A stretch of 64,000 nucleotides of DNA. Source: a virus. Under the pieces are notes generated by a model. It did not search any database, was not told where the DNA came from, and saw only the letters and a program-made list of their open reading frames with translations. Below, in pieces: positions 1 through 64,000 of the stretch (the first letter of the stretch is position 1; every line of letters begins with the position of its first letter). Where the stretch lies: positions 64,001 to 128,000 of the IMG/VR virus record IMGVR_UViG_3300043788_000023; one strand, 5' to 3'. The position numbers were made by a program, and so were the translations under genes.

Positions 1-176
1 TAATCGTAGCCCCGCTTGCCCTTGCCGAGTTCTTTGAGGTTGACGTAGAGATGTTGAGCGTGGTTGAACAGGCGGGACTGCCGTGCGTTGTAGGACGCAA
101 TCAGGTCGCGTCGGACGGGGCCAAATTCCTTGGTGCTGAGCTTGATTTCGCCTCGTTCCCACTCGTTTCTGCTCAT
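1..176 (-). CDS. hypothetical protein, partial (runs off window start; MSRNEWERGEIKLSTKEFGPVRRD...)
   Basis: Not in ORF track; manually translated open frame from ATG at 176 with GGAGGG upstream and a sigma70-like promoter at 197-226. Confidence 0.6.
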   Translation of the reverse strand, partial: MSRNEWERGEIKLSTKEFGPVRRDLIASYNARQSRLFNHAQHLYVNLKELGKGKRGYD

Positions 177-196
177 TCGTCATTCCCTCCAGCTAT

Positions 197-226
197 AGTA
201 TACAGCGAGGAGGCTCGGAATGTCCA
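197..226 (-). promoter_or_regulatory. sigma70-type promoter TGGACA-N18-TATACT
   Basis: CTGGACATT...GCTGTATACT on minus strand; same boxes, flanks and spacing as 28673-28702. Confidence 0.7.
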
Positions 227-252
227 GCCATAAGTGACAGAAAAATAAGAAC

Positions 253-468
253 TTATATGTGATGTGGGGGTCTTACGACCGTCAGAACCACGTGGAATTC
301 CACGTCTGCATTCTCGGGGGAGGCTAAAACAGTGTCGTATTCTCCCTTGAGTTGGCGGGCTGCTTCCTCAAAGGCTGCGTCCTGCCCGTGATCCGTGCGG
401 GACGAAGGAGTGACGATGGCGTGCTTTGCGGTGATGCCGGGGACACTTGCGTGACAAAACGTATCCAC
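253..468 (-). CDS. hypothetical protein (71 aa)
   Basis: GTG start preceded by AGAGG; co-oriented with neighbours. Confidence 0.6.
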   Translation of the reverse strand: MDTFCHASVPGITAKHAIVTPSSRTDHGQDAAFEEAARQLKGEYDTVLASPENADVEFHVVLTVVRPPHHI

Positions 469-484
469 GTTGCACCTCTTTTAG

Positions 485-1447
485 TTAACGCTTCGCTGCT
501 GCCGCCTTGTTACCGGGCGTCTCGCCCTTACCCTGAGACTGCGGGATGTTCTTGACGAACTCTTCCGCTGCGGGAGCCTGCGGCGTGCCGGGGGAGACGA
601 TCTGCGTTAGCGGACGTGTCCTTCCCTGCTTGCCTGCGCCAACTTCGGTCTTGCCTTGAGCCTGCGGAATATCCTTGACGAACGACTCGGCTGATGCCGG
701 GGTTTCGTTGGCACGACGACGGCGGGCGGATGCGTTCACTGCCTCGCCCTGCGCCTGCGGGATTTCCATCTTCTTCGGGGCTTCGGGCTTACCCTCGCTG
801 TTGCGGTCGGTCACGAAACCTGCTGCGCCGGGGCCGCTGTTTGCTACACGGGGGACGTCAACCTGCTCGGGAGTCTTGGGCTGTCCACTCTCGTCACGGT
901 CAGTTGCGAACCAATCGGAGCCAGCGCCTTCCTTGATCTCTTCGTCAACCGGGGCTTCCTCTTCAATACCTTCGGCGATCTCTTCGCCTTCTGCCTCGCC
1001 GTGTTCAATCTCGGCAACGCCTTCCTCGGCGAATGCTTCCTCTGCCGGGGTAGCGTTCAGGTCAACACCAAGCTGATCGGCCGCCAGTTCCAGAGTTCCG
1101 GCGATCTCGTCAAGGCTCTTGTATGCCTCTTGGACTGCCTCGGCGAGCAGTTCGGGGGATTCCTCGGCGTAACGTACGAATTCCTTGGCGTACTTCCGGG
1201 CTGCCGCCACACGAACCTTGAGAGACGCACCCTTGGGGGCTTGGACGAGGTCTAGGTTATCCCTGAGATTCTGAAAGCCCTCGGCTGCTGCTACGCAAAG
1301 CTCAGCCAGCTTGGCGAGCTTCTTCTCAAAGTCGGTCGCGCCTTCCGTTGCGGCGTGGCGCATCTGCGCCCACTTCGCCTTGGTCGCCGCCTGCTTTTCA
1401 GCCTTGCGGGCTTGGATTTTCTTCAGTAATTCGGCTCGATTTGCCAT
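485..1447 (-). CDS. putative internal head/scaffold-like protein with repeats (320 aa, MANRAELL...)
   Basis: Start moved to ATG 1447 (GAGAGG RBS); acidic/Ala-rich, K-x-A motifs, F.TDR...VPRVA and IPQ[AS]QG repeats. Confidence 0.6.
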   Translation of the reverse strand: MANRAELLKKIQARKAEKQAATKAKWAQMRHAATEGATDFEKKLAKLAELCVAAAEGFQNLRDNLDLVQAPKGASLKVRVAAARKYAKEFVRYAEESPELLAEAVQEAYKSLDEIAGTLELAADQLGVDLNATPAEEAFAEEGVAEIEHGEAEGEEIAEGIEEEAPVDEEIKEGAGSDWFATDRDESGQPKTPEQVDVPRVANSGPGAAGFVTDRNSEGKPEAPKKMEIPQAQGEAVNASARRRRANETPASAESFVKDIPQAQGKTEVGAGKQGRTRPLTQIVSPGTPQAPAAEEFVKNIPQSQGKGETPGNKAAAAKR

Positions 1448-1478
1448 AGATAGCCTCTCTCTTAATGGGTTCCGTAGC

Positions 1479-4400
1479 TTAAATGTCCTGTGCCAAGTCC
1501 AAATCGCAATCCTCGCAGAGCCACCCCGCAGCAGGCTGTGTTGGGTCTGAGGCACTTGAAAAATCCTCGGACACACGCCACTGTACGTCGGGTTTCTCCA
1601 AGCCACACTGTTCGCACTTTGCCATGTGCGGCGGCCATGTCTTGCGTTCTTCCTCGGTGTACATCTCCGGGTTAGCCAGAGCTTCTGGGTCAATTTCGCC
1701 GCTGAACCCTGCATCCGCCATAAGACGGTGTTCTTCCGCCGTGATCAGAGCGCCCATCATGTGATACTTGGCGTTTGGAAGTTCCGGCTCAACGGTGTGC
1801 TTTTTCACGAGCGGTTGCTTCCCGCTCCCGTTTCCTGGGTCCTCTTCACTCGGCATGATCGCCACGGTAGTGCCGCCCGGTGCGGCGGGCTGTACCTGCG
1901 GACGGACGAGGTTCATCTGCTGCTGCACGTTCGGGGGAGGCGGCGCTGCGGGTGCAGCAGCGGCGTCTTTCATTCCAGTCAGCAAGCCGTTGGTGGAAGG
2001 ACCGCTAGTCCTGTGCTCGTAGAAATTCTCACGCCAGAGATCACCAGCGCCACGGTCATCGTCATTGCCGCTGTTAGACCCTGCTGCGGTCTTCTGTTGC
2101 GAACGGTACCAGAGATCAACTTCCTTGTCCATGGCGTCGTCTGTGTCTTGGTATGGAATGTCTTCCTCGTAGTCTTTGCGGGACCACATCGGCTTTTGCA
2201 TCCACCAAGACGCGCCGTGCCACTCCTCGTCCTTGGTCCAGCCGTGCGCTACCAGCCACTCTTCCTTCTTGTCCTGCGGAAGGACGAACAGAATGTCAAG
2301 GTTGTACTCGTCGGGAATAGCCTCTTCCCCGCCAGCAGCGGTGTGCTGCTCAGTCTCTTCAAATACGGACTCGCACTTCGGGCAGATGTAATCTTTCTTG
2401 GGTGCAGCAACACCACTCGGGTCGGAAAGCTCGTTCAGGCGCAGCGGAGTTCCGCAGTCCGGGCAAGGTATCTCAGACTCGGGCAGGGTGCGGACGAAAG
2501 CACGTTCCTCTTCATCCAACCTCCCGCCTATCCATTCCAGCCCTGACTGCTTGTCAAACTGATCCAAGCGTTCCGCCTCGTACATGGCGTCAACATCCGG
2601 CTCGGGACCTTCCTCAAACTCTCCACCGACTTCGCCCATTCTCTCAATGGCACTCCACTCGTCGCCGGGCATCTCACGGTAGTCACGCACGGGACTGCCG
2701 GACACCAATCCGCCCGTGTAAGTGAACTCGTCGCAGTCATCGCACCAAATCTTGTAAGTTTCGGGATCAGGCGCATCAATTTCCACATTGGAGCCGTGGC
2801 ACTTCGGGCACGTAATTTCCTCAGGGTCGGCGCTTGCCATATTGGACATCTCACCCTCGGTGCCTGGCGGAACGTTCACAATTTTCGGCGTGATGCCGGG
2901 TGTGCGTGGCGCAGTCATCGGTGCATTCGGGCTGTGCGGTCCGGGGGCTTGGTCAATCGCTTCGGGCACAGCCATAGGCTCGCCCTTGCCGGGAGTATTC
3001 GGCGTTGTCACGTTCTGTTCCTGCATCGTGACCGTGGTGTTACCGCTGCCCTGCGCCTTCTTTCCAGTCAGCGGAAGAGGCTTCGGCGAACGGCGTGGGA
3101 TCATACGCTTCTCTACTTCAACTGGTTTGGTCTCACGAACAAGCTCTGGCGATTCAACCCCGGTTGGAGATACAGGGAACACTGCTTGCGAACCGCAGGT
3201 CTCGCACCCGCCGCCCTTGTTGTCAAGCAGACCAACCGCACCGCAGTCCATGCACTGCCAGTTTCCCGTCTCGGATTCACGGGTTTGTAGTGGATGGGTT
3301 GGAATGACAGGGTCTTGGGGACGCTTGTGCAAAGGCGTGGGCTTTCTGGGTTCATCAATGTTGAGAAGAGAGGAAGGGTCCACAGCCTTTTTGCCCAAAC
3401 TGGGAAGCCCGCCAGAAACCGTGCGGTAGTCCATTTCTGACTTCCGAGGCTTGAGGATAGCTTCTGTGTCTGCCTCCCATTGCTTTCTGTTCTTCCGCTT
3501 TGCTTCTGCTTTGCGTTCCTTCTCTTTCTGAGGATCACACCCTTTGAGGTGCCTCTCCAACAAGTCATGCCGAATCCTGCGAGAGCAGCGGGGGCACTCT
3601 TCGTTGTGCATATCGCCAGCCGCCATGCGGGGTTCCCTGAGTTCCGTTGTGTCCGACTCGCCCGACACGTACGCCGTGTCCGGGTAGGTTTCGTTGCTGA
3701 TTGCCTGACCGTCCGCATCGTTGAATTCGTGCGGGAGCATTGCCTTCTTGCCAGCGGTGTTCATGCCACGTAGGAAGTCCTTATCGGTGTCCTGCTCAAT
3801 CTGGCTCAGTGTGTCGTCAATCTTGCTGGGTGCAGCATACCCTTCTTGTTCACGCTCGGGGTAGAACGCCTTCCATTCATCAATGATGTCGGACTGTCCC
3901 TTGCCGTCTTCCTCATGCTCCAAGATCATCTGGTTGAGGTACTGGTAGCCTTCGGTAGTTAGCGGGTTCTCCAAGAATTCACCGCAATGGGCGCAGTGCT
4001 CGGGTCCGTCGGATTCTTGGTTGTAGTATGGACCCTTCGGGTACTTGTCGGAGTCGTAGGATGCTTCGTCGCTCGGGTTAGCAGGCGTGTAGCCCTTCTT
4101 GTCAAGACGACGCTTCAGTGCATCGCCGCAAGCCTCACAGTAAACGTCGGACTGGTAAATATACTCGCCCTTGCCGGGGTTGTACGCCGCCTTCTCCATG
4201 GCGAACTTGTGCGCCACACTTGCGAGGATCGGGTCTTTCTCTTCCGGCACAAGGTAGGCAGGCTGCGCATGACGGCGTGGTTGTAGCCTTCCGGCGTTTG
4301 TGAAGGAGAACGCATGCTCCTTGAGCCATTGTTCGTCGGTCTGTAGCGGAATCGTGGGGTGCTGGTGTCCCTCGGCCGAGTTCGTGTTGACGTACGGCTC

Positions 4401-5918
4401 GTTCCGCACATCGCACTTGTCGCAGTGATAGACCTCGCCACGACGCTTGTTGTCCGAGGTCCAGCGATAGATGAAGGCGTCCTGCACCTGCCTGATCATG
4501 TCAGGCGTAAGCTGGTCGCCACGTATCAACCTTGCAGTCTTGCTGGCGGCTTCTTTCATGTTGCCGCCGCAGTGCGGGCACTGGAGGTTGTTGCTGTCGG
4601 AACCGTTGCTAGTGCGGTGGCACTTCATGCAGGTGAACTTCTCGTCCTTGGCTCCGACCTTGGCAGCTTCGGACACGCTTTCGGTCGGCTGGTGGATGTC
4701 AGGGTCTACGACATCCGGGTTCTCGGTGTTGGAAATCGCTTCCGTGAAGTCACCCTCAACTCCAGCAGTGTTCAGCGAGGAAACCATGGCTGGCCGTGCG
4801 CGTTCCTTATGGCGACGATCTTTGCGTTCACGCTGGGTGCGCTCGTTGCGGATGACATTCATCAGGTCAACGAAAATGTTCTTGTCCCCAAGTTCGTCGC
4901 TGTGGGACGTGATGAACTGTTCAATCATGTCGGGAAGGCGGCCGAAGTAGTCCTTGAACGAACCGAAGCTCAGCCCAGTTGTTTTGATCCACTCTTGCTC
5001 AAGGTCGCTGCGTTTGACGTCTGCGTCTTCGTCCGTCTGGAGGATGCGCCAGAAGATGTCAAACATCAGAATGAAGCTGTCGGCTGCCTTCTGACCCTGA
5101 GTCTCCCCCAGCCACTTGGCGAAGCCTTGGCGGAACTTCGTGATGTCCCTCTTCGCTTCCACGCTTTGGAACTCGGTCTCGCCGACGCCGTACTCCTCGG
5201 TGTCAAGGATGTTGACTTCCCCCTCGCTCTCGTCGGTCATGCCCGGCTGCCACATGGATACTTCTTCTTCCGGGTTACGTGCGTTGATCTTGTTCTGCAT
5301 CTCCTCAACGCGGAGGAAGAAAGCACGGGTAAGCCACTCGGTGAGCTTGGACGCGGCGTTCTGCCTGTTCACGCCGAGGCTCTTTGACTTGGCAACGAAC
5401 TGCGAAAGCGTGTCGCGTTCGCCGAGGACGTTGAACAGCATCTCGCCGATGAGTTCGTCCTTGATAATCTGTTGATCCTCGGCATCGCCACGTCCGTGGA
5501 CGTAGAGTTTGGAGGAGATGGACTTCTGGAGGAAATTGGCCCAGCGGAAAGCCTGACCGTCACGCCCCACGGGGAATGGCAGGGGGCTGTCCTTGTGCTG
5601 TTCGTTGTAGCGTTCAATGTACGAGTTGATGTACAGGTCAAAATCGCGGTTGTAGGCGAGGTGGTACTTTAGCCATGCTGCAAAACGTGCAGTGGCGGCG
5701 GCAACAGGGCGGAAATTGTGAGGCGTCTGGACAGGCTGCCCTTGGAGGTTCGCCAGCTTGACGGCGTAACCGTCCGGCCCGGCGATCTTCGACGCTACGC
5801 GGTAGACGGAACCGTCGATGCCTCTTACGATCTGACCCGGCTCCGGGGAGGGAAGCTTGGCGGACGCTGCCTTCGGCTGACGGTCATCGTCACCGAAGAT
5901 CAACGCTGCATACTTCAT
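1479..5918 (-). CDS. large multidomain putative head polyprotein (1479 aa): N-terminal sigma-like region, multiple CxxC zinc ribbons
   Basis: Long ORF, GAGAGGGAG RBS; segments separated by SKTA/GKKA/QKTA/QHTA-type motifs; at least 8 CxxC...CxxC-type modules. Confidence 0.7.
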   Translation of the reverse strand: MKYAALIFGDDDRQPKAASAKLPSPEPGQIVRGIDGSVYRVASKIAGPDGYAVKLANLQGQPVQTPHNFRPVAAATARFAAWLKYHLAYNRDFDLYINSYIERYNEQHKDSPLPFPVGRDGQAFRWANFLQKSISSKLYVHGRGDAEDQQIIKDELIGEMLFNVLGERDTLSQFVAKSKSLGVNRQNAASKLTEWLTRAFFLRVEEMQNKINARNPEEEVSMWQPGMTDESEGEVNILDTEEYGVGETEFQSVEAKRDITKFRQGFAKWLGETQGQKAADSFILMFDIFWRILQTDEDADVKRSDLEQEWIKTTGLSFGSFKDYFGRLPDMIEQFITSHSDELGDKNIFVDLMNVIRNERTQRERKDRRHKERARPAMVSSLNTAGVEGDFTEAISNTENPDVVDPDIHQPTESVSEAAKVGAKDEKFTCMKCHRTSNGSDSNNLQCPHCGGNMKEAASKTARLIRGDQLTPDMIRQVQDAFIYRWTSDNKRRGEVYHCDKCDVRNEPYVNTNSAEGHQHPTIPLQTDEQWLKEHAFSFTNAGRLQPRRHAQPAYLVPEEKDPILASVAHKFAMEKAAYNPGKGEYIYQSDVYCEACGDALKRRLDKKGYTPANPSDEASYDSDKYPKGPYYNQESDGPEHCAHCGEFLENPLTTEGYQYLNQMILEHEEDGKGQSDIIDEWKAFYPEREQEGYAAPSKIDDTLSQIEQDTDKDFLRGMNTAGKKAMLPHEFNDADGQAISNETYPDTAYVSGESDTTELREPRMAAGDMHNEECPRCSRRIRHDLLERHLKGCDPQKEKERKAEAKRKNRKQWEADTEAILKPRKSEMDYRTVSGGLPSLGKKAVDPSSLLNIDEPRKPTPLHKRPQDPVIPTHPLQTRESETGNWQCMDCGAVGLLDNKGGGCETCGSQAVFPVSPTGVESPELVRETKPVEVEKRMIPRRSPKPLPLTGKKAQGSGNTTVTMQEQNVTTPNTPGKGEPMAVPEAIDQAPGPHSPNAPMTAPRTPGITPKIVNVPPGTEGEMSNMASADPEEITCPKCHGSNVEIDAPDPETYKIWCDDCDEFTYTGGLVSGSPVRDYREMPGDEWSAIERMGEVGGEFEEGPEPDVDAMYEAERLDQFDKQSGLEWIGGRLDEEERAFVRTLPESEIPCPDCGTPLRLNELSDPSGVAAPKKDYICPKCESVFEETEQHTAAGGEEAIPDEYNLDILFVLPQDKKEEWLVAHGWTKDEEWHGASWWMQKPMWSRKDYEEDIPYQDTDDAMDKEVDLWYRSQQKTAAGSNSGNDDDRGAGDLWRENFYEHRTSGPSTNGLLTGMKDAAAAPAAPPPPNVQQQMNLVRPQVQPAAPGGTTVAIMPSEEDPGNGSGKQPLVKKHTVEPELPNAKYHMMGALITAEEHRLMADAGFSGEIDPEALANPEMYTEEERKTWPPHMAKCEQCGLEKPDVQWRVSEDFSSASDPTQPAAGWLCEDCDLDLAQDI

Positions 5919-5930
5919 CTGCTCCCTCTC

Positions 5931-6167
5931 TTAGTCGAGGATTTTGTCGTTCGGGTCAAAGTCCTGACCAGCGTCTTCCTTCAGCGCCGACTGGAGGAGG
6001 TCAAGGTACTCGTCGTGATCCTTGAACGCCTGCGGTGCCTCGGGTGCGCCGTTCTGATCGCGAACGTCGCCTGCTGCTGCGGACTTGGTGCCGGACATCT
6101 TGTCGTACTCGGACGCGAACAGCGAGTTCATGTTGTCAGCGTCGATTTTGGCGATCTTTTTTGCCAT
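5931..6167 (-). CDS. small acidic protein (MAKKIAKIDAD..., 78 aa)
   Basis: ATG 6167 with AGGAG RBS; K-x-A motifs. Confidence 0.65.
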   Translation of the reverse strand: MAKKIAKIDADNMNSLFASEYDKMSGTKSAAAGDVRDQNGAPEAPQAFKDHDEYLDLLQSALKEDAGQDFDPNDKILD

Positions 6168-6235
6168 GGTCTTTGCTCCTTGCAAGGGGCGGGGATAGTT
6201 TCCCCTACAGAAGGGGCGGAAATACGAGTTTTGCA

Positions 6236-7177
6236 TCAAGTGATGGTGATATTGGCGCTTGACGACACACCTGGGATGGCGACATGGGCGAAGTTGTATC
6301 CTTGCAGCGTAAGCGAGATATTCTGCGTGAATCCAGCCGCCACCACGTAAAGTCCTGATCCGCTTGTACTTATGAACCCAGTGTCAAAGCCAGAGGGCTG
6401 GTAATCTATGCCATTGTTGCCCGTGATCCTGATGAACGCCACGTTGAGCGTGCTCCACAACAGGCTGATGGTCTGGTGGATCGTCGCCGTAGACGGGACA
6501 GGGAAAAGCTGAGCCGATGGCGGTAGGGTATTGTCGCCGTTCAGGCTGAAGGACGCTATCAAGGCGAAGCCGGGCACCTCAACTATCGTGGTAGCCGGGA
6601 CGTTGATGACTTGCTGGGTCAGGATGTTTGAATTTGACGGGTTGTGGTTACCGCTGTTGCCGGGTCCCGTGTACAAGGCTTGTATGGTGTGCAGACCTGG
6701 AATCAGGATAGTGGTTGAACCCTGTGCCGTGGATGTCGTGGTGCTGATTGAATTCCCGGCTTGACTCACCTGAATCTGCGCCGTGTAGACCCCATTGACC
6801 GTGAAGCTCGTGGAAGTCGCTGAGGCTATGGCGACGTTGGTCTGGTTGAATTGAACTCCGTTGGGGACACTCAACGTGTTGAAGAATCCAGAAGTGGTGA
6901 CACGCTGTCCCGGTGCGAAACTGTTCGCTGCGATGTACGTCGCAACCGAGGTAGACGACTGAATCGCCGTGACGGACGCTGTCAAAGGCGAGAGGGAACC
7001 GCTTCCGAAACCGAATGAGCCATCCGCTACGAAGAACACGGCTCCGGTTGGTGCTGTGTTGGGGTTCGGATCGCCCGTAACCGGGTCGGACACCGTAGCT
7101 GTAAATGTGACCTCGTCCTCAAAGTTGGACGGTTGCTCGCCACTGACTACGAATGTGAATGAGTCATTAAGCGGCAT
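6236..7177 (-). CDS. virion structural protein with Ig-like (Big_3-type) domain
   Basis: VTFTATV...PTG.V.F...G.H.I.A.Y.G..N...S.S pattern; Thr/Ser/Gly-rich; TAATG coupling. Confidence 0.6.
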   Translation of the reverse strand: MPLNDSFTFVVSGEQPSNFEDEVTFTATVSDPVTGDPNPNTAPTGAVFFVADGSFGFGSGSLSPLTASVTAIQSSTSVATYIAANSFAPGQRVTTSGFFNTLSVPNGVQFNQTNVAIASATSTSFTVNGVYTAQIQVSQAGNSISTTTSTAQGSTTILIPGLHTIQALYTGPGNSGNHNPSNSNILTQQVINVPATTIVEVPGFALIASFSLNGDNTLPPSAQLFPVPSTATIHQTISLLWSTLNVAFIRITGNNGIDYQPSGFDTGFISTSGSGLYVVAAGFTQNISLTLQGYNFAHVAIPGVSSSANITIT

Positions 7178-7821
7178 TATGCGACCCCCGGAAGGAACGT
7201 AACGTAGAAGCCCACCTTCTGTATCCCCGGAGGAGACGGGAGGTCAACGTGCTGCACGGCGACTGTCGCCACATTGGTGTCAAGCGGATGCACGGCGATC
7301 ACGGGCTTGTTGATGTAGACCGAAAGGTTGGTGTTGTTATTGTAGACCACCTGCGTTCCGAGAATCGTGCTGAAATCGGGAGTCGCAGAAGTGTAGAGCG
7401 TGTGCCTCGTGCCATCGTCAACCAGCATGCAGTACGCCGGAGGCGTGCTGTGTTGTGCGTAGGTGGTGGAAAAAGTGAACGCCGTGGAAAACGGGAGGCT
7501 GATTGGGCTGATCGGTTCGGAGAAATTCCGTGCCGTGTATGGAGCGTAGAACATCGCACCGTTGGTGTTTGTCCAGTACAGGTGAACGACGCCCTGCGGT
7601 GGCTGCTGAATAACCGACAGCCATTGGACACCGCCCGTGACCAAAATCTGGATCGTGGACAGCCCGGACAGCGTGGACGAGTTGGCTTGCTTGACTCTCA
7701 GTTCGTTGGACGTTGAGATGTAAAAGAACACATCTGCGCCAGCGAGATTGCCGTAGCCACGTGCGCCGAGGTTAGACCCAACGGCTGTCGGGTCAAAATA
7801 GTGATCCTGCAAGATTGGCAT
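7177..7821 (-). CDS. putative tail/baseplate structural protein
   Basis: Beta-rich composition, coupled within structural cluster. Confidence 0.5.
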   Translation of the reverse strand: MPILQDHYFDPTAVGSNLGARGYGNLAGADVFFYISTSNELRVKQANSSTLSGLSTIQILVTGGVQWLSVIQQPPQGVVHLYWTNTNGAMFYAPYTARNFSEPISPISLPFSTAFTFSTTYAQHSTPPAYCMLVDDGTRHTLYTSATPDFSTILGTQVVYNNNTNLSVYINKPVIAVHPLDTNVATVAVQHVDLPSPPGIQKVGFYVTFLPGVA

Positions 7822-7824
7822 TCA

Positions 7825-10800
7825 TTACACCCTGCGACCCCATTGATATGTGACCGCCATGTTGGTGCCCGACTGCGTCTGTATCATATCGCAACCACCA
7901 GCCTGCGATACCAAGCCCGGCTGTGGTCCGCCGAACAGGACGAAACCGTACACCGGGTGAACACGGATGTAGCCGTTCTGGAACGTGGAGATGGTACCCG
8001 TGGGAATCTGGAGGAAGGTATACCATCCGAGAACTGGACTCAAGTTGCCGCCTTGATTGGCGTTGCCCGAACCGAGGAACTGTTGGCCGAGAGATGCGGG
8101 CGTCACTGTGGTGTCAATGGCGACAGACACGGCGTCGCATGAAAGCCCCATGTACTGGGAGTCAAAGCTGCCACGAGCCGGAGTGCCGTCCGAAGCCGAA
8201 CTGCTGCCCAGCCTTGCGGCGAACGTGCTGTCAATATCGCTGCGCTGGTAGTCCACGAACTGGAACGGGCCGATCCCGAGATAGAAACCGAACTGGAGCG
8301 GGGTGCCAGTCCATTGACCTGCTTGGAAGTTGTAGTACGGGTAGCCCGACTGGCAAGTGATGCGCACATTCGTGACGCCCGTCTGACGTGGGAACGTCCA
8401 GATACCGCCGTGGTGCGCACGCCAGATCGGCGTGATCGGAGTGTACGACACACCGAGATTGGTGCTGACCTCAAACGTCATACCACGCATGAAGGCAGGC
8501 GAGAGGGAAGAACCAGCGTTGTCGGTGGTGCCCAGCGTCTCCGGACCAAAGGCGAGTATCTCGCTGAAGTTCATCGTCGGTAGCATGACCGAACTGAACA
8601 GACGGAAATAACCTAGCGCCGTGTTGCCGTTAACCGTGTTTGAACGCAGGGCGTAGTAACGATAGCTGCCGAACGACGTGACATTTCCCGCCCACGTGCG
8701 TGTGATAGGAACGCTGCTGCGGGTGTCAATGGCGACCCACGTGCCGCCCGGAGGTCCGTTCGTGAAATCCGTCGCGCTGTTTGAACCGTAGAGCGTCCAA
8801 CCACTCATGGTGTTATTGCTTTGACCAGGAAGAACCACGCCTTGGTTGAACTCGTACGACTTGGCAATCTGGGCTGCGCCGAGGTCTATGGCGATCCACT
8901 GCCCGGCACCGCCGTTGGAAATCCACTGACCGTAGCCGTTGAACATCCACGGGCAGCCGTTGAAGGCGAAAAACGGCGTAGTAAAACTGGCTTGTGACGA
9001 GCTTGCGCTGAACACCTGACCAGCTTGGTTAGGGCGATTCAAGATGGTGGTCGGGTCTGGGTGGCTTACCGTCATCACGCACTGCACCGCATTGTTCTGC
9101 GCGACACCGCTGGTGACCATCGGCCAAATACCGCACGATCCGAAGGAGTCTTGCCCCGCGATAAAGCCTGCGGGTAGGGAAGTCACGGGCAGCAAGGTCA
9201 TCGGGTTGGTAAACGATGTGGGGAACGTGATGTTCGCCGGACCGAAGGCATCCGGCAGATACACTGTCGGGATGACCTGATTCACGGCGGTCACGGGTAT
9301 GCTGGACTGCGTCACGTTGAACGTCTGCCCCGCGAACATAGACCAAACGTACCGTGCCTTGCGGACATACTTGGTGTTGCCCCAAGCCACGTTGATCGTG
9401 AACCACTCAAACTGGTGGAATGTTGAACCAGCAGTCTGACCGAACTGAGCGACAAGACCGTACGGCAGGTTGACGTTCACTCCCGCCGTTGATGGCACGG
9501 GAGCGGCGTTTGAGACCGCGTCAGCATAATTATCCGCCATCGTGAACGCAGAGCCGTTCCACTTGAAGTAAGTGGGCAGGAAGAAAGTGCTCTGCTCCAT
9601 GTTGTGACCGAAAGTTTGAAACCCTCCAGGCCCGATATTGGACGCTGGTCGCATACCGTACTCGCCTACTTCACCTACGAACTGGATGCCATTGACGTCC
9701 ACGCCTCCGTGGATGGCAACAGGGACATAGTTGTCTGTAAACGATCCGAGGATAGAATAAGCGTCAACGAAAGTGACTCCTTGCCCGTTAGCCACATCAG
9801 GAACGAATGCCAAGTCTTGTCCTATGTCAATGACGTTGCCGCTGTTGTCCTTGGTGTTCGTGTGAATGACGCTCATCGTGCCGACGACGGTCTGGTTCCA
9901 CTTCGTGAGATTCCAGCTTGGGGGAGCCATCCAGAATATGGCCGAAGACGGGTTAGTGCCGTCTGAGTTCTGAGAAGTGAAGTTATATTCAAAATTGAAC
10001 CAGAACAGAGTGCGGTCGTCCGTCACCGACTTGCGGATTTGCAAGGGGGTTGGGGTTATCGGCGCTCCGGCAGGGAAGATGCCGAGGTGGGTCGCGTTGC
10101 CTGTGTCGCCCGCAGGACCGTAGTCTGCGTGTGCTGTCGGATCGGTGAATTCAAACTGCGAATTGGACAGCCCAGTGCCCGATACGGTCACGGTCAGACC
10201 GTTGAGCCAGATCGCATTGCTGATTCCGGCGAGGGTAACCTGCTGCCCCACCCGGAAATAGTTCGTCGCCTGAACCGTCACGACAGTGGCAGTCTCGCTG
10301 ATGCTGGTGATCGGGGCATTCGTTACACCGACCCACGTCACGTTTGAGTTTGAGATGGTGCCGAGTGGCTGCGAACCGTCAATGACGAACAGCTTGTCGT
10401 TGCGGTAGTTGCACTGCACCAAGATGACGGGCTGTCCGCTGACGGAGGTGGTCTGCGCAACGTCGTACAGGGAGCAACTGAACTGCGGCTCATAGTTGAG
10501 AAACTGGTCTGTTGAGGTATTGACATTGCCACCAGCGCCGAATCCTGGTAACCCGTAGCTGAAGTTTACACCGCCACCGCCCGTGATCTGGCTTGTGTTC
10601 CACGTGTTCGTGCTTGGGTTGTACAGCATCACCTGCCATTCAATGTCCGTCGCGGTGCCGCTGTCCGGCGTAGAGGCGTAGTTCGCGTGCGTGAAAGCAG
10701 CCTCAAACTGACCACCATTTAGCCCGGTGCTCAGAATTTGAAATCCATGACCGTTGAGAAACGACGCTCCTGTGAGACCGTTAACGTAGACGACCTCTCC

Positions 10801-12966
10801 CATTGCGAAATTGTTGGTTGCCGTGAACGTAACAACATTGCTCGTGAGAGACACGTTCGTGATGTTGGCGATGCCCATGTTGGACACGGTTGTGCCGACG
10901 ACGTTGACGTTCTCAACCGCAAAGGCGAAATCGCCGTTGCGGAGCTTTATCATCTCGCTCAAGCTGCGGGCATTATGGCGGGACTGGAACGCTGGGAAGG
11001 ATGCGGAACCCCAAGTACCGGGCACAATGCTGTATGGTGTCACACCCACCTTGCCTGGAGTGCCGGAAAGGTCGGTTGAGGAGTTCAACGGGTTCGTTCC
11101 CATTGAACCAGTCATGGCGTAAACAGTGGCGAACCCTGTGCGGATGCGGCACGCGCCGTACGCCGCCCCGGATGAAAGCGCCGGAGCATTTGAGAGAGCG
11201 GTCACGTTGCTGTTGATCACGTTTGAATCAAATAGTGCGAGATGCCCGTTTTCCGAAATGAAGTAAATCTTGCTCTTGTTCAGTCCGTAGTTCGTCCACG
11301 TCACACCACCGTCGCCGGGGGTCGTGCCAGTGTAGGTCTTGTTGAACGTCGGTATGCCGCCACCGCTGGTGCCGGGCGTGGTGACGACTTGGATGTAGCC
11401 ATTGGGGTCAAGGATCGCCTGACCCACGATGTAAGGATTGCCGGACGCCCACGGAGTCGTCTCGCTCCACACCGCAGCCCCAGCGATGCGGAAGCCCTGT
11501 GCCCACGTACCGGAGTTCCATGTGTCAAGGAGGTCAATGAAAACCAACGGATATAGAGATGCCTTGTTTGTGAAGATAGCGAACTTGGTCTCTTGAACGT
11601 ACAGTTCGTACTCATCGTTTATGTGCAGCGACGCATTGTTGCGGACACGGATGTCCGTCTGGTAAGCTGCCAGATTCGGGGCGCTGTCCGCTGGCGAGGC
11701 GAAGCCGTATGCGTTGCCATACACGAAACCCAAGTCTTGCCACACCAATGCGCCCGTGCCGTCAGTTGAGAACTGGTAGCTGCCGAAGTCGGGCGCGTTG
11801 AGCCAATTGACGCTGAAAGCGCCAGTGGGCCAAGTGCCGTTGACACCCGAGGTTCCCGCCGTCGTGACCTTCTCTATGTGTGCGAACCTGTCAAGAATTT
11901 CATAGTTGAGCGGGTACGCATGACTCGGTATCCACTCAAACTGGTTCGTCTGCGGTGCTCGGGAGGTCGGGCAGTCAGCAATTGCAGTAACGCTGAACAC
12001 ACGATCCGCAGCCGCCACATTGTTAGCGCCTCCGGGACCGGAGGGGTTAGCGAAGGGCGCTCCGGGGTAGGGGGTCTGATCTTCGTAGTACGGGTAGGCG
12101 TACGACATCGCCGATCCGTCCAGTATGCGTCCCCAGAATATGCTCAGTGCGCGGCTACCGAACTTGCGATTGTTTGACGCTGCGTAGAAGTCGTCAGGCA
12201 GAGCGTTGAACGGGTAGCCGTATTGGTCATTGCGGAAAACGGCGCGGGAGCCAGAAGCGAACGAGCAGCCGAGACCGCAGCTTAGGATGGTTTGCGTCAT
12301 CTGCTGCGTCGGACGCATCTCAACGTGGAAGCTCACGTTACCGGAACCGATGTTGTTTGTCGGACTGTCAATCTGGGCGACAAACATCGCAGGGTTGGTG
12401 TAGGGTGTGCGGCTGTACGCCGACGAGTTCAGCGTTATTGATGCGGTCGCGTCAACGGGGAGGTTGTTCTGGTCACGCCACTGGTTCGCAGTAGAGTTGG
12501 GGATAGGCCCGTTGGCGATGGTGACCGAGTTGCCGTGCCCGTAGGTCGGCTCGTAGTCCACCGCGCTCACCTGCGTCGGCGAAGTGATCGGGCCGGGATT
12601 TATATCAAACGTGTAATCAAGGTTGCCGTAGCCACCCACGAAGCTGCCGATGTAGCCGTAGTTTACGTTCTGGTCGCTGGTCAGGACGGCACGGACGAAG
12701 TAACCACCGTTCGGGCGACCCGCAATGCCGAAGCCGTTCGGCTGCGACCAAGAATCACCGCCAACACCAGCAGGATACGGCGTGGTGTTGTTCTGCGTAG
12801 AGGAAGACCAGATGCCGCAGATTTTCGTGTAACGGGCCAAGTTGCCGTTGATGTTGTCGGGCAACAGCGGATACTCTGAAGCGAACACACCCGCGTTGGC
12901 GGGGTGCGACCCAGTGCCGAACAGGTCGCCGTTGATCTGAGCTACTTGGAAAATGTTTACAGCCAT
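7825..12966 (-). CDS. large tail fibre/receptor-binding-like protein (1713 aa) with carbohydrate-binding-like modules and F5/8-discoidin-like domain
   Basis: G/S/T/N-rich; two W..Y..ILD..TT.GTSG repeats, two ~70-aa beta modules, QWIAIDLG...WTLYGSN...YRYY discoidin pattern. Confidence 0.65.
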   Translation of the reverse strand: MAVNIFQVAQINGDLFGTGSHPANAGVFASEYPLLPDNINGNLARYTKICGIWSSSTQNNTTPYPAGVGGDSWSQPNGFGIAGRPNGGYFVRAVLTSDQNVNYGYIGSFVGGYGNLDYTFDINPGPITSPTQVSAVDYEPTYGHGNSVTIANGPIPNSTANQWRDQNNLPVDATASITLNSSAYSRTPYTNPAMFVAQIDSPTNNIGSGNVSFHVEMRPTQQMTQTILSCGLGCSFASGSRAVFRNDQYGYPFNALPDDFYAASNNRKFGSRALSIFWGRILDGSAMSYAYPYYEDQTPYPGAPFANPSGPGGANNVAAADRVFSVTAIADCPTSRAPQTNQFEWIPSHAYPLNYEILDRFAHIEKVTTAGTSGVNGTWPTGAFSVNWLNAPDFGSYQFSTDGTGALVWQDLGFVYGNAYGFASPADSAPNLAAYQTDIRVRNNASLHINDEYELYVQETKFAIFTNKASLYPLVFIDLLDTWNSGTWAQGFRIAGAAVWSETTPWASGNPYIVGQAILDPNGYIQVVTTPGTSGGGIPTFNKTYTGTTPGDGGVTWTNYGLNKSKIYFISENGHLALFDSNVINSNVTALSNAPALSSGAAYGACRIRTGFATVYAMTGSMGTNPLNSSTDLSGTPGKVGVTPYSIVPGTWGSASFPAFQSRHNARSLSEMIKLRNGDFAFAVENVNVVGTTVSNMGIANITNVSLTSNVVTFTATNNFAMGEVVYVNGLTGASFLNGHGFQILSTGLNGGQFEAAFTHANYASTPDSGTATDIEWQVMLYNPSTNTWNTSQITGGGGVNFSYGLPGFGAGGNVNTSTDQFLNYEPQFSCSLYDVAQTTSVSGQPVILVQCNYRNDKLFVIDGSQPLGTISNSNVTWVGVTNAPITSISETATVVTVQATNYFRVGQQVTLAGISNAIWLNGLTVTVSGTGLSNSQFEFTDPTAHADYGPAGDTGNATHLGIFPAGAPITPTPLQIRKSVTDDRTLFWFNFEYNFTSQNSDGTNPSSAIFWMAPPSWNLTKWNQTVVGTMSVIHTNTKDNSGNVIDIGQDLAFVPDVANGQGVTFVDAYSILGSFTDNYVPVAIHGGVDVNGIQFVGEVGEYGMRPASNIGPGGFQTFGHNMEQSTFFLPTYFKWNGSAFTMADNYADAVSNAAPVPSTAGVNVNLPYGLVAQFGQTAGSTFHQFEWFTINVAWGNTKYVRKARYVWSMFAGQTFNVTQSSIPVTAVNQVIPTVYLPDAFGPANITFPTSFTNPMTLLPVTSLPAGFIAGQDSFGSCGIWPMVTSGVAQNNAVQCVMTVSHPDPTTILNRPNQAGQVFSASSSQASFTTPFFAFNGCPWMFNGYGQWISNGGAGQWIAIDLGAAQIAKSYEFNQGVVLPGQSNNTMSGWTLYGSNSATDFTNGPPGGTWVAIDTRSSVPITRTWAGNVTSFGSYRYYALRSNTVNGNTALGYFRLFSSVMLPTMNFSEILAFGPETLGTTDNAGSSLSPAFMRGMTFEVSTNLGVSYTPITPIWRAHHGGIWTFPRQTGVTNVRITCQSGYPYYNFQAGQWTGTPLQFGFYLGIGPFQFVDYQRSDIDSTFAARLGSSSASDGTPARGSFDSQYMGLSCDAVSVAIDTTVTPASLGQQFLGSGNANQGGNLSPVLGWYTFLQIPTGTISTFQNGYIRVHPVYGFVLFGGPQPGLVSQAGGCDMIQTQSGTNMAVTYQWGRRV

Positions 12967-13535
12967 TATGCTGCTCCTACCACGGAGATGAAGTAAGACA
13001 GTTCAAGGATGTCTGGTACTCCGCCCGGCACAAATCCATGCACGAGGAACGAGGTCGGCAGGACAACGAGTGTCTCCGGGCAAAAATTGATTTGAACGCT
13101 GTTGGCGATTCCGTACAGGTGCCCGTCAAATTGATCGTTCTGCATGCCCGTGAGACCGACCGCCTTGAGTTGCAGGTCGTTGGGAAGGTTGTTCCACGAG
13201 TAGAACAGCTTCCAACGGTACTGCGTCGCCGAACTCGGACCAGTGAGGGTTTTTCCCTGCCACAGCGGTTGCGTAGAACCACCCACTATTGAGTTGCTCA
13301 CCGTGCAGGTGTATGGTGCCCACGGGTTGCGTGCGTCCCATCCGGGGTAGCTCGCCCACTCTGCACCGTCAGGCAGGAGGAACGCGACAGGCAAGCCGCC
13401 GTTCGTAAAAGTGTTGTCAAAGATGCGGTTGGTGGTGACGATAAAATCGTCGGAGACGGCGTTGTCCTTGGTGTACTGGTGCAGGATTTCGCCCTCCTGA
13501 GACTTCACGACTATTTCCAGTCGGTTGTTATACAT
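12966..13535 (-). CDS. putative baseplate/tail structural protein (MYNNRLEIVVK...)
   Basis: Start moved to ATG 13535 (AAGGA upstream) to avoid overlap; coupled to downstream gene. Confidence 0.5.
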   Translation of the reverse strand: MYNNRLEIVVKSQEGEILHQYTKDNAVSDDFIVTTNRIFDNTFTNGGLPVAFLLPDGAEWASYPGWDARNPWAPYTCTVSNSIVGGSTQPLWQGKTLTGPSSATQYRWKLFYSWNNLPNDLQLKAVGLTGMQNDQFDGHLYGIANSVQINFCPETLVVLPTSFLVHGFVPGGVPDILELSYFISVVGAA

Positions 13536-13548
13536 CGAGTCTGATCCT

Positions 13549-14877
13549 TTATCCGTAAACCGTGCAAGCAGCGTTTCCGCCCGGCAATTCTGTTGGCGGC
13601 TGACCGACGACGGGCGTGACAAGCTGCCCAAACCCTATGGTGTCACTGGTAATACTGCCTAGCGCGACGAACCCGGCTCTTCCGCCTACACTACAGGTTG
13701 CTGAAGTCGGTCCTTCCTGAAGGGGCGTCGTAGGCTGTCCGGTGACAGGTACTTGGAGACCCGGATAGTCTATAAAGTCCCCAAGGGAGGGGGGTGTCGG
13801 AAGTACTAGAACCAAAAAGCGTTGCGTTGAACTGAAGGACGCCGTGGCGTCTCCCGTCATGAACCCCGTCGCGTACTGTCCGGCGTTCAAATCCATGACG
13901 TCGGAGGGGGCGATCAGGAACCCGAGGTGTCCTTGGGTAGAATCAAAAGCCAAGCTCGGTCCCATCATGCTTTCTTCGTGGTCGTTCGGGTTGCTCGGGT
14001 TGCGTGGGTTGAAGAACGCACCGATGGTGGCGGAGTACTGGAACTGGAGAATGCCTACGTTGGAATCCGTGAAGCCGCTGGATGCAAACGTGGTGTTCCA
14101 GTCCTCAATCAGTGTCCACGTCGGGTTCGGTCCGAGGGGGCTGCGATAGAGACGGAAAAAGTTCGTCGTGTTCGGAAGGTTGGTTATCCACGTCGGGTCC
14201 GGCTGTAACAGGACGCTGTACGTGTTGGTGGTCACGTTGAAGAAAATGATGTTGTGCGCCAAGTACGGCGGGTCAAACTGGTTCCTGACGAATACCGTCG
14301 CCATGTTTGAGTTGGGCACCTCAAAGATGAGGTTGTCGTTCAGCAACCCGGCTGCCGCCCCAGAGTCAGACGTGATGGCGAATGGACTGCTCGTGGCAAT
14401 CGGGATGATTTCGTTCGGGGGCCATACGTTTATGTCCAGCACCCTAACGATCAACCTGCTCAAGAAGTCAAAGATCAGGATGAACTGGTTGAAGGACGCG
14501 GTTCCGCTGTCAGCAGGATTGCTATAGTTCCCGTGTGTGAAAGCTGCTGTGAACGAGGTAGACGTGGCGGTCGCGATCGTGACGACTTGTCCATTCAAGA
14601 AACCCTCGGCAGTGCCGTTTAGGGTGACTGTCTCTCCCACCAAAAAGGAATTGTTGCATGTCACAGTCAGTGTGTTGGCGGTTACCGATGTGGCTGTGAT
14701 GTTCACCGAGACGGCGCTGTACGCTTCCACGGAAGGAGACGTGCCGGGACCGACGAAGAACCAGTTGTCTGGAACGCCCGGCTGCACGGAACCATCCGGG
14801 TTGTGGATGGCACGAGGCAGACGGGTGACGTAGACACCGCCATTTAACTCTTTGCAAGCTAGGAGCCACGTGGACAT
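13549..14877 (-). CDS. virion structural protein with inserted ~70-aa beta module
   Basis: Shares module with 6236-7177 and 7825-12966; TAATG coupling. Confidence 0.55.
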   Translation of the reverse strand: MSTWLLACKELNGGVYVTRLPRAIHNPDGSVQPGVPDNWFFVGPGTSPSVEAYSAVSVNITATSVTANTLTVTCNNSFLVGETVTLNGTAEGFLNGQVVTIATATSTSFTAAFTHGNYSNPADSGTASFNQFILIFDFLSRLIVRVLDINVWPPNEIIPIATSSPFAITSDSGAAAGLLNDNLIFEVPNSNMATVFVRNQFDPPYLAHNIIFFNVTTNTYSVLLQPDPTWITNLPNTTNFFRLYRSPLGPNPTWTLIEDWNTTFASSGFTDSNVGILQFQYSATIGAFFNPRNPSNPNDHEESMMGPSLAFDSTQGHLGFLIAPSDVMDLNAGQYATGFMTGDATASFSSTQRFLVLVLPTPPSLGDFIDYPGLQVPVTGQPTTPLQEGPTSATCSVGGRAGFVALGSITSDTIGFGQLVTPVVGQPPTELPGGNAACTVYG

Positions 14878-15212
14878 TAGATTCCGCCTCCGTCAATACC
14901 CGGCGAGTCACCCGGCGTAAGGTCAAAGAGCGGTGGGTTGGTCTGGAACTGGAACGGCGGCGACGGCACGTGGTGAACGATCTGGATCACACCAGTCAAG
15001 TTGATGGTGTTCTGCATGAAAAGTAGGTAGCGATTATTCGTCGCGTCAAACGAGAATGTCTGGATCACTTCACGCACGCCGTCCACATACACTTCAAGAT
15101 CACGACGTGGATCAAAATCACCAAGCGGGCCGTCTTGCACGAAGGGGCCGACGAACGGTGCGAGGACAAGCTGAATCCTGTTGGGGTAAGGCTGGTTGGT
15201 TTGTGCGAACAT
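14877..15212 (-). CDS. hypothetical (probably structural) protein
   Basis: 111-aa ORF, TGATG coupling. Confidence 0.55.
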   Translation of the reverse strand: MFAQTNQPYPNRIQLVLAPFVGPFVQDGPLGDFDPRRDLEVYVDGVREVIQTFSFDATNNRYLLFMQNTINLTGVIQIVHHVPSPPFQFQTNPPLFDLTPGDSPGIDGGGI

Positions 15213-16609
15213 CAGTCTTCCTCCGCCTCGTCCTCGTCGTATTCACGACCCTCTGAATCTTGCACTGCGTGCTTGAGTTCGTGGTAGATGCTCTTGCCGA
15301 TCTGGTCTTCGTATCCCCGGTGCGCTTCAAGGTCAATGAGAACGACAGGAAACCCACACGTGCCGTTGATATACATCGCTACTGCACCGAGATGAGAGAG
15401 ATCAATGTCCCAAAGTTCAAACGGTTCCTTGGTATTCGTATAGATTCCCTTGGCGATCTGTGTTGCCATCTTCGCAAGTTCTGGGTCGCTATTCTCTCGG
15501 GTCTCGTAATCCCACGAAGGCTGGTAATCGTGACTCTGATTATCTTCCGGCGCACGGAAGAGCAAGCCAGGCTCGTCTGCGTGTGCATGCTTTGAAGACT
15601 TCTTGCCGCCTTCTTCTGTCTCGTACGGCAGACCCTTGTGGATGTGCGGTTTGTTCTCTTTGTGAAGCTCCTCAATCTTTGATTCCTCTTCGTCCGTAAG
15701 CTCGTTGATGTCGGCGAGTTCCTGTTCTTCCTTGGGCTGGTAGTGCTTCGGCAGTTTTGACCACTCCGGCTCACGCTTCTTCGGAGCCTCATGCGGCTCG
15801 GTTGCGGGTTCTGTGCGCTGCACCTCTTCGGGCACCTGATCCTCAAGTTCCTTTTCGTGGATCATCCGTGCTTCCTCTTCGTTGCGGAGCGCATCCAGCA
15901 GCTTTTGCTTGATCTCTTTGTTCTTCGTCTTGCGGGCTTCGTCAATCTTCTGCTTCTTCTCCCCCCGTTCTTTCTGCTTCTGGAGAAGTTCGGGGTTATC
16001 TTCAACCTCCATCTTGCGGCGCTCAACCTCACGCTTGCGAAGGATGTTCACGACGTTGTGCTGCACGCTGGGCAGGATGCGCTCAAACACTGCGTGGATG
16101 TGCTTGCAGATGACGTAGTTTCCACGGAGGTCTAGGCGTTCCTTTGGAGCCTGAAGCTGCGGTCGGGCCGGACCGAGAAGACCATCACGCTGGTGCAAGT
16201 TCCACTGCGCTCCCCAGTAGAGGAACGCCGGGCACGAGCACTGGACTTGGATGTCAAGGTCTTTCGCCTTCTGTGATTCCTGTACCTTCGTGACATCAAA
16301 CTGTGTCCTGACATCGTGACCAGCAGGATCGCTGTCTTCCTTGTTGCACTTCACGTTGTAGTGGAGAAACAGAGCCTTCGGGTTTGAGTCAAGCAAACGT
16401 GGCGAGCAACCACCACGATACTTCTTGGAGAACTGGTTCGTTTGGCGGACAAGATCAGGCAGGGAAATCGCAGTCTTCACCGCACGATTGCCGACGCCAT
16501 CAACGACGTCCACGGCGGCGGAAAGCGGTATCGTCACGGAAGCACCCGTGATTTCGATGGGTTCCGAGTTTGCCGATTCTGCCATCAGGACTGGGGAAAC
16601 CCCGCTCAT
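15212..16609 (-). CDS. SWIM zinc-finger protein with C-terminal HExxH metallopeptidase-like segment
   Basis: CSCPAFLYWG...ICKHIHAV SWIM motif; C-terminal SIYHELKHA. Confidence 0.65.
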   Translation of the reverse strand: MSGVSPVLMAESANSEPIEITGASVTIPLSAAVDVVDGVGNRAVKTAISLPDLVRQTNQFSKKYRGGCSPRLLDSNPKALFLHYNVKCNKEDSDPAGHDVRTQFDVTKVQESQKAKDLDIQVQCSCPAFLYWGAQWNLHQRDGLLGPARPQLQAPKERLDLRGNYVICKHIHAVFERILPSVQHNVVNILRKREVERRKMEVEDNPELLQKQKERGEKKQKIDEARKTKNKEIKQKLLDALRNEEEARMIHEKELEDQVPEEVQRTEPATEPHEAPKKREPEWSKLPKHYQPKEEQELADINELTDEEESKIEELHKENKPHIHKGLPYETEEGGKKSSKHAHADEPGLLFRAPEDNQSHDYQPSWDYETRENSDPELAKMATQIAKGIYTNTKEPFELWDIDLSHLGAVAMYINGTCGFPVVLIDLEAHRGYEDQIGKSIYHELKHAVQDSEGREYDEDEAEED

Positions 16610-16644
16610 AGGCGCACTTTGCCCTCTGCTTTAGTAGCGGAAAG

Positions 16645-16971
16645 TCAATAGGCGAAGGGCGAATCATTGCCTTCGCCCCAGAACACCACACGCACGCTGG
16701 AGTTACAGTAGCCGAGGGCGGTCAGGTTGCGGGAGATGCGGACTTTGACGAACTTGCGGAACTCGCTCAAGGTCAGGCAGTCTTTGAGATTGTTGCAGTA
16801 CTCGCAGGCGGGTAGCAGGTTCTCGTCTCGGTTCTTGCCTCCCCGTGACCGGGGTGTAGCATGGTCTACAGTGAGGGCATCCGGGTCGGGCTTCACGCCA
16901 CAGTACCAGCAACGTCCGTCGCACTTGGCGGCGGCACGGTTCCACTGGTTCTTACGAGGTGTTCTTGACAC
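16645..16971 (-). CDS. HNH endonuclease
   Basis: CWYCG...TVDHATPRSRGG...NLLPACEYCNNLK. Confidence 0.9.
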   Translation of the reverse strand: MSRTPRKNQWNRAAAKCDGRCWYCGVKPDPDALTVDHATPRSRGGKNRDENLLPACEYCNNLKDCLTLSEFRKFVKVRISRNLTALGYCNSSVRVVFWGEGNDSPFAY

Positions 16972-17098
16972 GGCGGAAGCAGACCTTTAGTGGGATGCCT
17001 TTCGCAAGCTCGCGCTGGCAATCCTTACAGATGACCCAGTTAATGGGTTTGCCCAACCACTCGTGAGCTTTGTAGTAGAAGACGCAAAGGCGCTTCAC
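16952..17098 (-). CDS. small hypothetical protein (48 aa, MKRLCVFYYK...CKDC)
   Basis: Below ORF-track cut-off; GTGA overlap with upstream stop, fills gap. Confidence 0.4.
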   Translation of the reverse strand: MKRLCVFYYKAHEWLGKPINWVICKDCQRELAKGIPLKVCFRRVKNTS

Positions 17099-17292
17099 GC
17101 CGATGCCCCTTTCTCGTCAAGGGACACGTCCCACATCTCGGGGTCAAGGGTGTACGCCAAGTCCTCTTCGGACTCAACGATGAGAACCATCCCGGCGAAC
17201 AGGGTCTCAACTACCCGGCACCCGCTGGCTAGAAGCTCGGCGGCGTCACTCGGGCGTGGGGCATGCTTGGGTATCAGGCACCAGCGCTTCAT
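17095..17292 (-). CDS. hypothetical protein (65 aa)
   Basis: ATGA overlap with upstream gene. Confidence 0.55.
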   Translation of the reverse strand: MKRWCLIPKHAPRPSDAAELLASGCRVVETLFAGMVLIVESEEDLAYTLDPEMWDVSLDEKGASA

Positions 17293-17747
17293 ATTGTCTC
17301 GTCCTCAATCTCTTCAATGGGCTTCGGCTTGGGCTTAGACTTCTCCCGTTCGGTTACCAGAGCCTTGAGATGATCGGGTAGTTCCTCAAAGGGGACCTCG
17401 GTCGGTTCCACCTTCTTGCGCTTCTGCTCCACGGGGGTTGAGACGGGCTTGGGGGCTGGCTTAGGGTCTTCCCTCTTGGCAGCAGGCTTGGGAGCCTCCA
17501 CGGGCTTCTGAGGCGCTTTAGGAGCCACCTTGGCAGCCTGTTGGGTCATCTCTTCAATGAACCCGTTCTTCTGCATGGCGGCAAGTCCCAAAGTCGTCTG
17601 TTTCACGGCTTTAACCACTTCCCCGTTCCGGTACACCGTCAGCCTGTTGGCGTTGGATGTGTCGTGAACCAGAATATCACCAACTTTGACGAAAAATCCA
17701 AGGTCGGCGAAATGAACGGGGGACTTTACAAGGTACGATCTCTGCAT
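17289..17747 (-). CDS. hypothetical protein with Pro/Lys/Glu-rich C-terminus
   Basis: GGGAG RBS; follows capsid terminator. Confidence 0.6.
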   Translation of the reverse strand: MQRSYLVKSPVHFADLGFFVKVGDILVHDTSNANRLTVYRNGEVVKAVKQTTLGLAAMQKNGFIEEMTQQAAKVAPKAPQKPVEAPKPAAKREDPKPAPKPVSTPVEQKRKKVEPTEVPFEELPDHLKALVTEREKSKPKPKPIEEIEDETI

Positions 17748-17820
17748 CCGGGTCTCCCTAGTAGGTTAAATACTCAATAAAGAAAGGAAAATTGGGGAAA
17801 CGGAGAAAGGGAGGCGGGTA

Positions 17821-17854
17821 AAAAGCAAAAGGGCTGCCTTTTGGGCAGCCCTTT
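17821..17854 (-). terminator. Rho-independent terminator after major capsid gene
   Basis: AAAGGGCTGCC/GGCAGCCCTTT stem followed by T-tract on minus strand. Confidence 0.85.
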
Positions 17855-17878
17855 CGGTAAACCAGTGGTACGAGAGGT

Positions 17879-18838
17879 TTAGTTCTCGCCCGTGTTGTTG
17901 GACGCGACGAAGCGGCCGTTGACCGTGAGACGCTGAACGCCTGACGGGTTGAAGACCAAGAAGCCGAGGTTCTCAAAGATCGAGAAACCGATCTGGCGGA
18001 GGTCCGGACGGTCGGCCGACATCACCGTGAGCGGAATACGCTCGGGGATGACGCCGAGGAATTCTGCGTCCGCGAGGATGTAGATGGAACCGTAGCCCAC
18101 CTTACGCGACTGGAGTAGTGTTGCGCCCCAGAGGTAGCCCATGACTCCGGTCTTCAGGAGCTTGCGCTGTGTTTCGCGGTCGATGTTCTGCTGAGTCCAC
18201 TTGAGCAGGTCGGTGTAGTCGCGTGGGTTGAAGAACACGAACGCAACCGACAAGTCATGGCGCTGCACCTGACCAAAGCCGTCCGCCATCGAGTTGATGT
18301 CGATCGGAGCGTTGATCGCGATGTCCGGGTTGTATACCGGGTCGTTTGCCGCATGCGTTGCCGCTGCGGTTGCGACTGCGTCGAACAGGGAGAACACGTA
18401 TGCGTCTTCCTGTGCGCCGACTTCCGCCTTCGCCAAGTTCAGCGAGCGGGCAACGAGGTCGAAGCGGCGCTCCTTGATCTGGGTGATGGGGATCATCGGG
18501 TTGGAAACGATTTCAAACGTCGGGACGGTGACGCGCTTCGGCTTGGTGACGCGGACGATGTCCCCGCCCTCTTCGCCGACCACGAATGCCTCAACGAAGG
18601 AAGAACCCGGCGTGGAGCCGACCGTCATTGCGGCCGTGTCGAATTCCTTATCGTAGATGGGCAGTGCGCCGTCTGGGAGTGTTTCAACCATCAATGCCTT
18701 GCGGGCGATGGACATGTAGTCGCGGCGGCGACGGAGGGAAGGACCCAACGAGGCTGCGAGCTTCTGACGTCCGCCAGCGGTCTTGAGAAGCTGACCGAGC
18801 ATTGCGGTTTGCTGCTGAGTGCGTGATAGATTTGCCAT
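17879..18838 (-). CDS. major capsid protein (HK97-fold)
   Basis: 319 aa; last in protease-scaffold-decoration block, AGGAG RBS and terminator; E.LP.GA.P.YDK, VPTFEI..NP.I, G.LWGA patterns of large myovirus MCPs. Confidence 0.85.
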   Translation of the reverse strand: MANLSRTQQQTAMLGQLLKTAGGRQKLAASLGPSLRRRRDYMSIARKALMVETLPDGALPIYDKEFDTAAMTVGSTPGSSFVEAFVVGEEGGDIVRVTKPKRVTVPTFEIVSNPMIPITQIKERRFDLVARSLNLAKAEVGAQEDAYVFSLFDAVATAAATHAANDPVYNPDIAINAPIDINSMADGFGQVQRHDLSVAFVFFNPRDYTDLLKWTQQNIDRETQRKLLKTGVMGYLWGATLLQSRKVGYGSIYILADAEFLGVIPERIPLTVMSADRPDLRQIGFSIFENLGFLVFNPSGVQRLTVNGRFVASNNTGEN

Positions 18839-18882
18839 GGTGTGTTTTCTCTCCTAAGAAGTTGTCTTAGTCGAAATCCCCC

Positions 18883-19449
18883 TTACAGGAGCGACGCCAC
18901 GCCAAGCCACGGCTCAGAAGCCGAGGGGACGTGTGTGCAGATGCCGACAGTGGCAACAGCAGCACCCTTACGGGCGAGGCTGGTGTATTTGCCAATGTTC
19001 GTGTTGGCGGTTCCACCAGCGTAGACGTACTGTCCAAGATGGAAGGTTGCGCCAGAATCGTAGCCCTGAAAGTCCACGTTGCCCTGCCAGAGTGCGCGGA
19101 CGACGGGAGCCTTGCGGGAGCCGGAAGGACCAATTGCGCCAGCGAATTCGCCGGGGCCATTGAGCAGTGTTGCGAACGGGATGTTGCCCTCATTGGCTCC
19201 GTAGGCAGTAGCGTCGCCGTCAACCGGGACGATGTTGCCGATGGAACCCATGGCAGGCTCGTACGAAGGCTGGAAAGCGAGGGGGGCGGTCAAGGTTGCG
19301 GCTGAGTCAATGATTGCCACAATGACGCCGCCGAGATAGCCAGCGGAAGTAAGAGTCTGTTGGTCAGTACCCGGATCGCCAGTCAGGAAAACGGCAGGCG
19401 TGCAGTTCACGCTGTCATTTTGCCCGTAATACGTCAGTTTGAGTGACAT
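18883..19449 (-). CDS. head decoration/cement protein (MSLKLTYYGQND...)
   Basis: Immediately upstream of MCP, Gly/Ala-rich beta protein, GGAG RBS at corrected start. Confidence 0.6.
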   Translation of the reverse strand: MSLKLTYYGQNDSVNCTPAVFLTGDPGTDQQTLTSAGYLGGVIVAIIDSAATLTAPLAFQPSYEPAMGSIGNIVPVDGDATAYGANEGNIPFATLLNGPGEFAGAIGPSGSRKAPVVRALWQGNVDFQGYDSGATFHLGQYVYAGGTANTNIGKYTSLARKGAAVATVGICTHVPSASEPWLGVASLL

Positions 19450-19602
19450 AGTTGGTTTTCTCCAGTTTGGTTCTAAAAGGAACGCTTTTTGTTTGCCAGT
19501 TCCAATCCGGTCGCCTTGGGGGCGAGTAGGACTATAGAAAAGGCAGACGTTCACTAATGGAGGGGGTATTGGAGGAATTTTTCATTAGCGATCCGTAAAA
19601 GC

Positions 19603-19627
19603 AAAAAGCCCGCCAAGGCGGGCTTTT
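19603..19627. terminator. bidirectional Rho-independent terminator after scaffold gene
   Basis: AAAAGCCCGCC-AA-GGCGGGCTTTT. Confidence 0.8.
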
Positions 19628-19662
19628 CGGATACGGACTTGAGTCCGGGGTTGAAATGCTGG

Positions 19663-21789
19663 TTAGAACTCGTCGTCGCCAAGCAGTGCGCCTGCGATGT
19701 CAAACGACGGACGCTCTGATGCGGTGACGTTCTTGAGCTTCTTGATGACCGGGGCTGCTGCCTTTGCAGGAGCAGTTGTCTTCTTTGCAGAAGACTTCGG
19801 TGCCTGAAGCACGTTGGTTTCGTCCTGCTTGACGCGCTTGAAACCGCCGTCCTCGGGCTTCTGATCTTCGATGGCTTCTGCGAACAGGTCGCCGTCGTGA
19901 TCGTTCTCGTTGTCGCGGCTGTCTGCGTCGGAGGTCTCGGACTCAAAGTGCTTGGCAGCTTCGCCAGTGAAGGACGGGACAACATCCATTCCGGCTACTT
20001 CTGCGGCGCTCTTGATCTCACCCGCGATAAGTGCGCGGAGAGGATCGGAGTCGGAACCCTGCAAGGAGAAGAAGTCTTCCATGGACGCGATCTGCGTGTC
20101 GTCCAAGCTGGCTTCCATGCTCTCTGCGGCGGACGGTGCGAAGAACTCTTCGCCGTTTCCAGCGGTGTGCTCGTCGCCTTCGTTTGCGAGTGAGGAGACC
20201 TTGTCTTCCATGTCTTCCTCGTTGAATACCTGCGCTAGATCAAGTTCCTCTTCACCCTCTTGCAGGATTTCCTGCTCAAGAGCCTTGATCGCTTCCTGCG
20301 CCTCTTCGATCTTCTCTTCAACGACCATCTTCTTCTCGTCGGAAAGAATCTCGCCAGCGTTGTCGGCTTCTGCGCCTTCGTCAATCGGCATCTCTGACGG
20401 AGCTTCCTCAATCGGAGCCTCTTCAACCGGGGCTTCCTCAATCGGGGCTTCTGCGTCCATCGGGGGAACATCGCCTGCGGGAGCGTCCATCGGCGGCATC
20501 TCGTCAGCCTTCTTTACTTCTGCGGCTGCCTTTGCTCCGCACTTGCATTCGCCGTCGCACTTGCACTCGGACTCGGCTTTCTTCGGCGCTGCTGCTGCCT
20601 TGGAAGCTGCCTTGCCAGCGCCATCGCTGTCGGACTTGTTGATCGTGTCTTCGGGACGGCCAGATGCTTCGGTCGTTGAAGAGGACGAACCTGCGTCCAT
20701 CGGCTTCGGTTCGGTGTGCTTTCCACCGCCGCAACCACGACCGTCGTTGTACGTCTCGGTCTGCGGGCCAGCGTCCTTGCGGTCGTCGGCAACTTTCGAT
20801 GCGTTCTTGGGATCACCGTTGAGTTCTTTTGCGACTGATGCTTTGAGGGAGTTGAGGTCTTCGCCTTCAGTGAGGAACTCGTTGAGTTCCGTCTTGTGGA
20901 CTTGCTTGAAGGTCTCGGCGAGCTTGGAATAGTGCGCGTTCTTTGCCGTCTGACGGAGCATCGCGCTCAGGACGCGGGTGCTGTTCTGGAGTAGGCTGGA
21001 AGCGGCACTCTTCTGCACTTCAGCCGGAGCGGTCGGGAGCATCGTCTTAGCGATAGTCCACGCAGCCGCAACACGCTGCTGTGCCTCGCGCTTGATTGCC
21101 TCGCGCTTGGTCTTGACTTCTGCCAGCTTCTCCTGAACTGAAGCCTTGGCTGGGGCTGTATTTGCCATGTTAGAGCCTTCCTTTTTCATGTCAGAACGGG
21201 CAGAAACGCCCTTCTTAACAGGGGATGCGTAGCTGTTTTTCTTCGTAACTTGGTTATTTCCAGCCTTTGCTGAAGCCATCGGGGCTTCCAGCGGGGCTGC
21301 TTCCGCGACTGGTTCTACTGCGGGTTCTGCGGAAATATCGGATGCCGGGGCTGCGGGGGCTGCTTCGGGTACTGCGGGTGCCGGGGGAAGCGAAGCGTCT
21401 GGTGCGGGGGCTGCCATATCTACCGGGGGCGCTCCCATCGGGGCACCGGGTCCCATGCCGCCAAGTTCGTCGGCTGCGGCAACTTCGCCGCCAGCGATGT
21501 CGCTGATTTCAATGTCAATTTCGCCAAGCAAGCCCTTGATCTGCTCAGACCAAGGACCGTCCTTGAACTTCTCCCACTGGGAAATAAGCTCTACGCCTTC
21601 GCGCATCTGGCGAATCTCTTCCTCAAGCTCTTCACGCTTTTCGGAGAGGAGGTCAAACTCGGGCGAGGTGCCCATGTCGGCGGGGGCGTCGGGTGCCATC
21701 TCGGGCATACCCATTAGCTGATCGTCCAGCATATCCAGATCAGCCTGCTTCTTCGCCATCGCTGCTTGCACTTTCTTCAGGTTTGCCAT
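19663..21789 (-). CDS. capsid scaffolding/core protein (MANLKKVQ..., 708 aa)
   Basis: Very acidic, Ala/Pro-rich, coiled-coil; between protease and capsid genes; many K-x-A motifs. Confidence 0.7.
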   Translation of the reverse strand: MANLKKVQAAMAKKQADLDMLDDQLMGMPEMAPDAPADMGTSPEFDLLSEKREELEEEIRQMREGVELISQWEKFKDGPWSEQIKGLLGEIDIEISDIAGGEVAAADELGGMGPGAPMGAPPVDMAAPAPDASLPPAPAVPEAAPAAPASDISAEPAVEPVAEAAPLEAPMASAKAGNNQVTKKNSYASPVKKGVSARSDMKKEGSNMANTAPAKASVQEKLAEVKTKREAIKREAQQRVAAAWTIAKTMLPTAPAEVQKSAASSLLQNSTRVLSAMLRQTAKNAHYSKLAETFKQVHKTELNEFLTEGEDLNSLKASVAKELNGDPKNASKVADDRKDAGPQTETYNDGRGCGGGKHTEPKPMDAGSSSSTTEASGRPEDTINKSDSDGAGKAASKAAAAPKKAESECKCDGECKCGAKAAAEVKKADEMPPMDAPAGDVPPMDAEAPIEEAPVEEAPIEEAPSEMPIDEGAEADNAGEILSDEKKMVVEEKIEEAQEAIKALEQEILQEGEEELDLAQVFNEEDMEDKVSSLANEGDEHTAGNGEEFFAPSAAESMEASLDDTQIASMEDFFSLQGSDSDPLRALIAGEIKSAAEVAGMDVVPSFTGEAAKHFESETSDADSRDNENDHDGDLFAEAIEDQKPEDGGFKRVKQDETNVLQAPKSSAKKTTAPAKAAAPVIKKLKNVTASERPSFDIAGALLGDDEF

Positions 21790-21796
21790 AGATTCT

Positions 21797-22735
21797 TTAC
21801 CTTCTGCGGTCTCCAAGGAAATCAGCGTCTAGCAATGCTTCACTCAATGAAAGGTCTTCGTATTCAGTCTTTTTTGAGGCTGTCATGGCAAATTTTGAGG
21901 GTGCCGATGATTGCTTCTGCGTGTACGGGGTAGAAGGACCCACCCATTCCTCGGCAACGATGTTCCTTTTTGCCGCTCCGGGGAACGCGGGGGTCGCAAC
22001 CCAGCTTGCCTCTACGAACTTCACGCCGCCGTTAACCATGCTCTTGTGCCCGCATAGTTCAGCGATGCGGCGGGGTACGCCGTCGTCGTCCGCCAGGAAC
22101 GTACCCTTCTGAAAAGACAGGTGGTTGCAGTACGTATTGGCATCGGTGACACGGGACCCGCAATAGGAACAGATTACGAGGTCGGTGACGCATCCCATGG
22201 ACAGGTAGCGGACATGACCCTCACGGATGTCGTGGACAAGCTTCTCATGAGTGACATCGGTAGCGACGAGAATGTCGCAGTAGTAGACCCAGATTGACCC
22301 GCCCTCGGCGACGTTCACCTTGCGGAGGACGGCGTCAAGAATGTGCCCTTTGGCGTACTTGCTATTCTGGAAGTGCTCAACGAAGTTGAAGGCTCCGACG
22401 AAACTGCGATAGCTCAGCTTCAGAACCTCGTTCGTCCACGCGTCGTCGTTGTTGTTGACGAGGTGACTGGTCTCAGGCTTGATGAGGTAGTCAAACGGCT
22501 CTTCTTCAACCATGACGCTGCTCATGATCGTCACGTGTGACAGCAGGTATTTTGAAGTATCGGCAGCGATTTTCTGCGCTTCTGCTGCACGTTTCGCACT
22601 TGCCACTTTGCAGAACGGATGATCTCCATCAAGCTGGCAGCCACGGAACGCACGCTTACCAAACATCTTCTGCCAGTCCTCGTTGCTGAGAACCGGGTTT
22701 TCCAGCACTGCGTTGGCGGTTTTCTTAAAGGACAT
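21797..22735 (-). CDS. prohead (capsid maturation) serine protease with Zn-finger insertion
   Basis: FVEH...KGHILDA, LSMGC, CSYCG...CNHL, FVEASWVATPAF motifs of HK97/herpes-type protease; synteny. Confidence 0.85.
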   Translation of the reverse strand: MSFKKTANAVLENPVLSNEDWQKMFGKRAFRGCQLDGDHPFCKVASAKRAAEAQKIAADTSKYLLSHVTIMSSVMVEEEPFDYLIKPETSHLVNNNDDAWTNEVLKLSYRSFVGAFNFVEHFQNSKYAKGHILDAVLRKVNVAEGGSIWVYYCDILVATDVTHEKLVHDIREGHVRYLSMGCVTDLVICSYCGSRVTDANTYCNHLSFQKGTFLADDDGVPRRIAELCGHKSMVNGGVKFVEASWVATPAFPGAAKRNIVAEEWVGPSTPYTQKQSSAPSKFAMTASKKTEYEDLSLSEALLDADFLGDRRR

Positions 22736-22743
22736 TACACCCT

Positions 22744-25700
22744 CTACCTAGTCGCCCGGAAGGCGAACTTTTCCACCGTGGGACCTACCCAATTGCCGTT
22801 GATGTACGTATCTTCGCTAACGACGCCCGCTTCATCAAGGATGAACACCACCGGAAATCCGGGGTTTGCCATTGACAGGTTCTCCGCATGTCTTACTGCT
22901 TTCATGATTTCTTCGGGCTTGTATGTCGGCAGCACTTCTTCCTTGCCCCTGAAACGAATACGAACCTCGGACTTTTCTGTGCTTGCCTTGATGCCGACGC
23001 TTTCCAGAAAGCCCTTGTCGTCAGGGTGGTAATTCGGCCAACGGGACTCACGCCACTTCTCGGCTAGCTTTACCCCTGACGGTAGACTCGTCGCCCGCTG
23101 CGATTTGTAGAGGTACTGTCCAACACGCTGGATCGCTGCATCATCCGGGCGTTCCACCTTGCCCCACGCCGCATCAATGTCAGCGAACAGCATCTCAATT
23201 CCGCTGGGGCTTTCTGCACTGATCTTGGGCTTCGCAACGGACCCTTGGTCAGGTTCTTCTTGGTCGGTGTAGTCCGGCACGGTCTTGTAGGGCAATCCAT
23301 AGAACTCGGCGGCATACTCGTCGCCCATCATGTTCCACATCTCGTCCATGGTCTTGTGATTTTCCTCAGCAAGCTGCTGGATGTAAGCCTCCTGCATGAA
23401 GAAGCGCTTCGCTTCATCCTCGGCTTCCTCCACCTGTTCAAGGAAGTATTGCGACTGTTCGTCTTGCTCCCAATCCTGCTGCGAGTACTCGGCGGTCTTA
23501 TTTGACGAGACTTTGGTCAGATAATTAGTCCACTCCGGTTTGTTCACGGCGATGGTGGTGGATTGGGCACGATCCTCAAACTTTACTTGGAGTAGACGAG
23601 GAGCGATGAATTCCAACACCTCTCCCTTGCTGCGGTGTCCGGGGCGACCGTCGTCATAAAGCACGACGTCTCCCGGTTGGAGTGCAAGCATTTCCTCTTC
23701 AGTCATGCCCGCTGTTTTTGACGCAGTCACTCCGTTGGGGTTGACGAGCGGGCTGATCTGCGGGCGGCGTGTCTTCTTCTTTGGGTTCAGCGGCTCCTTC
23801 ACGCCCTGCATGATGTCCTTAGTGAGCAAGTCCTGCTCCTGCTTGTCAATGTGGTTCTTTATGTCATCACGGGGTGGTAGCATGCTCGGTGATGGAGCCA
23901 TCTCAATCAGTGCCTTCTTCTTGAGCAGGCTTGACTGACGGTATACACCGGGCTGCGATGGGTCTTCCACGTAGTTGCCGCTCGGCGGAGGTGCCGCTTC
24001 CTGCTTCTGGCGACGCTCCGGGCGACCCCCCGAGTAACTGTAGCGACCACGCACGTCTTCAAGGTCTTCGTGAACTTCCATGATGTCCACACCCTCTTCC
24101 CATGTCACGCCGTTAGCCAGCAGGTAGTCGGTGTATTTCTCAACAGCGTCCATGCCCCACCAGCCGACCCAGACTCCATTCCAGATCGTCCAGCTTGGTC
24201 TCTTCTCACGTTCCTTATAGTCAACGTCGCCAGTGACTTTCTCCATCTTTGCGAGGTCCTCTATGGACACGTACTTCTCGCCCTTCGTCCAGCCTTCTCG
24301 TCCTTCGTCGTCTGCGCCAGTTGCACGCTTCTTAAGTTCGTCCACCAAAACTTTTTCATAGCCAGGGTCACGAGAGATGAGGCGCTGTTCGCCTTCGGGC
24401 CAATAGCACTGCTGATCCTGCTTGAACTTCGTGAACGGCTTTATTGTCCGTTCGTCGGCTTCCTTGTCGTAAGTCTCTTCGCCGTTGTCGGTGTAGCGTA
24501 GCTGGCAAGTTTCGTTGATGGTCACGAGATACCCATCAAGCATGTTCTGGTTGTCCACCCACTGACCGGGGTTCGTCTCATAACGGGCAAGAAGAATCTG
24601 CTCAAACTCGGGCCAACGACCCTTGATGACGTTCTTGATGTAATTGGCGACACGGTCGTCCAAGCGGTTGCGCCCGCCCCACCGCTGCGAGGTGCTCGGC
24701 TTGTACTCATCACGGTTGTGGTAGCCCCTCTCCTTGTGCTCGCCCTTGGAGTAGCCGAGAATCTTTGTCTCGTACTCGGGCCAACGCCCCTTGATGACTT
24801 TCATGGCGTAGGTGAGCGGTAGATCGGTATGGTGAGTCCAGCTACGCTGGCGACCCTTGCTTTCCTGCGCATCCTTCTGACCAGAGAGAATCTTCTCTTC
24901 AAGTTCCGGCATGCGAGTGTGCAGCGTGTCAGCAGCGTAGTTGATGAGCGCCACTAGGTTGTTAGCTTCGAGGGCCGACCTTTGGAAGTCATCCCAAGTC
25001 TTGCCTTGGAAGAACGCCTCGGAATATCTACGTGCCTCGCCGGGATTGCCGACGATCATGCACTCTTCCGGGTTGAGCCTGCCGTTCTTCTTGCGCTTCA
25101 GTCCGGGGATAGCAGACCATGGCTGCTTCAGCACCCTGATGGCGTACTCGGCACAACCGTAACCAGACGCCAAGCCGGGCTTCGCTTTCAGGAGCTTTGC
25201 TTCAAACTCGGGCCAGCGGGTGCGACGACCACGTGCGGCGTAGTCAAGCGCCATGCGCATCTGTTCCATGTTGCGTGTCTGGAGAAAAAGCTTCTCAAGG
25301 AGGTAAGGTTCGATCTCAGGCCAAGGCCCCTTGATGAACTTAGCTGCGTAGTCAATCGCATTCTTGTCCACTTTGCCACGTGACTTGACTTTTTCAAAAA
25401 TGGTTTGAGCCAGCGGTTCCCATGGCTGTCCGGGGTGGAACACTGCGCCGTACTTCAGCAAAAGTTCCGTGTTGACATGAGCGCCGACAAGCTGCGCCTC
25501 AATCTCAGGCGGAAGCGCCTTCCCTGTAGCGAGAGCATGGCGCACTTGCATTTTGAATTTCTTACCGCTGTATTCTGAAGGGTCGCCGTAGCGGGTTCTG
25601 TAGCTGTAGCCACGTTCCCTGTCTCCGGCAGGATTCCACGGTTTGCTAGGTTCACGTGGTTCTTCCGGTCCTTCCGGTTCTTCTGGTTCCACTGGACGGG

Positions 25701-28602
25701 CTTTCGGTTCTCCGCTGACAGGGTCGTAGCGATTCCGCCACCAAGCATCGTACTGTTCCTGATAGGCGTCGTGTGCCTTTTGCCACTCTTGATATTGTGG
25801 TGTTTGCTGAAATGCCTTCCGTTTGTCTTCCCACTCGGCGTGGTCTTTTTGGAACTGGTCGTACTGTATCTGCCATTGGGCGAGTTCCTTGTTGTACTCA
25901 GCGATGGATTCGTCCCACTTAGTGTTATGCTCAACTTCCTTCTGCGACTCCTCGCCTAGAATCTTGGCGACGGTCTCTGGGTTGGAGACATTCTCCGTGA
26001 CCCACTCACGCACGCTCGGTTCCTTCTCAGCGAGTAGACCCAGTGCCCTTGCCAGCGAGGGGTCGGCCAAGAACTTTTCCGACCTGCCGTAGTTGCTTTC
26101 ACCAGTGACGGACTCAAGAATGCACACGTCTGCACGGTTCATGAACTGGTTGGACTCCGGGTGAAGCTGCGCCACGGCGGAACCTGCGTCAAAGAAGATG
26201 TAGAGTGGGCCGTCCTTCAAGTAGTGCGAAGCCATGCTGTTGCCGGGCGCTGCGGTACACCAGTTGGTGCCACCGCCAAGTTCAATAGCTGCGGCAGGTT
26301 CGGTGACCTTGTAGATGGTAACGTCGCCGTTCTTCACTACGATTTCCGCACCTTGGCGTACCTTTTCACGCTTCTCTTCCTTCTTACTGCCCATGCCCGC
26401 GGCCGTAGCTTGCTCAAGCGTTTCAAACAGCTTCACGGTGTCGTACTGCTGAATGTCCTTGTTGAACGTGAAGGCTGGGGACTTCTTGAATTTCTGGAAC
26501 ATCCCAAGCTGTTCCTTCATCTTTTCCGTGTCTTCTGGTAGCCTGATCTGACCTTTCGCAAGCTGCTTCGCAATCCACGCAGTGTAGTCGGTCTGGTTCG
26601 GGCTTGGGTCTGCTGCAATGCAAAGCTCAATCTGCTCGGGCGTGAGCTTAAACTGCTTCTGGAGAAGCTCTATCTTCTGGTCGGACGGGCGGGCGGACTT
26701 GGCGAACCAGCCGGAGTCCTCGCTGCTGCCGATCTTTTCCATGGCGACGTGCAGGTCGTTGCCGTCCACCTCGGAAGCCCACAGGCGTGCTTGGCGCTCA
26801 AACACGGCGTCTTCCTCGTCCATGATCGCCACGAGCCTGGCGTCCTCGGCGTCGTAATCGTAGTCGTCCAACTCCTCGTCCTCAAACGACTGCGTGTTCT
26901 CCTGCTCTTCCATGGAGGGTTTGCGAGTTGAGGGCTGCAACCCAATTGAGTACTCTGCGTCAGGAAGGTCATGCCCGCGAGGCATCCCCGGACGATAGTG
27001 CAGCGGCGGGTCTTTGAGGTAGACTTCGGTATCTTCGTACACAGCCCCGGTCATGTTCATCCCAAGTTCGGCAGGGTCTTGCATTTCTTCCGGCTCGTCG
27101 GACGCGCCTGCGTCGGGGTTGTCGGTGCCGCCGATTGGCGTGCCCATGCCGTAGCTCTTGGTCGGGACGTCCGCCAGCTTGACTCCCTTGCCTTGGGTGA
27201 CGGACTTGACCATCTCCGAATTGAGCACGAAGGAGTTCCCGATCTGCTCCGGCTTGACAGAGCCGATAGCTTTCAGCCACTTCCCCTTGTTCGCTGCCTG
27301 CGAAATCGGGTCCGACGTGTCACGCTTCCACTTCTCTGCACCGGGTGTGAAGCTGATGATGGAAATCTTCCCCGTGCCCATACCTTTGTTAAATTCCCAG
27401 TCCATCTTGGCAGCCCAGCGCACCGCATCCTCTGCGTTGTCCATGGCGAATATCTCGCCCTCACCGTAGCGTTCGCCGTCGTCACCCTTAACCCAGTTTG
27501 AGGTCTGGAGCGGGAGGATGCCCTTCGCCTTGATGCTCGGGACTTTGTCAGTGGGTGTGATGTGGTACAGCGTCTTGGCTGCCTTCTTGTCCAAGTTTGC
27601 GAGCGGAATGAAGTTCGCATGTTTGGTGTTATCGGAGTTGAACAGGACGTCGCCGTGCAGTTCGTTCTCATAGCAGCAGGCATCAGGGATGACGTGCATT
27701 CCGAAGAACTGGCACCACGAGTCACGTCCGTCTGAGTCCGGCTTCTCCGCCGCACCACCGTACTCGCAGCGCTTGCAGCCGAAACCCTGATCGTTGCGTT
27801 CTGCGTATCCCGCCGTCTTCTTGTCGTACTTGCGCTCAAGCTCTACAGGTGCCTTGCCGTCAGCGATCTTCCAGTAGCGGCACGTGCCGTGTTCTTTGCT
27901 GACCTCGCCCTCAACGAAGGCGCACAGCTTGTTGCCCAACATGTAGTGACAGCCCTTGCAGAGGTAGTCACCTTTGGGGTCAAACATGGAGCCGTGCTCG
28001 TAGTACTGCGCGGTCTCCTTCGCCACGTTGCGGATGCGGGTTTCCTTGTCCTCGTCGTATTCGCCCGTGTCCTCAACCCGGTGCCCGGCTGTTTTTGCCG
28101 AGGCTTGCATCGGCGCTTCCTTGAAGAACTCGTGATCCGCCTTGTCTTCCTCAATCGGTTCAATGGAGCGAGCTTCCTTCTCCCAGTCGCCCAGTACGTC
28201 TTCCAACGGCTTGACGCCGAGACCGACTAGCGTGGCTTGCGCCTCAACTTGGGAAGCGTCCCAATCCGGGTGAGCCTTGGCGATCTCCACGCAGCGGATG
28301 CCGTGCGCCCGGCTCTTGGTGTTGCGGTGGATGTTAACGCCGACCTTCGGCTGAGACTCCTTGAAGAACTCGGCATCGTCTGGGCTGGACGGCGGTGCGA
28401 GGTCTTTCGGGGGGATGATGGCTGGGGAGCCGGAGAACCCTTCCCCGTTGAGGCTCTCATCAAACTCGGTACCCTTGGCTTCCGGGGTGGACTCGCCCCT
28501 GCGGTGAGCGCCCAGAGAGTCGTAGTCGTCCGTGGTCATAGACTCCAGCAGGGCGTCCATGGCGCGTTTCTTCAGAAGTGGGGATTTGGGGTCGCGGCTC
28601 AT
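22744..28602 (-). CDS. giant multidomain putative head polyprotein (1952 aa): tandem HiPIP-like, ART/KptA-like, WCT-motif and helical-repeat segments
   Basis: Directly upstream of protease; recognisable motifs separated by K-x-A linkers. Confidence 0.7.
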   Translation of the reverse strand: MSRDPKSPLLKKRAMDALLESMTTDDYDSLGAHRRGESTPEAKGTEFDESLNGEGFSGSPAIIPPKDLAPPSSPDDAEFFKESQPKVGVNIHRNTKSRAHGIRCVEIAKAHPDWDASQVEAQATLVGLGVKPLEDVLGDWEKEARSIEPIEEDKADHEFFKEAPMQASAKTAGHRVEDTGEYDEDKETRIRNVAKETAQYYEHGSMFDPKGDYLCKGCHYMLGNKLCAFVEGEVSKEHGTCRYWKIADGKAPVELERKYDKKTAGYAERNDQGFGCKRCEYGGAAEKPDSDGRDSWCQFFGMHVIPDACCYENELHGDVLFNSDNTKHANFIPLANLDKKAAKTLYHITPTDKVPSIKAKGILPLQTSNWVKGDDGERYGEGEIFAMDNAEDAVRWAAKMDWEFNKGMGTGKISIISFTPGAEKWKRDTSDPISQAANKGKWLKAIGSVKPEQIGNSFVLNSEMVKSVTQGKGVKLADVPTKSYGMGTPIGGTDNPDAGASDEPEEMQDPAELGMNMTGAVYEDTEVYLKDPPLHYRPGMPRGHDLPDAEYSIGLQPSTRKPSMEEQENTQSFEDEELDDYDYDAEDARLVAIMDEEDAVFERQARLWASEVDGNDLHVAMEKIGSSEDSGWFAKSARPSDQKIELLQKQFKLTPEQIELCIAADPSPNQTDYTAWIAKQLAKGQIRLPEDTEKMKEQLGMFQKFKKSPAFTFNKDIQQYDTVKLFETLEQATAAGMGSKKEEKREKVRQGAEIVVKNGDVTIYKVTEPAAAIELGGGTNWCTAAPGNSMASHYLKDGPLYIFFDAGSAVAQLHPESNQFMNRADVCILESVTGESNYGRSEKFLADPSLARALGLLAEKEPSVREWVTENVSNPETVAKILGEESQKEVEHNTKWDESIAEYNKELAQWQIQYDQFQKDHAEWEDKRKAFQQTPQYQEWQKAHDAYQEQYDAWWRNRYDPVSGEPKARPVEPEEPEGPEEPREPSKPWNPAGDRERGYSYRTRYGDPSEYSGKKFKMQVRHALATGKALPPEIEAQLVGAHVNTELLLKYGAVFHPGQPWEPLAQTIFEKVKSRGKVDKNAIDYAAKFIKGPWPEIEPYLLEKLFLQTRNMEQMRMALDYAARGRRTRWPEFEAKLLKAKPGLASGYGCAEYAIRVLKQPWSAIPGLKRKKNGRLNPEECMIVGNPGEARRYSEAFFQGKTWDDFQRSALEANNLVALINYAADTLHTRMPELEEKILSGQKDAQESKGRQRSWTHHTDLPLTYAMKVIKGRWPEYETKILGYSKGEHKERGYHNRDEYKPSTSQRWGGRNRLDDRVANYIKNVIKGRWPEFEQILLARYETNPGQWVDNQNMLDGYLVTINETCQLRYTDNGEETYDKEADERTIKPFTKFKQDQQCYWPEGEQRLISRDPGYEKVLVDELKKRATGADDEGREGWTKGEKYVSIEDLAKMEKVTGDVDYKEREKRPSWTIWNGVWVGWWGMDAVEKYTDYLLANGVTWEEGVDIMEVHEDLEDVRGRYSYSGGRPERRQKQEAAPPPSGNYVEDPSQPGVYRQSSLLKKKALIEMAPSPSMLPPRDDIKNHIDKQEQDLLTKDIMQGVKEPLNPKKKTRRPQISPLVNPNGVTASKTAGMTEEEMLALQPGDVVLYDDGRPGHRSKGEVLEFIAPRLLQVKFEDRAQSTTIAVNKPEWTNYLTKVSSNKTAEYSQQDWEQDEQSQYFLEQVEEAEDEAKRFFMQEAYIQQLAEENHKTMDEMWNMMGDEYAAEFYGLPYKTVPDYTDQEEPDQGSVAKPKISAESPSGIEMLFADIDAAWGKVERPDDAAIQRVGQYLYKSQRATSLPSGVKLAEKWRESRWPNYHPDDKGFLESVGIKASTEKSEVRIRFRGKEEVLPTYKPEEIMKAVRHAENLSMANPGFPVVFILDEAGVVSEDTYINGNWVGPTVEKFAFRATR

Positions 28603-28672
28603 TCTATAGAAAGAGCGGGAAAGCTCAAAAAAGGTGGTAATATAAGACGTTGAAAACGCAGGGGATCACGAC

Positions 28673-28702
28673 TGGACATTTTTGGGGCCTTGGCTGTATA
28701 CT
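28673..28702 (+). promoter_or_regulatory. sigma70-type promoter TGGACA-N18-TATACT
   Basis: Matches 197-226; precedes plus-strand island. Confidence 0.7.
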
Positions 28703-28813
28703 ACGAGTGGAAGAACTACTCAAAGGCTGGACAGGAGACTGATTCGGAGAGGGCATCGCTTAGGTGCCTTGTCCAATCAGTCTCCGCCAGCAAAAATTTA
28801 GGAGAATAACACA

Positions 28814-28966
28814 ATGTGCGAGATCGGAAAACCACTGGAGATTCTGAACGTGGAACCGCTGAACCTTCCAGCGCCCCTGCGCCGGGAACAGGAACAGCCG
28901 CAAGAACAGCCAGTGACCATTGAAGTCCCGGTCACGGCGGAAGCCATTCTCGTAGAGCAAGTCTAG
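28814..28966 (+). CDS. small Pro/Glu-rich peptide (50 aa, MCEIGKPLEILNVEP...)
   Basis: Not in ORF track; AGGAG RBS, TAG stop overlaps GTG of next gene. Confidence 0.65.
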   Translation: MCEIGKPLEILNVEPLNLPAPLRREQEQPQEQPVTIEVPVTAEAILVEQV

Positions 28967-29826
28967 TGGCACGGCGGCGAGCCAATCACGGCTCTTTGCC
29001 ACACGCCCACTACGGCGTGGACTTGAGCAAGGTGCCCGACACGTACATTGAGCCGTTCATCGCCTATCGGGCGTGGAACTGGACGACCGAAGGCATCACG
29101 TCCCTCAATGGTGCGCTGTGGACTCCCAAGGAAGCATTTGAGGCACAGTGCAACTACCGCAACGACTGGAAAAGTGCGATGGCTGCGTGCGTCAGTGAAC
29201 AGGCTCGGGCGTTTTTCCAAACCAAAGAACACTTCTGCCCTGACTCCAACTGCACCTGCGGAATGTACGCCGGAATCAACATGCAGCACTTGATTGACAT
29301 CGGCTACATCCAGCGTGGTATCCACGGCGAAGTCAGCCTGTGGGGGCGCTTGGAGCGCAACACCCTCGGCTGGCGTGCGCAGTTTGCCTACCCTAAATTC
29401 TTCGTCGTCCCCGTGAACATGGTTCCCCTTGATATGACGGAAGCGAAATGCCGTCTTGATTCGCTGACCGAATTCGGCGTTGACATCTATCTCCAGCCGG
29501 ACACGGAAGTCACGCTCAAGAGCGAGAAGATTCCGCTGTGGATACCCGACTACGGTTACACCACGCAGGGCTTGTCATGGCTGGTAGAGAAGCGTGCGAA
29601 GTGGTACGCCGAGAAAGCCGCCCCGGTTCTCAAGGTGGGCGACCGTGTTGCGGTGTACGGCTCCACGAATGGCATTGGCATCGTGAAAGAGATCGTCGGC
29701 GACGACATGCTTTACACGATGTTCGCCCCCGACAAGATTTACCGCAAACCTGTGAAATCCGTCAAATTTGACAAACAAAACTGGCGCTGGGAGACAACCG
29801 GAGTCGGCTCGGTGCGTGGAGTCTAA
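28966..29826 (+). CDS. conserved-type hypothetical protein (YRAW...H.CP...CTCGMYA...G.V.LWG...GWRA) with C-terminal SH3-like region
   Basis: Cys/His cluster; C-terminal LKVGDRV...GIGIVKEI. Confidence 0.6.
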   Translation: MARRRANHGSLPHAHYGVDLSKVPDTYIEPFIAYRAWNWTTEGITSLNGALWTPKEAFEAQCNYRNDWKSAMAACVSEQARAFFQTKEHFCPDSNCTCGMYAGINMQHLIDIGYIQRGIHGEVSLWGRLERNTLGWRAQFAYPKFFVVPVNMVPLDMTEAKCRLDSLTEFGVDIYLQPDTEVTLKSEKIPLWIPDYGYTTQGLSWLVEKRAKWYAEKAAPVLKVGDRVAVYGSTNGIGIVKEIVGDDMLYTMFAPDKIYRKPVKSVKFDKQNWRWETTGVGSVRGV

Positions 29827-29827
29827 C

Positions 29828-30031
29828 GTGAATAGCAGAGAATCAGCGTCCCTTGACCGCTACATCACCGGGAACTACGGAGAGGATCAGTTCCAAGGCG
29901 AAGCAGAATTTGAAGCCGAACTGGATCGCCTCTTGAACCTCCGAGACACGGCGATCAAGTCAAACGCCGGAGTTGAAGAGGCTGAGACGCTTCTCACCAA
30001 GCATTGCCCGGAGTGGCGGGAATATGTCTAA
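29828..30031 (+). CDS. hypothetical protein
   Basis: GTG start with GGAG; coupled chain. Confidence 0.5.
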   Translation: MNSRESASLDRYITGNYGEDQFQGEAEFEAELDRLLNLRDTAIKSNAGVEEAETLLTKHCPEWREYV

Positions 30032-30356
30032 TGACGAGACGCAAAAACTCGTAGACTCCGTGATGGGGAACCTCAAGACTCTGTTGCAAGAGATGTCGGA
30101 CTCGGCGCAATCGCTGCACAAGCAGTGGGTAGAACGTGCCAGAGAACTCCAAAATTATCGCACCGGGTACGGCGGGCAGATGTACGAAGAGACCGAGTCT
30201 GAGGCACGGGCGCATGCGCAGAAACAACGTGAATGCGACGAACTTTACGATAGGGCGAAGACCATTGAAGAGTGCATGAACCTCGTGGCTCGCCGGGTGA
30301 ACAACATCATCGGGGAGAACATCGTGATTCAGTTTTCCAAATGGAACATGCGATGA
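30024..30356 (+). CDS. hypothetical coiled-coil protein (MSNDETQK...)
   Basis: Overlapping coupled chain. Confidence 0.55.
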   Translation: MSNDETQKLVDSVMGNLKTLLQEMSDSAQSLHKQWVERARELQNYRTGYGGQMYEETESEARAHAQKQRECDELYDRAKTIEECMNLVARRVNNIIGENIVIQFSKWNMR

Positions 30357-30532
30357 CAGGCTGTAAGTGGTGCGATGGCGGATACTACCCGGCTGTGAAT
30401 GTGAACGGCGTGGTTATCCACCGTACACCGCCGACCGTGGTTGTTGCACGCATCGTAGACGAGAAGATCGTGCCCATTGAGTCAATCTACAGGAGCGGTA
30501 TTGAACTATGTCAGGCAACACAGGCAAAATGA
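30353..30532 (+). CDS. small hypothetical protein (MTGCKWCDGG...)
   Basis: ATGA overlaps at both ends. Confidence 0.45.
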   Translation: MTGCKWCDGGYYPAVNVNGVVIHRTPPTVVVARIVDEKIVPIESIYRSGIELCQATQAK

Positions 30533-30699
30533 CAGCAGAGGCGCTCGCCGTTCGGGGGCCGAGGATGGCTCTCGCCCGGCTCACGAATGGGAAGCTCCAG
30601 ATTTTTGACAGCGAGTACCGTGTGCCAGCCGGAGCCAGCATCATCGCAAGGTCGTACACTTGGAGCTACCTGAAGAGGATTGAAAAATTTCAAGGGTGA
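30529..30699 (+). CDS. small hypothetical protein
   Basis: ATGA overlap. Confidence 0.45.
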   Translation: MTAEALAVRGPRMALARLTNGKLQIFDSEYRVPAGASIIARSYTWSYLKRIEKFQG

Positions 30700-31187
30700 C
30701 ACGGATTTTGCCAGTCAAAACCGTCCCGCAGCTTGATGATCTGCTTAGTATCCCATCGGTACACAAACAATCCCTGTTCGTTGAAAGTGTAGATGTCAAT
30801 CTTGGCGTCGTCTGCGACCTTGGTGTCCCCGTGGTTAGGGTCGCCGAGGATATTATTTTCTGGCGTAGAGGGAGCGCCTCCCGTGCCCTTCGGATGGACA
30901 TGGAACGCGGCCGGTGTGAGGATGGTGATCACCGTGGTCAAGCTCCCCTGCTCGTTCGTGTGTTCATGAGGGACGACCATGAGGTCTTTCGTGCCTACGT
31001 CTATGCGGAAACCCGCCTCGGCCCCGCTTGTGCCATCTCCCGTCTCTATCCAAGCGTCTACCATCGCCTTGATCACATCCGGGCGGCACGCCAACGTGTC
31101 GGCAACGGGCGTCGGCGGGACAGGTGCCCGCACCGGGCGGCACGACATAAGCAAGAGGAACGGAACGACCAGTAGTAGTTTTCTCAT
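30690..31187 (-). CDS. lipoprotein with JAB/MPN-like metal-binding motif
   Basis: MRKLLLVVPFLLLMSC lipobox; E(AG)...HVHP...PS...D. Confidence 0.55.
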   Translation of the reverse strand: MRKLLLVVPFLLLMSCRPVRAPVPPTPVADTLACRPDVIKAMVDAWIETGDGTSGAEAGFRIDVGTKDLMVVPHEHTNEQGSLTTVITILTPAAFHVHPKGTGGAPSTPENNILGDPNHGDTKVADDAKIDIYTFNEQGLFVYRWDTKQIIKLRDGFDWQNPCHP

Positions 31188-31191
31188 ATCC

Positions 31192-31228
31192 AAAAAAGAA
31201 AAAGCCCCGATAAACAGCGTCGGGGCTT
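31192..31228 (-). terminator. Rho-independent terminator after tail tube gene
   Basis: AAGCCCCGA/TCGGGGCTT stem plus T-tract. Confidence 0.8.
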
Positions 31229-31251
31229 CAACTTGAATTTCAGTCCGACGA

Positions 31252-31932
31252 TTACGAGCCGGAGTAAAGGAGCGACTGTCCTGTCCTGTCTGCGGGACCC
31301 ATACCAGCGTCCAAGAACTCGCCGTAGACCGAACCAGAGACGTCAAAAATGTCCGTGACAGTGATGGTGCAATCTTCTGCGACGGCTGCCGTGTCCACGG
31401 TGTATCCCGTGTTGTACGACTCCATCCAGCACCCTTCGTAAACCGTTGCGACGCAGAACACGCCGGGGTTGCCTGTGTTGTTCAAGCCACCCTCTGCGGG
31501 TACGTCAGCCACCGTTGCATTGCCCACGTCGCCCGAGTTGAACGATGCAAGCTCCGAGAAGACGACCTCGGTCTTGATGTCAAACGGCCAGCGGTGGTGC
31601 TTCAGCGAGCGAACAGCGCCGCTTGTGCCAGCCTTGTAACCGAGAACCTGCATGAGGTTCGCGAGGTACAGGCAAGTACGAGTGATGCTGATGCTCAGCG
31701 GGGTGGTGACGCCGGGCACGAGTTCAGCTACCTGATCGCCGTAGCCGAGACCGCGTACCGGGTCAATGGTCTTGGATTCCGTGTACGTAAAGCTGGAGGT
31801 CACGCCCAGTTTCACGAAAGCGCCGACGTCAACGAGGTCCGTGAAAATCTTGAACCTGGTGGACAGGACGGTCTCCGTGTTCGGGGTCGTTCCCTGCCTA
31901 TAGATGTAGGCTCCTTGCGTTGCCTGTGCCAT
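31252..31932 (-). CDS. tail tube protein
   Basis: Downstream of sheath; VRG.G.GD...ELVPG, PFDI, YEGCW..SY...AED..I.V pattern of myovirus tubes. Confidence 0.8.
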   Translation of the reverse strand: MAQATQGAYIYRQGTTPNTETVLSTRFKIFTDLVDVGAFVKLGVTSSFTYTESKTIDPVRGLGYGDQVAELVPGVTTPLSISITRTCLYLANLMQVLGYKAGTSGAVRSLKHHRWPFDIKTEVVFSELASFNSGDVGNATVADVPAEGGLNNTGNPGVFCVATVYEGCWMESYNTGYTVDTAAVAEDCTITVTDIFDVSGSVYGEFLDAGMGPADRTGQSLLYSGS

Positions 31933-31975
31933 AGTGTTTCCTCAATTAGGCACCCCAAAGTCGGGTGACCAAAAA

Positions 31976-32419
31976 TTACTTAAACTGGAACTCTGACTTG
32001 CGAGGCGTGACCGTGACAACCACTGCCGGGATCGCCGAGTTCCCCATCCGTTGCCAAGCAGCCATCCTGTGATGACCATCCAGCACCGAGTAGACGCCGT
32101 CTTGCTTCATCAGCCAGACAGCTTCAAACTTCTTCGTGGAGCGAATACTGGCTATCAGTTCGCTCACTTCCTTGTCAAACAATGGCGTATCCCACCGCCA
32201 CTTTCCCCCGTCATTCGGGTTCCTCTGGATGTTCGCGATTGAGACCTCTTCGCGCCCTACTTCCAGACCCACCTTGAACGACAAGTACAAGGCTCGCAGG
32301 TCGTACCACGCCTGCGATTGTCTTGGCGTACGATCCCCAAAAGGATCGGCATACGCCACTTCAATTGCTCCGGGGATAGCCACAATTTCCATTTGCTTCA
32401 GTCCGTCGAAGCCCGGCAT
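31976..32419 (-). CDS. ParB/sulfiredoxin-like N-terminal domain protein
   Basis: LIASI...VLDGHHRMAAW...IPAVV. Confidence 0.75.
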   Translation of the reverse strand: MPGFDGLKQMEIVAIPGAIEVAYADPFGDRTPRQSQAWYDLRALYLSFKVGLEVGREEVSIANIQRNPNDGGKWRWDTPLFDKEVSELIASIRSTKKFEAVWLMKQDGVYSVLDGHHRMAAWQRMGNSAIPAVVVTVTPRKSEFQFK

Positions 32420-32442
32420 TTGATGCCATTCCCCGAACTCTT

Positions 32443-34317
32443 TTACTCAGCGGCGGCCAGCGCAAGACCCTCGTACGAGGACTTCTTGCCCTTGCTCTTT
32501 TCCCTGACCTCAGCGGCAGCAGCTTCGGATTCTTCCTGCTGGTGTTGCTTGCTGAGTGCCTTCGTCGCTTCGTCAAACATGTCCGCTGCACGGAAGATTG
32601 ACTCAACCGCTTCACGCACTGCACGTGTGTCGTTGACCGAGGTCAAGGACTTTGCGTCAAGGTACATCTTCTTCAGGTCGTTGCCGATCTGTTCGGATTC
32701 CTTGACTGCCTTGCCAGTGGTCTTCTCGGCTGCTGTCTTTGACTGCTCGTTCAGCTTGATCGGCTCGGTGGTCTCGTGCTTGGTGATGCCTGTGTTGTCC
32801 TCAAGCATGCTGTGCGCCTCACCGATTTCCGGTGTGCGACCGCCGTCCTCGTCAACTTCCATCGGCTTGTAGCTGGTGTACCAGCCGCCGCCGTAGCCCG
32901 CCGCGATCTTTTCAACCTGCTCAGCGATGATCCTGAGAGCAGATTCCTTCTTGTTGTGGATTGACCAAGCCGTGGCGTATGCCTTGCTCTTGTCGCCGGG
33001 GTATTCCTTCTTCAGCTTGTGCATCAATTCTTCACTGATGCCCGGAGGGGTGACGCCGACCTTCACAGAGGCGGACATCGGAGTCGGAGTCTCGTGCATC
33101 TCGTTCGGAAAGTCCACGGAGCCAGGGACGCCATGCTCTTCCTGTTCCTGCATGCTCGGCTTTCCGCCAGTCGGGCGGACGCCTTCTCCGGTGAGTTTGT
33201 AATCTTGGATGCGATAGTCGTCAGCGGTCTTTTCCTCTTCAAGGGCTGCAACGCTCAAGCCACCGAAACCGATGGTTGCCTTTTCAGGAGTTGCGGGAGC
33301 CTGCTTGGGGGCAGCCGGAGTCGGATTCGCACTCGGACGGGAAGATGACGGGCTGATGCTGGTGCTGGAAGATGAGCTTCCACCGTCATTCACCCTGTGG
33401 TCGCCGAGGTCTGCCTTCTTTTTGGCTGACGCTGCAACTGGACCCGGAACTGGTGCCGCAGCCGGAACCGGGGCGGGAGCCGCTGGGGCTGCACCTTCGG
33501 CTGGCTCTGCTGGAAGAACCGGACGGGACTTCAGGATTTCTGTCAACTGCACAACCGCATCCTGCTTGCCCTTGTTCTGGGCGAAGTCGTCTTCCTTCGG
33601 AAGATCGCCGATGACCTTGATGAGGGTCTCGGTCGGGATGAAGTCAATCGGGTTTGAACCGCCTGCTGCGGGAGCCGGAATTGGTTCTGGTGTGGGTGCT
33701 ACGGGGGCTGCTGCCATTGGTTCCTCGGGGACTGCTTCCTTCTTTTTCTTTGCTACACGGGGGACTTCAAGCTTCTCGGGAGCCTTGGCTTCGCCCTTCT
33801 CATCGCGATCGGTGGAGAATGCTGCGCCACCATCTGCGTTCTTCTTGCTTGCGTGAATCGGTTCGGCGATGGGACGGAGGCTGTTCTTCATGTTGGGGTC
33901 AAACTGGTACTGACCCGATTCTGTTGCTCCGCTCGGGTACTGATCTGCTCCGTGCTGATAAACAGCCGAATCGGGAACGTTGCCGACTCCCGGTTGGCGC
34001 TGCGCTTTGACGATTTTCAGAATCATATCAACCTCGTTTTTGAGCTTCCTTGCTTCCTCCGGCTTCACGGCATCATCCATGTAGTCCGAGATGCTCGACA
34101 CGCCGTCCTGCTTCATCTGCTGTGGATTCGCTTTCAGAATCCGTGACATGTGAGCAACGGCGTTTTCAATCTGTTCAATGCTGGGGTCGTTCGGGTTGGA
34201 CTCCATCAGGGTCTCAACCGCCATGTTGGCCCGGTTGATGGCTTCCTGAACCGTCCTCACGGACACCAACACTGTTGACTTCTTCCTGCGTCCAGCGATG
34301 AACTTAGACTTTGCCAT
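32443..34317 (-). CDS. putative internal head protein/polyprotein (624 aa)
   Basis: Low complexity, many K-x-A sites, shares a 23-aa motif with 485-1447. Confidence 0.6.
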   Translation of the reverse strand: MAKSKFIAGRRKKSTVLVSVRTVQEAINRANMAVETLMESNPNDPSIEQIENAVAHMSRILKANPQQMKQDGVSSISDYMDDAVKPEEARKLKNEVDMILKIVKAQRQPGVGNVPDSAVYQHGADQYPSGATESGQYQFDPNMKNSLRPIAEPIHASKKNADGGAAFSTDRDEKGEAKAPEKLEVPRVAKKKKEAVPEEPMAAAPVAPTPEPIPAPAAGGSNPIDFIPTETLIKVIGDLPKEDDFAQNKGKQDAVVQLTEILKSRPVLPAEPAEGAAPAAPAPVPAAAPVPGPVAASAKKKADLGDHRVNDGGSSSSSTSISPSSSRPSANPTPAAPKQAPATPEKATIGFGGLSVAALEEEKTADDYRIQDYKLTGEGVRPTGGKPSMQEQEEHGVPGSVDFPNEMHETPTPMSASVKVGVTPPGISEELMHKLKKEYPGDKSKAYATAWSIHNKKESALRIIAEQVEKIAAGYGGGWYTSYKPMEVDEDGGRTPEIGEAHSMLEDNTGITKHETTEPIKLNEQSKTAAEKTTGKAVKESEQIGNDLKKMYLDAKSLTSVNDTRAVREAVESIFRAADMFDEATKALSKQHQQEESEAAAAEVREKSKGKKSSYEGLALAAAE

Positions 34318-34326
34318 TCGTCTTCC

Positions 34327-34773
34327 TTAAACCGTGGTGTCAGGAATCACAGGCACAAGCGTGTTGCTACGAAGTTGCATCATCGCCTGTGCAATACGCC
34401 CTGACCCTGCCATCATCATAACGTTCGCCCAAGCCGTTGCCGCTTCACTCGGGTTCGTGGTAATGCAATCAAGCGGTCCCTGAATCGGGGCTGGTTGATT
34501 CGGATTCACAGTGCCCGGCAGCGCTTCCATGAAGCGCACCGTGAAGCTTGACATCTGCGTCGTTACGCCCACCCACTGTTCCGTTAGCGGGAACTGGAAT
34601 GTGAACGATGGATTCTGCGGGTCAGCAAAAGTGCCCGCGATGTTCACAACCGGGTCGCCAAAAGCCGCAATCTTCGCCTTGTCAGACGCGTCTGTGGGAT
34701 CGCCAACGAACAACGCCTGAAGCGTTACGCTAATGACCCCGTTAGCCTGTGCAACCACTGCGTGAATCTTCAT
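34327..34773 (-). CDS. hypothetical virion protein
   Basis: GGAG RBS, follows sheath. Confidence 0.55.
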   Translation of the reverse strand: MKIHAVVAQANGVISVTLQALFVGDPTDASDKAKIAAFGDPVVNIAGTFADPQNPSFTFQFPLTEQWVGVTTQMSSFTVRFMEALPGTVNPNQPAPIQGPLDCITTNPSEAATAWANVMMMAGSGRIAQAMMQLRSNTLVPVIPDTTV

Positions 34774-34791
34774 CCGTTAGCTCCCAAGAGA

Positions 34792-37700
34792 TTACAGGCT
34801 CGTCTGCACCGTGAAGGTCACGCTCAAGTAGAGCAAGCTGAAGATCGGCTTGAACGTTACCGTGACGTCAACCTCGGTCGGGTCGTTCGGGTTCTGCCTG
34901 ACCACGAGGCTCTGATAAGCAGCCACGATCTGCAAGTCAACCAAGTTCTTGAGCAGGCTGTTGCTGACCACCGTGATGTCGGTAACGAGGCTGTCAACCA
35001 GCTTGCGACCGATGAACTGTGCGAGAGTTGAGCGGAACTGCTGTGCGACGTAGTCCGCGATTGTCGTTGATGTCGGTTCGGATACGAGAACGCTTGACGG
35101 ATCGGTCGTCTTGTAGTGACGGATGAGCAGGCTGCCGTTGTTGTTGAGAACGAACGTCAATCCATTCGCTGCGCCCAGGTCCATCGTCGGGTTGTCAAGA
35201 GTGATGAGCAGGCGGCTGAATCCGACCAAGTTCTGGTTGGTCAGCGTGGTTGCCACATCGTTCGCCGGGTTGCAGTTCAAACCTGCCATTGCGGCTCCGA
35301 TGAACGGTCCGTCAACCAAGTACTCAATCGCGACGCCCGTGACTGGGTTCGTGATGAGGATGCCCGCCGCAACGTTGCCCATTGCGATCATGCGCTGGCT
35401 GAGCAGGCTGCTTGCGTTTGCGTTTGCCTGTGCCGGAGAAGTGAACTGGCTGTAGCCGACGAAGCCGATTGCCTCACCCTTGTAGCGTGCGGTCGCCTGC
35501 GTTGTAAGCTGGCGGCTGAGCGCTTGGTGAACTGTCGGGTCGTTGCTCAGTGGAGCCACGACGTCAGCCTTGCGGTTCAAGCCCGGAAGGTTGGATGTCA
35601 ATTGCTGAAGTGCCGCGATGTAGTCGCTGGCGGCAGCCACGTTCGTGCCGGGCTGTACCGGGACTTGGATCGCACCGAAAGTCTGCACACCGTTCAGCGC
35701 CATCAACTGGATACCCAGCGAGAGGCGGTTGATCGTGGACGGCTGACCGTAGTTTGCGTAAGCGTCCGAGGGGCGTGTGTAGAGCTTCAGGGCGTAGTCC
35801 GAAGCAACCTTGTTCGTCGTGAAGGTCACGAAGTAGAAGGTGCCGATTGCCGGGCCATCACCGCTGCCACGGAAGGTGCTCACGATGACCGTGTCGCCTG
35901 TCGTGGAGTTGAAGTTGCTGACGACTTCCATGTTCAAGCCAGCGATCGCGATTGCGTTGTTGCTGTATGCCGGAGCGATGCCCGGAGTACCGCAGTTGCG
36001 GGTTGCTGCGCTTGCGCCGGAGGCGTCCTTCTTCACAACGTATTGAAGCGTGTCGCCCGGAGCGTATTCGTAGGCTGCCGGGATGGACGTGATGCCGTAT
36101 GCTACGTGGTCGTCCGTGCGGACGATGGTCACACGGAAGCCAGTCTTGGCGTCAATGTAGGTCTGGTTGAGGTAGCCGATGCCAGCAGAACCCGCTGCGC
36201 CTGCGGTTGAAGACACCGTGTAGCTGTGGGTCACGGGGGCGAAAGTGCCGTCCGTGCCGCCAGTCAGGTTCGTTGCCGCGGTCGTGCTTGCGTTGCCAGT
36301 CAGCGTGCCGGAGCCGACCAAGAGAATCTGTCCACCGCTTGCCGTTTCGGCAGAGGGGAAGTTCGCAATGATCTGGTTCAGCGTCAGAGGCGTGCCAGCG
36401 TAGTTTGAGTAGATCGTGACGAGGTCGCCGGACACAACCACCGGGATCGGGTTGATCGTGACGTTGTCAATTGCGATCTGGACGTTGTTGCCGCTCGTGC
36501 CGGGGATCGTAGCCGTGAAGTGCAGCGTGCCTGCGCCCTGAACCAGCGCGAGGGTTGCTTGCACCGCAGGGATGACGACTGCGTTGCCGTCGTTACGGAA
36601 GGTCAGGGTGACTGTTTCGTCAACCGCTGCGCCAGCCGCCGCTTGTGCGTCGCCAGTCTGGTACGGGCTGTCAAAGCTCACTGTGTTCGGGTAGAGGACG
36701 CCAGTCGTTGCAAAGCCGCCAGCCGCCACCGTGTTGGTGCCGCCCTGTACGAGCGGAGCGATGCGACCGAGTTCGTCCTTGATCTGGTAGGTGCCGAGAC
36801 CGACGAAGCCAGAGTTGATGACCGTGACCGTGTACTGGTGCGAGGTGATCGTGTTGCGGTAGTACGATGCCCACACGCCTACTGGTTCGCCGGGCTGGCT
36901 GCTGCCGCTGTTAGACGGCTGCGGTGCGTTGAACAGGGTAACCTGCTGCGCCGAACCGTTGAGCGATGCGACTGCCACTGCGCCAGCTTCAAAAGCTGCC
37001 AGAGGGTCGGAACCGACGTAGACCTGAATGAGTGCCGGGTTGTCCGTGGTCTTACCGGAACCGCTGCCATCAGTCGGTGTGTCCAGCAAGGTGAAGACCG
37101 AGTTGCGGCCATTCACTGCACCCGCTGCCGGACGGAGGTAAACTTTCTCGTCCACGAGGGATGTGAGAATTTCTGACGGGGTGAAGTTCGCAAGCTCGCC
37201 AGCGGAAGAAGCTCCGATTGCTTCGCTTACGTTGTTGCCCCAGTTGACCGTGTTCGCCACGATGTTGCCGTGGGAATCAACGGCGGTGCCGAGGACGTAG
37301 TCAACGCCTTGGCGGAAGTCGCTGCGGTTCGGTCCGAGACCGACTTGAATGATCGAGGCGACGTTAGAGCTTGGGAGCAGGTCAAACGTGTTCTGCCACG
37401 TGTTGTAGTAATAGGTGAACGTCAGGGTTGCGCCAAACGGAACCGGGTTCGCCAGAGTGATCTGACCGAGAGCGCCGTTGACTGCTGAGACCGTTGCCAC
37501 AACGCCGTTGACCTGTGCGGTCACGAGCGCCGGGTTGGTTGTGGTCACGCCGCCGTTGGTACCGTCCACGATTGGGAAGTTGTTCACGACGAACAGGGTG
37601 TTGCTGCCCGGACCAGAGCCGCCAGCAAAAGGAACTGCTGCGCCTGCGGCGATCACTGTGGTCTGAACGCCTGCCAAAGCCTTCACTGTGAGGTAGCCGC

Positions 37701-38433
37701 CGTCAAGCGTCGGGATGCCTGCGGAAACAAGGCTCACGAGATTGGCGAGGGTGCGAACCGGGGTGGAGATGGAATTTGAATTGATGTTGATCGTGATTGC
37801 GTCGGTGCCTGCACCGCTTACAGCCTGTGAGTCCGGCACGTTCGCGCCAGCGATGAACTGGAGTGTTACGAGGTTTCCGGTTGAACCGGGGTTGCTGAGG
37901 CTCAGCGTGACAGTGTTGCCACCGCTGCCCACAACCAGTGTTGCGTACTGCGGAACGTCTGCGGTGTGATCTTCGTTCGTGACGAGAGTGTCGCCGCGCT
38001 TGAAGAAATAGTCAATCGTGAGATCAGTTCCGACCGGGATGATGTCTTGAGTAGTGAATGCGCCAGTTGCGCCGTTGAGGCTGATGACAGTGACAGGGAC
38101 GATGTTCCCGTTGGAGTATACTGCCTGAACCTGAATCTTGCTTGGGTCGTTCGTCGTGACGCCCTTGCCGGAGCCGTCAGTGACGGGGGCGTAGGTCGTG
38201 ACGAAGCTTTGCGTTAGTCCTGTGACTTGGTCGGAGATGTTCTCGTTGACCGACTGGTCGTCCTGCACCGGAGAGGAGCCACGGAACAGTTCGAAGTTGC
38301 TGGTCGTGAAGAATTGGACGCCTTCTCCGATGATGACCGGGATGCGGGCAGTGCCCGTCGCAGTCGCCGTGTTGGAGACGAAAATCTCGGTCGTGTAAAC
38401 GCCCGGAGGTGCATAGCTAGTGAAAAGTGCCAT
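34792..38433 (-). CDS. contractile tail sheath protein (1213 aa, with large insertions)
   Basis: N-terminal YAPPGVYT...IPVIIG; C-terminal DPTEVDVTVTFKPIFSLLYLSVTF. Confidence 0.9.
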   Translation of the reverse strand: MALFTSYAPPGVYTTEIFVSNTATATGTARIPVIIGEGVQFFTTSNFELFRGSSPVQDDQSVNENISDQVTGLTQSFVTTYAPVTDGSGKGVTTNDPSKIQVQAVYSNGNIVPVTVISLNGATGAFTTQDIIPVGTDLTIDYFFKRGDTLVTNEDHTADVPQYATLVVGSGGNTVTLSLSNPGSTGNLVTLQFIAGANVPDSQAVSGAGTDAITININSNSISTPVRTLANLVSLVSAGIPTLDGGYLTVKALAGVQTTVIAAGAAVPFAGGSGPGSNTLFVVNNFPIVDGTNGGVTTTNPALVTAQVNGVVATVSAVNGALGQITLANPVPFGATLTFTYYYNTWQNTFDLLPSSNVASIIQVGLGPNRSDFRQGVDYVLGTAVDSHGNIVANTVNWGNNVSEAIGASSAGELANFTPSEILTSLVDEKVYLRPAAGAVNGRNSVFTLLDTPTDGSGSGKTTDNPALIQVYVGSDPLAAFEAGAVAVASLNGSAQQVTLFNAPQPSNSGSSQPGEPVGVWASYYRNTITSHQYTVTVINSGFVGLGTYQIKDELGRIAPLVQGGTNTVAAGGFATTGVLYPNTVSFDSPYQTGDAQAAAGAAVDETVTLTFRNDGNAVVIPAVQATLALVQGAGTLHFTATIPGTSGNNVQIAIDNVTINPIPVVVSGDLVTIYSNYAGTPLTLNQIIANFPSAETASGGQILLVGSGTLTGNASTTAATNLTGGTDGTFAPVTHSYTVSSTAGAAGSAGIGYLNQTYIDAKTGFRVTIVRTDDHVAYGITSIPAAYEYAPGDTLQYVVKKDASGASAATRNCGTPGIAPAYSNNAIAIAGLNMEVVSNFNSTTGDTVIVSTFRGSGDGPAIGTFYFVTFTTNKVASDYALKLYTRPSDAYANYGQPSTINRLSLGIQLMALNGVQTFGAIQVPVQPGTNVAAASDYIAALQQLTSNLPGLNRKADVVAPLSNDPTVHQALSRQLTTQATARYKGEAIGFVGYSQFTSPAQANANASSLLSQRMIAMGNVAAGILITNPVTGVAIEYLVDGPFIGAAMAGLNCNPANDVATTLTNQNLVGFSRLLITLDNPTMDLGAANGLTFVLNNNGSLLIRHYKTTDPSSVLVSEPTSTTIADYVAQQFRSTLAQFIGRKLVDSLVTDITVVSNSLLKNLVDLQIVAAYQSLVVRQNPNDPTEVDVTVTFKPIFSLLYLSVTFTVQTSL

Positions 38434-38498
38434 AGTTTCCTCGTCAAAAGGACTTCATCCAAGGAGACGAAAGTCCAAAAATGTAGTCGTTCCCGTGC

Positions 38499-38852
38499 TT
38501 ACCGCTCTGTCGGCTCGGGGGTTTTCACGAAGTCGAGTTTCCGGTCGTGAGCCTTGAAACCCTCGGTCGTCCATTCCAACCCCTTCTTGCCGCTCTTCTC
38601 ACGAATCTTGTCCCGCTCGGCTTTCTTGTCGTGTATCCGTTGCCAGCGCTGATTCGCGTCCTTGCCTATCGCTACGTCCTGCGTCATGTTTTGCATGCCG
38701 CTGGTCGCAATGCCGGGAGCCACAAGGATCACGTGTTCCGAGTCTTTTCCGCACCGAGGACATGAAAGCGTATCAGGCAAGCGTTTGTGGATTGACTGAA
38801 TGTGCTCCTGAACCACGCCGCAAGACTGACACTGATAGTCGTAAGTAGGCAC
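38499..38852 (-). CDS. FmdB-family zinc ribbon protein
   Basis: MPTYDYQCQSCG...CPRCG. Confidence 0.85.
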   Translation of the reverse strand: MPTYDYQCQSCGVVQEHIQSIHKRLPDTLSCPRCGKDSEHVILVAPGIATSGMQNMTQDVAIGKDANQRWQRIHDKKAERDKIREKSGKKGLEWTTEGFKAHDRKLDFVKTPEPTER

Positions 38853-38858
38853 GTTTCC

Positions 38859-40751
38859 TTACCTGTAGGACGGGATGAAAATCTCGGAACCGAAAGCCTT
38901 CATCCTCGGAGCCATCTGTAATTTACCCAGAAAGTCGGTTTCCACTAGCGTTTCCGCGATCTCAAAATGAGTCAGGCGCGTCACGAGGGGAATATAGACC
39001 TTCCAGTCGGCTGCCGCCGAGACGGTGACGGTGTTGACGTACGTTGGCGCGGTGGCGCTGGTGTCACGGGCTTGCCCCGTGAAGCTGCGGTTGGTCTCAA
39101 AGATCGTGAGTCCATCCGCCTCAGTATCAATACGGCGCATGATGAGAAGCTCACGTTTGATCATTTCTGCGAGGTCGGATGACGTTTGCAGGTCGTTCGC
39201 CTTGACTTCCAGCGTGAACGACAGGTTCTCCTTGGAACCGAATACCTCGTATGTCTCGCAAAGTCCGGGGCTTACGATGATGGCGCACTGATCGCCCACC
39301 ACCACGTTGTCGCCAATGGCGAGGCGCAAGCCCGGCAAGATGGGCTGCTGCTGCCCATTGATAAGGAGCGGCTGCCCGGCGCTGGTCTGCACGACGTTCG
39401 TAAGCTCGGACGGGTCGGCGTTCTGCACGAAGCTCGCCGAGATCGGCTGAGCGAGTACGTTGCCCTGCTCGTCCACACGGGCGTAGGTGATCGTGTTCGG
39501 GTCTACCTGCGAGAGGTTGTTGATCTCCCACTTCTTAGCCGATGCTTTGACCTCCCCGGAGTCAATACGCACCTCCCAGCGGAGGAAGTCGCCCGGCTGG
39601 AGGAGTTGGGGGATGAGCAAGGAACCGTTCGCCTGCGGGATCGGGTTCGTGAAGCTGCCAGCCGGGGTGTTGATGAACACCTGGCCTGGCGCGAGGGTCT
39701 CGTTCGGGCCGAGGTTGACCTGAAGGTAGTTCTCGGGCATGATCCCTACTGCGTTGACAGGATTGACTTTAACCACCATGTTCGCTGTGATCGTGGAGCC
39801 TGCCGGGGTGTATTGGGACAAATTTACCCATTGAGGCCCCTGAAAAACGTAGTCAATGCCGGGACGCAGGTCGTAGCCGTCTTGGTCGGTCAAAGCCACT
39901 GAAATATAAGGACTTGGGATGTTGGCAAGCTGGCTGCCGGACACCGTCTTCTGGACGATGACGGCGCTCTCCGTGCGCTGGTACCAGAAATCCGTCAAGG
40001 GCGTCAGGGATTGCCCTGCAAGGGGCACAGCGGCGCTGTAGGGCGACCATGCGGCGGGATTGGTGCTAGGAGTCACTCCGGTGCTCTGTGCGGCTGCCAA
40101 GTAGGCTGCCCCGAGGTAGGTGACCGCCGTGCCGGGCGCATAGGTGAGCGTGGCGTTCCAAGCTGGGGAGTTTAGCCCGCTGTTGTACGTGCAGGCAAGC
40201 TGCTGGGTCGGCGTCACGAGGTATGCGAAGCCGCCCGAGGTCTGGTTGAACGTCTTCGCCACGACCGGAGTGCTGGTCGCGGAGTCCGAGAAGCTAACGG
40301 TGTTGAGGTCAATGCCGGGACGGAAGTTCACCACCGTGCCGGACGCCTGCGCCAGTTTGTCTTCAACCCAGCGGTACTTGTGGACGGTCAGTCCGAGGTC
40401 ACGTGTCTTGTCGTCAAAGAAATCTACGTTGAGGTAGTAAACGCCAGCCGGAGGATTCTGGTTCGTGGGATCAACCTCACGAGTCCATTCAATGAACTGC
40501 CCGTCCTTGTCGCCGACCTTCGCAAGGATGGCACGACCGATCTGCGTACACATGAAATAAGCTGGAGAGAGGCGGTTACCGGAGGTCGTGACGCTGGTGA
40601 TTGAAACCCACACATCGCCCCAACGCATGATGGTGTTGGCGGGAAACGTAACTTTGCCGAGGGTGTTCTTCCAACGTGGGTTGCGATCCACGATGTCGCG
40701 GATCACACGCATGAGATAATTGATTAGATTTGCGCCAGTAAGGTCAATCAT
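38859..40751 (-). CDS. neck/tail-completion-type structural protein with inserted CBM5/12-like module
   Basis: Between neck genes and sheath; PAWNATLTY..G.AVTY.G..Y.A...TG..P....W insert. Confidence 0.55.
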   Translation of the reverse strand: MIDLTGANLINYLMRVIRDIVDRNPRWKNTLGKVTFPANTIMRWGDVWVSITSVTTSGNRLSPAYFMCTQIGRAILAKVGDKDGQFIEWTREVDPTNQNPPAGVYYLNVDFFDDKTRDLGLTVHKYRWVEDKLAQASGTVVNFRPGIDLNTVSFSDSATSTPVVAKTFNQTSGGFAYLVTPTQQLACTYNSGLNSPAWNATLTYAPGTAVTYLGAAYLAAAQSTGVTPSTNPAAWSPYSAAVPLAGQSLTPLTDFWYQRTESAVIVQKTVSGSQLANIPSPYISVALTDQDGYDLRPGIDYVFQGPQWVNLSQYTPAGSTITANMVVKVNPVNAVGIMPENYLQVNLGPNETLAPGQVFINTPAGSFTNPIPQANGSLLIPQLLQPGDFLRWEVRIDSGEVKASAKKWEINNLSQVDPNTITYARVDEQGNVLAQPISASFVQNADPSELTNVVQTSAGQPLLINGQQQPILPGLRLAIGDNVVVGDQCAIIVSPGLCETYEVFGSKENLSFTLEVKANDLQTSSDLAEMIKRELLIMRRIDTEADGLTIFETNRSFTGQARDTSATAPTYVNTVTVSAAADWKVYIPLVTRLTHFEIAETLVETDFLGKLQMAPRMKAFGSEIFIPSYR

Positions 40752-40784
40752 CAGATTCCCCTACAAAGGCGTGAGAAAGGTGGA

Positions 40785-41306
40785 TTACCAACCGCCAGAG
40801 ACGCCGCTGCCGCCAGTGCTGTAGCCGCCCTTGCCTTCTTCGTGATTGTAGCTCTCCGGGTTGTCCACGATCTTGACGGGCGTGGAGCCGTAGTCAACGC
40901 CGGGTGCGGGAGCCGGGATGAAGACCTGCACAGGCTCGACCCACTGTTCGATTGAACGACGGACGTCGTTGATGCTGACCTGTGCGTTGATACGGGGATA
41001 CCAGCGGTTCTCAATGTGGACGATGCCCTGCCACGGATAGTCAAGGATGTTCCACTGGCTGCCGTCCTTGGCTTGGAACGTAGCGCCGGGGATCATGTAA
41101 GCGAAGAACATCTCGTCGCCTTCAATGGGCGAGAGAGGATTTGCAAGCTGCGTGTTGCCGGGGTTCGGCTTGAACTGTGCGAACGGGCTGGAGCGATAGT
41201 CATCCGGGTCGCCCACCATGGACTGAAGTTCCGGGTTCCCGTTGGGAATATCGGATTCGTCCAGTACGCGTGCCACTTTTGCGAGTTCGTTTGCGTCAAA
41301 AGCCAT
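40785..41306 (-). CDS. hypothetical virion-region protein (MAFDANELAKVA...)
   Basis: Corrected start with GAGAGG RBS. Confidence 0.55.
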   Translation of the reverse strand: MAFDANELAKVARVLDESDIPNGNPELQSMVGDPDDYRSSPFAQFKPNPGNTQLANPLSPIEGDEMFFAYMIPGATFQAKDGSQWNILDYPWQGIVHIENRWYPRINAQVSINDVRRSIEQWVEPVQVFIPAPAPGVDYGSTPVKIVDNPESYNHEEGKGGYSTGGSGVSGGW

Positions 41307-41343
41307 AGAGGTGCCTCTCTTTAATGCAGGCGGTAGTTCCGAT

Positions 41344-42636
41344 TTACGTCTGAATCTTGCCAAACTCCACCGTCTTACCAATCGGGATGTTCGGGTTCTC
41401 CCAGTCCTTGCCCCCCGGAACAGCCGGGACGGTGCGTGGGTCAAACACGGGCTGTCCTGTGCCAGTGCCATTCTTCGGGTCAGGACGCACAATCGGGTTG
41501 TACAGGGTCGGCAGGCTGTTGTAGTTCCTGCGGATCATAGCCGAGGCAGCCAAGTATCGGGTGTCGCCGGGCGAGAGAAGCTCAACGACGAAGTCCTGCT
41601 GCAAGATGATACCCCGAGGCATCTTGTACACCACGTCGCTGACGACCATGATGTCGCCGTTGGCACGGAGGATCAGGTCGCCATTCTGGATGATCGGCGT
41701 GCGTGTCATGTAGCTGCGTGAGGTGCGTGTCGTCTTGATGCCGCCCTCGTCAAGGATGCGATTGAGAGCGGAGTCGGGCGGGACGAACAGAAAATCGTAC
41801 GGTCCATGATAGCCCCCGACGAACCCTGTTTCAAAGCACACGGGGCACCCAGTCTTGGGTTGCTCGCTGCCGAAGATGCAGCCGCAATGCTCTCCACGCC
41901 ACATGCGGAAGAAGCATAGTGCTGGCTCCCCAGTCGTCTCAAACAGATATTGGTTGCGGCGCACCATCTCTTCAAATTCCCAACTGATGTTGTCCACTTC
42001 CTGCGTGTTCTTGACGACGGTGCCAGGTGCGCCAGGTGGGTGAAGCTCGCCACGGTCGCCCACGGGCACGACGGTGTAGTAAGTGCGGTTGATGGCTGTG
42101 TAGATGTCAACGAAGTTCGTGAGCTTATTGAAGATCGCCTGCCAAGTCTTCACGCCGTTGTAATCCGTCACGTTGACGTTCCCGGTGTTCGCCTGCGCGG
42201 TGTCGGACACGGCTCCGCCCGGCTTCAGCGTGTTGTCAATCAGCATCGTCACCGTACGGTCAAAACTGTTCACGGATGTCGGTCGGCGAGTCACGCCATC
42301 GGTGATGATCATCACATCGTCCGGGCTGTTGGTCGCAGTGACACGCCCCGACTTCACGGTCGTGTACGGCGTTTCGGGCAGGCGGATAACCCATTGCCCG
42401 ATCTCGCCCTTCTCAATGAAGTCAGACGGCTGCACATCGTACGTCACCTGCGTCAGCACAGTCATGTCACGGTAGAAATGCCCAGTGTGCGGAGCCTGAT
42501 TCAGCTTGACCCAGTTGGACGGATGATCGTAAGCACGGTAGATGTTGTAGCCCTTGGTTGAATCATGGCTATCCGCCCACCACAAATCGTGCGAGCCGAC
42601 GAGACCGGAATCAATGAGTAGAAGGTTTGTGACCAA
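41344..42636 (-). CDS. putative head-tail connector/neck protein with Zn finger
   Basis: GE...CGC...CPVCFETGFVGGY motif; synteny. Confidence 0.6.
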   Translation of the reverse strand: MVTNLLLIDSGLVGSHDLWWADSHDSTKGYNIYRAYDHPSNWVKLNQAPHTGHFYRDMTVLTQVTYDVQPSDFIEKGEIGQWVIRLPETPYTTVKSGRVTATNSPDDVMIITDGVTRRPTSVNSFDRTVTMLIDNTLKPGGAVSDTAQANTGNVNVTDYNGVKTWQAIFNKLTNFVDIYTAINRTYYTVVPVGDRGELHPPGAPGTVVKNTQEVDNISWEFEEMVRRNQYLFETTGEPALCFFRMWRGEHCGCIFGSEQPKTGCPVCFETGFVGGYHGPYDFLFVPPDSALNRILDEGGIKTTRTSRSYMTRTPIIQNGDLILRANGDIMVVSDVVYKMPRGIILQQDFVVELLSPGDTRYLAASAMIRRNYNSLPTLYNPIVRPDPKNGTGTGQPVFDPRTVPAVPGGKDWENPNIPIGKTVEFGKIQT

Positions 42637-42640
42637 AGCT

Positions 42641-43597
42641 TTACCCCAAGAGCCAGCGTTGCTGGCGCAGACCTGCGCTGAACGGGCGGTTCGCAGTGAG
42701 AAGCGGTGCGACGGTGTTGAACTGCTGTTGGTAAGTCTGTGCGAGTGACTGGTACAGCGCTGACTTGTTGATGTCCAGCGACACGCCGTTCAGCGAGTAA
42801 CTGAACTCGTCGGCCGCCCAACGTGCGGACTCACCAGACAGGCAGTACGACGCGGCACCCAAGGCAGCGATGTTGCCCCAGTCAAACGGAATGTTGTCCA
42901 GCGTGAAATTGAAAAAGTTCATCGGGTTGTAGACGTTCAGCGTGGAGATCGCAATGCTGAGGTTCACAAGGATCGTGGTGTCCAGCCAGATGAAGCCAAC
43001 ACGGGTCGTGTAATTGGAAACCACCTTGCCGGGTGTCGGCGGGCGGAAGTGGTAGTTCCTGTCCGGGTTCGTGTCAGCGATAAGTTCACGCACCACACGG
43101 ATAGCCTGCGCATACATCGCTGGCGTCGTTCTTGCGGAGGCGATGGAAAGCTGCTTGCCGATGATCATTGACGGGGCTTCAAACGCCGGGTCAGCCGGGT
43201 CAATGGACTGGACGATGAAGTCCATGTGGACGTAGTTTGCCGGGCAGTTGGCGGCGTACTGCTGAAGCTGCCAGACGATCTTGTAGATGCCCTGTCCCCA
43301 CACGGTCGGGATAGTGAACTTGGCGTAGTAGGTGCCGAGGCTGGCACGGATCGGAATCTGACCAGGCGGAATTACGAGCGTTGAGCCTTCCGGGGGAAGC
43401 GGGGGTCCGCCTTCCATGTTGAGCGGCTGGTGCAGGTCGTACTCGTACGCCACCGTGGGCTTGGTCGGCACCAAGTCCCGCAACTTGAACACACTGTAGC
43501 TGATGTTGACTGGATCAACCAGATTTCCCTGCGCGTCGCGGACTAGGATCGCCAAGTCCTGCGTTCCGGTCTGTTGTCCTTTGGTTAAAACGATCAT
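42641..43597 (-). CDS. putative head-to-tail adaptor/neck protein
   Basis: C-terminal EFSYSLNGVSLDI.K...Y pattern; N-terminal Ig-like part; synteny. Confidence 0.6.
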   Translation of the reverse strand: MIVLTKGQQTGTQDLAILVRDAQGNLVDPVNISYSVFKLRDLVPTKPTVAYEYDLHQPLNMEGGPPLPPEGSTLVIPPGQIPIRASLGTYYAKFTIPTVWGQGIYKIVWQLQQYAANCPANYVHMDFIVQSIDPADPAFEAPSMIIGKQLSIASARTTPAMYAQAIRVVRELIADTNPDRNYHFRPPTPGKVVSNYTTRVGFIWLDTTILVNLSIAISTLNVYNPMNFFNFTLDNIPFDWGNIAALGAASYCLSGESARWAADEFSYSLNGVSLDINKSALYQSLAQTYQQQFNTVAPLLTANRPFSAGLRQQRWLLG

Positions 43598-43638
43598 GGA
43601 AAGGTCTGCTCCTACCCTAGATTTGCGTATTTATTTGT

Positions 43639-44208
43639 ATGATCCTCATTGACTTGTACGGTGGACCGGGTGCTGGGAAAACGACCCTCTCGTTCTATCT
43701 CATGTATCGCCTCAAGATGGCTGGAATCCGGGCTGAACTGGTCGGCGAAGCCGCCCGTGAGCACCACATCTACGACTCCATGCCGGGCAACGTCGCACCA
43801 CCGCTGCTTGACAACCAAGTCCTCTTGGCCGGACAGCAGTTTGAACGCATTCTGCGGTTGCAGCGTCATGACTTTGAAGTCGCCGTCAACGACTCGCCGC
43901 TGATCCAAGGCATGCTTTACTGCGAAGGGCAGGCGTACCACGATCACCTGAAGAAAACCATCCGGTCTTTGGAGCCGTATTTTGAAACCTACAAGGTCAT
44001 GATCCATCCACGACCCGGCAGCTATGACCCGGAGAGCCGGGTGCAGCGCACAGAGAAAGAAGCACGGGCGCTGGATGCGACGGTCGTCAAATTGGCAAAG
44101 GGGAAGTTCTGGTCGGAAGTTGGCTGGGAAGACTGGGACACGCTGGGCGACGCTGTCGTCGCCTTGGCTCTGTTGAAGCGAAAGAAAAAGAAGACTAGCC
44201 GTAAGTGA
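43639..44208 (+). CDS. P-loop nucleotide kinase-like protein (NadR/AAA_28-like)
   Basis: IDLYGGPGAGKTT, ELVGEAARE, DSPL, R.Q motifs. Confidence 0.75.
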   Translation: MILIDLYGGPGAGKTTLSFYLMYRLKMAGIRAELVGEAAREHHIYDSMPGNVAPPLLDNQVLLAGQQFERILRLQRHDFEVAVNDSPLIQGMLYCEGQAYHDHLKKTIRSLEPYFETYKVMIHPRPGSYDPESRVQRTEKEARALDATVVKLAKGKFWSEVGWEDWDTLGDAVVALALLKRKKKKTSRK

Positions 44209-44761
44209 TCCTCTCTTTTGATTCCATCAGGTTCTTGATCCACTCAAAGATGTTGTTCACGCCTATCGTGCCGTCTACGCGGTAAAGTTGCGCCTCACGG
44301 TCGTAGTAGCCGATCAACGGGGCGGTGCGGGTTGCGTATTCTTCCATGCGTTCGCCAATAGTCCCCGCGTTGTCGTCGGGACGTCCCTCGTTACGAGCCG
44401 CAATGCGGCGGAGAACTTCCTCCTCCGGTACTTGGAGCAGGATCGCGAGGGGATGCCCGTAGTGAGCGTAGTACCATTCCGCTTGCGTGACAGTGCGGGG
44501 ATAACCATCAAGAATGTAGCCGTCTTCGCAGTCTTCTTGCCCCAAGCGGGAAGTGATCAGGTCCTCCATCAGGTTGTCCGGCACAAGCAGACCCTTGTCA
44601 AGAGTCTCCTTGACAGCCATACCGAGGATGCTTCGTCGCTGGACATTGAAGCGCAGTATTTCTCCGGTGGAGATGTGGGGAATTCCAAAGTAGGCGGACA
44701 GGAGCTTTCCCTGAGTGCCCTTGCCAGAACCAGGCGATCCGATCAGGACAACGGGCATCAT
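44195..44761 (-). CDS. adk: adenylate kinase (short LID type)
   Basis: GSPGSGKGTQ, HISTGEILR, LVPD, GYILDGYPRT, GRPDD. Confidence 0.92.
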   Translation of the reverse strand: MMPVVLIGSPGSGKGTQGKLLSAYFGIPHISTGEILRFNVQRRSILGMAVKETLDKGLLVPDNLMEDLITSRLGQEDCEDGYILDGYPRTVTQAEWYYAHYGHPLAILLQVPEEEVLRRIAARNEGRPDDNAGTIGERMEEYATRTAPLIGYYDREAQLYRVDGTIGVNNIFEWIKNLMESKERITYG

Positions 44762-44928
44762 GCGTTCCATCCTGCGAAGAACGCCTTCCAAGCGTTCTCG
44801 GTGTACGGCGAAACGTATTCACCGTTGGCGCACTGATCCAGCGAGTACCAGATAGGCTTGACGCCTTCCCTCGTCCAGAACTCAAACTCGGCGCGAGCCT
44901 TCTTTTCGTTCTTTTGTTCAGATGTCAT
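44758..44928 (-). CDS. small hypothetical protein
   Basis: ATGA-coupled; R.EFE.W...Y....T..AW.AF.AG pattern. Confidence 0.5.
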   Translation of the reverse strand: MTSEQKNEKKARAEFEFWTREGVKPIWYSLDQCANGEYVSPYTENAWKAFFAGWNA

Positions 44929-45221
44929 TTCGTCTCCGTGCCGCAAGTCGTGTCGCCCGGTGGTAAGAATGCAACACCGATGTCATGGATTCCCTTGACG
45001 ACATGATCTTTGTGTTTCTCGTCAGTCCAATAAACATTGTACGTGTTGAAGGTGATCTGTTCAATGACCACCTCATTGTAGCAGGCGTGGGCGGTGCCGT
45101 TGCCCGGATTCACGGTGATCAAAGCCGGAGTTGAGTAATGAGTGAGCGACCCGCCCGCAGGCGGTTTGGAACTGCCGCAGCCTACAAGAACCAGTAAGAA
45201 AACCAACAGTGTCTTTTTCAC
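44925..45221 (-). CDS. small lipoprotein
   Basis: MKKTLLVFLLVLVGC lipobox. Confidence 0.65.
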   Translation of the reverse strand: MKKTLLVFLLVLVGCGSSKPPAGGSLTHYSTPALITVNPGNGTAHACYNEVVIEQITFNTYNVYWTDEKHKDHVVKGIHDIGVAFLPPGDTTCGTETK

Positions 45222-46048
45222 TTGTCCCCCGGATAGTTGCTGCGTGGTCTGCCTTCACCGAGGCGGACACGTTCGTACTTGTCAAACTCACAAAGGCAGT
45301 TCTGCAAATCCTGCGCGTGCAGCGGAGGCATGCCCGCAGCCTGTATCATTGGAAGGATTGCGGCTCTCAGCCCGCAGAGGGTGACGAACCATTCGCCCTC
45401 TTTCCAGTTCTGATTGACGGGTCGCCCCATGACACGGTTCAAGCCACGCTTGCTGCCCGGTCCCTCAACGGCGAACTCCCACCAGTCCAGCGCGGTGTCC
45501 AGCATGCGTGTGTACTTGGTGTCGCACACGATCTGCCCCGCCATGAAGCTGCCGATGCCGTTGAACTCAGTCAGACGCTTCTGCAAATGGGCGCAGCTTC
45601 TCGTCTCGCCAATGTAATCCCGTCGTTCCCACAGCGGGGTAAGAATGTTGTCGGCGATGTGAGCAACCTTGGAGCCGCCCTTCCCGGCGTGGATCATGTA
45701 TGCGCCCGTCCAAACCTTTTTGCCTGTGTCCGTCAAGCGCTGCATCACCGCCTTGAAGCCGTGACCCTGTCCCCACGGCACGGGGTAGCCTATCTCGGCG
45801 AGTGTGTCGGGCCAATTGACGTAGCGGGCGACTGCCATTGCGAACCACACATCGGGGTCGTTTGTGTTCGGATCACGCCAGTTTTCCTTGATCCATTGAG
45901 TGACGGTGTCGTCCTCGCGGTAGACGTTGCAGAAGCGGTAGTTCTGGAGGATGGGGTCTTGAGTCCAAGGCTTGGGCAAGCCCTGCTTGCGGTGCTGGAG
46001 CACGGCGTAGCGCTCGCTTACGAATCGGAAGAGGTCTTCGGTGCGCAC
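45218..46048 (-). CDS. aGPT-Pplase1-family DNA base hypermodification enzyme (amino acid:DNA transferase-like)
   Basis: ER...PWTQDPILQNYRFCNVYREDD, GAY, GIGSFMAGQI..D, GPGS.RGL, QNCLCEFDKY.R. Confidence 0.85.
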   Translation of the reverse strand: MRTEDLFRFVSERYAVLQHRKQGLPKPWTQDPILQNYRFCNVYREDDTVTQWIKENWRDPNTNDPDVWFAMAVARYVNWPDTLAEIGYPVPWGQGHGFKAVMQRLTDTGKKVWTGAYMIHAGKGGSKVAHIADNILTPLWERRDYIGETRSCAHLQKRLTEFNGIGSFMAGQIVCDTKYTRMLDTALDWWEFAVEGPGSKRGLNRVMGRPVNQNWKEGEWFVTLCGLRAAILPMIQAAGMPPLHAQDLQNCLCEFDKYERVRLGEGRPRSNYPGDK

Positions 46049-46279
46049 TTACTCATTATGCCCCGAGGGGGAAGCAATGTCAATCAGGGCGTTATCCTCA
46101 ACGAAGTCGTAATGCTCGGCGCACAGCCAGATGCCGTCACGCTTGATTGAAGCCGGGGCGTCACAAAAGCCGTAAGGCGAGTCGTCCCCAGAGTTGTGGC
46201 AACGCCCGGCACCTGAAGCATTCAAAGCTTCGCAGGTTCCGACGCTGGCACCACCAGTGATGAACTGACAGCGGTTCAT
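46049..46279 (-). CDS. small Cys-rich hypothetical protein
   Basis: C...CDAPA...LCAEH. Confidence 0.5.
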   Translation of the reverse strand: MNRCQFITGGASVGTCEALNASGAGRCHNSGDDSPYGFCDAPASIKRDGIWLCAEHYDFVEDNALIDIASPSGHNE

Positions 46280-46470
46280 GACGGGATTTTGTTCAGCACC
46301 AGCCAGTGGTCAGCTTCGCAGTCCTTGGCGAGGCGAATCAGCATGGAAGCGTGTGTCTCGCAAAGCTGCACAAGCTCGCCGTCGTGCTTCTTCAGGGTAG
46401 TAGTAGCGGGGTTCTCGCAGGTGAACTTCCTAGCATCATTGTCAGCGACGGTGAATTTGCAAGTAGCCAT
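46276..46470 (-). CDS. small Cys-rich hypothetical protein
   Basis: C...CENPA...LCETH, similar spacing to neighbour. Confidence 0.5.
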   Translation of the reverse strand: MATCKFTVADNDARKFTCENPATTTLKKHDGELVQLCETHASMLIRLAKDCEADHWLVLNKIPS

Positions 46471-46473
46471 GGA

Positions 46474-46779
46474 TTAGCCCACAGGGTATAGGTTGCCGAT
46501 CATGTCCGAAATCTGCTTGTATTCCGGTATGTCGCCGTTCTGCCAAATCTTCAGTTCTTCATACGGGCGGGTCACACGGACATCAAATTCGGCGGCTACT
46601 TTCTGGAGGACTCCTGCCACGGCGTTGATCTCTTCGTAGTTCAGCCCCTTGGCAAGCAGAAACTTTGCGGCAAGCCGTGTGATCGCGTAATTGAGATCGC
46701 CCACAGTCTCAAGCTGTTCAGACAGGGACTCTACGCATGGGTCAATGGGTTTCCGGTCGGATGGTTGTATGTACGGCAT
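46474..46779 (-). CDS. conserved phage hypothetical protein (MPYI...GDLNY...PYE..KI..NGD)
   Basis: Recognisable widespread phage motif set; TAATG coupling. Confidence 0.7.
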   Translation of the reverse strand: MPYIQPSDRKPIDPCVESLSEQLETVGDLNYAITRLAAKFLLAKGLNYEEINAVAGVLQKVAAEFDVRVTRPYEELKIWQNGDIPEYKQISDMIGNLYPVG

Positions 46780-47573
46780 TAGTTCACCTTTCTCCACGTC
46801 GCGCCTTCCATGACGTTGCTTTCGGTTTCGTAAACTGCCGATGGCTGGTAGGACTTTCGTAGTTCCTCGGGCAGTTCAAGCATCAGGGAATAGGCGATGA
46901 TACTGTAGCCCAGTAGGTCACGAGCGCTGTCCTCACGCTTCTCAAAGTTTCCGGCACGATTGTCAGCCTTGAGTTGAGCGTACCGGGCGATCTTGTCCCA
47001 CAGCCTGGGCAGGATACCTGGAAGGCCGTGCCTGCGGAAACTCTCGCCGTAATCCTGCGCCTTGGGGTGTAGGAATTCGCATGCAGCAGCGACACGTTCC
47101 CTGACAAGCTGTTCCGTGCTGTGGATGTCCTGAAGCTGGGCGTCGGTGAGTGCTTTTTCTTCCATCAGCACGAGCAGTGCCGATGTGTAAACCAAGAAGT
47201 GAAGGCCTTGCTCAACCATGTGGAGAAACATCGGAGACCACTTAGACGGCGGGGTGTTGCGGTTGTGCTCAATCAGGCTCTCAACCACAATGAAGCGGTA
47301 GAGCCACTGGAGCGCTATGTGCCCGAGGCTGCACGGCACGGCATCAAGCTCCGGCATGACGGTTTCTTTATCCAGTTGAGTGTCAATCCTGTCCCCGGCG
47401 ATGTACCCTACGCCGTTCAGGTAGGAAAGCTGGTCAGCGGATTGAAGAAGCTCTCTAGCTTCCTTTGCGCTGATATGGGTGGGGAGGTTCTCAATCACTG
47501 GCTTCCAGCCGTCGCCGCGAACCATCAGGCTTCGGCGTACCTCTTGCCAGAAGGGGGTAGTTTCATCGCTCAT
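46779..47573 (-). CDS. protein with C-terminal DUF1599/Nmad1-like (MazG-like, nucleotide-modification-associated) domain
   Basis: K..DYG.S......G...RL.DK.AR...EDS..DL.GY. Confidence 0.7.
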   Translation of the reverse strand: MSDETTPFWQEVRRSLMVRGDGWKPVIENLPTHISAKEARELLQSADQLSYLNGVGYIAGDRIDTQLDKETVMPELDAVPCSLGHIALQWLYRFIVVESLIEHNRNTPPSKWSPMFLHMVEQGLHFLVYTSALLVLMEEKALTDAQLQDIHSTEQLVRERVAAACEFLHPKAQDYGESFRRHGLPGILPRLWDKIARYAQLKADNRAGNFEKREDSARDLLGYSIIAYSLMLELPEELRKSYQPSAVYETESNVMEGATWRKVN

Positions 47574-47591
47574 ACCCCTTAATACTGCGAT

Positions 47592-47783
47592 TTAAGCTTC
47601 GTCTTCGTCGTCGCAGTTACATTGCACGACTGGGGAGGGGGCGGGATACTTTCCTGTCACCGACCGGACGAGCTTGATCACGAAGTCGCAAAGAATGCCT
47701 AAACCGAACAGAATAAAGCACCCGGTGATGAAAGCGTGACCGGGGTACCTAGCTATCCAGTCTAGAATGTCGTTTAGATTCAT
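47592..47783 (-). CDS. small membrane protein
   Basis: One hydrophobic helix; GAGGA RBS. Confidence 0.55.
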   Translation of the reverse strand: MNLNDILDWIARYPGHAFITGCFILFGLGILCDFVIKLVRSVTGKYPAPSPVVQCNCDDEDEA

Positions 47784-48030
47784 CTATCCTCACAAAGAAG
47801 TCAATGGCATCACGCAACGTGCCCTCTTCGTTCTCAAGCCGCCAGTACACGTCTTGCAGCCTGCTATGGTTTGCGGCTAGCCAATCCATCCTGTCGCTGT
47901 CGTCCAATTCTCACCTTCCCGAAGTACCTGATCTTGCCCTCTTTCGCCGCCTTGTTGATCTGGTGGCTAGCCCACAGGGTCATGACGATCCCCACGGAAC
48001 CCAGGCTGATGATGAAAATATCGTAGAGCA

Positions 48031-49836
48031 TCAATGGGACTCTACGCCAGAACCACCCGAGAACTGGGAAGCGGAGGCGGCTCTCGCTCTCGGCTTACGG
48101 GACTTCCTGATCGCCTTCAGTTTCTCTGGGATCACGGGTGCTGTGTCCTTCGTGTGCTTCATGTCGGTCTCAAAGCTCACGGAAGCCGTCACGGCACGCT
48201 TGAGGTCTCCGATGTTGATCGTCCGGTTCTTGGACTTCGCGAGCGTCATCGCCATGCGGATTGAGTTCTTGATCTGGCGACCGTTCACGTCGTAGCTGGA
48301 AAGCTCCGCAGCCCACTCCGGGTTGAGACCCGCAGCACCGAGGAGGTTCGTCCACACCTTCTGCGCTTTGCCTTCCTTCTTATAGTGCAGGGCGACGGAG
48401 ATGCGGCTGTAGAACGCTTGGTCAATCTTCCGCACACGGTTGGTCGTGAGGAAGAGCACACCGTTGTGATACTCAAGCAGGCGCAGGAACACGCCCACCA
48501 TTGCGTTGCGTTCAATGTTGTGCTCGTCACGCTCTTCAAGGAAGATGTCTGCCTCGTCAAGCAGGAGCACGGCGTCCCAGATGACGGCGACGTCAAGGAT
48601 GTTGCGCAGCTTCTTTTCCAGCGTGTCGGTGCTGGTGCCGAGTTCGCCGACGCCAACGGAGTACAGAGGCTTGTGGAGGAGTTCTGCCACGGCTTCTGCC
48701 GAGGCGGTCTTGCCCCAGCCCGGAGGCCCGTGAAGCAGGAAGATCGTCCCGCCGCCTTTGCCCTCAATGATGTCTTGGAAGCCCGATCCGTGGAACTTGA
48801 CAAGCGAGTAGATCAAGTCCTTCTTGTCTTCCTCCACGACGAGTTTGTCCCATGCGTCATCACGCCACTGGATGTCGGTCATGCCGTCAAGGTCAAGCTT
48901 GCCCCACTGCTTCACAGCGAGGGAGAACCCGTAAAGCTGCGGTAGGCAGCGCCAGTAATCCTTATCCGCGATGTCAGTGTTGGCACGAACCTGACCACCA
49001 CGCTGGCGTTCCTCTTCAATCTGGACGCCGCAGCGTGCGACGCAGGAGCGCCAGACTTCAGGTTCTTGGCGTTCAAACGAGATCGGATCAATGACGACAC
49101 GACCGTCAGCACGGAACGTGCGGGCGTTCCACCAGCTAGGCTGTTCCAGCGTGCCCTTGTAGGCAACGTAGGTACCCGGCTTGAGGAAGCGTGCGAACCG
49201 CTTGCCACGTTCCGTCAAGAACGCTCTGTCCTTTTTCGTCACGGGACGCACGGGCAGGTCTGCCAGCGGTATGAGACCACGAAAGCCCGGCATTGAGTAC
49301 GAGTACAAGCCCTGTGCGACCTCGCCCTTGACGGCGTGGACGACACTGATTGTGAACTCCCAGTAGACGCCCGCGAAGAAGGAGCGCTGGAGCTTCACGG
49401 ACTTCACGATGCCGCCAATCAGACCCTCGTCGTAGGTCTTCGCCACGATCTCGGTGCCAGCAGGGAACACGGTCTCTATGTCGCTCATCTCAACGAGACC
49501 CTTTTCCTTGCGTTTCTCGTAGGAGGTGACACGGCGCTGTTTCTCTTCTTGCAGGATGGTGATGAGCGTGCCCTTGGACGGGTGATTGATGTGGTTGATG
49601 AGGTCAATATAGTCGGCGAGAAAAGCAACGGGGTAGCGGTGTCCGAATTCCTCAACCATTTCTTCTTCAAGAGAATTGGTCAGATAGGACCAGACGTAGT
49701 CACGCATGCCGCCAAACTTCGGGTCACGCATGTCAATGAACTTGTGCCCACGGTCTTCAAGAAGCTGGAACCCGGCGTTTTTGGAAACGACGACTGGCTT
49801 CTCGTTGTAGGTGTAGTACTCGTAGCTTCTTGCCAA
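48031..49836 (-). CDS. AAA+ ATPase
   Basis: LLHGPPGWGKT, LLLDEAD, LFLTTNR, IDQAFYSRI. Confidence 0.9.
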   Translation of the reverse strand: MARSYEYYTYNEKPVVVSKNAGFQLLEDRGHKFIDMRDPKFGGMRDYVWSYLTNSLEEEMVEEFGHRYPVAFLADYIDLINHINHPSKGTLITILQEEKQRRVTSYEKRKEKGLVEMSDIETVFPAGTEIVAKTYDEGLIGGIVKSVKLQRSFFAGVYWEFTISVVHAVKGEVAQGLYSYSMPGFRGLIPLADLPVRPVTKKDRAFLTERGKRFARFLKPGTYVAYKGTLEQPSWWNARTFRADGRVVIDPISFERQEPEVWRSCVARCGVQIEEERQRGGQVRANTDIADKDYWRCLPQLYGFSLAVKQWGKLDLDGMTDIQWRDDAWDKLVVEEDKKDLIYSLVKFHGSGFQDIIEGKGGGTIFLLHGPPGWGKTASAEAVAELLHKPLYSVGVGELGTSTDTLEKKLRNILDVAVIWDAVLLLDEADIFLEERDEHNIERNAMVGVFLRLLEYHNGVLFLTTNRVRKIDQAFYSRISVALHYKKEGKAQKVWTNLLGAAGLNPEWAAELSSYDVNGRQIKNSIRMAMTLAKSKNRTINIGDLKRAVTASVSFETDMKHTKDTAPVIPEKLKAIRKSRKPRARAASASQFSGGSGVESH

Positions 49837-49855
49837 AGGAGTAACCTCTCAAGTG

Positions 49856-49884
49856 AGCATAACCCCCTTGGCGGGGAACGTCAA
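49856..49884 (-). promoter_or_regulatory. sigma70-type promoter TTGACG-N17-TATGCT
   Basis: Near-consensus boxes upstream of AAA gene (GAGAGG RBS, TTG start). Confidence 0.7.
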
Positions 49885-49922
49885 GCGGCGGCCGTTATGG
49901 TTTATCTCCGCCCATCAGCCGG

Positions 49923-49967
49923 AAAAAAGACCGGAGCGCCCACGCACCTGCGAAGGCCACCCCGGTC
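49923..49967 (-). terminator. Rho-independent terminator after NAMPT gene
   Basis: GACCGG/CCGGTC-closed GC stem followed by T6. Confidence 0.6.
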
Positions 49968-49994
49968 CACATCAATGCTTCGGGCCAGTTCAAA

Positions 49995-51464
49995 CTAAAC
50001 TCCCACACCGTTCGCTTGGGCGTATTCCGCACCCTGCTCGTCCGCGATCTTGCGGATTTCGTCAAGGTTCTGGAAGCGCTTCATCTCGCCGTTGAGAAAA
50101 ACCGTCTCAAGGCGGTCAAACGGGTAAGGGACATCACGATTTGAATTCACCACAGTCGCCCAGCGACCACGATCCTGCTTGAGCAGTACGAGGCGTCCGC
50201 CCTTGCTTGCCTTGCCCTTGTCGGTGGACGGGTCCTTGGACACCGGGATGTCCTTGCCGTCAATCACCGCGTTGCAAAGCTTGATGGCGAACTTCTGGGT
50301 GTCACGGTTGACCTTCTGGAGTAAGCCGCCTCCCATACCGCAGACGATGTTCTCGGTTGACCAGTGTGCTGCCTTGATGGCACGAAGCAGCGAGTGGATG
50401 GAGTACAAGTCCATACCGTCTCCCCACAGGGTGCCGATGCACGGGGCAAGAACCTTGTAGCCCTTGCCGTTCTCACGGGTGCCGAAGCTCTCGGCGAAGA
50501 TGTCAAACAGTTGGGGAACCTGAGTGGTCGGATCGCCGGAGTCCGGTCGGCAAACCACCTTGCCCTCACGAGCACGAATCAGATCACGAAACTCTCGTCC
50601 GAGAATTTCCTTTGCGAAGTTGAAGATGTTGTAGGAGTCGCCCACAAGGCTGATGATGCCCTTGGGGTACTTACGCAGCGCGGCTCCGACTTGCTCCGCT
50701 TCGCCAGCGCGACCCTTGATGGTGAACATTGAGTGCTCGGTCGCCGGGACGCTGTACATTGAGACGCGAGGAGCACCGTAGTACTGGTGCGTGTAGTCCA
50801 TGCCGACCATCGTATCGCTACCGAGAAAGTTGATGCCGTGCGCTGCGCCGCCACGCCCAGCCGCCTGCACGCATTCCACGCCCCGGAAGCCGAAGTCGTG
50901 AAGCTGGAAGGGGAGAGCCGCCAAGGTGTCGGCTGTTTCCTCAAGAAACTTGCGGAAGAGTTCTTTGCACATGCGTGACTTGGTCGCAACCGTGGTGCCG
51001 TACCAAGCGTGTTGGAGAACAGTCTCCATCCACTGCCCGATTCCCGGCACCCGCTGATCTGTGGAGCGGACGGTGTAGAGAACATTGCTGACCGGAACGA
51101 TGCTGCCTTCTTTGACCGCTTTGATCTCAACCGGGAGCCGCCCGTCATACTTGTCCAGAATGTATTTCCAGTCGTCGTAGTGGAACGGGAAGCCCTCGTA
51201 GAAGTGGGCTTGGGTGTCTTCCTGCATGTCGTTCAGGTTTTGCAGGGTGAAGAACTTGCCGATGAAATGCTCAATCAAGAGACCTTGAAGCCCGAAGAAC
51301 TGGGTGTACGGAAACTCGCCGCCACGAGATTCAAAGTAGGCGAGCAACTCCTGCACAGCCGCTTCGTAAAAATGGGTGTTCTTGTAGCTGTCCGCCAAGT
51401 GGAGCGGGTTGGGGTCAAACGGTATCGGTGCAGCGTAAGACAAAGTCGGGTTATACACTTGCAT
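49995..51464 (-). CDS. nadV: nicotinamide phosphoribosyltransferase
   Basis: DSYK.H, LHDFGFRG, SVPATEHS, RPDSGDP, GMGGGLLQKVNRDT. Confidence 0.92.
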   Translation of the reverse strand: MQVYNPTLSYAAPIPFDPNPLHLADSYKNTHFYEAAVQELLAYFESRGGEFPYTQFFGLQGLLIEHFIGKFFTLQNLNDMQEDTQAHFYEGFPFHYDDWKYILDKYDGRLPVEIKAVKEGSIVPVSNVLYTVRSTDQRVPGIGQWMETVLQHAWYGTTVATKSRMCKELFRKFLEETADTLAALPFQLHDFGFRGVECVQAAGRGGAAHGINFLGSDTMVGMDYTHQYYGAPRVSMYSVPATEHSMFTIKGRAGEAEQVGAALRKYPKGIISLVGDSYNIFNFAKEILGREFRDLIRAREGKVVCRPDSGDPTTQVPQLFDIFAESFGTRENGKGYKVLAPCIGTLWGDGMDLYSIHSLLRAIKAAHWSTENIVCGMGGGLLQKVNRDTQKFAIKLCNAVIDGKDIPVSKDPSTDKGKASKGGRLVLLKQDRGRWATVVNSNRDVPYPFDRLETVFLNGEMKRFQNLDEIRKIADEQGAEYAQANGVGV

Positions 51465-52389
51465 TTTGGGCCTCCTCTTTCTTGATGCCCTTTTCCTTCA
51501 AAAACTTCTCCAGAAGGATAAAGAGCGGCTGGTGCGTGTCAACGATGTTTCCCGCTACCAGCGCTTCGGTCTTGAACCATCTCACTTCAACAATGTCGTC
51601 GCTCGCCGTCGCACCCTGAGACGTCACGGTCGTAGAGAAGAACGAAGTCTTGACTGCACGGTCGGGCGTGTTGTAGCGCCAGTCGGGAATGAGTGCGGAG
51701 CCGATGTACTGCATCTTGTGCGGGTCAAGCGAGGTCTCTTCAAAGACTTCGCTGCGGGCGTCTGCCTCGTAGGTCGGGCGCTTCCTCTCCGCATGTCCGC
51801 CGATGAAGCGGTACTTTCCTTCTGGATCAGTGTCCTTGCGCCCGAGGAGAATGTTCACATAGTCGGTGGTGAAGATTGCAATGTCCACAGTCGGCAGAAG
51901 CACGGGCCAGAGGTGTGCGGATGCGTAGATCATCCCGGCTCGGAACTCGGACGACTCAATGACGGTGTTGGAAAGAGCGTTGCGGATGTCGGTGCCCTTG
52001 ATCTTGGAGATTTCCACCGGGAGGGTGAGTTCAACGGGGGTGTAGCGCCCTTTGTAGTGCGGGACGAATGAATCACGTCCGCCGTAGAGAGTCGCATCGC
52101 CGAACGTCACGACCGAGGAGATTGCTTTGTCAAGCTGCTCGCTCCACATCTCGTCGTTGCGCACGTCCATGAGCGGGAGCACTGTGAAATCGGGGAATTT
52201 CGCCTGAATCATCCTGCGGCGTGTTTCAAAATCAAGCGGATTGTCTTTGGTGAGTCCGGCTGGGTGAACGCCGACGAACACGATGACGCCGTTATGCCGG
52301 ATGCGTACTTGACGGAACAGTTCCATGTGTCCGTCGTGCAAGTCGTTGACTTGGAACCTGCCTACAACCACTCCGTAACTGGGTTTCAT
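51451..52389 (-). CDS. bifunctional NMN adenylyltransferase / Nudix ADP-ribose pyrophosphatase (NadM-Nudix, NatV-like)
   Basis: VGRFQ..LHDGH, NPL, GT.IR; Nudix-like GGH...ARSEVFEET, A.DD; start corrected to MKPSYG. Confidence 0.88.
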   Translation of the reverse strand: MKPSYGVVVGRFQVNDLHDGHMELFRQVRIRHNGVIVFVGVHPAGLTKDNPLDFETRRRMIQAKFPDFTVLPLMDVRNDEMWSEQLDKAISSVVTFGDATLYGGRDSFVPHYKGRYTPVELTLPVEISKIKGTDIRNALSNTVIESSEFRAGMIYASAHLWPVLLPTVDIAIFTTDYVNILLGRKDTDPEGKYRFIGGHAERKRPTYEADARSEVFEETSLDPHKMQYIGSALIPDWRYNTPDRAVKTSFFSTTVTSQGATASDDIVEVRWFKTEALVAGNIVDTHQPLFILLEKFLKEKGIKKEEAQNASV

Positions 52390-52562
52390 CTGAAGAACTT
52401 TCCGACTACGGCAATCGCCGACAGAAAGAAGGCGGCGACGACCAGCAGTCCAAGTACAGAAGTCAGACGCACGATCACAAACGAGTGGGCGATGACCCAA
52501 TATCCCACATAGAGCAGAAATGCTGCCATCAACACAAGAAGAATGGCGAGACGTCTCATCAT
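52386..52562 (-). CDS. small two-helix membrane protein
   Basis: MMRRLAILLVLMAAF..., GGAG RBS, ATGA coupling. Confidence 0.5.
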   Translation of the reverse strand: MMRRLAILLVLMAAFLLYVGYWVIAHSFVIVRLTSVLGLLVVAAFFLSAIAVVGKFFR

Positions 52563-52698
52563 ACTTATCTCCAACTCCCAAATCTTATCCGGTACGCAAT
52601 GGGGGCGCTGACGACAGCGAGAACTACTCCCAAAGCGAGGACGTACCGATGGGTGAAAATGTCCGTCCATGTAGAAACCAAGATCATCTGAGGGGGCA

Positions 52699-52938
52699 TC
52701 ACTTCAGTTCTCCGGCTGCGAAGGCTTTCTCAAGCTCGGCGCTGACGATGGGGTTGTCCACTCTAAAAACGGCAACAGAGTCCCACTGCTCTTGGAGCTT
52801 CTTGGCGTACCCACGATCACTTTCTGAAAGAGCGGTGTTGTACTTCAGGTTGAAAAGGAAGTTCGCCATCTTCGCGCCAATGAAGTCGGCGCGGGTAACC
52901 GGACGGCGTGTCTCAGCCTTTTTCTTAGCCTTCGCCAT
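52699..52938 (-). CDS. hypothetical protein (79 aa)
   Basis: GAGAGG RBS. Confidence 0.6.
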   Translation of the reverse strand: MAKAKKKAETRRPVTRADFIGAKMANFLFNLKYNTALSESDRGYAKKLQEQWDSVAVFRVDNPIVSAELEKAFAAGELK

Positions 52939-52951
52939 CTTGACCTCTCAC

Positions 52952-54988
52952 TTACTTAGATGCGGCGGTCTTGGGTAAAGCGTCAATTTCTTTCAGGAAT
53001 CTGGAGGGGGCTACCCGCTGGACGTTGGCGCTGCCTTGGACGGGCACCTTCTCCGGTAGGCACAATACTAGCGCATCCTTGGCACGGGTGCAAGCTACAT
53101 AAAACAAACGCCTTTCCTCCTCTATTTCCTCGTCGGAACCCATGGAGAACCTGTTGGGGAGGCTGCCCTCGTACACGTTGGTGACGTACACCCGCTTCCA
53201 TTCCAGCCCCTTCGCGGAGTGGATCGTGCTGATGGTCACGGAGCCTTGGCGCAACTCCTCCATCTTGCGGTCGTACTGCATCTGGGTAAGCTCCCCGGTC
53301 GCAAGCTGGCGGTCGTACATGATCTTCTCAGTCTCGTCGCCCTTGGTGCGGTCAAGCGCCATCTGGAAAATCAGGTCTTCCAGCGTCATGTTGGCGTCAA
53401 TGGTGAGGGACTGAACCATGAGAATGAAGCGTTCGATGTTCTCCAGCTTGGTCTTCACCTTGTCCGGGTCTTTCTTGTACTTTTCCTTCTGGTACTTGCG
53501 GTAGTCAAACAGGGCGAGCAGCTTCTCAACGGCGGTGAGAGGCATGTCCTTGAATTCGGTGACCATGTCAACGATGCCGATGAGATTGTGCAACCGTTCG
53601 TTTTCTTTCGCGGCCTCCAACAGGTCACCGTCAAACCGCTGGTTCGCGTCAATCCTCAGCTTGTTGAGCGCAACCTCGCCCACGCCACAGCGGGGCACGC
53701 CGCAGCAGCGCATGAACGCAGTGAAGTCCTTGCGGTTGCATACCAACCGAAGATAGCCAAGGATGTCCTTCACCTCCTCGGTCTGGAGCAAGCCACGTCC
53801 GCCACGCACGATGTACGGGATACGCCGACGCACAAGCTCACCCTCTAGGTCACGCACCTGCATACCGCTGCGCACGAGGATGGCATTTTCTTTGAACAGA
53901 ATCGGGTCTTGTTTACGTGAAGCATCATTCTTGATCTGCTGGGCGATGATCTCGGCGCAGTTCTGGGGCAGGCTGGCACGGAACAGTCGCCAGTCCCCTT
54001 CCTCCTCACGGAACACGTCCATTTGAAGAGGGATGGTTTCAGTCATCGTCTTTTGAATCTTGTTGGCGAGATGCACGATCAATTTCTTGCTACGGTGATT
54101 CCGCTTGATGCGGTGCATGGTGGGCGTCGTATCACGCCAGTTCTCGCTGTAGTCCTTCAGGATTTTCGGCACGGCTCCGTTGAAGCCGTAGATGGACTGA
54201 CCCATGTCCCCGACGACGTACAGGTTCATGTTCTCCGGTGCGAGGAGACCGTTGACGAATTCCCACTGCACCGGGTTCGTGTCCTGTGCCTCGTCCATGA
54301 GGACGTGATCAAATTGCTTTTGAAGGACTGCCTTCCACTGTGGGTCGTTGCGCATCCTGCGGACGACGAGGTGGAGCATGTCGTCAAAGTCAACCACGGA
54401 GTTCTTGCGCTTCTCGTCCTCAAAAAGCTCCCAGAGGTCAAGGTACTCCTCGGTCATTGCATGATACCCGGAGTGCTGCTCAAGCGCCTTCTCATGGACA
54501 GCGTCGGTGTAATCGTCACGGAAACCCACGCCACGAGCACGATGGAAGCCGATCTTCTCCAGAACGGAGTAGGTGTAGCCGTTGCCCCGAGGTTCGCTGC
54601 GCCCGTGCTTCTCGTCGTAGCGTTCAATGATCTTCTTCATCAACTGCGATTGGTCGTATTCGTCAAGCGGTGTAACGTGCTGCTGAAGACCGAATGCTTT
54701 GGGGTTCTTGCGGATGCCGGACAGTGCGAGGGAGTGGATCGTGGAGACACGAGGCTCCTTGTCCATGGGCGTGTCAAGACCCAAGCCAAGGCGATCCTTG
54801 AGTTCTCCCGCGGCCTTATTGGTGAACGTGATGGCACAGATGCGACGGGGCTGCACGCCCTGCTCCATAAGCCAGCGGACACGCTCAGTGAGCACACGAG
54901 TCTTACCAGAGCCAGCGCCAGCGATTAGAACGGCAGGCTTACCTACCGGATGCTGTACGGCGGCTGTTTGCTCTTCGTTTAGCTGCAC
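52952..54988 (-). CDS. UvrD/PcrA/Rep-family SF1 DNA helicase
   Basis: LNEEQ, AGAGSGKT, TFTNKAA, DEAQD, VGD..QSIYGF, STIHSAKGLEW, EERRLFYVACTRA; start corrected to GTG 54988. Confidence 0.92.
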   Translation of the reverse strand: MQLNEEQTAAVQHPVGKPAVLIAGAGSGKTRVLTERVRWLMEQGVQPRRICAITFTNKAAGELKDRLGLGLDTPMDKEPRVSTIHSLALSGIRKNPKAFGLQQHVTPLDEYDQSQLMKKIIERYDEKHGRSEPRGNGYTYSVLEKIGFHRARGVGFRDDYTDAVHEKALEQHSGYHAMTEEYLDLWELFEDEKRKNSVVDFDDMLHLVVRRMRNDPQWKAVLQKQFDHVLMDEAQDTNPVQWEFVNGLLAPENMNLYVVGDMGQSIYGFNGAVPKILKDYSENWRDTTPTMHRIKRNHRSKKLIVHLANKIQKTMTETIPLQMDVFREEEGDWRLFRASLPQNCAEIIAQQIKNDASRKQDPILFKENAILVRSGMQVRDLEGELVRRRIPYIVRGGRGLLQTEEVKDILGYLRLVCNRKDFTAFMRCCGVPRCGVGEVALNKLRIDANQRFDGDLLEAAKENERLHNLIGIVDMVTEFKDMPLTAVEKLLALFDYRKYQKEKYKKDPDKVKTKLENIERFILMVQSLTIDANMTLEDLIFQMALDRTKGDETEKIMYDRQLATGELTQMQYDRKMEELRQGSVTISTIHSAKGLEWKRVYVTNVYEGSLPNRFSMGSDEEIEEERRLFYVACTRAKDALVLCLPEKVPVQGSANVQRVAPSRFLKEIDALPKTAASK

Positions 54989-55745
54989 GCTTTTTCCCTT
55001 CAAACCTAGCAACGAGGGCGGTTGCATTGTCGCCCGTAGGCATTGCCACAGCACGGTCAACGATGGCTTGCGCCTCAGCGCCTTCCTCAACCAGCTTGAC
55101 TATGCTCTCTGCTGCCACGGCAAAATTGTAGTGGCTGGGATCAAATACGCCGTCCGTCGCTACGATTACGAAGCTGTCTTGGTTGACCTTTACGGTATAG
55201 ATGTCAGGCACACGTGACAGCACACGGTTCAAGTGGTAGTTGCCGAGAGCACGTGCCATCTGCAACCCACCGCCGCTGAAGCTTGCGCAAAGGTAGCCGT
55301 TAAGGACGATTCCACCACGCTCCTCCGCTGCCCTGCGCTCTTCGTAATTGGTGCGGACATTGTGCTCGGGTCCGATGTTGATCTTACCCTCGGCGTCCTT
55401 GATGACGATGGGACTGTCTCCCAGAATAGCGCACGTCACCGTGTTGCCCCTGTACGGAATGTACGCGAGGGACAGCGTGGAGCCGGGGTTGAGATGCCTA
55501 GTCAGCGAGTGAAGCTTGTTGATCGCCTTCTTCAGGGCGGTGCGAGGCGTGGCTTTAGGCTCGGTAATCTCGTCGGCGAAAATGCCGGGAAACTTCTCGG
55601 ACGCAAGGTGCGACACTTGCTGACCGCCATGGCCGTCAAACACGCCGATCAGCAGCCCCTTCGGGCAGCTTACGGTGAAAAAGCGGTCTTCCTGATAACC
55701 ACGCAGACCCACGTGGGTCGCAGATGTTGTAGGTTTTATCTTCAT
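54939..55745 (-). CDS. PP2C-family Ser/Thr protein phosphatase
   Basis: R.YQED, GVFDGHGG, GST, GDS, RALG, ATDGV, DN.T. Confidence 0.9.
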   Translation of the reverse strand: MKIKPTTSATHVGLRGYQEDRFFTVSCPKGLLIGVFDGHGGQQVSHLASEKFPGIFADEITEPKATPRTALKKAINKLHSLTRHLNPGSTLSLAYIPYRGNTVTCAILGDSPIVIKDAEGKINIGPEHNVRTNYEERRAAEERGGIVLNGYLCASFSGGGLQMARALGNYHLNRVLSRVPDIYTVKVNQDSFVIVATDGVFDPSHYNFAVAAESIVKLVEEGAEAQAIVDRAVAMPTGDNATALVARFEGKKRAAKRRANSRRTASGR

Positions 55746-56032
55746 ATCATGTACTGCGTGACTTGGATGTTCACGTCCTTGAAAACGATGTCGTAACAGG
55801 GTTCGCACAAAACCGCGGTGTGTATGTCCCCGTCTTTCTGGGAACCATAGCCCCAGCCTTGCTTGAGCAGGAAGTGGTTGGCGAACGAAGGTTCGTGGTA
55901 GATGCTGTACGGCTCGCCCATAGGGTTCCAGCCGCCCTCTACGATCTTCTCAATCTCCACACCGCAGCGGTCGCAGGTGACCTTGTCCAATTCCTTGCGT
56001 TCGGAGTTGACGATTTTGTATGTTAGACCCAT
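55742..56032 (-). CDS. small Zn-binding hypothetical protein
   Basis: CDRCG...WGYGS.KDG...LCEPC; start corrected. Confidence 0.6.
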   Translation of the reverse strand: MGLTYKIVNSERKELDKVTCDRCGVEIEKIVEGGWNPMGEPYSIYHEPSFANHFLLKQGWGYGSQKDGDIHTAVLCEPCYDIVFKDVNIQVTQYMI

Positions 56033-56047
56033 GCAGACTAATACTGC

Positions 56048-56082
56048 AAAAAGAAAAGCCCCGGCTTTTGAGACCGGGGCTT
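56048..56082 (-). terminator. Rho-independent terminator
   Basis: AAGCCCCGG/CCGGGGCTT stem plus T-tract. Confidence 0.8.
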
Positions 56083-56105
56083 CTCCGTGGTGAGGTCTGC
56101 AAACT

Positions 56106-57221
56106 TTAGAAGCCGCTGTCTCCGCCAGAACTGCCGCCGAAACCGCTGTCGCTGGAGCCGCCAAAATCGCTGCTGGGCGGGTCGTAGCTGGGCGTGGATT
56201 CCGGTTCGGAGAAGCTGGTGTCCGGTGCCGACTGCGTAGGCTCTTCCCAAGTTGAGTCGGGAGCCGAGGGCGCAGGCGGGGTGTAGGAGGGCGCTGGTTC
56301 AACGTAAGTCGTCTGCGGTTGTTCATAGACCACAGTCGGGTTGTTCGGACGGCTGAGCATCTCGCCGACCACTAAACCAGAGACGAAGCCATCGCCACTG
56401 CCGGAGTTGTTGTTGATCACGGTCGTGTGCGAAGGCGCTGCCGCTGCGTAGCGGTAGGGGTTGGGCGGTGTGGCGTAAGACGTACGATCCGGCACGGGCG
56501 TGGTGTCGTAGTCGGTTGTCGTGGGTGTGGTCGTTTCCGTTTCCTCAGTCTTCTTGCGGAGGACGAAGTAAAGCACGAGACCGAAGATGCTCAACGTGAG
56601 CAGGACAAGGAAGAAAACCAGGAGTCCAGACGTTCCGCTGTTGTCGGTTTGCTGGGTCTGCACCGGGGCTGTGTTCTGCGCACCTGACGCTGTGTACGTG
56701 CGTGGTTGCCCGGCTGCGCCGGGTCCACGCTGTTGAGCGACGTGGAAAGAAGTCGCCTGCCCGGTCGTGCCCGTCAGAACGGCCGCGAGACCTAGTTCCC
56801 ATTGGCGGTTCTTGAAATACGTGTTGGAAAGCTGGCTGTAAGTGGACGTGATGTCAAACGCACCGTTGTAGTACGAGCCGAGAAACATGTTCTTGGCGCG
56901 GTCGTTCGGCGCAACCATGACCACGAAGAGATTCGCCTTGCGCTGTCCGTTGGTCGTCCAGCTTGGGCAGTTTAACTCAAAGCGCCGTTCCACGTCGGAA
57001 AGGCTGGAGCCATAATTGGCGATTGAATCAACGATGACGACCTTGACGTCTGCGCCTTGATTGATCAGAGTGCGGGCGGCGCTGCCGATGACCTGCGGGT
57101 TGTGGATGACCCCGGCTTGGTCAATGATGGTCGCATTGCATTGAGTCTGGGTTTGGGCTTGAGTCAGCGGGGCAAAGAGTAGAACGAGCGCCGCGACGAG
57201 CAAAGACAATCTTAGGTTCAT
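56106..57221 (-). CDS. TPM-domain membrane protein (YgcG-like) with Gly/Ser-rich tail
   Basis: Signal peptide, IIDQAGVI, TM helix, C-terminal DFGG.S.GG.SG.F. Confidence 0.7.
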   Translation of the reverse strand: MNLRLSLLVAALVLLFAPLTQAQTQTQCNATIIDQAGVIHNPQVIGSAARTLINQGADVKVVIVDSIANYGSSLSDVERRFELNCPSWTTNGQRKANLFVVMVAPNDRAKNMFLGSYYNGAFDITSTYSQLSNTYFKNRQWELGLAAVLTGTTGQATSFHVAQQRGPGAAGQPRTYTASGAQNTAPVQTQQTDNSGTSGLLVFFLVLLTLSIFGLVLYFVLRKKTEETETTTPTTTDYDTTPVPDRTSYATPPNPYRYAAAAPSHTTVINNNSGSGDGFVSGLVVGEMLSRPNNPTVVYEQPQTTYVEPAPSYTPPAPSAPDSTWEEPTQSAPDTSFSEPESTPSYDPPSSDFGGSSDSGFGGSSGGDSGF

Positions 57222-57276
57222 GGTGATCTCCTGTACTGAAAATACCAGAGCGGGGGAAATTTACAAGGAAGGCCTT

Positions 57277-57307
57277 AAAAAGAAAAAGCCCCGGCGAACC
57301 GGGGCTT
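57277..57307 (-). terminator. Rho-independent terminator
   Basis: AAGCCCCGG-CGAA-CCGGGGCTT (TTCG loop on minus strand) plus T-tract. Confidence 0.85.
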
Positions 57308-57322
57308 CCTCCCACTCTAGGA

Positions 57323-58012
57323 TTAGAGGACGAACTTGAGTCCGCCGCCGCCAGTCCACGTGGTTGCACGCAGAATGGACGAGGTAGAACCCGTCAGGTT
57401 GGACGAGAAGGACAAGGTCTGGGTGAAACGGAGGTGCTTGCGAATTCCAGTCTTGCCGAGGATGATCTCGTTGGTCACGTTGAAGGAACGATCTGCCACC
57501 GGGGGATTGATGTTGGTGATGGAAAAGCCACCGGGCAGGATGTAGTTGGCGATGATGCGATCACGGCTGAAGTTGAAGCCGCCGCCGACGAATGGACGGG
57601 CCTGAGCAACGTTCACGCTGGTAAAGAAAGAGCGGACGCCCTCTTCACCTTGCTGAATGGTCGTGAAACCTGTGACTTGGTTGGAGTAGGATGCGCCGCC
57701 GCCGACGAGCACTACCTTGAAAATCTTGAGGTAGCCTGACCCCGTCACCTTGCCCGTGTAGCCGGACGCGGTGCTGAAGCCGTTGGCAAACGATTCCTGA
57801 TAGTTGACATCGAGCAGCAGGTGCTTGGTGCTGGACTCAATACCGACGCCGACGTTGGCGCTCGGGGTGGAAGAGTTCAGGACTGAGCCTGTGCCAGTTC
57901 CGGTGATGCCGATGGTGCCGTAAGGTGCAAAAGCGCCGTTCTGTGCGTGAGCCGGGGCGACGAGCGCCAGAGCCGCGAACAGAGCGATGACTGCTAAGGT
58001 TAGAACCTTCAT
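57323..58012 (-). CDS. secreted outer-membrane beta-barrel protein
   Basis: Signal peptide AHA-Q; alternating beta strands; RPFVGGG, C-terminal GGGLKFVL. Confidence 0.7.
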   Translation of the reverse strand: MKVLTLAVIALFAALALVAPAHAQNGAFAPYGTIGITGTGTGSVLNSSTPSANVGVGIESSTKHLLLDVNYQESFANGFSTASGYTGKVTGSGYLKIFKVVLVGGGASYSNQVTGFTTIQQGEEGVRSFFTSVNVAQARPFVGGGFNFSRDRIIANYILPGGFSITNINPPVADRSFNVTNEIILGKTGIRKHLRFTQTLSFSSNLTGSTSSILRATTWTGGGGLKFVL

Positions 58013-58046
58013 TCTGTTTTTCTCCTGTGGGTTTTGCCCAGACCCT

Positions 58047-58076
58047 ATAATACTCGGAAAAGAACGAATGGCGCAA
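58047..58076 (-). promoter_or_regulatory. candidate sigma70-type promoter TTGCGC-N18-TATTAT
   Basis: Intergenic, upstream of AGGAG RBS of barrel gene. Confidence 0.45.
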
Positions 58077-58106
58077 ACTTTTTGTAATGATTGTAAAATA
58101 AAGGAC

Positions 58107-59033
58107 TTAGTTGAAGTGGGCGAATAGGAAATTCACCCCGCCGTCGTTGCTGTACACGACACCATGCTTTAGGCTCGCCACTACGATGTGGTTTCGGTCT
58201 GTGGCGATCATGTCATTGACAACCACGACGTTGAGGCTCCGACGCTTCCAAGAGTCCCCGCCGTTGGTGGAAAGGAATACGCCGTCAGTCGTCCCAGCAT
58301 AAATCGTGTTCTTGTCCACTTGGAAAAGAACCTTGGTTCGCCGTGCATCCTTGCTCGTCTTCAGCTTTTTGTACTGCTCACCGTCGTCGCTGCCTTTGTA
58401 TATGCCGGAGCACGCACCGATGTAGACCGTTGAGGGGTCGGTCTTGTCAAGGATGATGGAAAAGAAATCTGAATCGTTGATCAAGCCCTTGTCTATGGGG
58501 TGCCAAGCGGCTCCGCCGTTGTGCGTGACGTAACCCAAGTGCCAAGTCCCTGCAAAAATCTGATTGGGGTAGTTCGGGTCTACAGCTACGCTCTGGACGT
58601 TCTTGATCGTGAAAATTTTGTCCCAAGTCATCCCCTGATCCGTTGAACGATACACGCCGTCCAAACCGCCAGCGATGAGCGTATCCCCGGAGAGTGCCAA
58701 CCCACGGATGCTTTTGTGGAGCGTCAGTTCCCAAGTCTTCCCTTCATCAAGGGAACGGAAGAAGTCGCCCACATTAGGATTGTTCAAATCCCAAGCGGCG
58801 ATGTAGATGCGACCGCCGTCCGTCAGGATGCGGTCAATCACGTACTGGTTGCCGAACGAAACGAAAGCTTGCCACGAAACGCCTTGATCGTGAGAGGTGT
58901 AGAGGATTCCAGCGGAGGTTCCTAGATACAGCACGCCGGGGGCGGCTGCCAAGCTGCGGGCCTCTATGTATGGCATAGAGACCCGCGCCGGGACAAGGAA
59001 GAATACTACGAGTGCGAGGAGAAAGGCTCTCAT
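58107..59033 (-). CDS. secreted BNR/Asp-box beta-propeller protein (Ycf48/GH74-like repeats)
   Basis: Repeated S.D.G.(S/T)W motifs, signal peptide. Confidence 0.8.
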   Translation of the reverse strand: MRAFLLALVVFFLVPARVSMPYIEARSLAAAPGVLYLGTSAGILYTSHDQGVSWQAFVSFGNQYVIDRILTDGGRIYIAAWDLNNPNVGDFFRSLDEGKTWELTLHKSIRGLALSGDTLIAGGLDGVYRSTDQGMTWDKIFTIKNVQSVAVDPNYPNQIFAGTWHLGYVTHNGGAAWHPIDKGLINDSDFFSIILDKTDPSTVYIGACSGIYKGSDDGEQYKKLKTSKDARRTKVLFQVDKNTIYAGTTDGVFLSTNGGDSWKRRSLNVVVVNDMIATDRNHIVVASLKHGVVYSNDGGVNFLFAHFN

Positions 59034-59509
59034 TGCTCCCGAATCGTGACAGTGTTGCCCGTGGTCGCATCGGCAGTTACGCTGATGCGGGAAGGAGCAA
59101 TTCCGAACTTGGATTCACCGCTGGTGAGATAGCGACGAACGCCCTGAACGTTCTTGGCACTTCCACGAACCACGACTGTCTTGGTGGGATTGCTCTGCAA
59201 CCACAACGCCACAGTGTCAAGCGATGCTTTGCAGAGGTTGGTGACCACAGCCTTGGCTCCGAACTGGCACGATGCGTCAAACGTCGGCACAGTTGCAGGT
59301 GTGGGTGTAACCGGAACCGGAGTCGGAACCGGGGTGGGTGCCGTAACCGTCACCACTGCCGGGGGCACTGGTGTTGGAGGAGGCGGCACTGGTGTCGGTG
59401 CTATGGTCAGAACCAAAGCTGCCGTGGCAACCACGACGGCGGTAATGAAAGGTCGCCGTGCCGCCAAGTGGAGAACGCCTGAAATACTTCCCGATGGAGA
59501 ACCGTACAT
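59030..59509 (-). CDS. membrane-anchored Pro/Thr-linker protein with degenerate OmpA-like C-terminal domain
   Basis: TM, PTPVP linker, KASLD.VAL.LQ..P...VVV.G...V..YL...GI...RI. Confidence 0.55.
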   Translation of the reverse strand: MYGSPSGSISGVLHLAARRPFITAVVVATAALVLTIAPTPVPPPPTPVPPAVVTVTAPTPVPTPVPVTPTPATVPTFDASCQFGAKAVVTNLCKASLDTVALWLQSNPTKTVVVRGSAKNVQGVRRYLTSGESKFGIAPSRISVTADATTGNTVTIREQ

Positions 59510-59510
59510 G

Positions 59511-60392
59511 TTATTGTCGCCCCTTTTTGTTGAAAAGATTCCAATCAAATGATGTGTTGAAGAAGAAATAAGCACCCGTGGACGAAAGCCCCGAGATGAA
59601 GCGGTTTTCGTGACGTACCGAAGCGCCTATCTCAGTGTACACGCCGTGGATGGGAGCAGCAAGCTTAATTCCGCCACCGCCCGCAACTTTGTTTTCCCAA
59701 TCGTTCCCCTGCGTGTCGCCGACGAATCGGATTTCAGCGTAGGGAATGAGAGCCACGCGACCGAAGCGGTGAGCGATGACGCCCTGTTGGACGTTGCCCA
59801 TGCCGATCACGTTGTTGTGCTCAATGGGTTCGATGTTGCCCGCTTCAAACCACGCAGAACCGGGGAAGCGGCTCTTCGGGTCAGCCATGGGCTGCCAGCC
59901 GAACCAGCCGTTGACGAAGCCTGTTGCTCCGCCGCGCTGCGTTGGCAGGTTGTAGGTGCCGTTGACCAGAGTCGGGCTGAGGAACTGTCCGGTTCCGACG
60001 TAGCGATCTTCGTACTGGTAGCCACCGCTGACGCTGATGACTCCATGCCGGAAGAACTTGTTGATCTTCGCTCCACCGAACGGCAGGACCATGTTGTTCC
60101 ACGGGTAGCCGTAGGTGTCGTTGCCCAGCGAAACGCTGGCGTATGGGGTGAATGTGACGGAGCCTTTGGCGGTGCTAAACAGCGTTACGCCCTGCTCCAC
60201 GTAGATTTCGGATTGAATGTTGCCATGCTCGACCGGGCTTGAGTCGCCGACTGACGTCCAAGCCTGACCGGGAAAGGCGGAAACTTGCAGCGTGCTGCCC
60301 TTGGCAGCGGGGATCGGGCCGTCCTGCGCGAAAGCCGCTGAGGCTACCGTCAGGGTTAAAGCTAGGAACAGTGCTGAGAGTACGTTTTTCAT
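59511..60392 (-). CDS. secreted outer-membrane beta-barrel-like protein with internal duplication
   Basis: Signal peptide AFA-Q; two FPG.AW...P.EH.N...V.QGV...PYA...DT.G..W.N.V..GG.K repeats. Confidence 0.65.
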   Translation of the reverse strand: MKNVLSALFLALTLTVASAAFAQDGPIPAAKGSTLQVSAFPGQAWTSVGDSSPVEHGNIQSEIYVEQGVTLFSTAKGSVTFTPYASVSLGNDTYGYPWNNMVLPFGGAKINKFFRHGVISVSGGYQYEDRYVGTGQFLSPTLVNGTYNLPTQRGGATGFVNGWFGWQPMADPKSRFPGSAWFEAGNIEPIEHNNVIGMGNVQQGVIAHRFGRVALIPYAEIRFVGDTQGNDWENKVAGGGGIKLAAPIHGVYTEIGASVRHENRFISGLSSTGAYFFFNTSFDWNLFNKKGRQ

Positions 60393-60479
60393 AAATCTCC
60401 TTGTTCCCCTTTGATGCTGTGAACATCGGGCGGGGTGCGCCCTTTTTGAAAAAAGTGCTTGGTGCCAGTAATTTTTACC

Positions 60480-61544
60480 TTAGTACCTCTTTACAGAGAA
60501 CCACGCTTCTGCGTGTTTGCGGGCGACGATGGTCTTCCAAAAACTGGTGAAGAGTACACCACAGTCCACAAAACGCATTACCACATACGCAGGGGACGCA
60601 AGTATCACATCCATCCTACGCTCGCTGATGCCGCAAAACACGGCAAGCGCGAATGTAATGAGGAAGTCGCAGCCTGTGAGCCACAGCATCCTCATCGGAT
60701 ATTTGAGCAGGAAGTACGGGAATAAACAGAGCATTACCCCGAAGAACATGCCCTCGCCCATGAGCAGCTTCCACTCAAGGTCAAGTCTTTTCCAGCCAGT
60801 AAAAATGTTGTACTTCAGACCAATCTGCCAAGTGCCAGTATACCACCGATTCATCTGTTTTACATAGTCCGTCAGCGTGCGTGGGTCCTGCGTGTAGACC
60901 TCGGCCTTCGGTCGGTACACGATCTTGCCCATATTTTGGCGGTGGACTTGGAGGGTCACGTCCATGTCTTCGACCAGCGTGTCACGGTTCCAGTCCAGCT
61001 TGGCGAACACGTCGGAGCGATAGCTGGCGGCGCATCCTGGTGCTACGTTGATCACGCCCATGTTGCTCTGCGCCTCGCGGTAGATGAAGTGCGTCACGAA
61101 GTAGCCGAAGCAGCGGTAGGCCGTGAGCCAGTTGTACGGCACACTCTTCGCCCTGCCGCACACGAGGGCGACATCCTTCCGTCCGTAGAAGCCTTTGCGG
61201 ACCTCCCGGTAGTATTCCTCGTTGACCATCGTGTCGGCGTCCATCAGCGTGATGATGTCGTAGCGCTTGATTAGGTCAAAGTGGCTACAGGCACGGGCGA
61301 TGGCGTTTGCCTTGCCGACGTTCTTCTCGTTGCGGAGCACGTTCACGCCGAACGACGCTGCGATCTCCCCGGTGCCGTCCGTGGAGCCGTCGTCAATCAC
61401 GTACACGTCAGACGACAGCATCCGGGCGTTCAAGATGCTCTTCACTGTGCGGGCGATCACCCTTGCCTCATTCATGGCGGGAACAATGACACAAAGCCTC
61501 AAGTCGGGACTCCTCAGTTCTGTTCTCAGGTCTTCGCTAATCAC
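60480..61544 (-). CDS. processive GT2 glycosyltransferase (PgaC/IcaA/cellulose-synthase-like)
   Basis: VPA.NE, DDGSTD, GKA.A, DAD, EDMD, QMNRW and C-terminal TM helices. Confidence 0.9.
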   Translation of the reverse strand: MISEDLRTELRSPDLRLCVIVPAMNEARVIARTVKSILNARMLSSDVYVIDDGSTDGTGEIAASFGVNVLRNEKNVGKANAIARACSHFDLIKRYDIITLMDADTMVNEEYYREVRKGFYGRKDVALVCGRAKSVPYNWLTAYRCFGYFVTHFIYREAQSNMGVINVAPGCAASYRSDVFAKLDWNRDTLVEDMDVTLQVHRQNMGKIVYRPKAEVYTQDPRTLTDYVKQMNRWYTGTWQIGLKYNIFTGWKRLDLEWKLLMGEGMFFGVMLCLFPYFLLKYPMRMLWLTGCDFLITFALAVFCGISERRMDVILASPAYVVMRFVDCGVLFTSFWKTIVARKHAEAWFSVKRY

Positions 61545-62500
61545 CGAGCCACGACCGTCAACGCTCTGGCATCAAACGCGACGTTGTACACACCATCTTC
61601 GGATTCAAGCTTGACTCCCTGCTGGAAAAGGTTGACGTTATCCGGTGCAGTGATGCGCAGCGTTACGCCGTCAGGAAACGCTGGTGGTACTTCCCATGAG
61701 TAAGTCACGCCGTGCGTGTCCGTCCCCTGCTTCGCATGTTCAAATGCTTCCTGCGCCCGGAGGTAAGCTGCAACGGTTCCGAACGGTGCGATCCACAGCC
61801 CTTTATCTTCCTGCGTCTTCATGTAGTCAAGCATCCCGGTGAATGTCTCAACCGGAATAGGTTCCCAACCGCTTTTCTCATCACCGATTCCGTGAATCTG
61901 GAGCACAGTCCAAGCGTTCTTGGACATGTCGGTATCCACCCAGCTTTTGTACGTGTCAAGCGTAGTCGCTGTCATGGTGACCTGCGACGGGATGTTGTAG
62001 AAGTCTGTGTTGTCTGCGGGCACGACGTAGAAGTTGTCAGACCATCCGGCACGAGCGGCGAAGTGGAATGACTTCACCCAGCCGTCCAGCCCCGGTGACG
62101 TCTCGCCGTATGGGTAAGCGAAAGTGTAAGTGCGCAGACCCATGTTGTCCATCAGGAAATGCACCGAGTCCTCAATCTGCTCCTCTGTGTTCTCGGCATC
62201 AAGCAGATTCGGGTGCTCGTGAGTCATGGTGTGGCTGCCGATTTCCTCTCCGTTCGTCGCAGCTTTTTCCCAATCCTTGAAGCGGGACAGTTTGGAGATC
62301 AGGAGGTAGAAGGTGCCACGCATGTCACGCTTTTCAAGCTCCGGCACGGCGATGTCAAGCTGGCACGGGCGGGCGTCGTCAAACGTGAGCGACACGGCGG
62401 CCGTGTGATTGTCCCACGGAAGGACTTTCAGCGTCGGCGCAGTTTGAGCTTGTGCCGAGACACACATCAGGGTCAGAAACAGCACTGCAAATAGTCTCAT
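61541..62500 (-). CDS. secreted polysaccharide deacetylase (CE4/NodB-like)
   Basis: Signal peptide from MRLFAV; TFDDA, SHTMTH, FAYPYG, LQIHG. Confidence 0.88.
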   Translation of the reverse strand: MRLFAVLFLTLMCVSAQAQTAPTLKVLPWDNHTAAVSLTFDDARPCQLDIAVPELEKRDMRGTFYLLISKLSRFKDWEKAATNGEEIGSHTMTHEHPNLLDAENTEEQIEDSVHFLMDNMGLRTYTFAYPYGETSPGLDGWVKSFHFAARAGWSDNFYVVPADNTDFYNIPSQVTMTATTLDTYKSWVDTDMSKNAWTVLQIHGIGDEKSGWEPIPVETFTGMLDYMKTQEDKGLWIAPFGTVAAYLRAQEAFEHAKQGTDTHGVTYSWEVPPAFPDGVTLRITAPDNVNLFQQGVKLESEDGVYNVAFDARALTVVAR

Positions 62501-62544
62501 ACCAATAGTATACAGCCGAGTGTGCAAGTTTGGCTGGGTCATCG

Positions 62545-64000
62545 TCAGTTCTCCACCTGTAAGATGCTCGCCACGGACGGGATGCCGGACGAGTTCACAA
62601 GAAAAAGCATGTAGTAGCCCGGAGGGGCTACGGAACCGTTGGGCGGCACGGTCGCGGTCAGCGAACCGGAGCCGGATGTGAAAGTCACGCCGACGTAGCG
62701 CTGATCGGTGTCAAACGAGTGCGTGTCAGCGCCAAGCTTCATCAGTACGACCGTCTTGATGTTGGTGTTCGGCGTTGCGATCTGAAAACTCTGACCGTAG
62801 TGCAACACGGTCGGTGCGGTCGTGATAGTCGGGCGGGACGCCGGGGAACCATCCGGGTTCCAGAAGTACGGCGGTTGATACACTTCAATGTGATTGTCAA
62901 ATTGTCCCTGCGCTGGATTGCTGCCCATGGAAACCACGGAACCGTCCGGCAGAAGCAGCGCCGTGTTGTGGTAGAGCCGGGCGTAAGCCTGCGTCCCTGC
63001 GGGGCTGAACGAATCCGTCGCCGGGTCATAGATTTCCGCATCCAGCGATGCAGTCGCCGGGTCTTCGTCGTTCGCAGAACCAGCCATCGTCAGCACTTTT
63101 CCGTTCGGTAGAAGGACAGCTTGCATTTCAATGCGTCCCAGCTTCATGTTGCTTTTGCTGTAGACCCAAGCCGGATTCGGCTGGCTGAGGTCAATGGTTT
63201 CCACGGTGTTCGTCGCCGGGTCGTTCCCGCCGAACGTGACGACCGTTGGCTTGTACGTGGGCGGCACGAGCGGAAGCAGAACAGCGGAGCCGTAGGTGCG
63301 GATGCCCGTGTAGTTCGTCTTGGCAACTTCGTTCCAGACCGTGGGGTTCGCTGGGTCAAACATGTAGGATTGCACATCAGGTCCAGCGTAGAAGACCTTA
63401 CCGTTCGGCAGCAGGAACATGCGTGGATAAAGCTGCGGATAGAAGCCGTTGTCAACTGTTCCGTTCAGCGCAGGGTTCGTGGCGAAGTACGGGTCGTTGA
63501 AGTCCCAGCCGTTCGCCGCGCTGTAGAATTCCACGGTGTTGTTGTCCAGTGCGTTCTGATCTTGTCCGCCGAATACCATCATGCGTCCGTCGCCTAGTTC
63601 AACCACGGTCGGGTACCAGCGCCCATCCACCATCGGAAGGTCGGTGTCCGTAAAAGTCGTTGTGTTCGGGTCATAGATCGTTGCGTTTGAGGAACCAAGA
63701 AACTGGTCATCCGCAACGGTGGAGGCGTTTCTTGCCACCTTGTGCCCCGGCATCCGTTCGGAAGTATTTGTCGCTGCGCCCGGTGCGCGTTCAGGTTGAC
63801 TGTGCCCCATCGCCCGCATCATTGCGGCGACTGTGCCGCCAGCGTAACTCTGCGTGCCTCCTGCGACGAACAGCCGCCCGTCAGGCAGGTGGGCAGCGCC
63901 ATTGCAGAAGATGTCCCAGCTAGTGGTGGGAATGGTCGTGATGGTCTGCTTGATTGGATCAAGAACCGCCGCCGTGTACTGTGCGGGTGTGGTCGGGCAT
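62545..64000 (-). CDS. galactose/glyoxal oxidase-like copper radical oxidase (AA5, kelch + C-terminal Ig-like domain), 5' end beyond window
   Basis: Frame open to window edge; DIFCNG (cofactor Cys), RWYP (Tyr), RLYHN (Tyr-His), THS (His), PPGYYMLF. Confidence 0.9.
   Translation of the reverse strand, partial: CPTTPAQYTAAVLDPIKQTITTIPTTSWDIFCNGAAHLPDGRLFVAGGTQSYAGGTVAAMMRAMGHSQPERAPGAATNTSERMPGHKVARNASTVADDQFLGSSNATIYDPNTTTFTDTDLPMVDGRWYPTVVELGDGRMMVFGGQDQNALDNNTVEFYSAANGWDFNDPYFATNPALNGTVDNGFYPQLYPRMFLLPNGKVFYAGPDVQSYMFDPANPTVWNEVAKTNYTGIRTYGSAVLLPLVPPTYKPTVVTFGGNDPATNTVETIDLSQPNPAWVYSKSNMKLGRIEMQAVLLPNGKVLTMAGSANDEDPATASLDAEIYDPATDSFSPAGTQAYARLYHNTALLLPDGSVVSMGSNPAQGQFDNHIEVYQPPYFWNPDGSPASRPTITTAPTVLHYGQSFQIATPNTNIKTVVLMKLGADTHSFDTDQRYVGVTFTSGSGSLTATVPPNGSVAPPGYYMLFLVNSSGIPSVASILQVEN

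Follow-up and report, generated by a model that had tools for sequence, protein, structure and literature searches.

We describe here a gene cassette for glycan synthesis and modification at the right-hand end of a 64,000-nucleotide stretch of viral DNA (the window; positions 64,001 to 128,000 of IMG/VR record IMGVR_UViG_3300043788_000023). The cassette and its neighbors comprise the following genes, from right to left in window coordinates.

64332-65192 (window-equivalent), divergent: GH16 glycanase, upstream of the oxidase gene (Pfam PF00722, 46.8 bits against a 22-bit cut-off)
62545-64000, minus strand: GlxA-like copper radical oxidase (AA5-type), a lipoprotein; 484 of its 565 aa, the C-terminal part, lie within the window
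61541-62542, minus strand: secreted CE4 (NodB-homology) polysaccharide deacetylase, 333 aa (Pfam PF01522 and motifs)
60480-61544, minus strand: membrane-integrated GT2 synthase of the HAS/chitin synthase/BcsA/PgaC class, 354 aa (Pfam, motifs, and AlphaFold2 fold)
59511-60392, minus strand: secreted 12-strand beta-barrel of two homologous halves (BAR family), 293 aa (AlphaFold2 fold and linkage to GT2)
59030-59509, minus strand: small anchored protein (SML), 159 aa, conserved 3′ of the barrel gene
58107-59033, minus strand: BNR/Asp-box beta-propeller protein, 308 aa, with an N-terminal signal or anchor (Pfam Sortilin-Vps10 and BNR)
57323-58012, minus strand: secreted beta-rich protein with a signal peptide, 229 aa
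56106-57221, minus strand: exported TPM-like membrane protein with a low-complexity tail, 371 aa

Gene layout, phage setting, and distribution

An earlier note, made from the sequence alone, had read the oxidase, deacetylase, GT2, and barrel genes as four consecutive, co-oriented genes with a GTGA overlap at 61541-61544. All of this can be read directly in the sequence; the four open reading frames lie on the minus strand, and the overlap is that of the deacetylase and GT2 genes. As the bounds of a unit, the four genes are real but too few: the GH16, SML, and BNR genes belong with them, and the oxidase gene runs 242 nt beyond the window end, to window-equivalent 64242 (G000:C1:128242), for a full protein of 565 aa. 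A gap of 2 nt separates the oxidase stop from the deacetylase ATG, the SML ATG lies 1 nt past the barrel stop, and the SML and BNR genes share an ATGA overlap. Translational coupling is tight within two gene triplets; these junctions couple SML and the BNR propeller in translation to the barrel gene. The 229-aa and 371-aa proteins possibly sit in the same envelope island as the cassette. Homologs of the former, which is not a BAR homolog and gave a weak OMP_b-brl lead, occupy the same position in two related phage contigs (L077 and L074); the latter has weak TPM_phosphatase and TM-family matches and a homolog in L077.

The cassette-bearing contig is a 169.6-kb phage fragment; no terminal repeat was found on it, and the genome is incomplete. 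The major head protein shares 72% identity with its counterpart in Tunturi 5 (Tunturiibacter phage Tunturi_5), and a tail sheath, NAMPT, NMNAT/NUDIX, and UvrD are also encoded. The phage is a large one from soil and a relative of Tunturi 5, itself an acidobacterial jumbo phage. This kinship and gene phylogeny point to a probable host in Terriglobia.

The earlier note had named host-DNA chimerism as a threat to its reading. Three observations would fit a host origin of the stretch, as part of a chimeric assembly or as DNA flanking an integrated prophage: its genes have close relatives on Terriglobia chromosomes (45 to 58% identity), its GC content equals that of the Terriglobia loci, and the contig is incomplete. 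However, phage genes flank the cassette on both sides of the same contig, with PHROG-matching genes and a tRNA array on the far side, and the same order with phage neighbors occurs in related phage contigs from independent samples (JGI, ENA, and Logan). GC is even across the 64-kb window with no composition break, the phage copies form a clade of their own, and the bacterial genome with the nearest cassette copies yielded no head protein of this phage kind. The contig is not chimeric at the cassette by these measures, and we regard a host origin of the stretch as highly improbable.

Phage contigs L077 and L078 carry the full order GH16|oxidase-CE4-GT2-barrel-SML-BNR. In L074, CE4-GT2-barrel-SML-BNR is followed by PP2C-UvrD-NUDIX-NAMPT, and L003, a 211-kb phage-like contig, has the same five genes. 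Since these related phages have only the five genes and no oxidase, the oxidase and GH16 are add-ons of one lineage. Between the window and L077, dN/dS is 0.07 to 0.25 for all nine genes; these comparisons indicate that the layout, found again in independent metagenomes, is under purifying selection.

Among bacteria, CE4-GT2-barrel-(M48-like)-oxidase was found in about 40 of 69 loci (Acidobacteriota/Terriglobia-dominated), often with GH16 nearby. The oxidase, deacetylase, GT2, and barrel genes are thus found together elsewhere, in phage contigs and in about 40 Terriglobia genomes, and the check for matching phylogenies that the earlier note proposed also held: the GT2 and barrel trees agree, placing the four phage copies and two bacterial CE4-GT2-barrel-SML loci (L005 and L076) in one clade with support of 99 to 100. 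From these relationships, the phage version derives from a Terriglobia chromosomal cluster, and the combination is not a phage invention. The suggestion that the four-part combination is new in a phage stands insofar as no account of such a cassette in any phage was found in the phage collections and papers searched, but the combination itself is a conserved chromosomal cluster of Terriglobia.

Enzymes of the cassette

The catalytic motifs of the oxidase, deacetylase, and GT2, all previously described as intact, are so, and they are invariant or nearly so across homologs. The oxidase matches Pfam GO-like_E_set (1e-25) and Glyoxal_oxid_N (4e-14), and its closest solved structure is Streptomyces GlxA (PDB 4unm, E 6e-52), with Cys, Trp-Tyr, Tyr-His, and His aligned. 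AA5-type enzymes (galactose oxidase/GlxA) are recognized by a Cys-Tyr cross-link pair, a stacking Trp, an axial Tyr, and two His copper ligands on a kelch propeller with a C-terminal E-set domain. The oxidase combines the copper and cross-link residues with the two Pfam domains, and Cys113, Trp209-Tyr210, Tyr424-His425, and His508 are invariant in 45 homologs. Its score against the NCBIfam GlxA equivalog NF052501 (250.7 bits, mainly over residues 176 to 563) lies under the 800 cut-off, outside that family. The lipoprotein signal is L-T-A-C16, with the lipobox at residues 13 to 16.

The deacetylase matches Pfam Polysacc_deac_1 (PF01522; 7e-17, 61.9 bits against a 23.1-bit cut-off) and has a hydrophobic N-terminal signal and a C-terminal extension of about 100 aa. 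The features of CE4/NodB-homology enzymes, namely the Asp-His-His metal triad, the TFDD and HxxxH motifs, and the catalytic Asp and His, are all present, and Asp55-Asp56, His104, His108, and His217 are invariant in 46 homologs; the motif-3 Arg is substituted (A-Y-P-Y) in the alignment with the PDB match. PDB matches are peptidoglycan/chitin deacetylases, and the best NCBIfam match is HfsH (49.7 bits, under the 400 cut-off).

GH16 enzymes are defined by an ExDxxE catalytic motif on a beta-jelly-roll fold. In the divergent GH16 protein, the motif (E175-I-D177-A-P-E180) is intact and invariant in 29 homologs. The BNR protein scores 89.6 bits against the NCBIfam F510_1955 glycosylhydrolase family, under the 175 cut-off, and its gene is conserved 3′ of SML in L077, L074, and L003; it is a candidate glycan-trimming or glycan-binding partner. 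The GH16 and BNR proteins could equally have a role in degradation. In SML, a cytoplasmic N-terminal peptide that is invariant leads into a single TM helix and a linker rich in Pro and Thr; the C-terminal domain, about 80 aa long, has two Cys residues that are likewise invariant. SML has no Pfam or PDB match and only a weak OmpA lead (score 0.84); three other phage contigs and two bacterial loci have a homolog in this position, 3′ of the barrel gene.

The GT2 matches Pfam Glyco_tranf_2_3 (6e-25), Glyco_trans_2_3 (PF13632; 3e-17), and Chitin_synth_2 (7e-7). Its GT-A domain is followed by interface helices and then by three C-terminal TM helices (segments at 260 to 331), with none at the N terminus. 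It has the motif set of processive membrane synthases, a GT-A domain with DxD, a (T/G/V)ED base, and QxxRW: Asp51/52, Asp102-x-Asp104 (D102-A-D104), Glu192-Asp193, and Gln230-x-x-Arg233-Trp234 are invariant or nearly so in 64 homologs, and the motifs are invariant in a set of 37. The AlphaFold2 model (pLDDT 88.5) has Chlorella virus hyaluronan synthase (Cv-HAS) as its top Foldseek match (E 4e-16; TM score 0.77 to 0.79 by query and 0.56 to 0.59 by target), followed by HAS1, chitin synthases, and BcsA. In this class, to which NodC also belongs, amphipathic interface helices and a TM bundle that builds the channel complement the GT-A domain. With only three TM helices, against six in Cv-HAS, and about 0.56 to 0.59 of Cv-HAS covered, a full translocation channel may need a partner or oligomer. 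Against TIGR03937 PgaC_IcaA, the GT2 scores 89.9 bits, outside the family at its curated cut-off of 422.3; by these scores it is PgaC-like, not a PgaC ortholog. The name "PNAG synthase" on GT2 homologs is automatic annotation.

The cassette could also be read as degradative, with the GH16, BNR, CE4, and oxidase proteins remodeling or breaking down a host polymer at entry or lysis and the GT2 acting as a GtrB-like lipid-carrier enzyme for O-antigen/LPS. Phage glycanases are common, the GH16 motif is intact, the BNR protein resembles a glycosylhydrolase family, and the best PHROG match of the GT2 is "GtrB-like O-antigen conversion," although over residues 16 to 112 only. GtrB-like polyprenyl-phosphate glycosyltransferases, however, have a GT-A domain with two C-terminal TM helices and no QxxRW, and add a single sugar onto a lipid carrier. 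The GT2 has invariant QxxRW and ED motifs, matches to PF13632 and Chitin_synth_2, three TM helices after interface helices, and a whole-length fold that matches HAS, chitin synthase, and BcsA rather than the GtrB/DPMS type; PcManGT ranks only 38th among its fold matches (rmsd 9.6). The GtrB-like assignment was rejected on these features, and a degradative role leaves no place for the strict GT2-barrel linkage seen across phyla. We consider this reading quite improbable.

The barrel partner

No Pfam family matched the barrel protein. The earlier note had proposed that it folds as an internally duplicated barrel, and both parts of the proposal were borne out: AlphaFold2 predicts 12 long strands (mean pLDDT 83) that match outer-membrane barrels, and the two halves share 35% identity over 96 residues (E 1e-15). 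Foldseek (E 1e-6) and VIA (Z up to 11.3; BcsC, Z 8.8) return transmembrane outer-membrane barrels exclusively, and ESM Atlas matches are TPR-plus-barrel proteins (TM score 0.64 to 0.66) and BcsS (0.53). The strands alternate polar and hydrophobic residues as in membrane barrels, and the C terminus has no usual terminal aromatic residue. Of about 70 loci, nearly all have the barrel gene directly 3′ of the GT2 gene. The BAR family comprises 306 clusters among 1.84 billion representatives.

Like the exporters of synthase-dependent systems (PgaA, BcsC, AlgE, and PelB), the protein is a predicted barrel with a signal peptide, encoded beside a synthase; it has 12 strands and no TPR, versus 16 to 18 strands and TPR partner domains in the established exporters. 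A role in outer-membrane export would be consistent with the predicted fold.

Pairs of GT2 and barrel genes are also found in about 10 CPR genomes of native low GC. Four of these have no Omp85 match, while one Terriglobia genome has five, so a BAM-inserted export porin is not a universal role of the BAR family. Long forms in CPR and elsewhere carry a LysM domain N-terminal to the barrel, a hint of a link to a GlcNAc-type glycan or to the wall. Together with the missing terminal aromatic residue, these observations would fit a reading in which polymer is made but the barrel, working without BAM, anchors or guides glycan at the wall or envelope, the product being a cell-bound coat or adhesin and not a secreted slime. 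Set against this are the exclusively outer-membrane fold matches, the alternating strand pattern, and the nearest Atlas folds, which are PgaA/BcsC-type TPR-plus-barrel proteins. We judge the anchor reading fairly unlikely.

Proposed pathway and known counterparts

The cassette is probably a synthase-dependent exopolysaccharide system, taken from bacteria by large Terriglobia phages related to Tunturi 5 and kept functional. The gene identities, the intact active sites, and the logic of synthase, deacetylase, and barrel put forward in the earlier note are supported, as is its comparison with CslA-GlxA. In this exopolysaccharide system, the GT2 would polymerize a UDP-sugar in the inner membrane and thread the chain outward; the polymer would most likely be a beta-linked glycan of GlcNAc type. 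The secreted CE4 enzyme, by its family, would strip part of the acetyl groups. The lipoprotein oxidase would turn primary alcohols of the glycan into aldehydes, as proposed for GlxA with CslA, and these could cross-link with the freed amines. The duplicated barrel, by its fold and strict gene linkage, may pass the chain across the outer envelope or anchor it there, and SML, the BNR propeller, and the divergent GH16 may act in coupling, trimming, or release. The net effect would be that an infected or lysogenized cell acquires a new, modified surface polymer. The benefits suggested in the earlier note, masking of receptors, aggregation of hosts, or resistance to predation, are conjectural.

The poly-beta-1,6-GlcNAc systems PgaABCD and IcaADBC share with the cassette a GT2 with D,D,D, (T/V)ED, and QxxRW motifs (PgaC_IcaA is the best NCBIfam match), and a secreted CE4 deacetylase and dedicated beta-barrel encoded beside the synthase. 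In contrast to Pga, the phage GT2 falls well short of the family cut-off (90 against 422 bits) and has no N-terminal TM helices, and PgaD is missing; the barrel, at 293 aa, is a duplicated 12-strander that lacks TPR, whereas PgaA has 16 strands; the CE4 protein lacks a PgaB-like C-terminal hydrolase-like domain; and the cassette adds the oxidase, GH16, and BNR proteins and is phage-borne. The Streptomyces CslA-GlxA-CslZ tip-glycan system (with LpmP) likewise combines a GT2, a membrane-tethered GlxA-type oxidase, and a glycanase, and GlxA and the phage oxidase share every copper and cross-link residue. The phage oxidase differs in scoring 251 bits against the 800-bit GlxA cut-off and in being a lipoprotein that is not N-terminally anchored. 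The phage GT2 is PgaC/HAS-like, the glycanase is GH16 and not GH6, a CE4 enzyme and barrel are present, and the host is diderm. In Stigmatella, FbfA and FbfB pair a chitin-synthase-like GT2 with an adjacent galactose-oxidase-like protein in a chromosomal, developmental setting; we know of no CE4 or barrel partner there.

Degrading host polysaccharides and modifying O-antigens are known phage activities. The gtrABC and TarP systems of temperate phages also use a phage-borne GT2 to alter a host surface glycan and block superinfection, but they add single sugars onto existing polymers, by lipid carrier or directly, and have no QxxRW, synthase fold, deacetylase, oxidase, or barrel. In chloroviruses (PBCV-1 A98R and CVK2 CHS), a virus-encoded processive membrane GT2 extrudes a new surface polymer from the infected cell. 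In structure, the phage GT2 comes closest to Cv-HAS, at a sequence identity of only about 17 to 18%; the chlorovirus synthases differ in their eukaryotic algal host, six TM helices, and lack of a deacetylase-oxidase-barrel set. To our knowledge, these algal viruses are so far the only parallel to a whole phage polymer factory.

We offer one further idea tentatively and doubt that it holds in full. The GT2-barrel pair would be an undescribed minimal exopolysaccharide system, with a barrel that arose from a duplicated six-strand half, of which a free-standing gene survives in a viral contig, and that works without BAM (in CPR, some fused to LysM). Large soil phages would have captured this system more than once and here upgraded it with a copper radical oxidase and a deacetylase. 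An infected Terriglobia cell would as a result be encased in a self-cross-linking amine-aldehyde glycan gel, as protection for the virocell or a block to rival phages.

Terriglobia count among the most abundant bacteria of soils, where their extracellular polymers aid soil aggregation and carbon retention. Phage-driven polymer production, if true, would be a new viral route shaping the soil matrix and host survival. A bacterial system of GT2 and duplicated 12-strand barrel, joined in Terriglobia by a GlxA-like oxidase, appears undescribed and would extend the CslA-GlxA idea to diderm bacteria. Its beta-barrel in CPR bacteria without Omp85 raises the question of its role there, and the copper radical oxidase, together with its natural glycan substrate, may interest enzyme engineers.

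Layout of the cassette and its phage surroundings

The window covers bases 64001-128000 of a single virus record of 169,608 bp. L001, the continuation of the record by 14 kb, shows that the window end cuts the oxidase gene, the first of the cassette; the complete gene encodes 565 amino acids (L001 4545-6242, window-equivalent 62545-64242). Every long open reading frame of the cassette region lies on the minus strand, and the products of nine neighboring genes are envelope directed, including that of the divergent GH16 gene beyond the window end.

Genes of the cassette region (positions above 64,000 are window-equivalent)
62545-64242, minus strand, GlxA-like copper radical oxidase with a lipoprotein signal, 565 aa
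61541-62542, minus strand, secreted CE4 deacetylase
60480-61544, minus strand, GT2 glycosyltransferase with three C-terminal transmembrane helices
59511-60392, minus strand, secreted 293-aa protein matching no family (the barrel)
59030-59509, minus strand, SML, a 159-aa anchored protein; ATG 1 nt past the barrel stop
58107-59033, minus strand, BNR/Asp-box propeller; ATGA overlap with SML
57323-58012, minus strand, exported beta-rich protein, 229 aa
56106-57221, minus strand, exported TPM-like membrane protein with a long Ser/Thr/Pro tail
Upstream of the oxidase, divergent, membrane-anchored GH16 enzyme with an intact ExDxxE motif

The oxidase and CE4 genes are separated by 2 nt, CE4 and GT2 share a GTGA overlap, and the 87 nt between the GT2 and barrel genes include an AAGGAGA ribosome site. 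Together with the 1-nt gap and ATGA overlap that follow, these junctions define two translationally coupled triplets. A promoter and terminator consensus scan of the cassette gave counts not above those of shuffled sequences.

The cassette stretch is phage DNA. The window's major head protein is 72% identical to its counterpart in Tunturi_5, a Tunturiibacter phage belonging to the jumbo myoviruses of Terriglobia (309 kb; PMC11924767). Further products of the window are a tail sheath, NAMPT, NMNAT/NUDIX, and a UvrD helicase that shares 49% identity with the Tunturi_5 helicase. GC content is flat across the window, and a tRNA array and PHROG-matching genes lie past the GH16 gene. The genome is incomplete, as the contig lacks a terminal repeat.

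The array adjoining GH16 on its outward side comprises eight minus-strand tRNA genes (three Gln, three Thr, and two Ile; G000:C1:129543-130634, L001 7543-8634) and fits a jumbo-phage backbone. ARAGORN also predicted a tRNA-Glu, two tRNAs with the amber-reading CUA anticodon, and a permuted tmRNA-like gene at G000:C1:138306-138782 and 141322-141644. The PP2C phosphatase, UvrD helicase, and NMNAT/NUDIX fusion (window 51451-55808) form one block with NAMPT (49995-51464); the related phage contig L074 keeps this block, and Tunturi_5 keeps part of it. Such a NAD salvage pair is a usual feature of large phages. No such cassette was found in the inspected 26 kb around the homologous helicase of Tunturi_5, and this phage was not among the GT2, barrel, or BNR tblastn matches.

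Enzymes, barrel, and accessory proteins

The catalytic sites of the cassette enzymes are intact in sequence. The oxidase aligns to Streptomyces GlxA (4unm) with an E value of 6e-52, and its cross-link cysteine C113, W209-Y210, Y424-H425, and last histidine H508 are in place and invariant in 45 homologs. CE4 retains D55-D56, H104, H108, and H217, and GT2 retains D51/52, D102-x-D104, E192-D193, and Q230-x-x-R233-W234. The oxidase thus carries all of the copper and cross-link residues of GlxA, but it scores 251 bits against the GlxA model, for which the cut-off is 800. CE4 scores 50 bits against the HfsH model (cut-off, 400), and GT2 scores 90 bits against the PgaC_IcaA model (cut-off, 422). By these scores, GT2 is orthologous to no characterized enzyme.

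The AlphaFold2 model of GT2 (pLDDT, 88.5) has as its top structural match the Chlorella virus hyaluronan synthase (TM score, 0.77-0.79 by query; E value, 4e-16), followed by vertebrate HAS1, chitin synthases, and BcsA. These fold matches would place GT2 among the processive membrane synthases, not the GtrB-type carriers. Since GT2 has only three transmembrane helices, its channel may need a partner or oligomer. The GT2 matches obtained by tblastn among GenBank phages are all distant (≤31% identity), and no cassette protein matches a PADLOC defense model.

The barrel was modeled with AlphaFold2 on an alignment of 32 homologs (pLDDT, 83) and has twelve long strands. Foldseek with this model returned only outer-membrane barrels (KdgM-family porin, autotransporter beta-domains, and OmpG; E value, ~1e-6), and an exhaustive structure aligner gave Z scores of up to 11.3, with BcsC at 8.8. 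The nearest folds outside the family in the ESM Atlas are Acidobacteriota TPR-plus-barrel proteins (TM score, 0.64-0.66) and BcsS (0.53). The two halves share 35% identity over 96 residues (E value, 1e-15), which bears out the duplication of the barrel claimed in the earlier note.

The barrel family comprises 306 clusters at 50% identity among 1.84 billion representatives and falls into three size classes: stand-alone proteins of ~270 aa, proteins of ~450-580 aa with an N-terminal LysM domain, and half-size forms of ~140-158 aa. One half-size form directly follows a related GT2 gene in an IMG/VR contig (L082; UViG 3300047321_000416; hhalign, 99.3%). There, at 8079-9535, a 39%-identical GT2 precedes a 156-aa single barrel repeat (hhalign E value, 2e-20). 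This form may represent the unduplicated ancestor, in which case it would have to dimerize. Searches with barrel patterns did not retrieve the family from IMG/VR, where the distant L082 is the only relative, and tblastn did not retrieve it from GenBank phages; the BNR protein was likewise not found in GenBank phages.

SML has no match in Pfam, NCBIfam, or PDB, profile search included, and a weak Atlas lead to OmpA (0.84). It consists of an invariant cytoplasmic N-terminal peptide, a transmembrane helix, and a disulfide-type C-terminal domain. Comparison with the barrel family showed that the 229-aa protein is no further member of it.

Distribution in phages and bacteria

The cassette and the same phage neighbors recur in contigs from other samples. 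In L077 and L078, the barrel is 95% identical and the full layout is kept up to PP2C; dN/dS between the window and L077 is 0.07-0.25 for all nine genes. In L074 (barrel identity, 72%), CE4-GT2-barrel-SML-BNR is followed by PP2C-UvrD-NUDIX-NAMPT. L003 (barrel identity, 56%) is a 211-kb phage-like contig (ENA ERZ25039540) with CE4-GT2-barrel-SML-BNR, DNA and RNA ligases, and PNKP. Its GC content is 43%, versus 56-58% in the window and Terriglobia; its host may belong to a different phylum. The oxidase is missing from L074 and L003, whose short CE4 is only 25% identical to that of the window; therefore, the oxidase, GH16, and Terriglobia-type CE4 were either gained in the window's lineage or lost or replaced elsewhere.

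A second variant occurs in the phage-like contigs L080 (202 kb; 4422-13677) and L081 (1797-12953), in the order large Big_2/CE4 or Ig-like protein, GT2, barrel, two small open reading frames, TonB_C protein, and 635- to 661-aa M48-like protein. This variant points to more than one capture by phages. L080 additionally encodes HMUDK_hel, a gene characteristic of phages that hypermodify their DNA.

A scan in which each prokaryotic species was represented by a single genome yielded 69 loci, the majority from Terriglobia and other Acidobacteriota. Roughly 40 of these share the order CE4-GT2-barrel, 635- to 664-aa M48-like protein, and oxidase, so the four-part combination is a conserved chromosomal cluster. 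The earlier note had described the oxidase, CE4, GT2, and barrel genes as a phage-encoded surface-glycan module; that observation is confirmed and extended here and the reading was right in kind, but the implied phage-specific invention was wrong, given the ~40 Terriglobia loci. GH16 often lies within a few kilobases of the Terriglobia clusters, and a second oxidase paralog is often found upstream on the opposite strand. The protein between barrel and oxidase (L002 10830-12824 and equivalents) has a weak M48/M78 metalloprotease signature; neither it nor the second oxidase paralog is present in the window. No paper on the Terriglobia cluster was found, and literature searches on GlxA/CslA in Acidobacteria, copper radical oxidases in phages, and phage PNAG-type synthases returned nothing relevant.

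The GT2 and barrel trees are concordant: the four phage copies and L005/L076, bacterial loci that have the small protein and lie amid ordinary bacterial genes, group in one clade with support of 99-100, adjacent to the main clade of Terriglobia. The phage oxidase occupies a separate long branch next to the cluster-linked and second bacterial paralog clades; the idea that it was recently copied from the cluster-linked oxidase of Terriglobia was rejected.

Proposed glycan pathway and role of the barrel

From the enzyme classes, intact sites, export signals, gene coupling, conservation, and distribution in phages and bacteria described here, we infer a surface-glycan pathway. GT2 would polymerize and translocate a beta-linked glycan, probably of GlcNAc type because of its PgaC, HAS, and chitin-synthase affinities, the constant CE4 partner, and the LysM fusions in the barrel family. 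CE4 would partially deacetylate the chain, and the lipoprotein oxidase would produce C6 aldehydes, as proposed for GlxA; chain amines and aldehydes could then cross-link. SML, BNR, and GH16 may couple, trim, or release the chain. For the phage, the cassette might serve to exclude superinfecting phages, to protect the virocell, or to aggregate cells.

The barrel would pass or anchor the chain. Its structural matches are all outer-membrane barrels; the chief rival to an export porin is an anchor or guide for the glycan. About ten of the 69 loci are GT2-barrel pairs of CPR/Patescibacteria, some with a short CE4, whose GC contents of 33-49% are native to those genomes. CPR cells are thought to have no outer membrane. 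Omp85 had no match in four barrel-carrying CPR genomes, versus five in one Terriglobia genome, which argues that the barrel family is not simply a BAM-dependent export porin. The low-GC CPR loci with GT2-barrel pairs are L054, L056-L058, L062, L064-L066, and L069, and the Yanofskybacteria barrel copy carries an N-terminal LysM domain.
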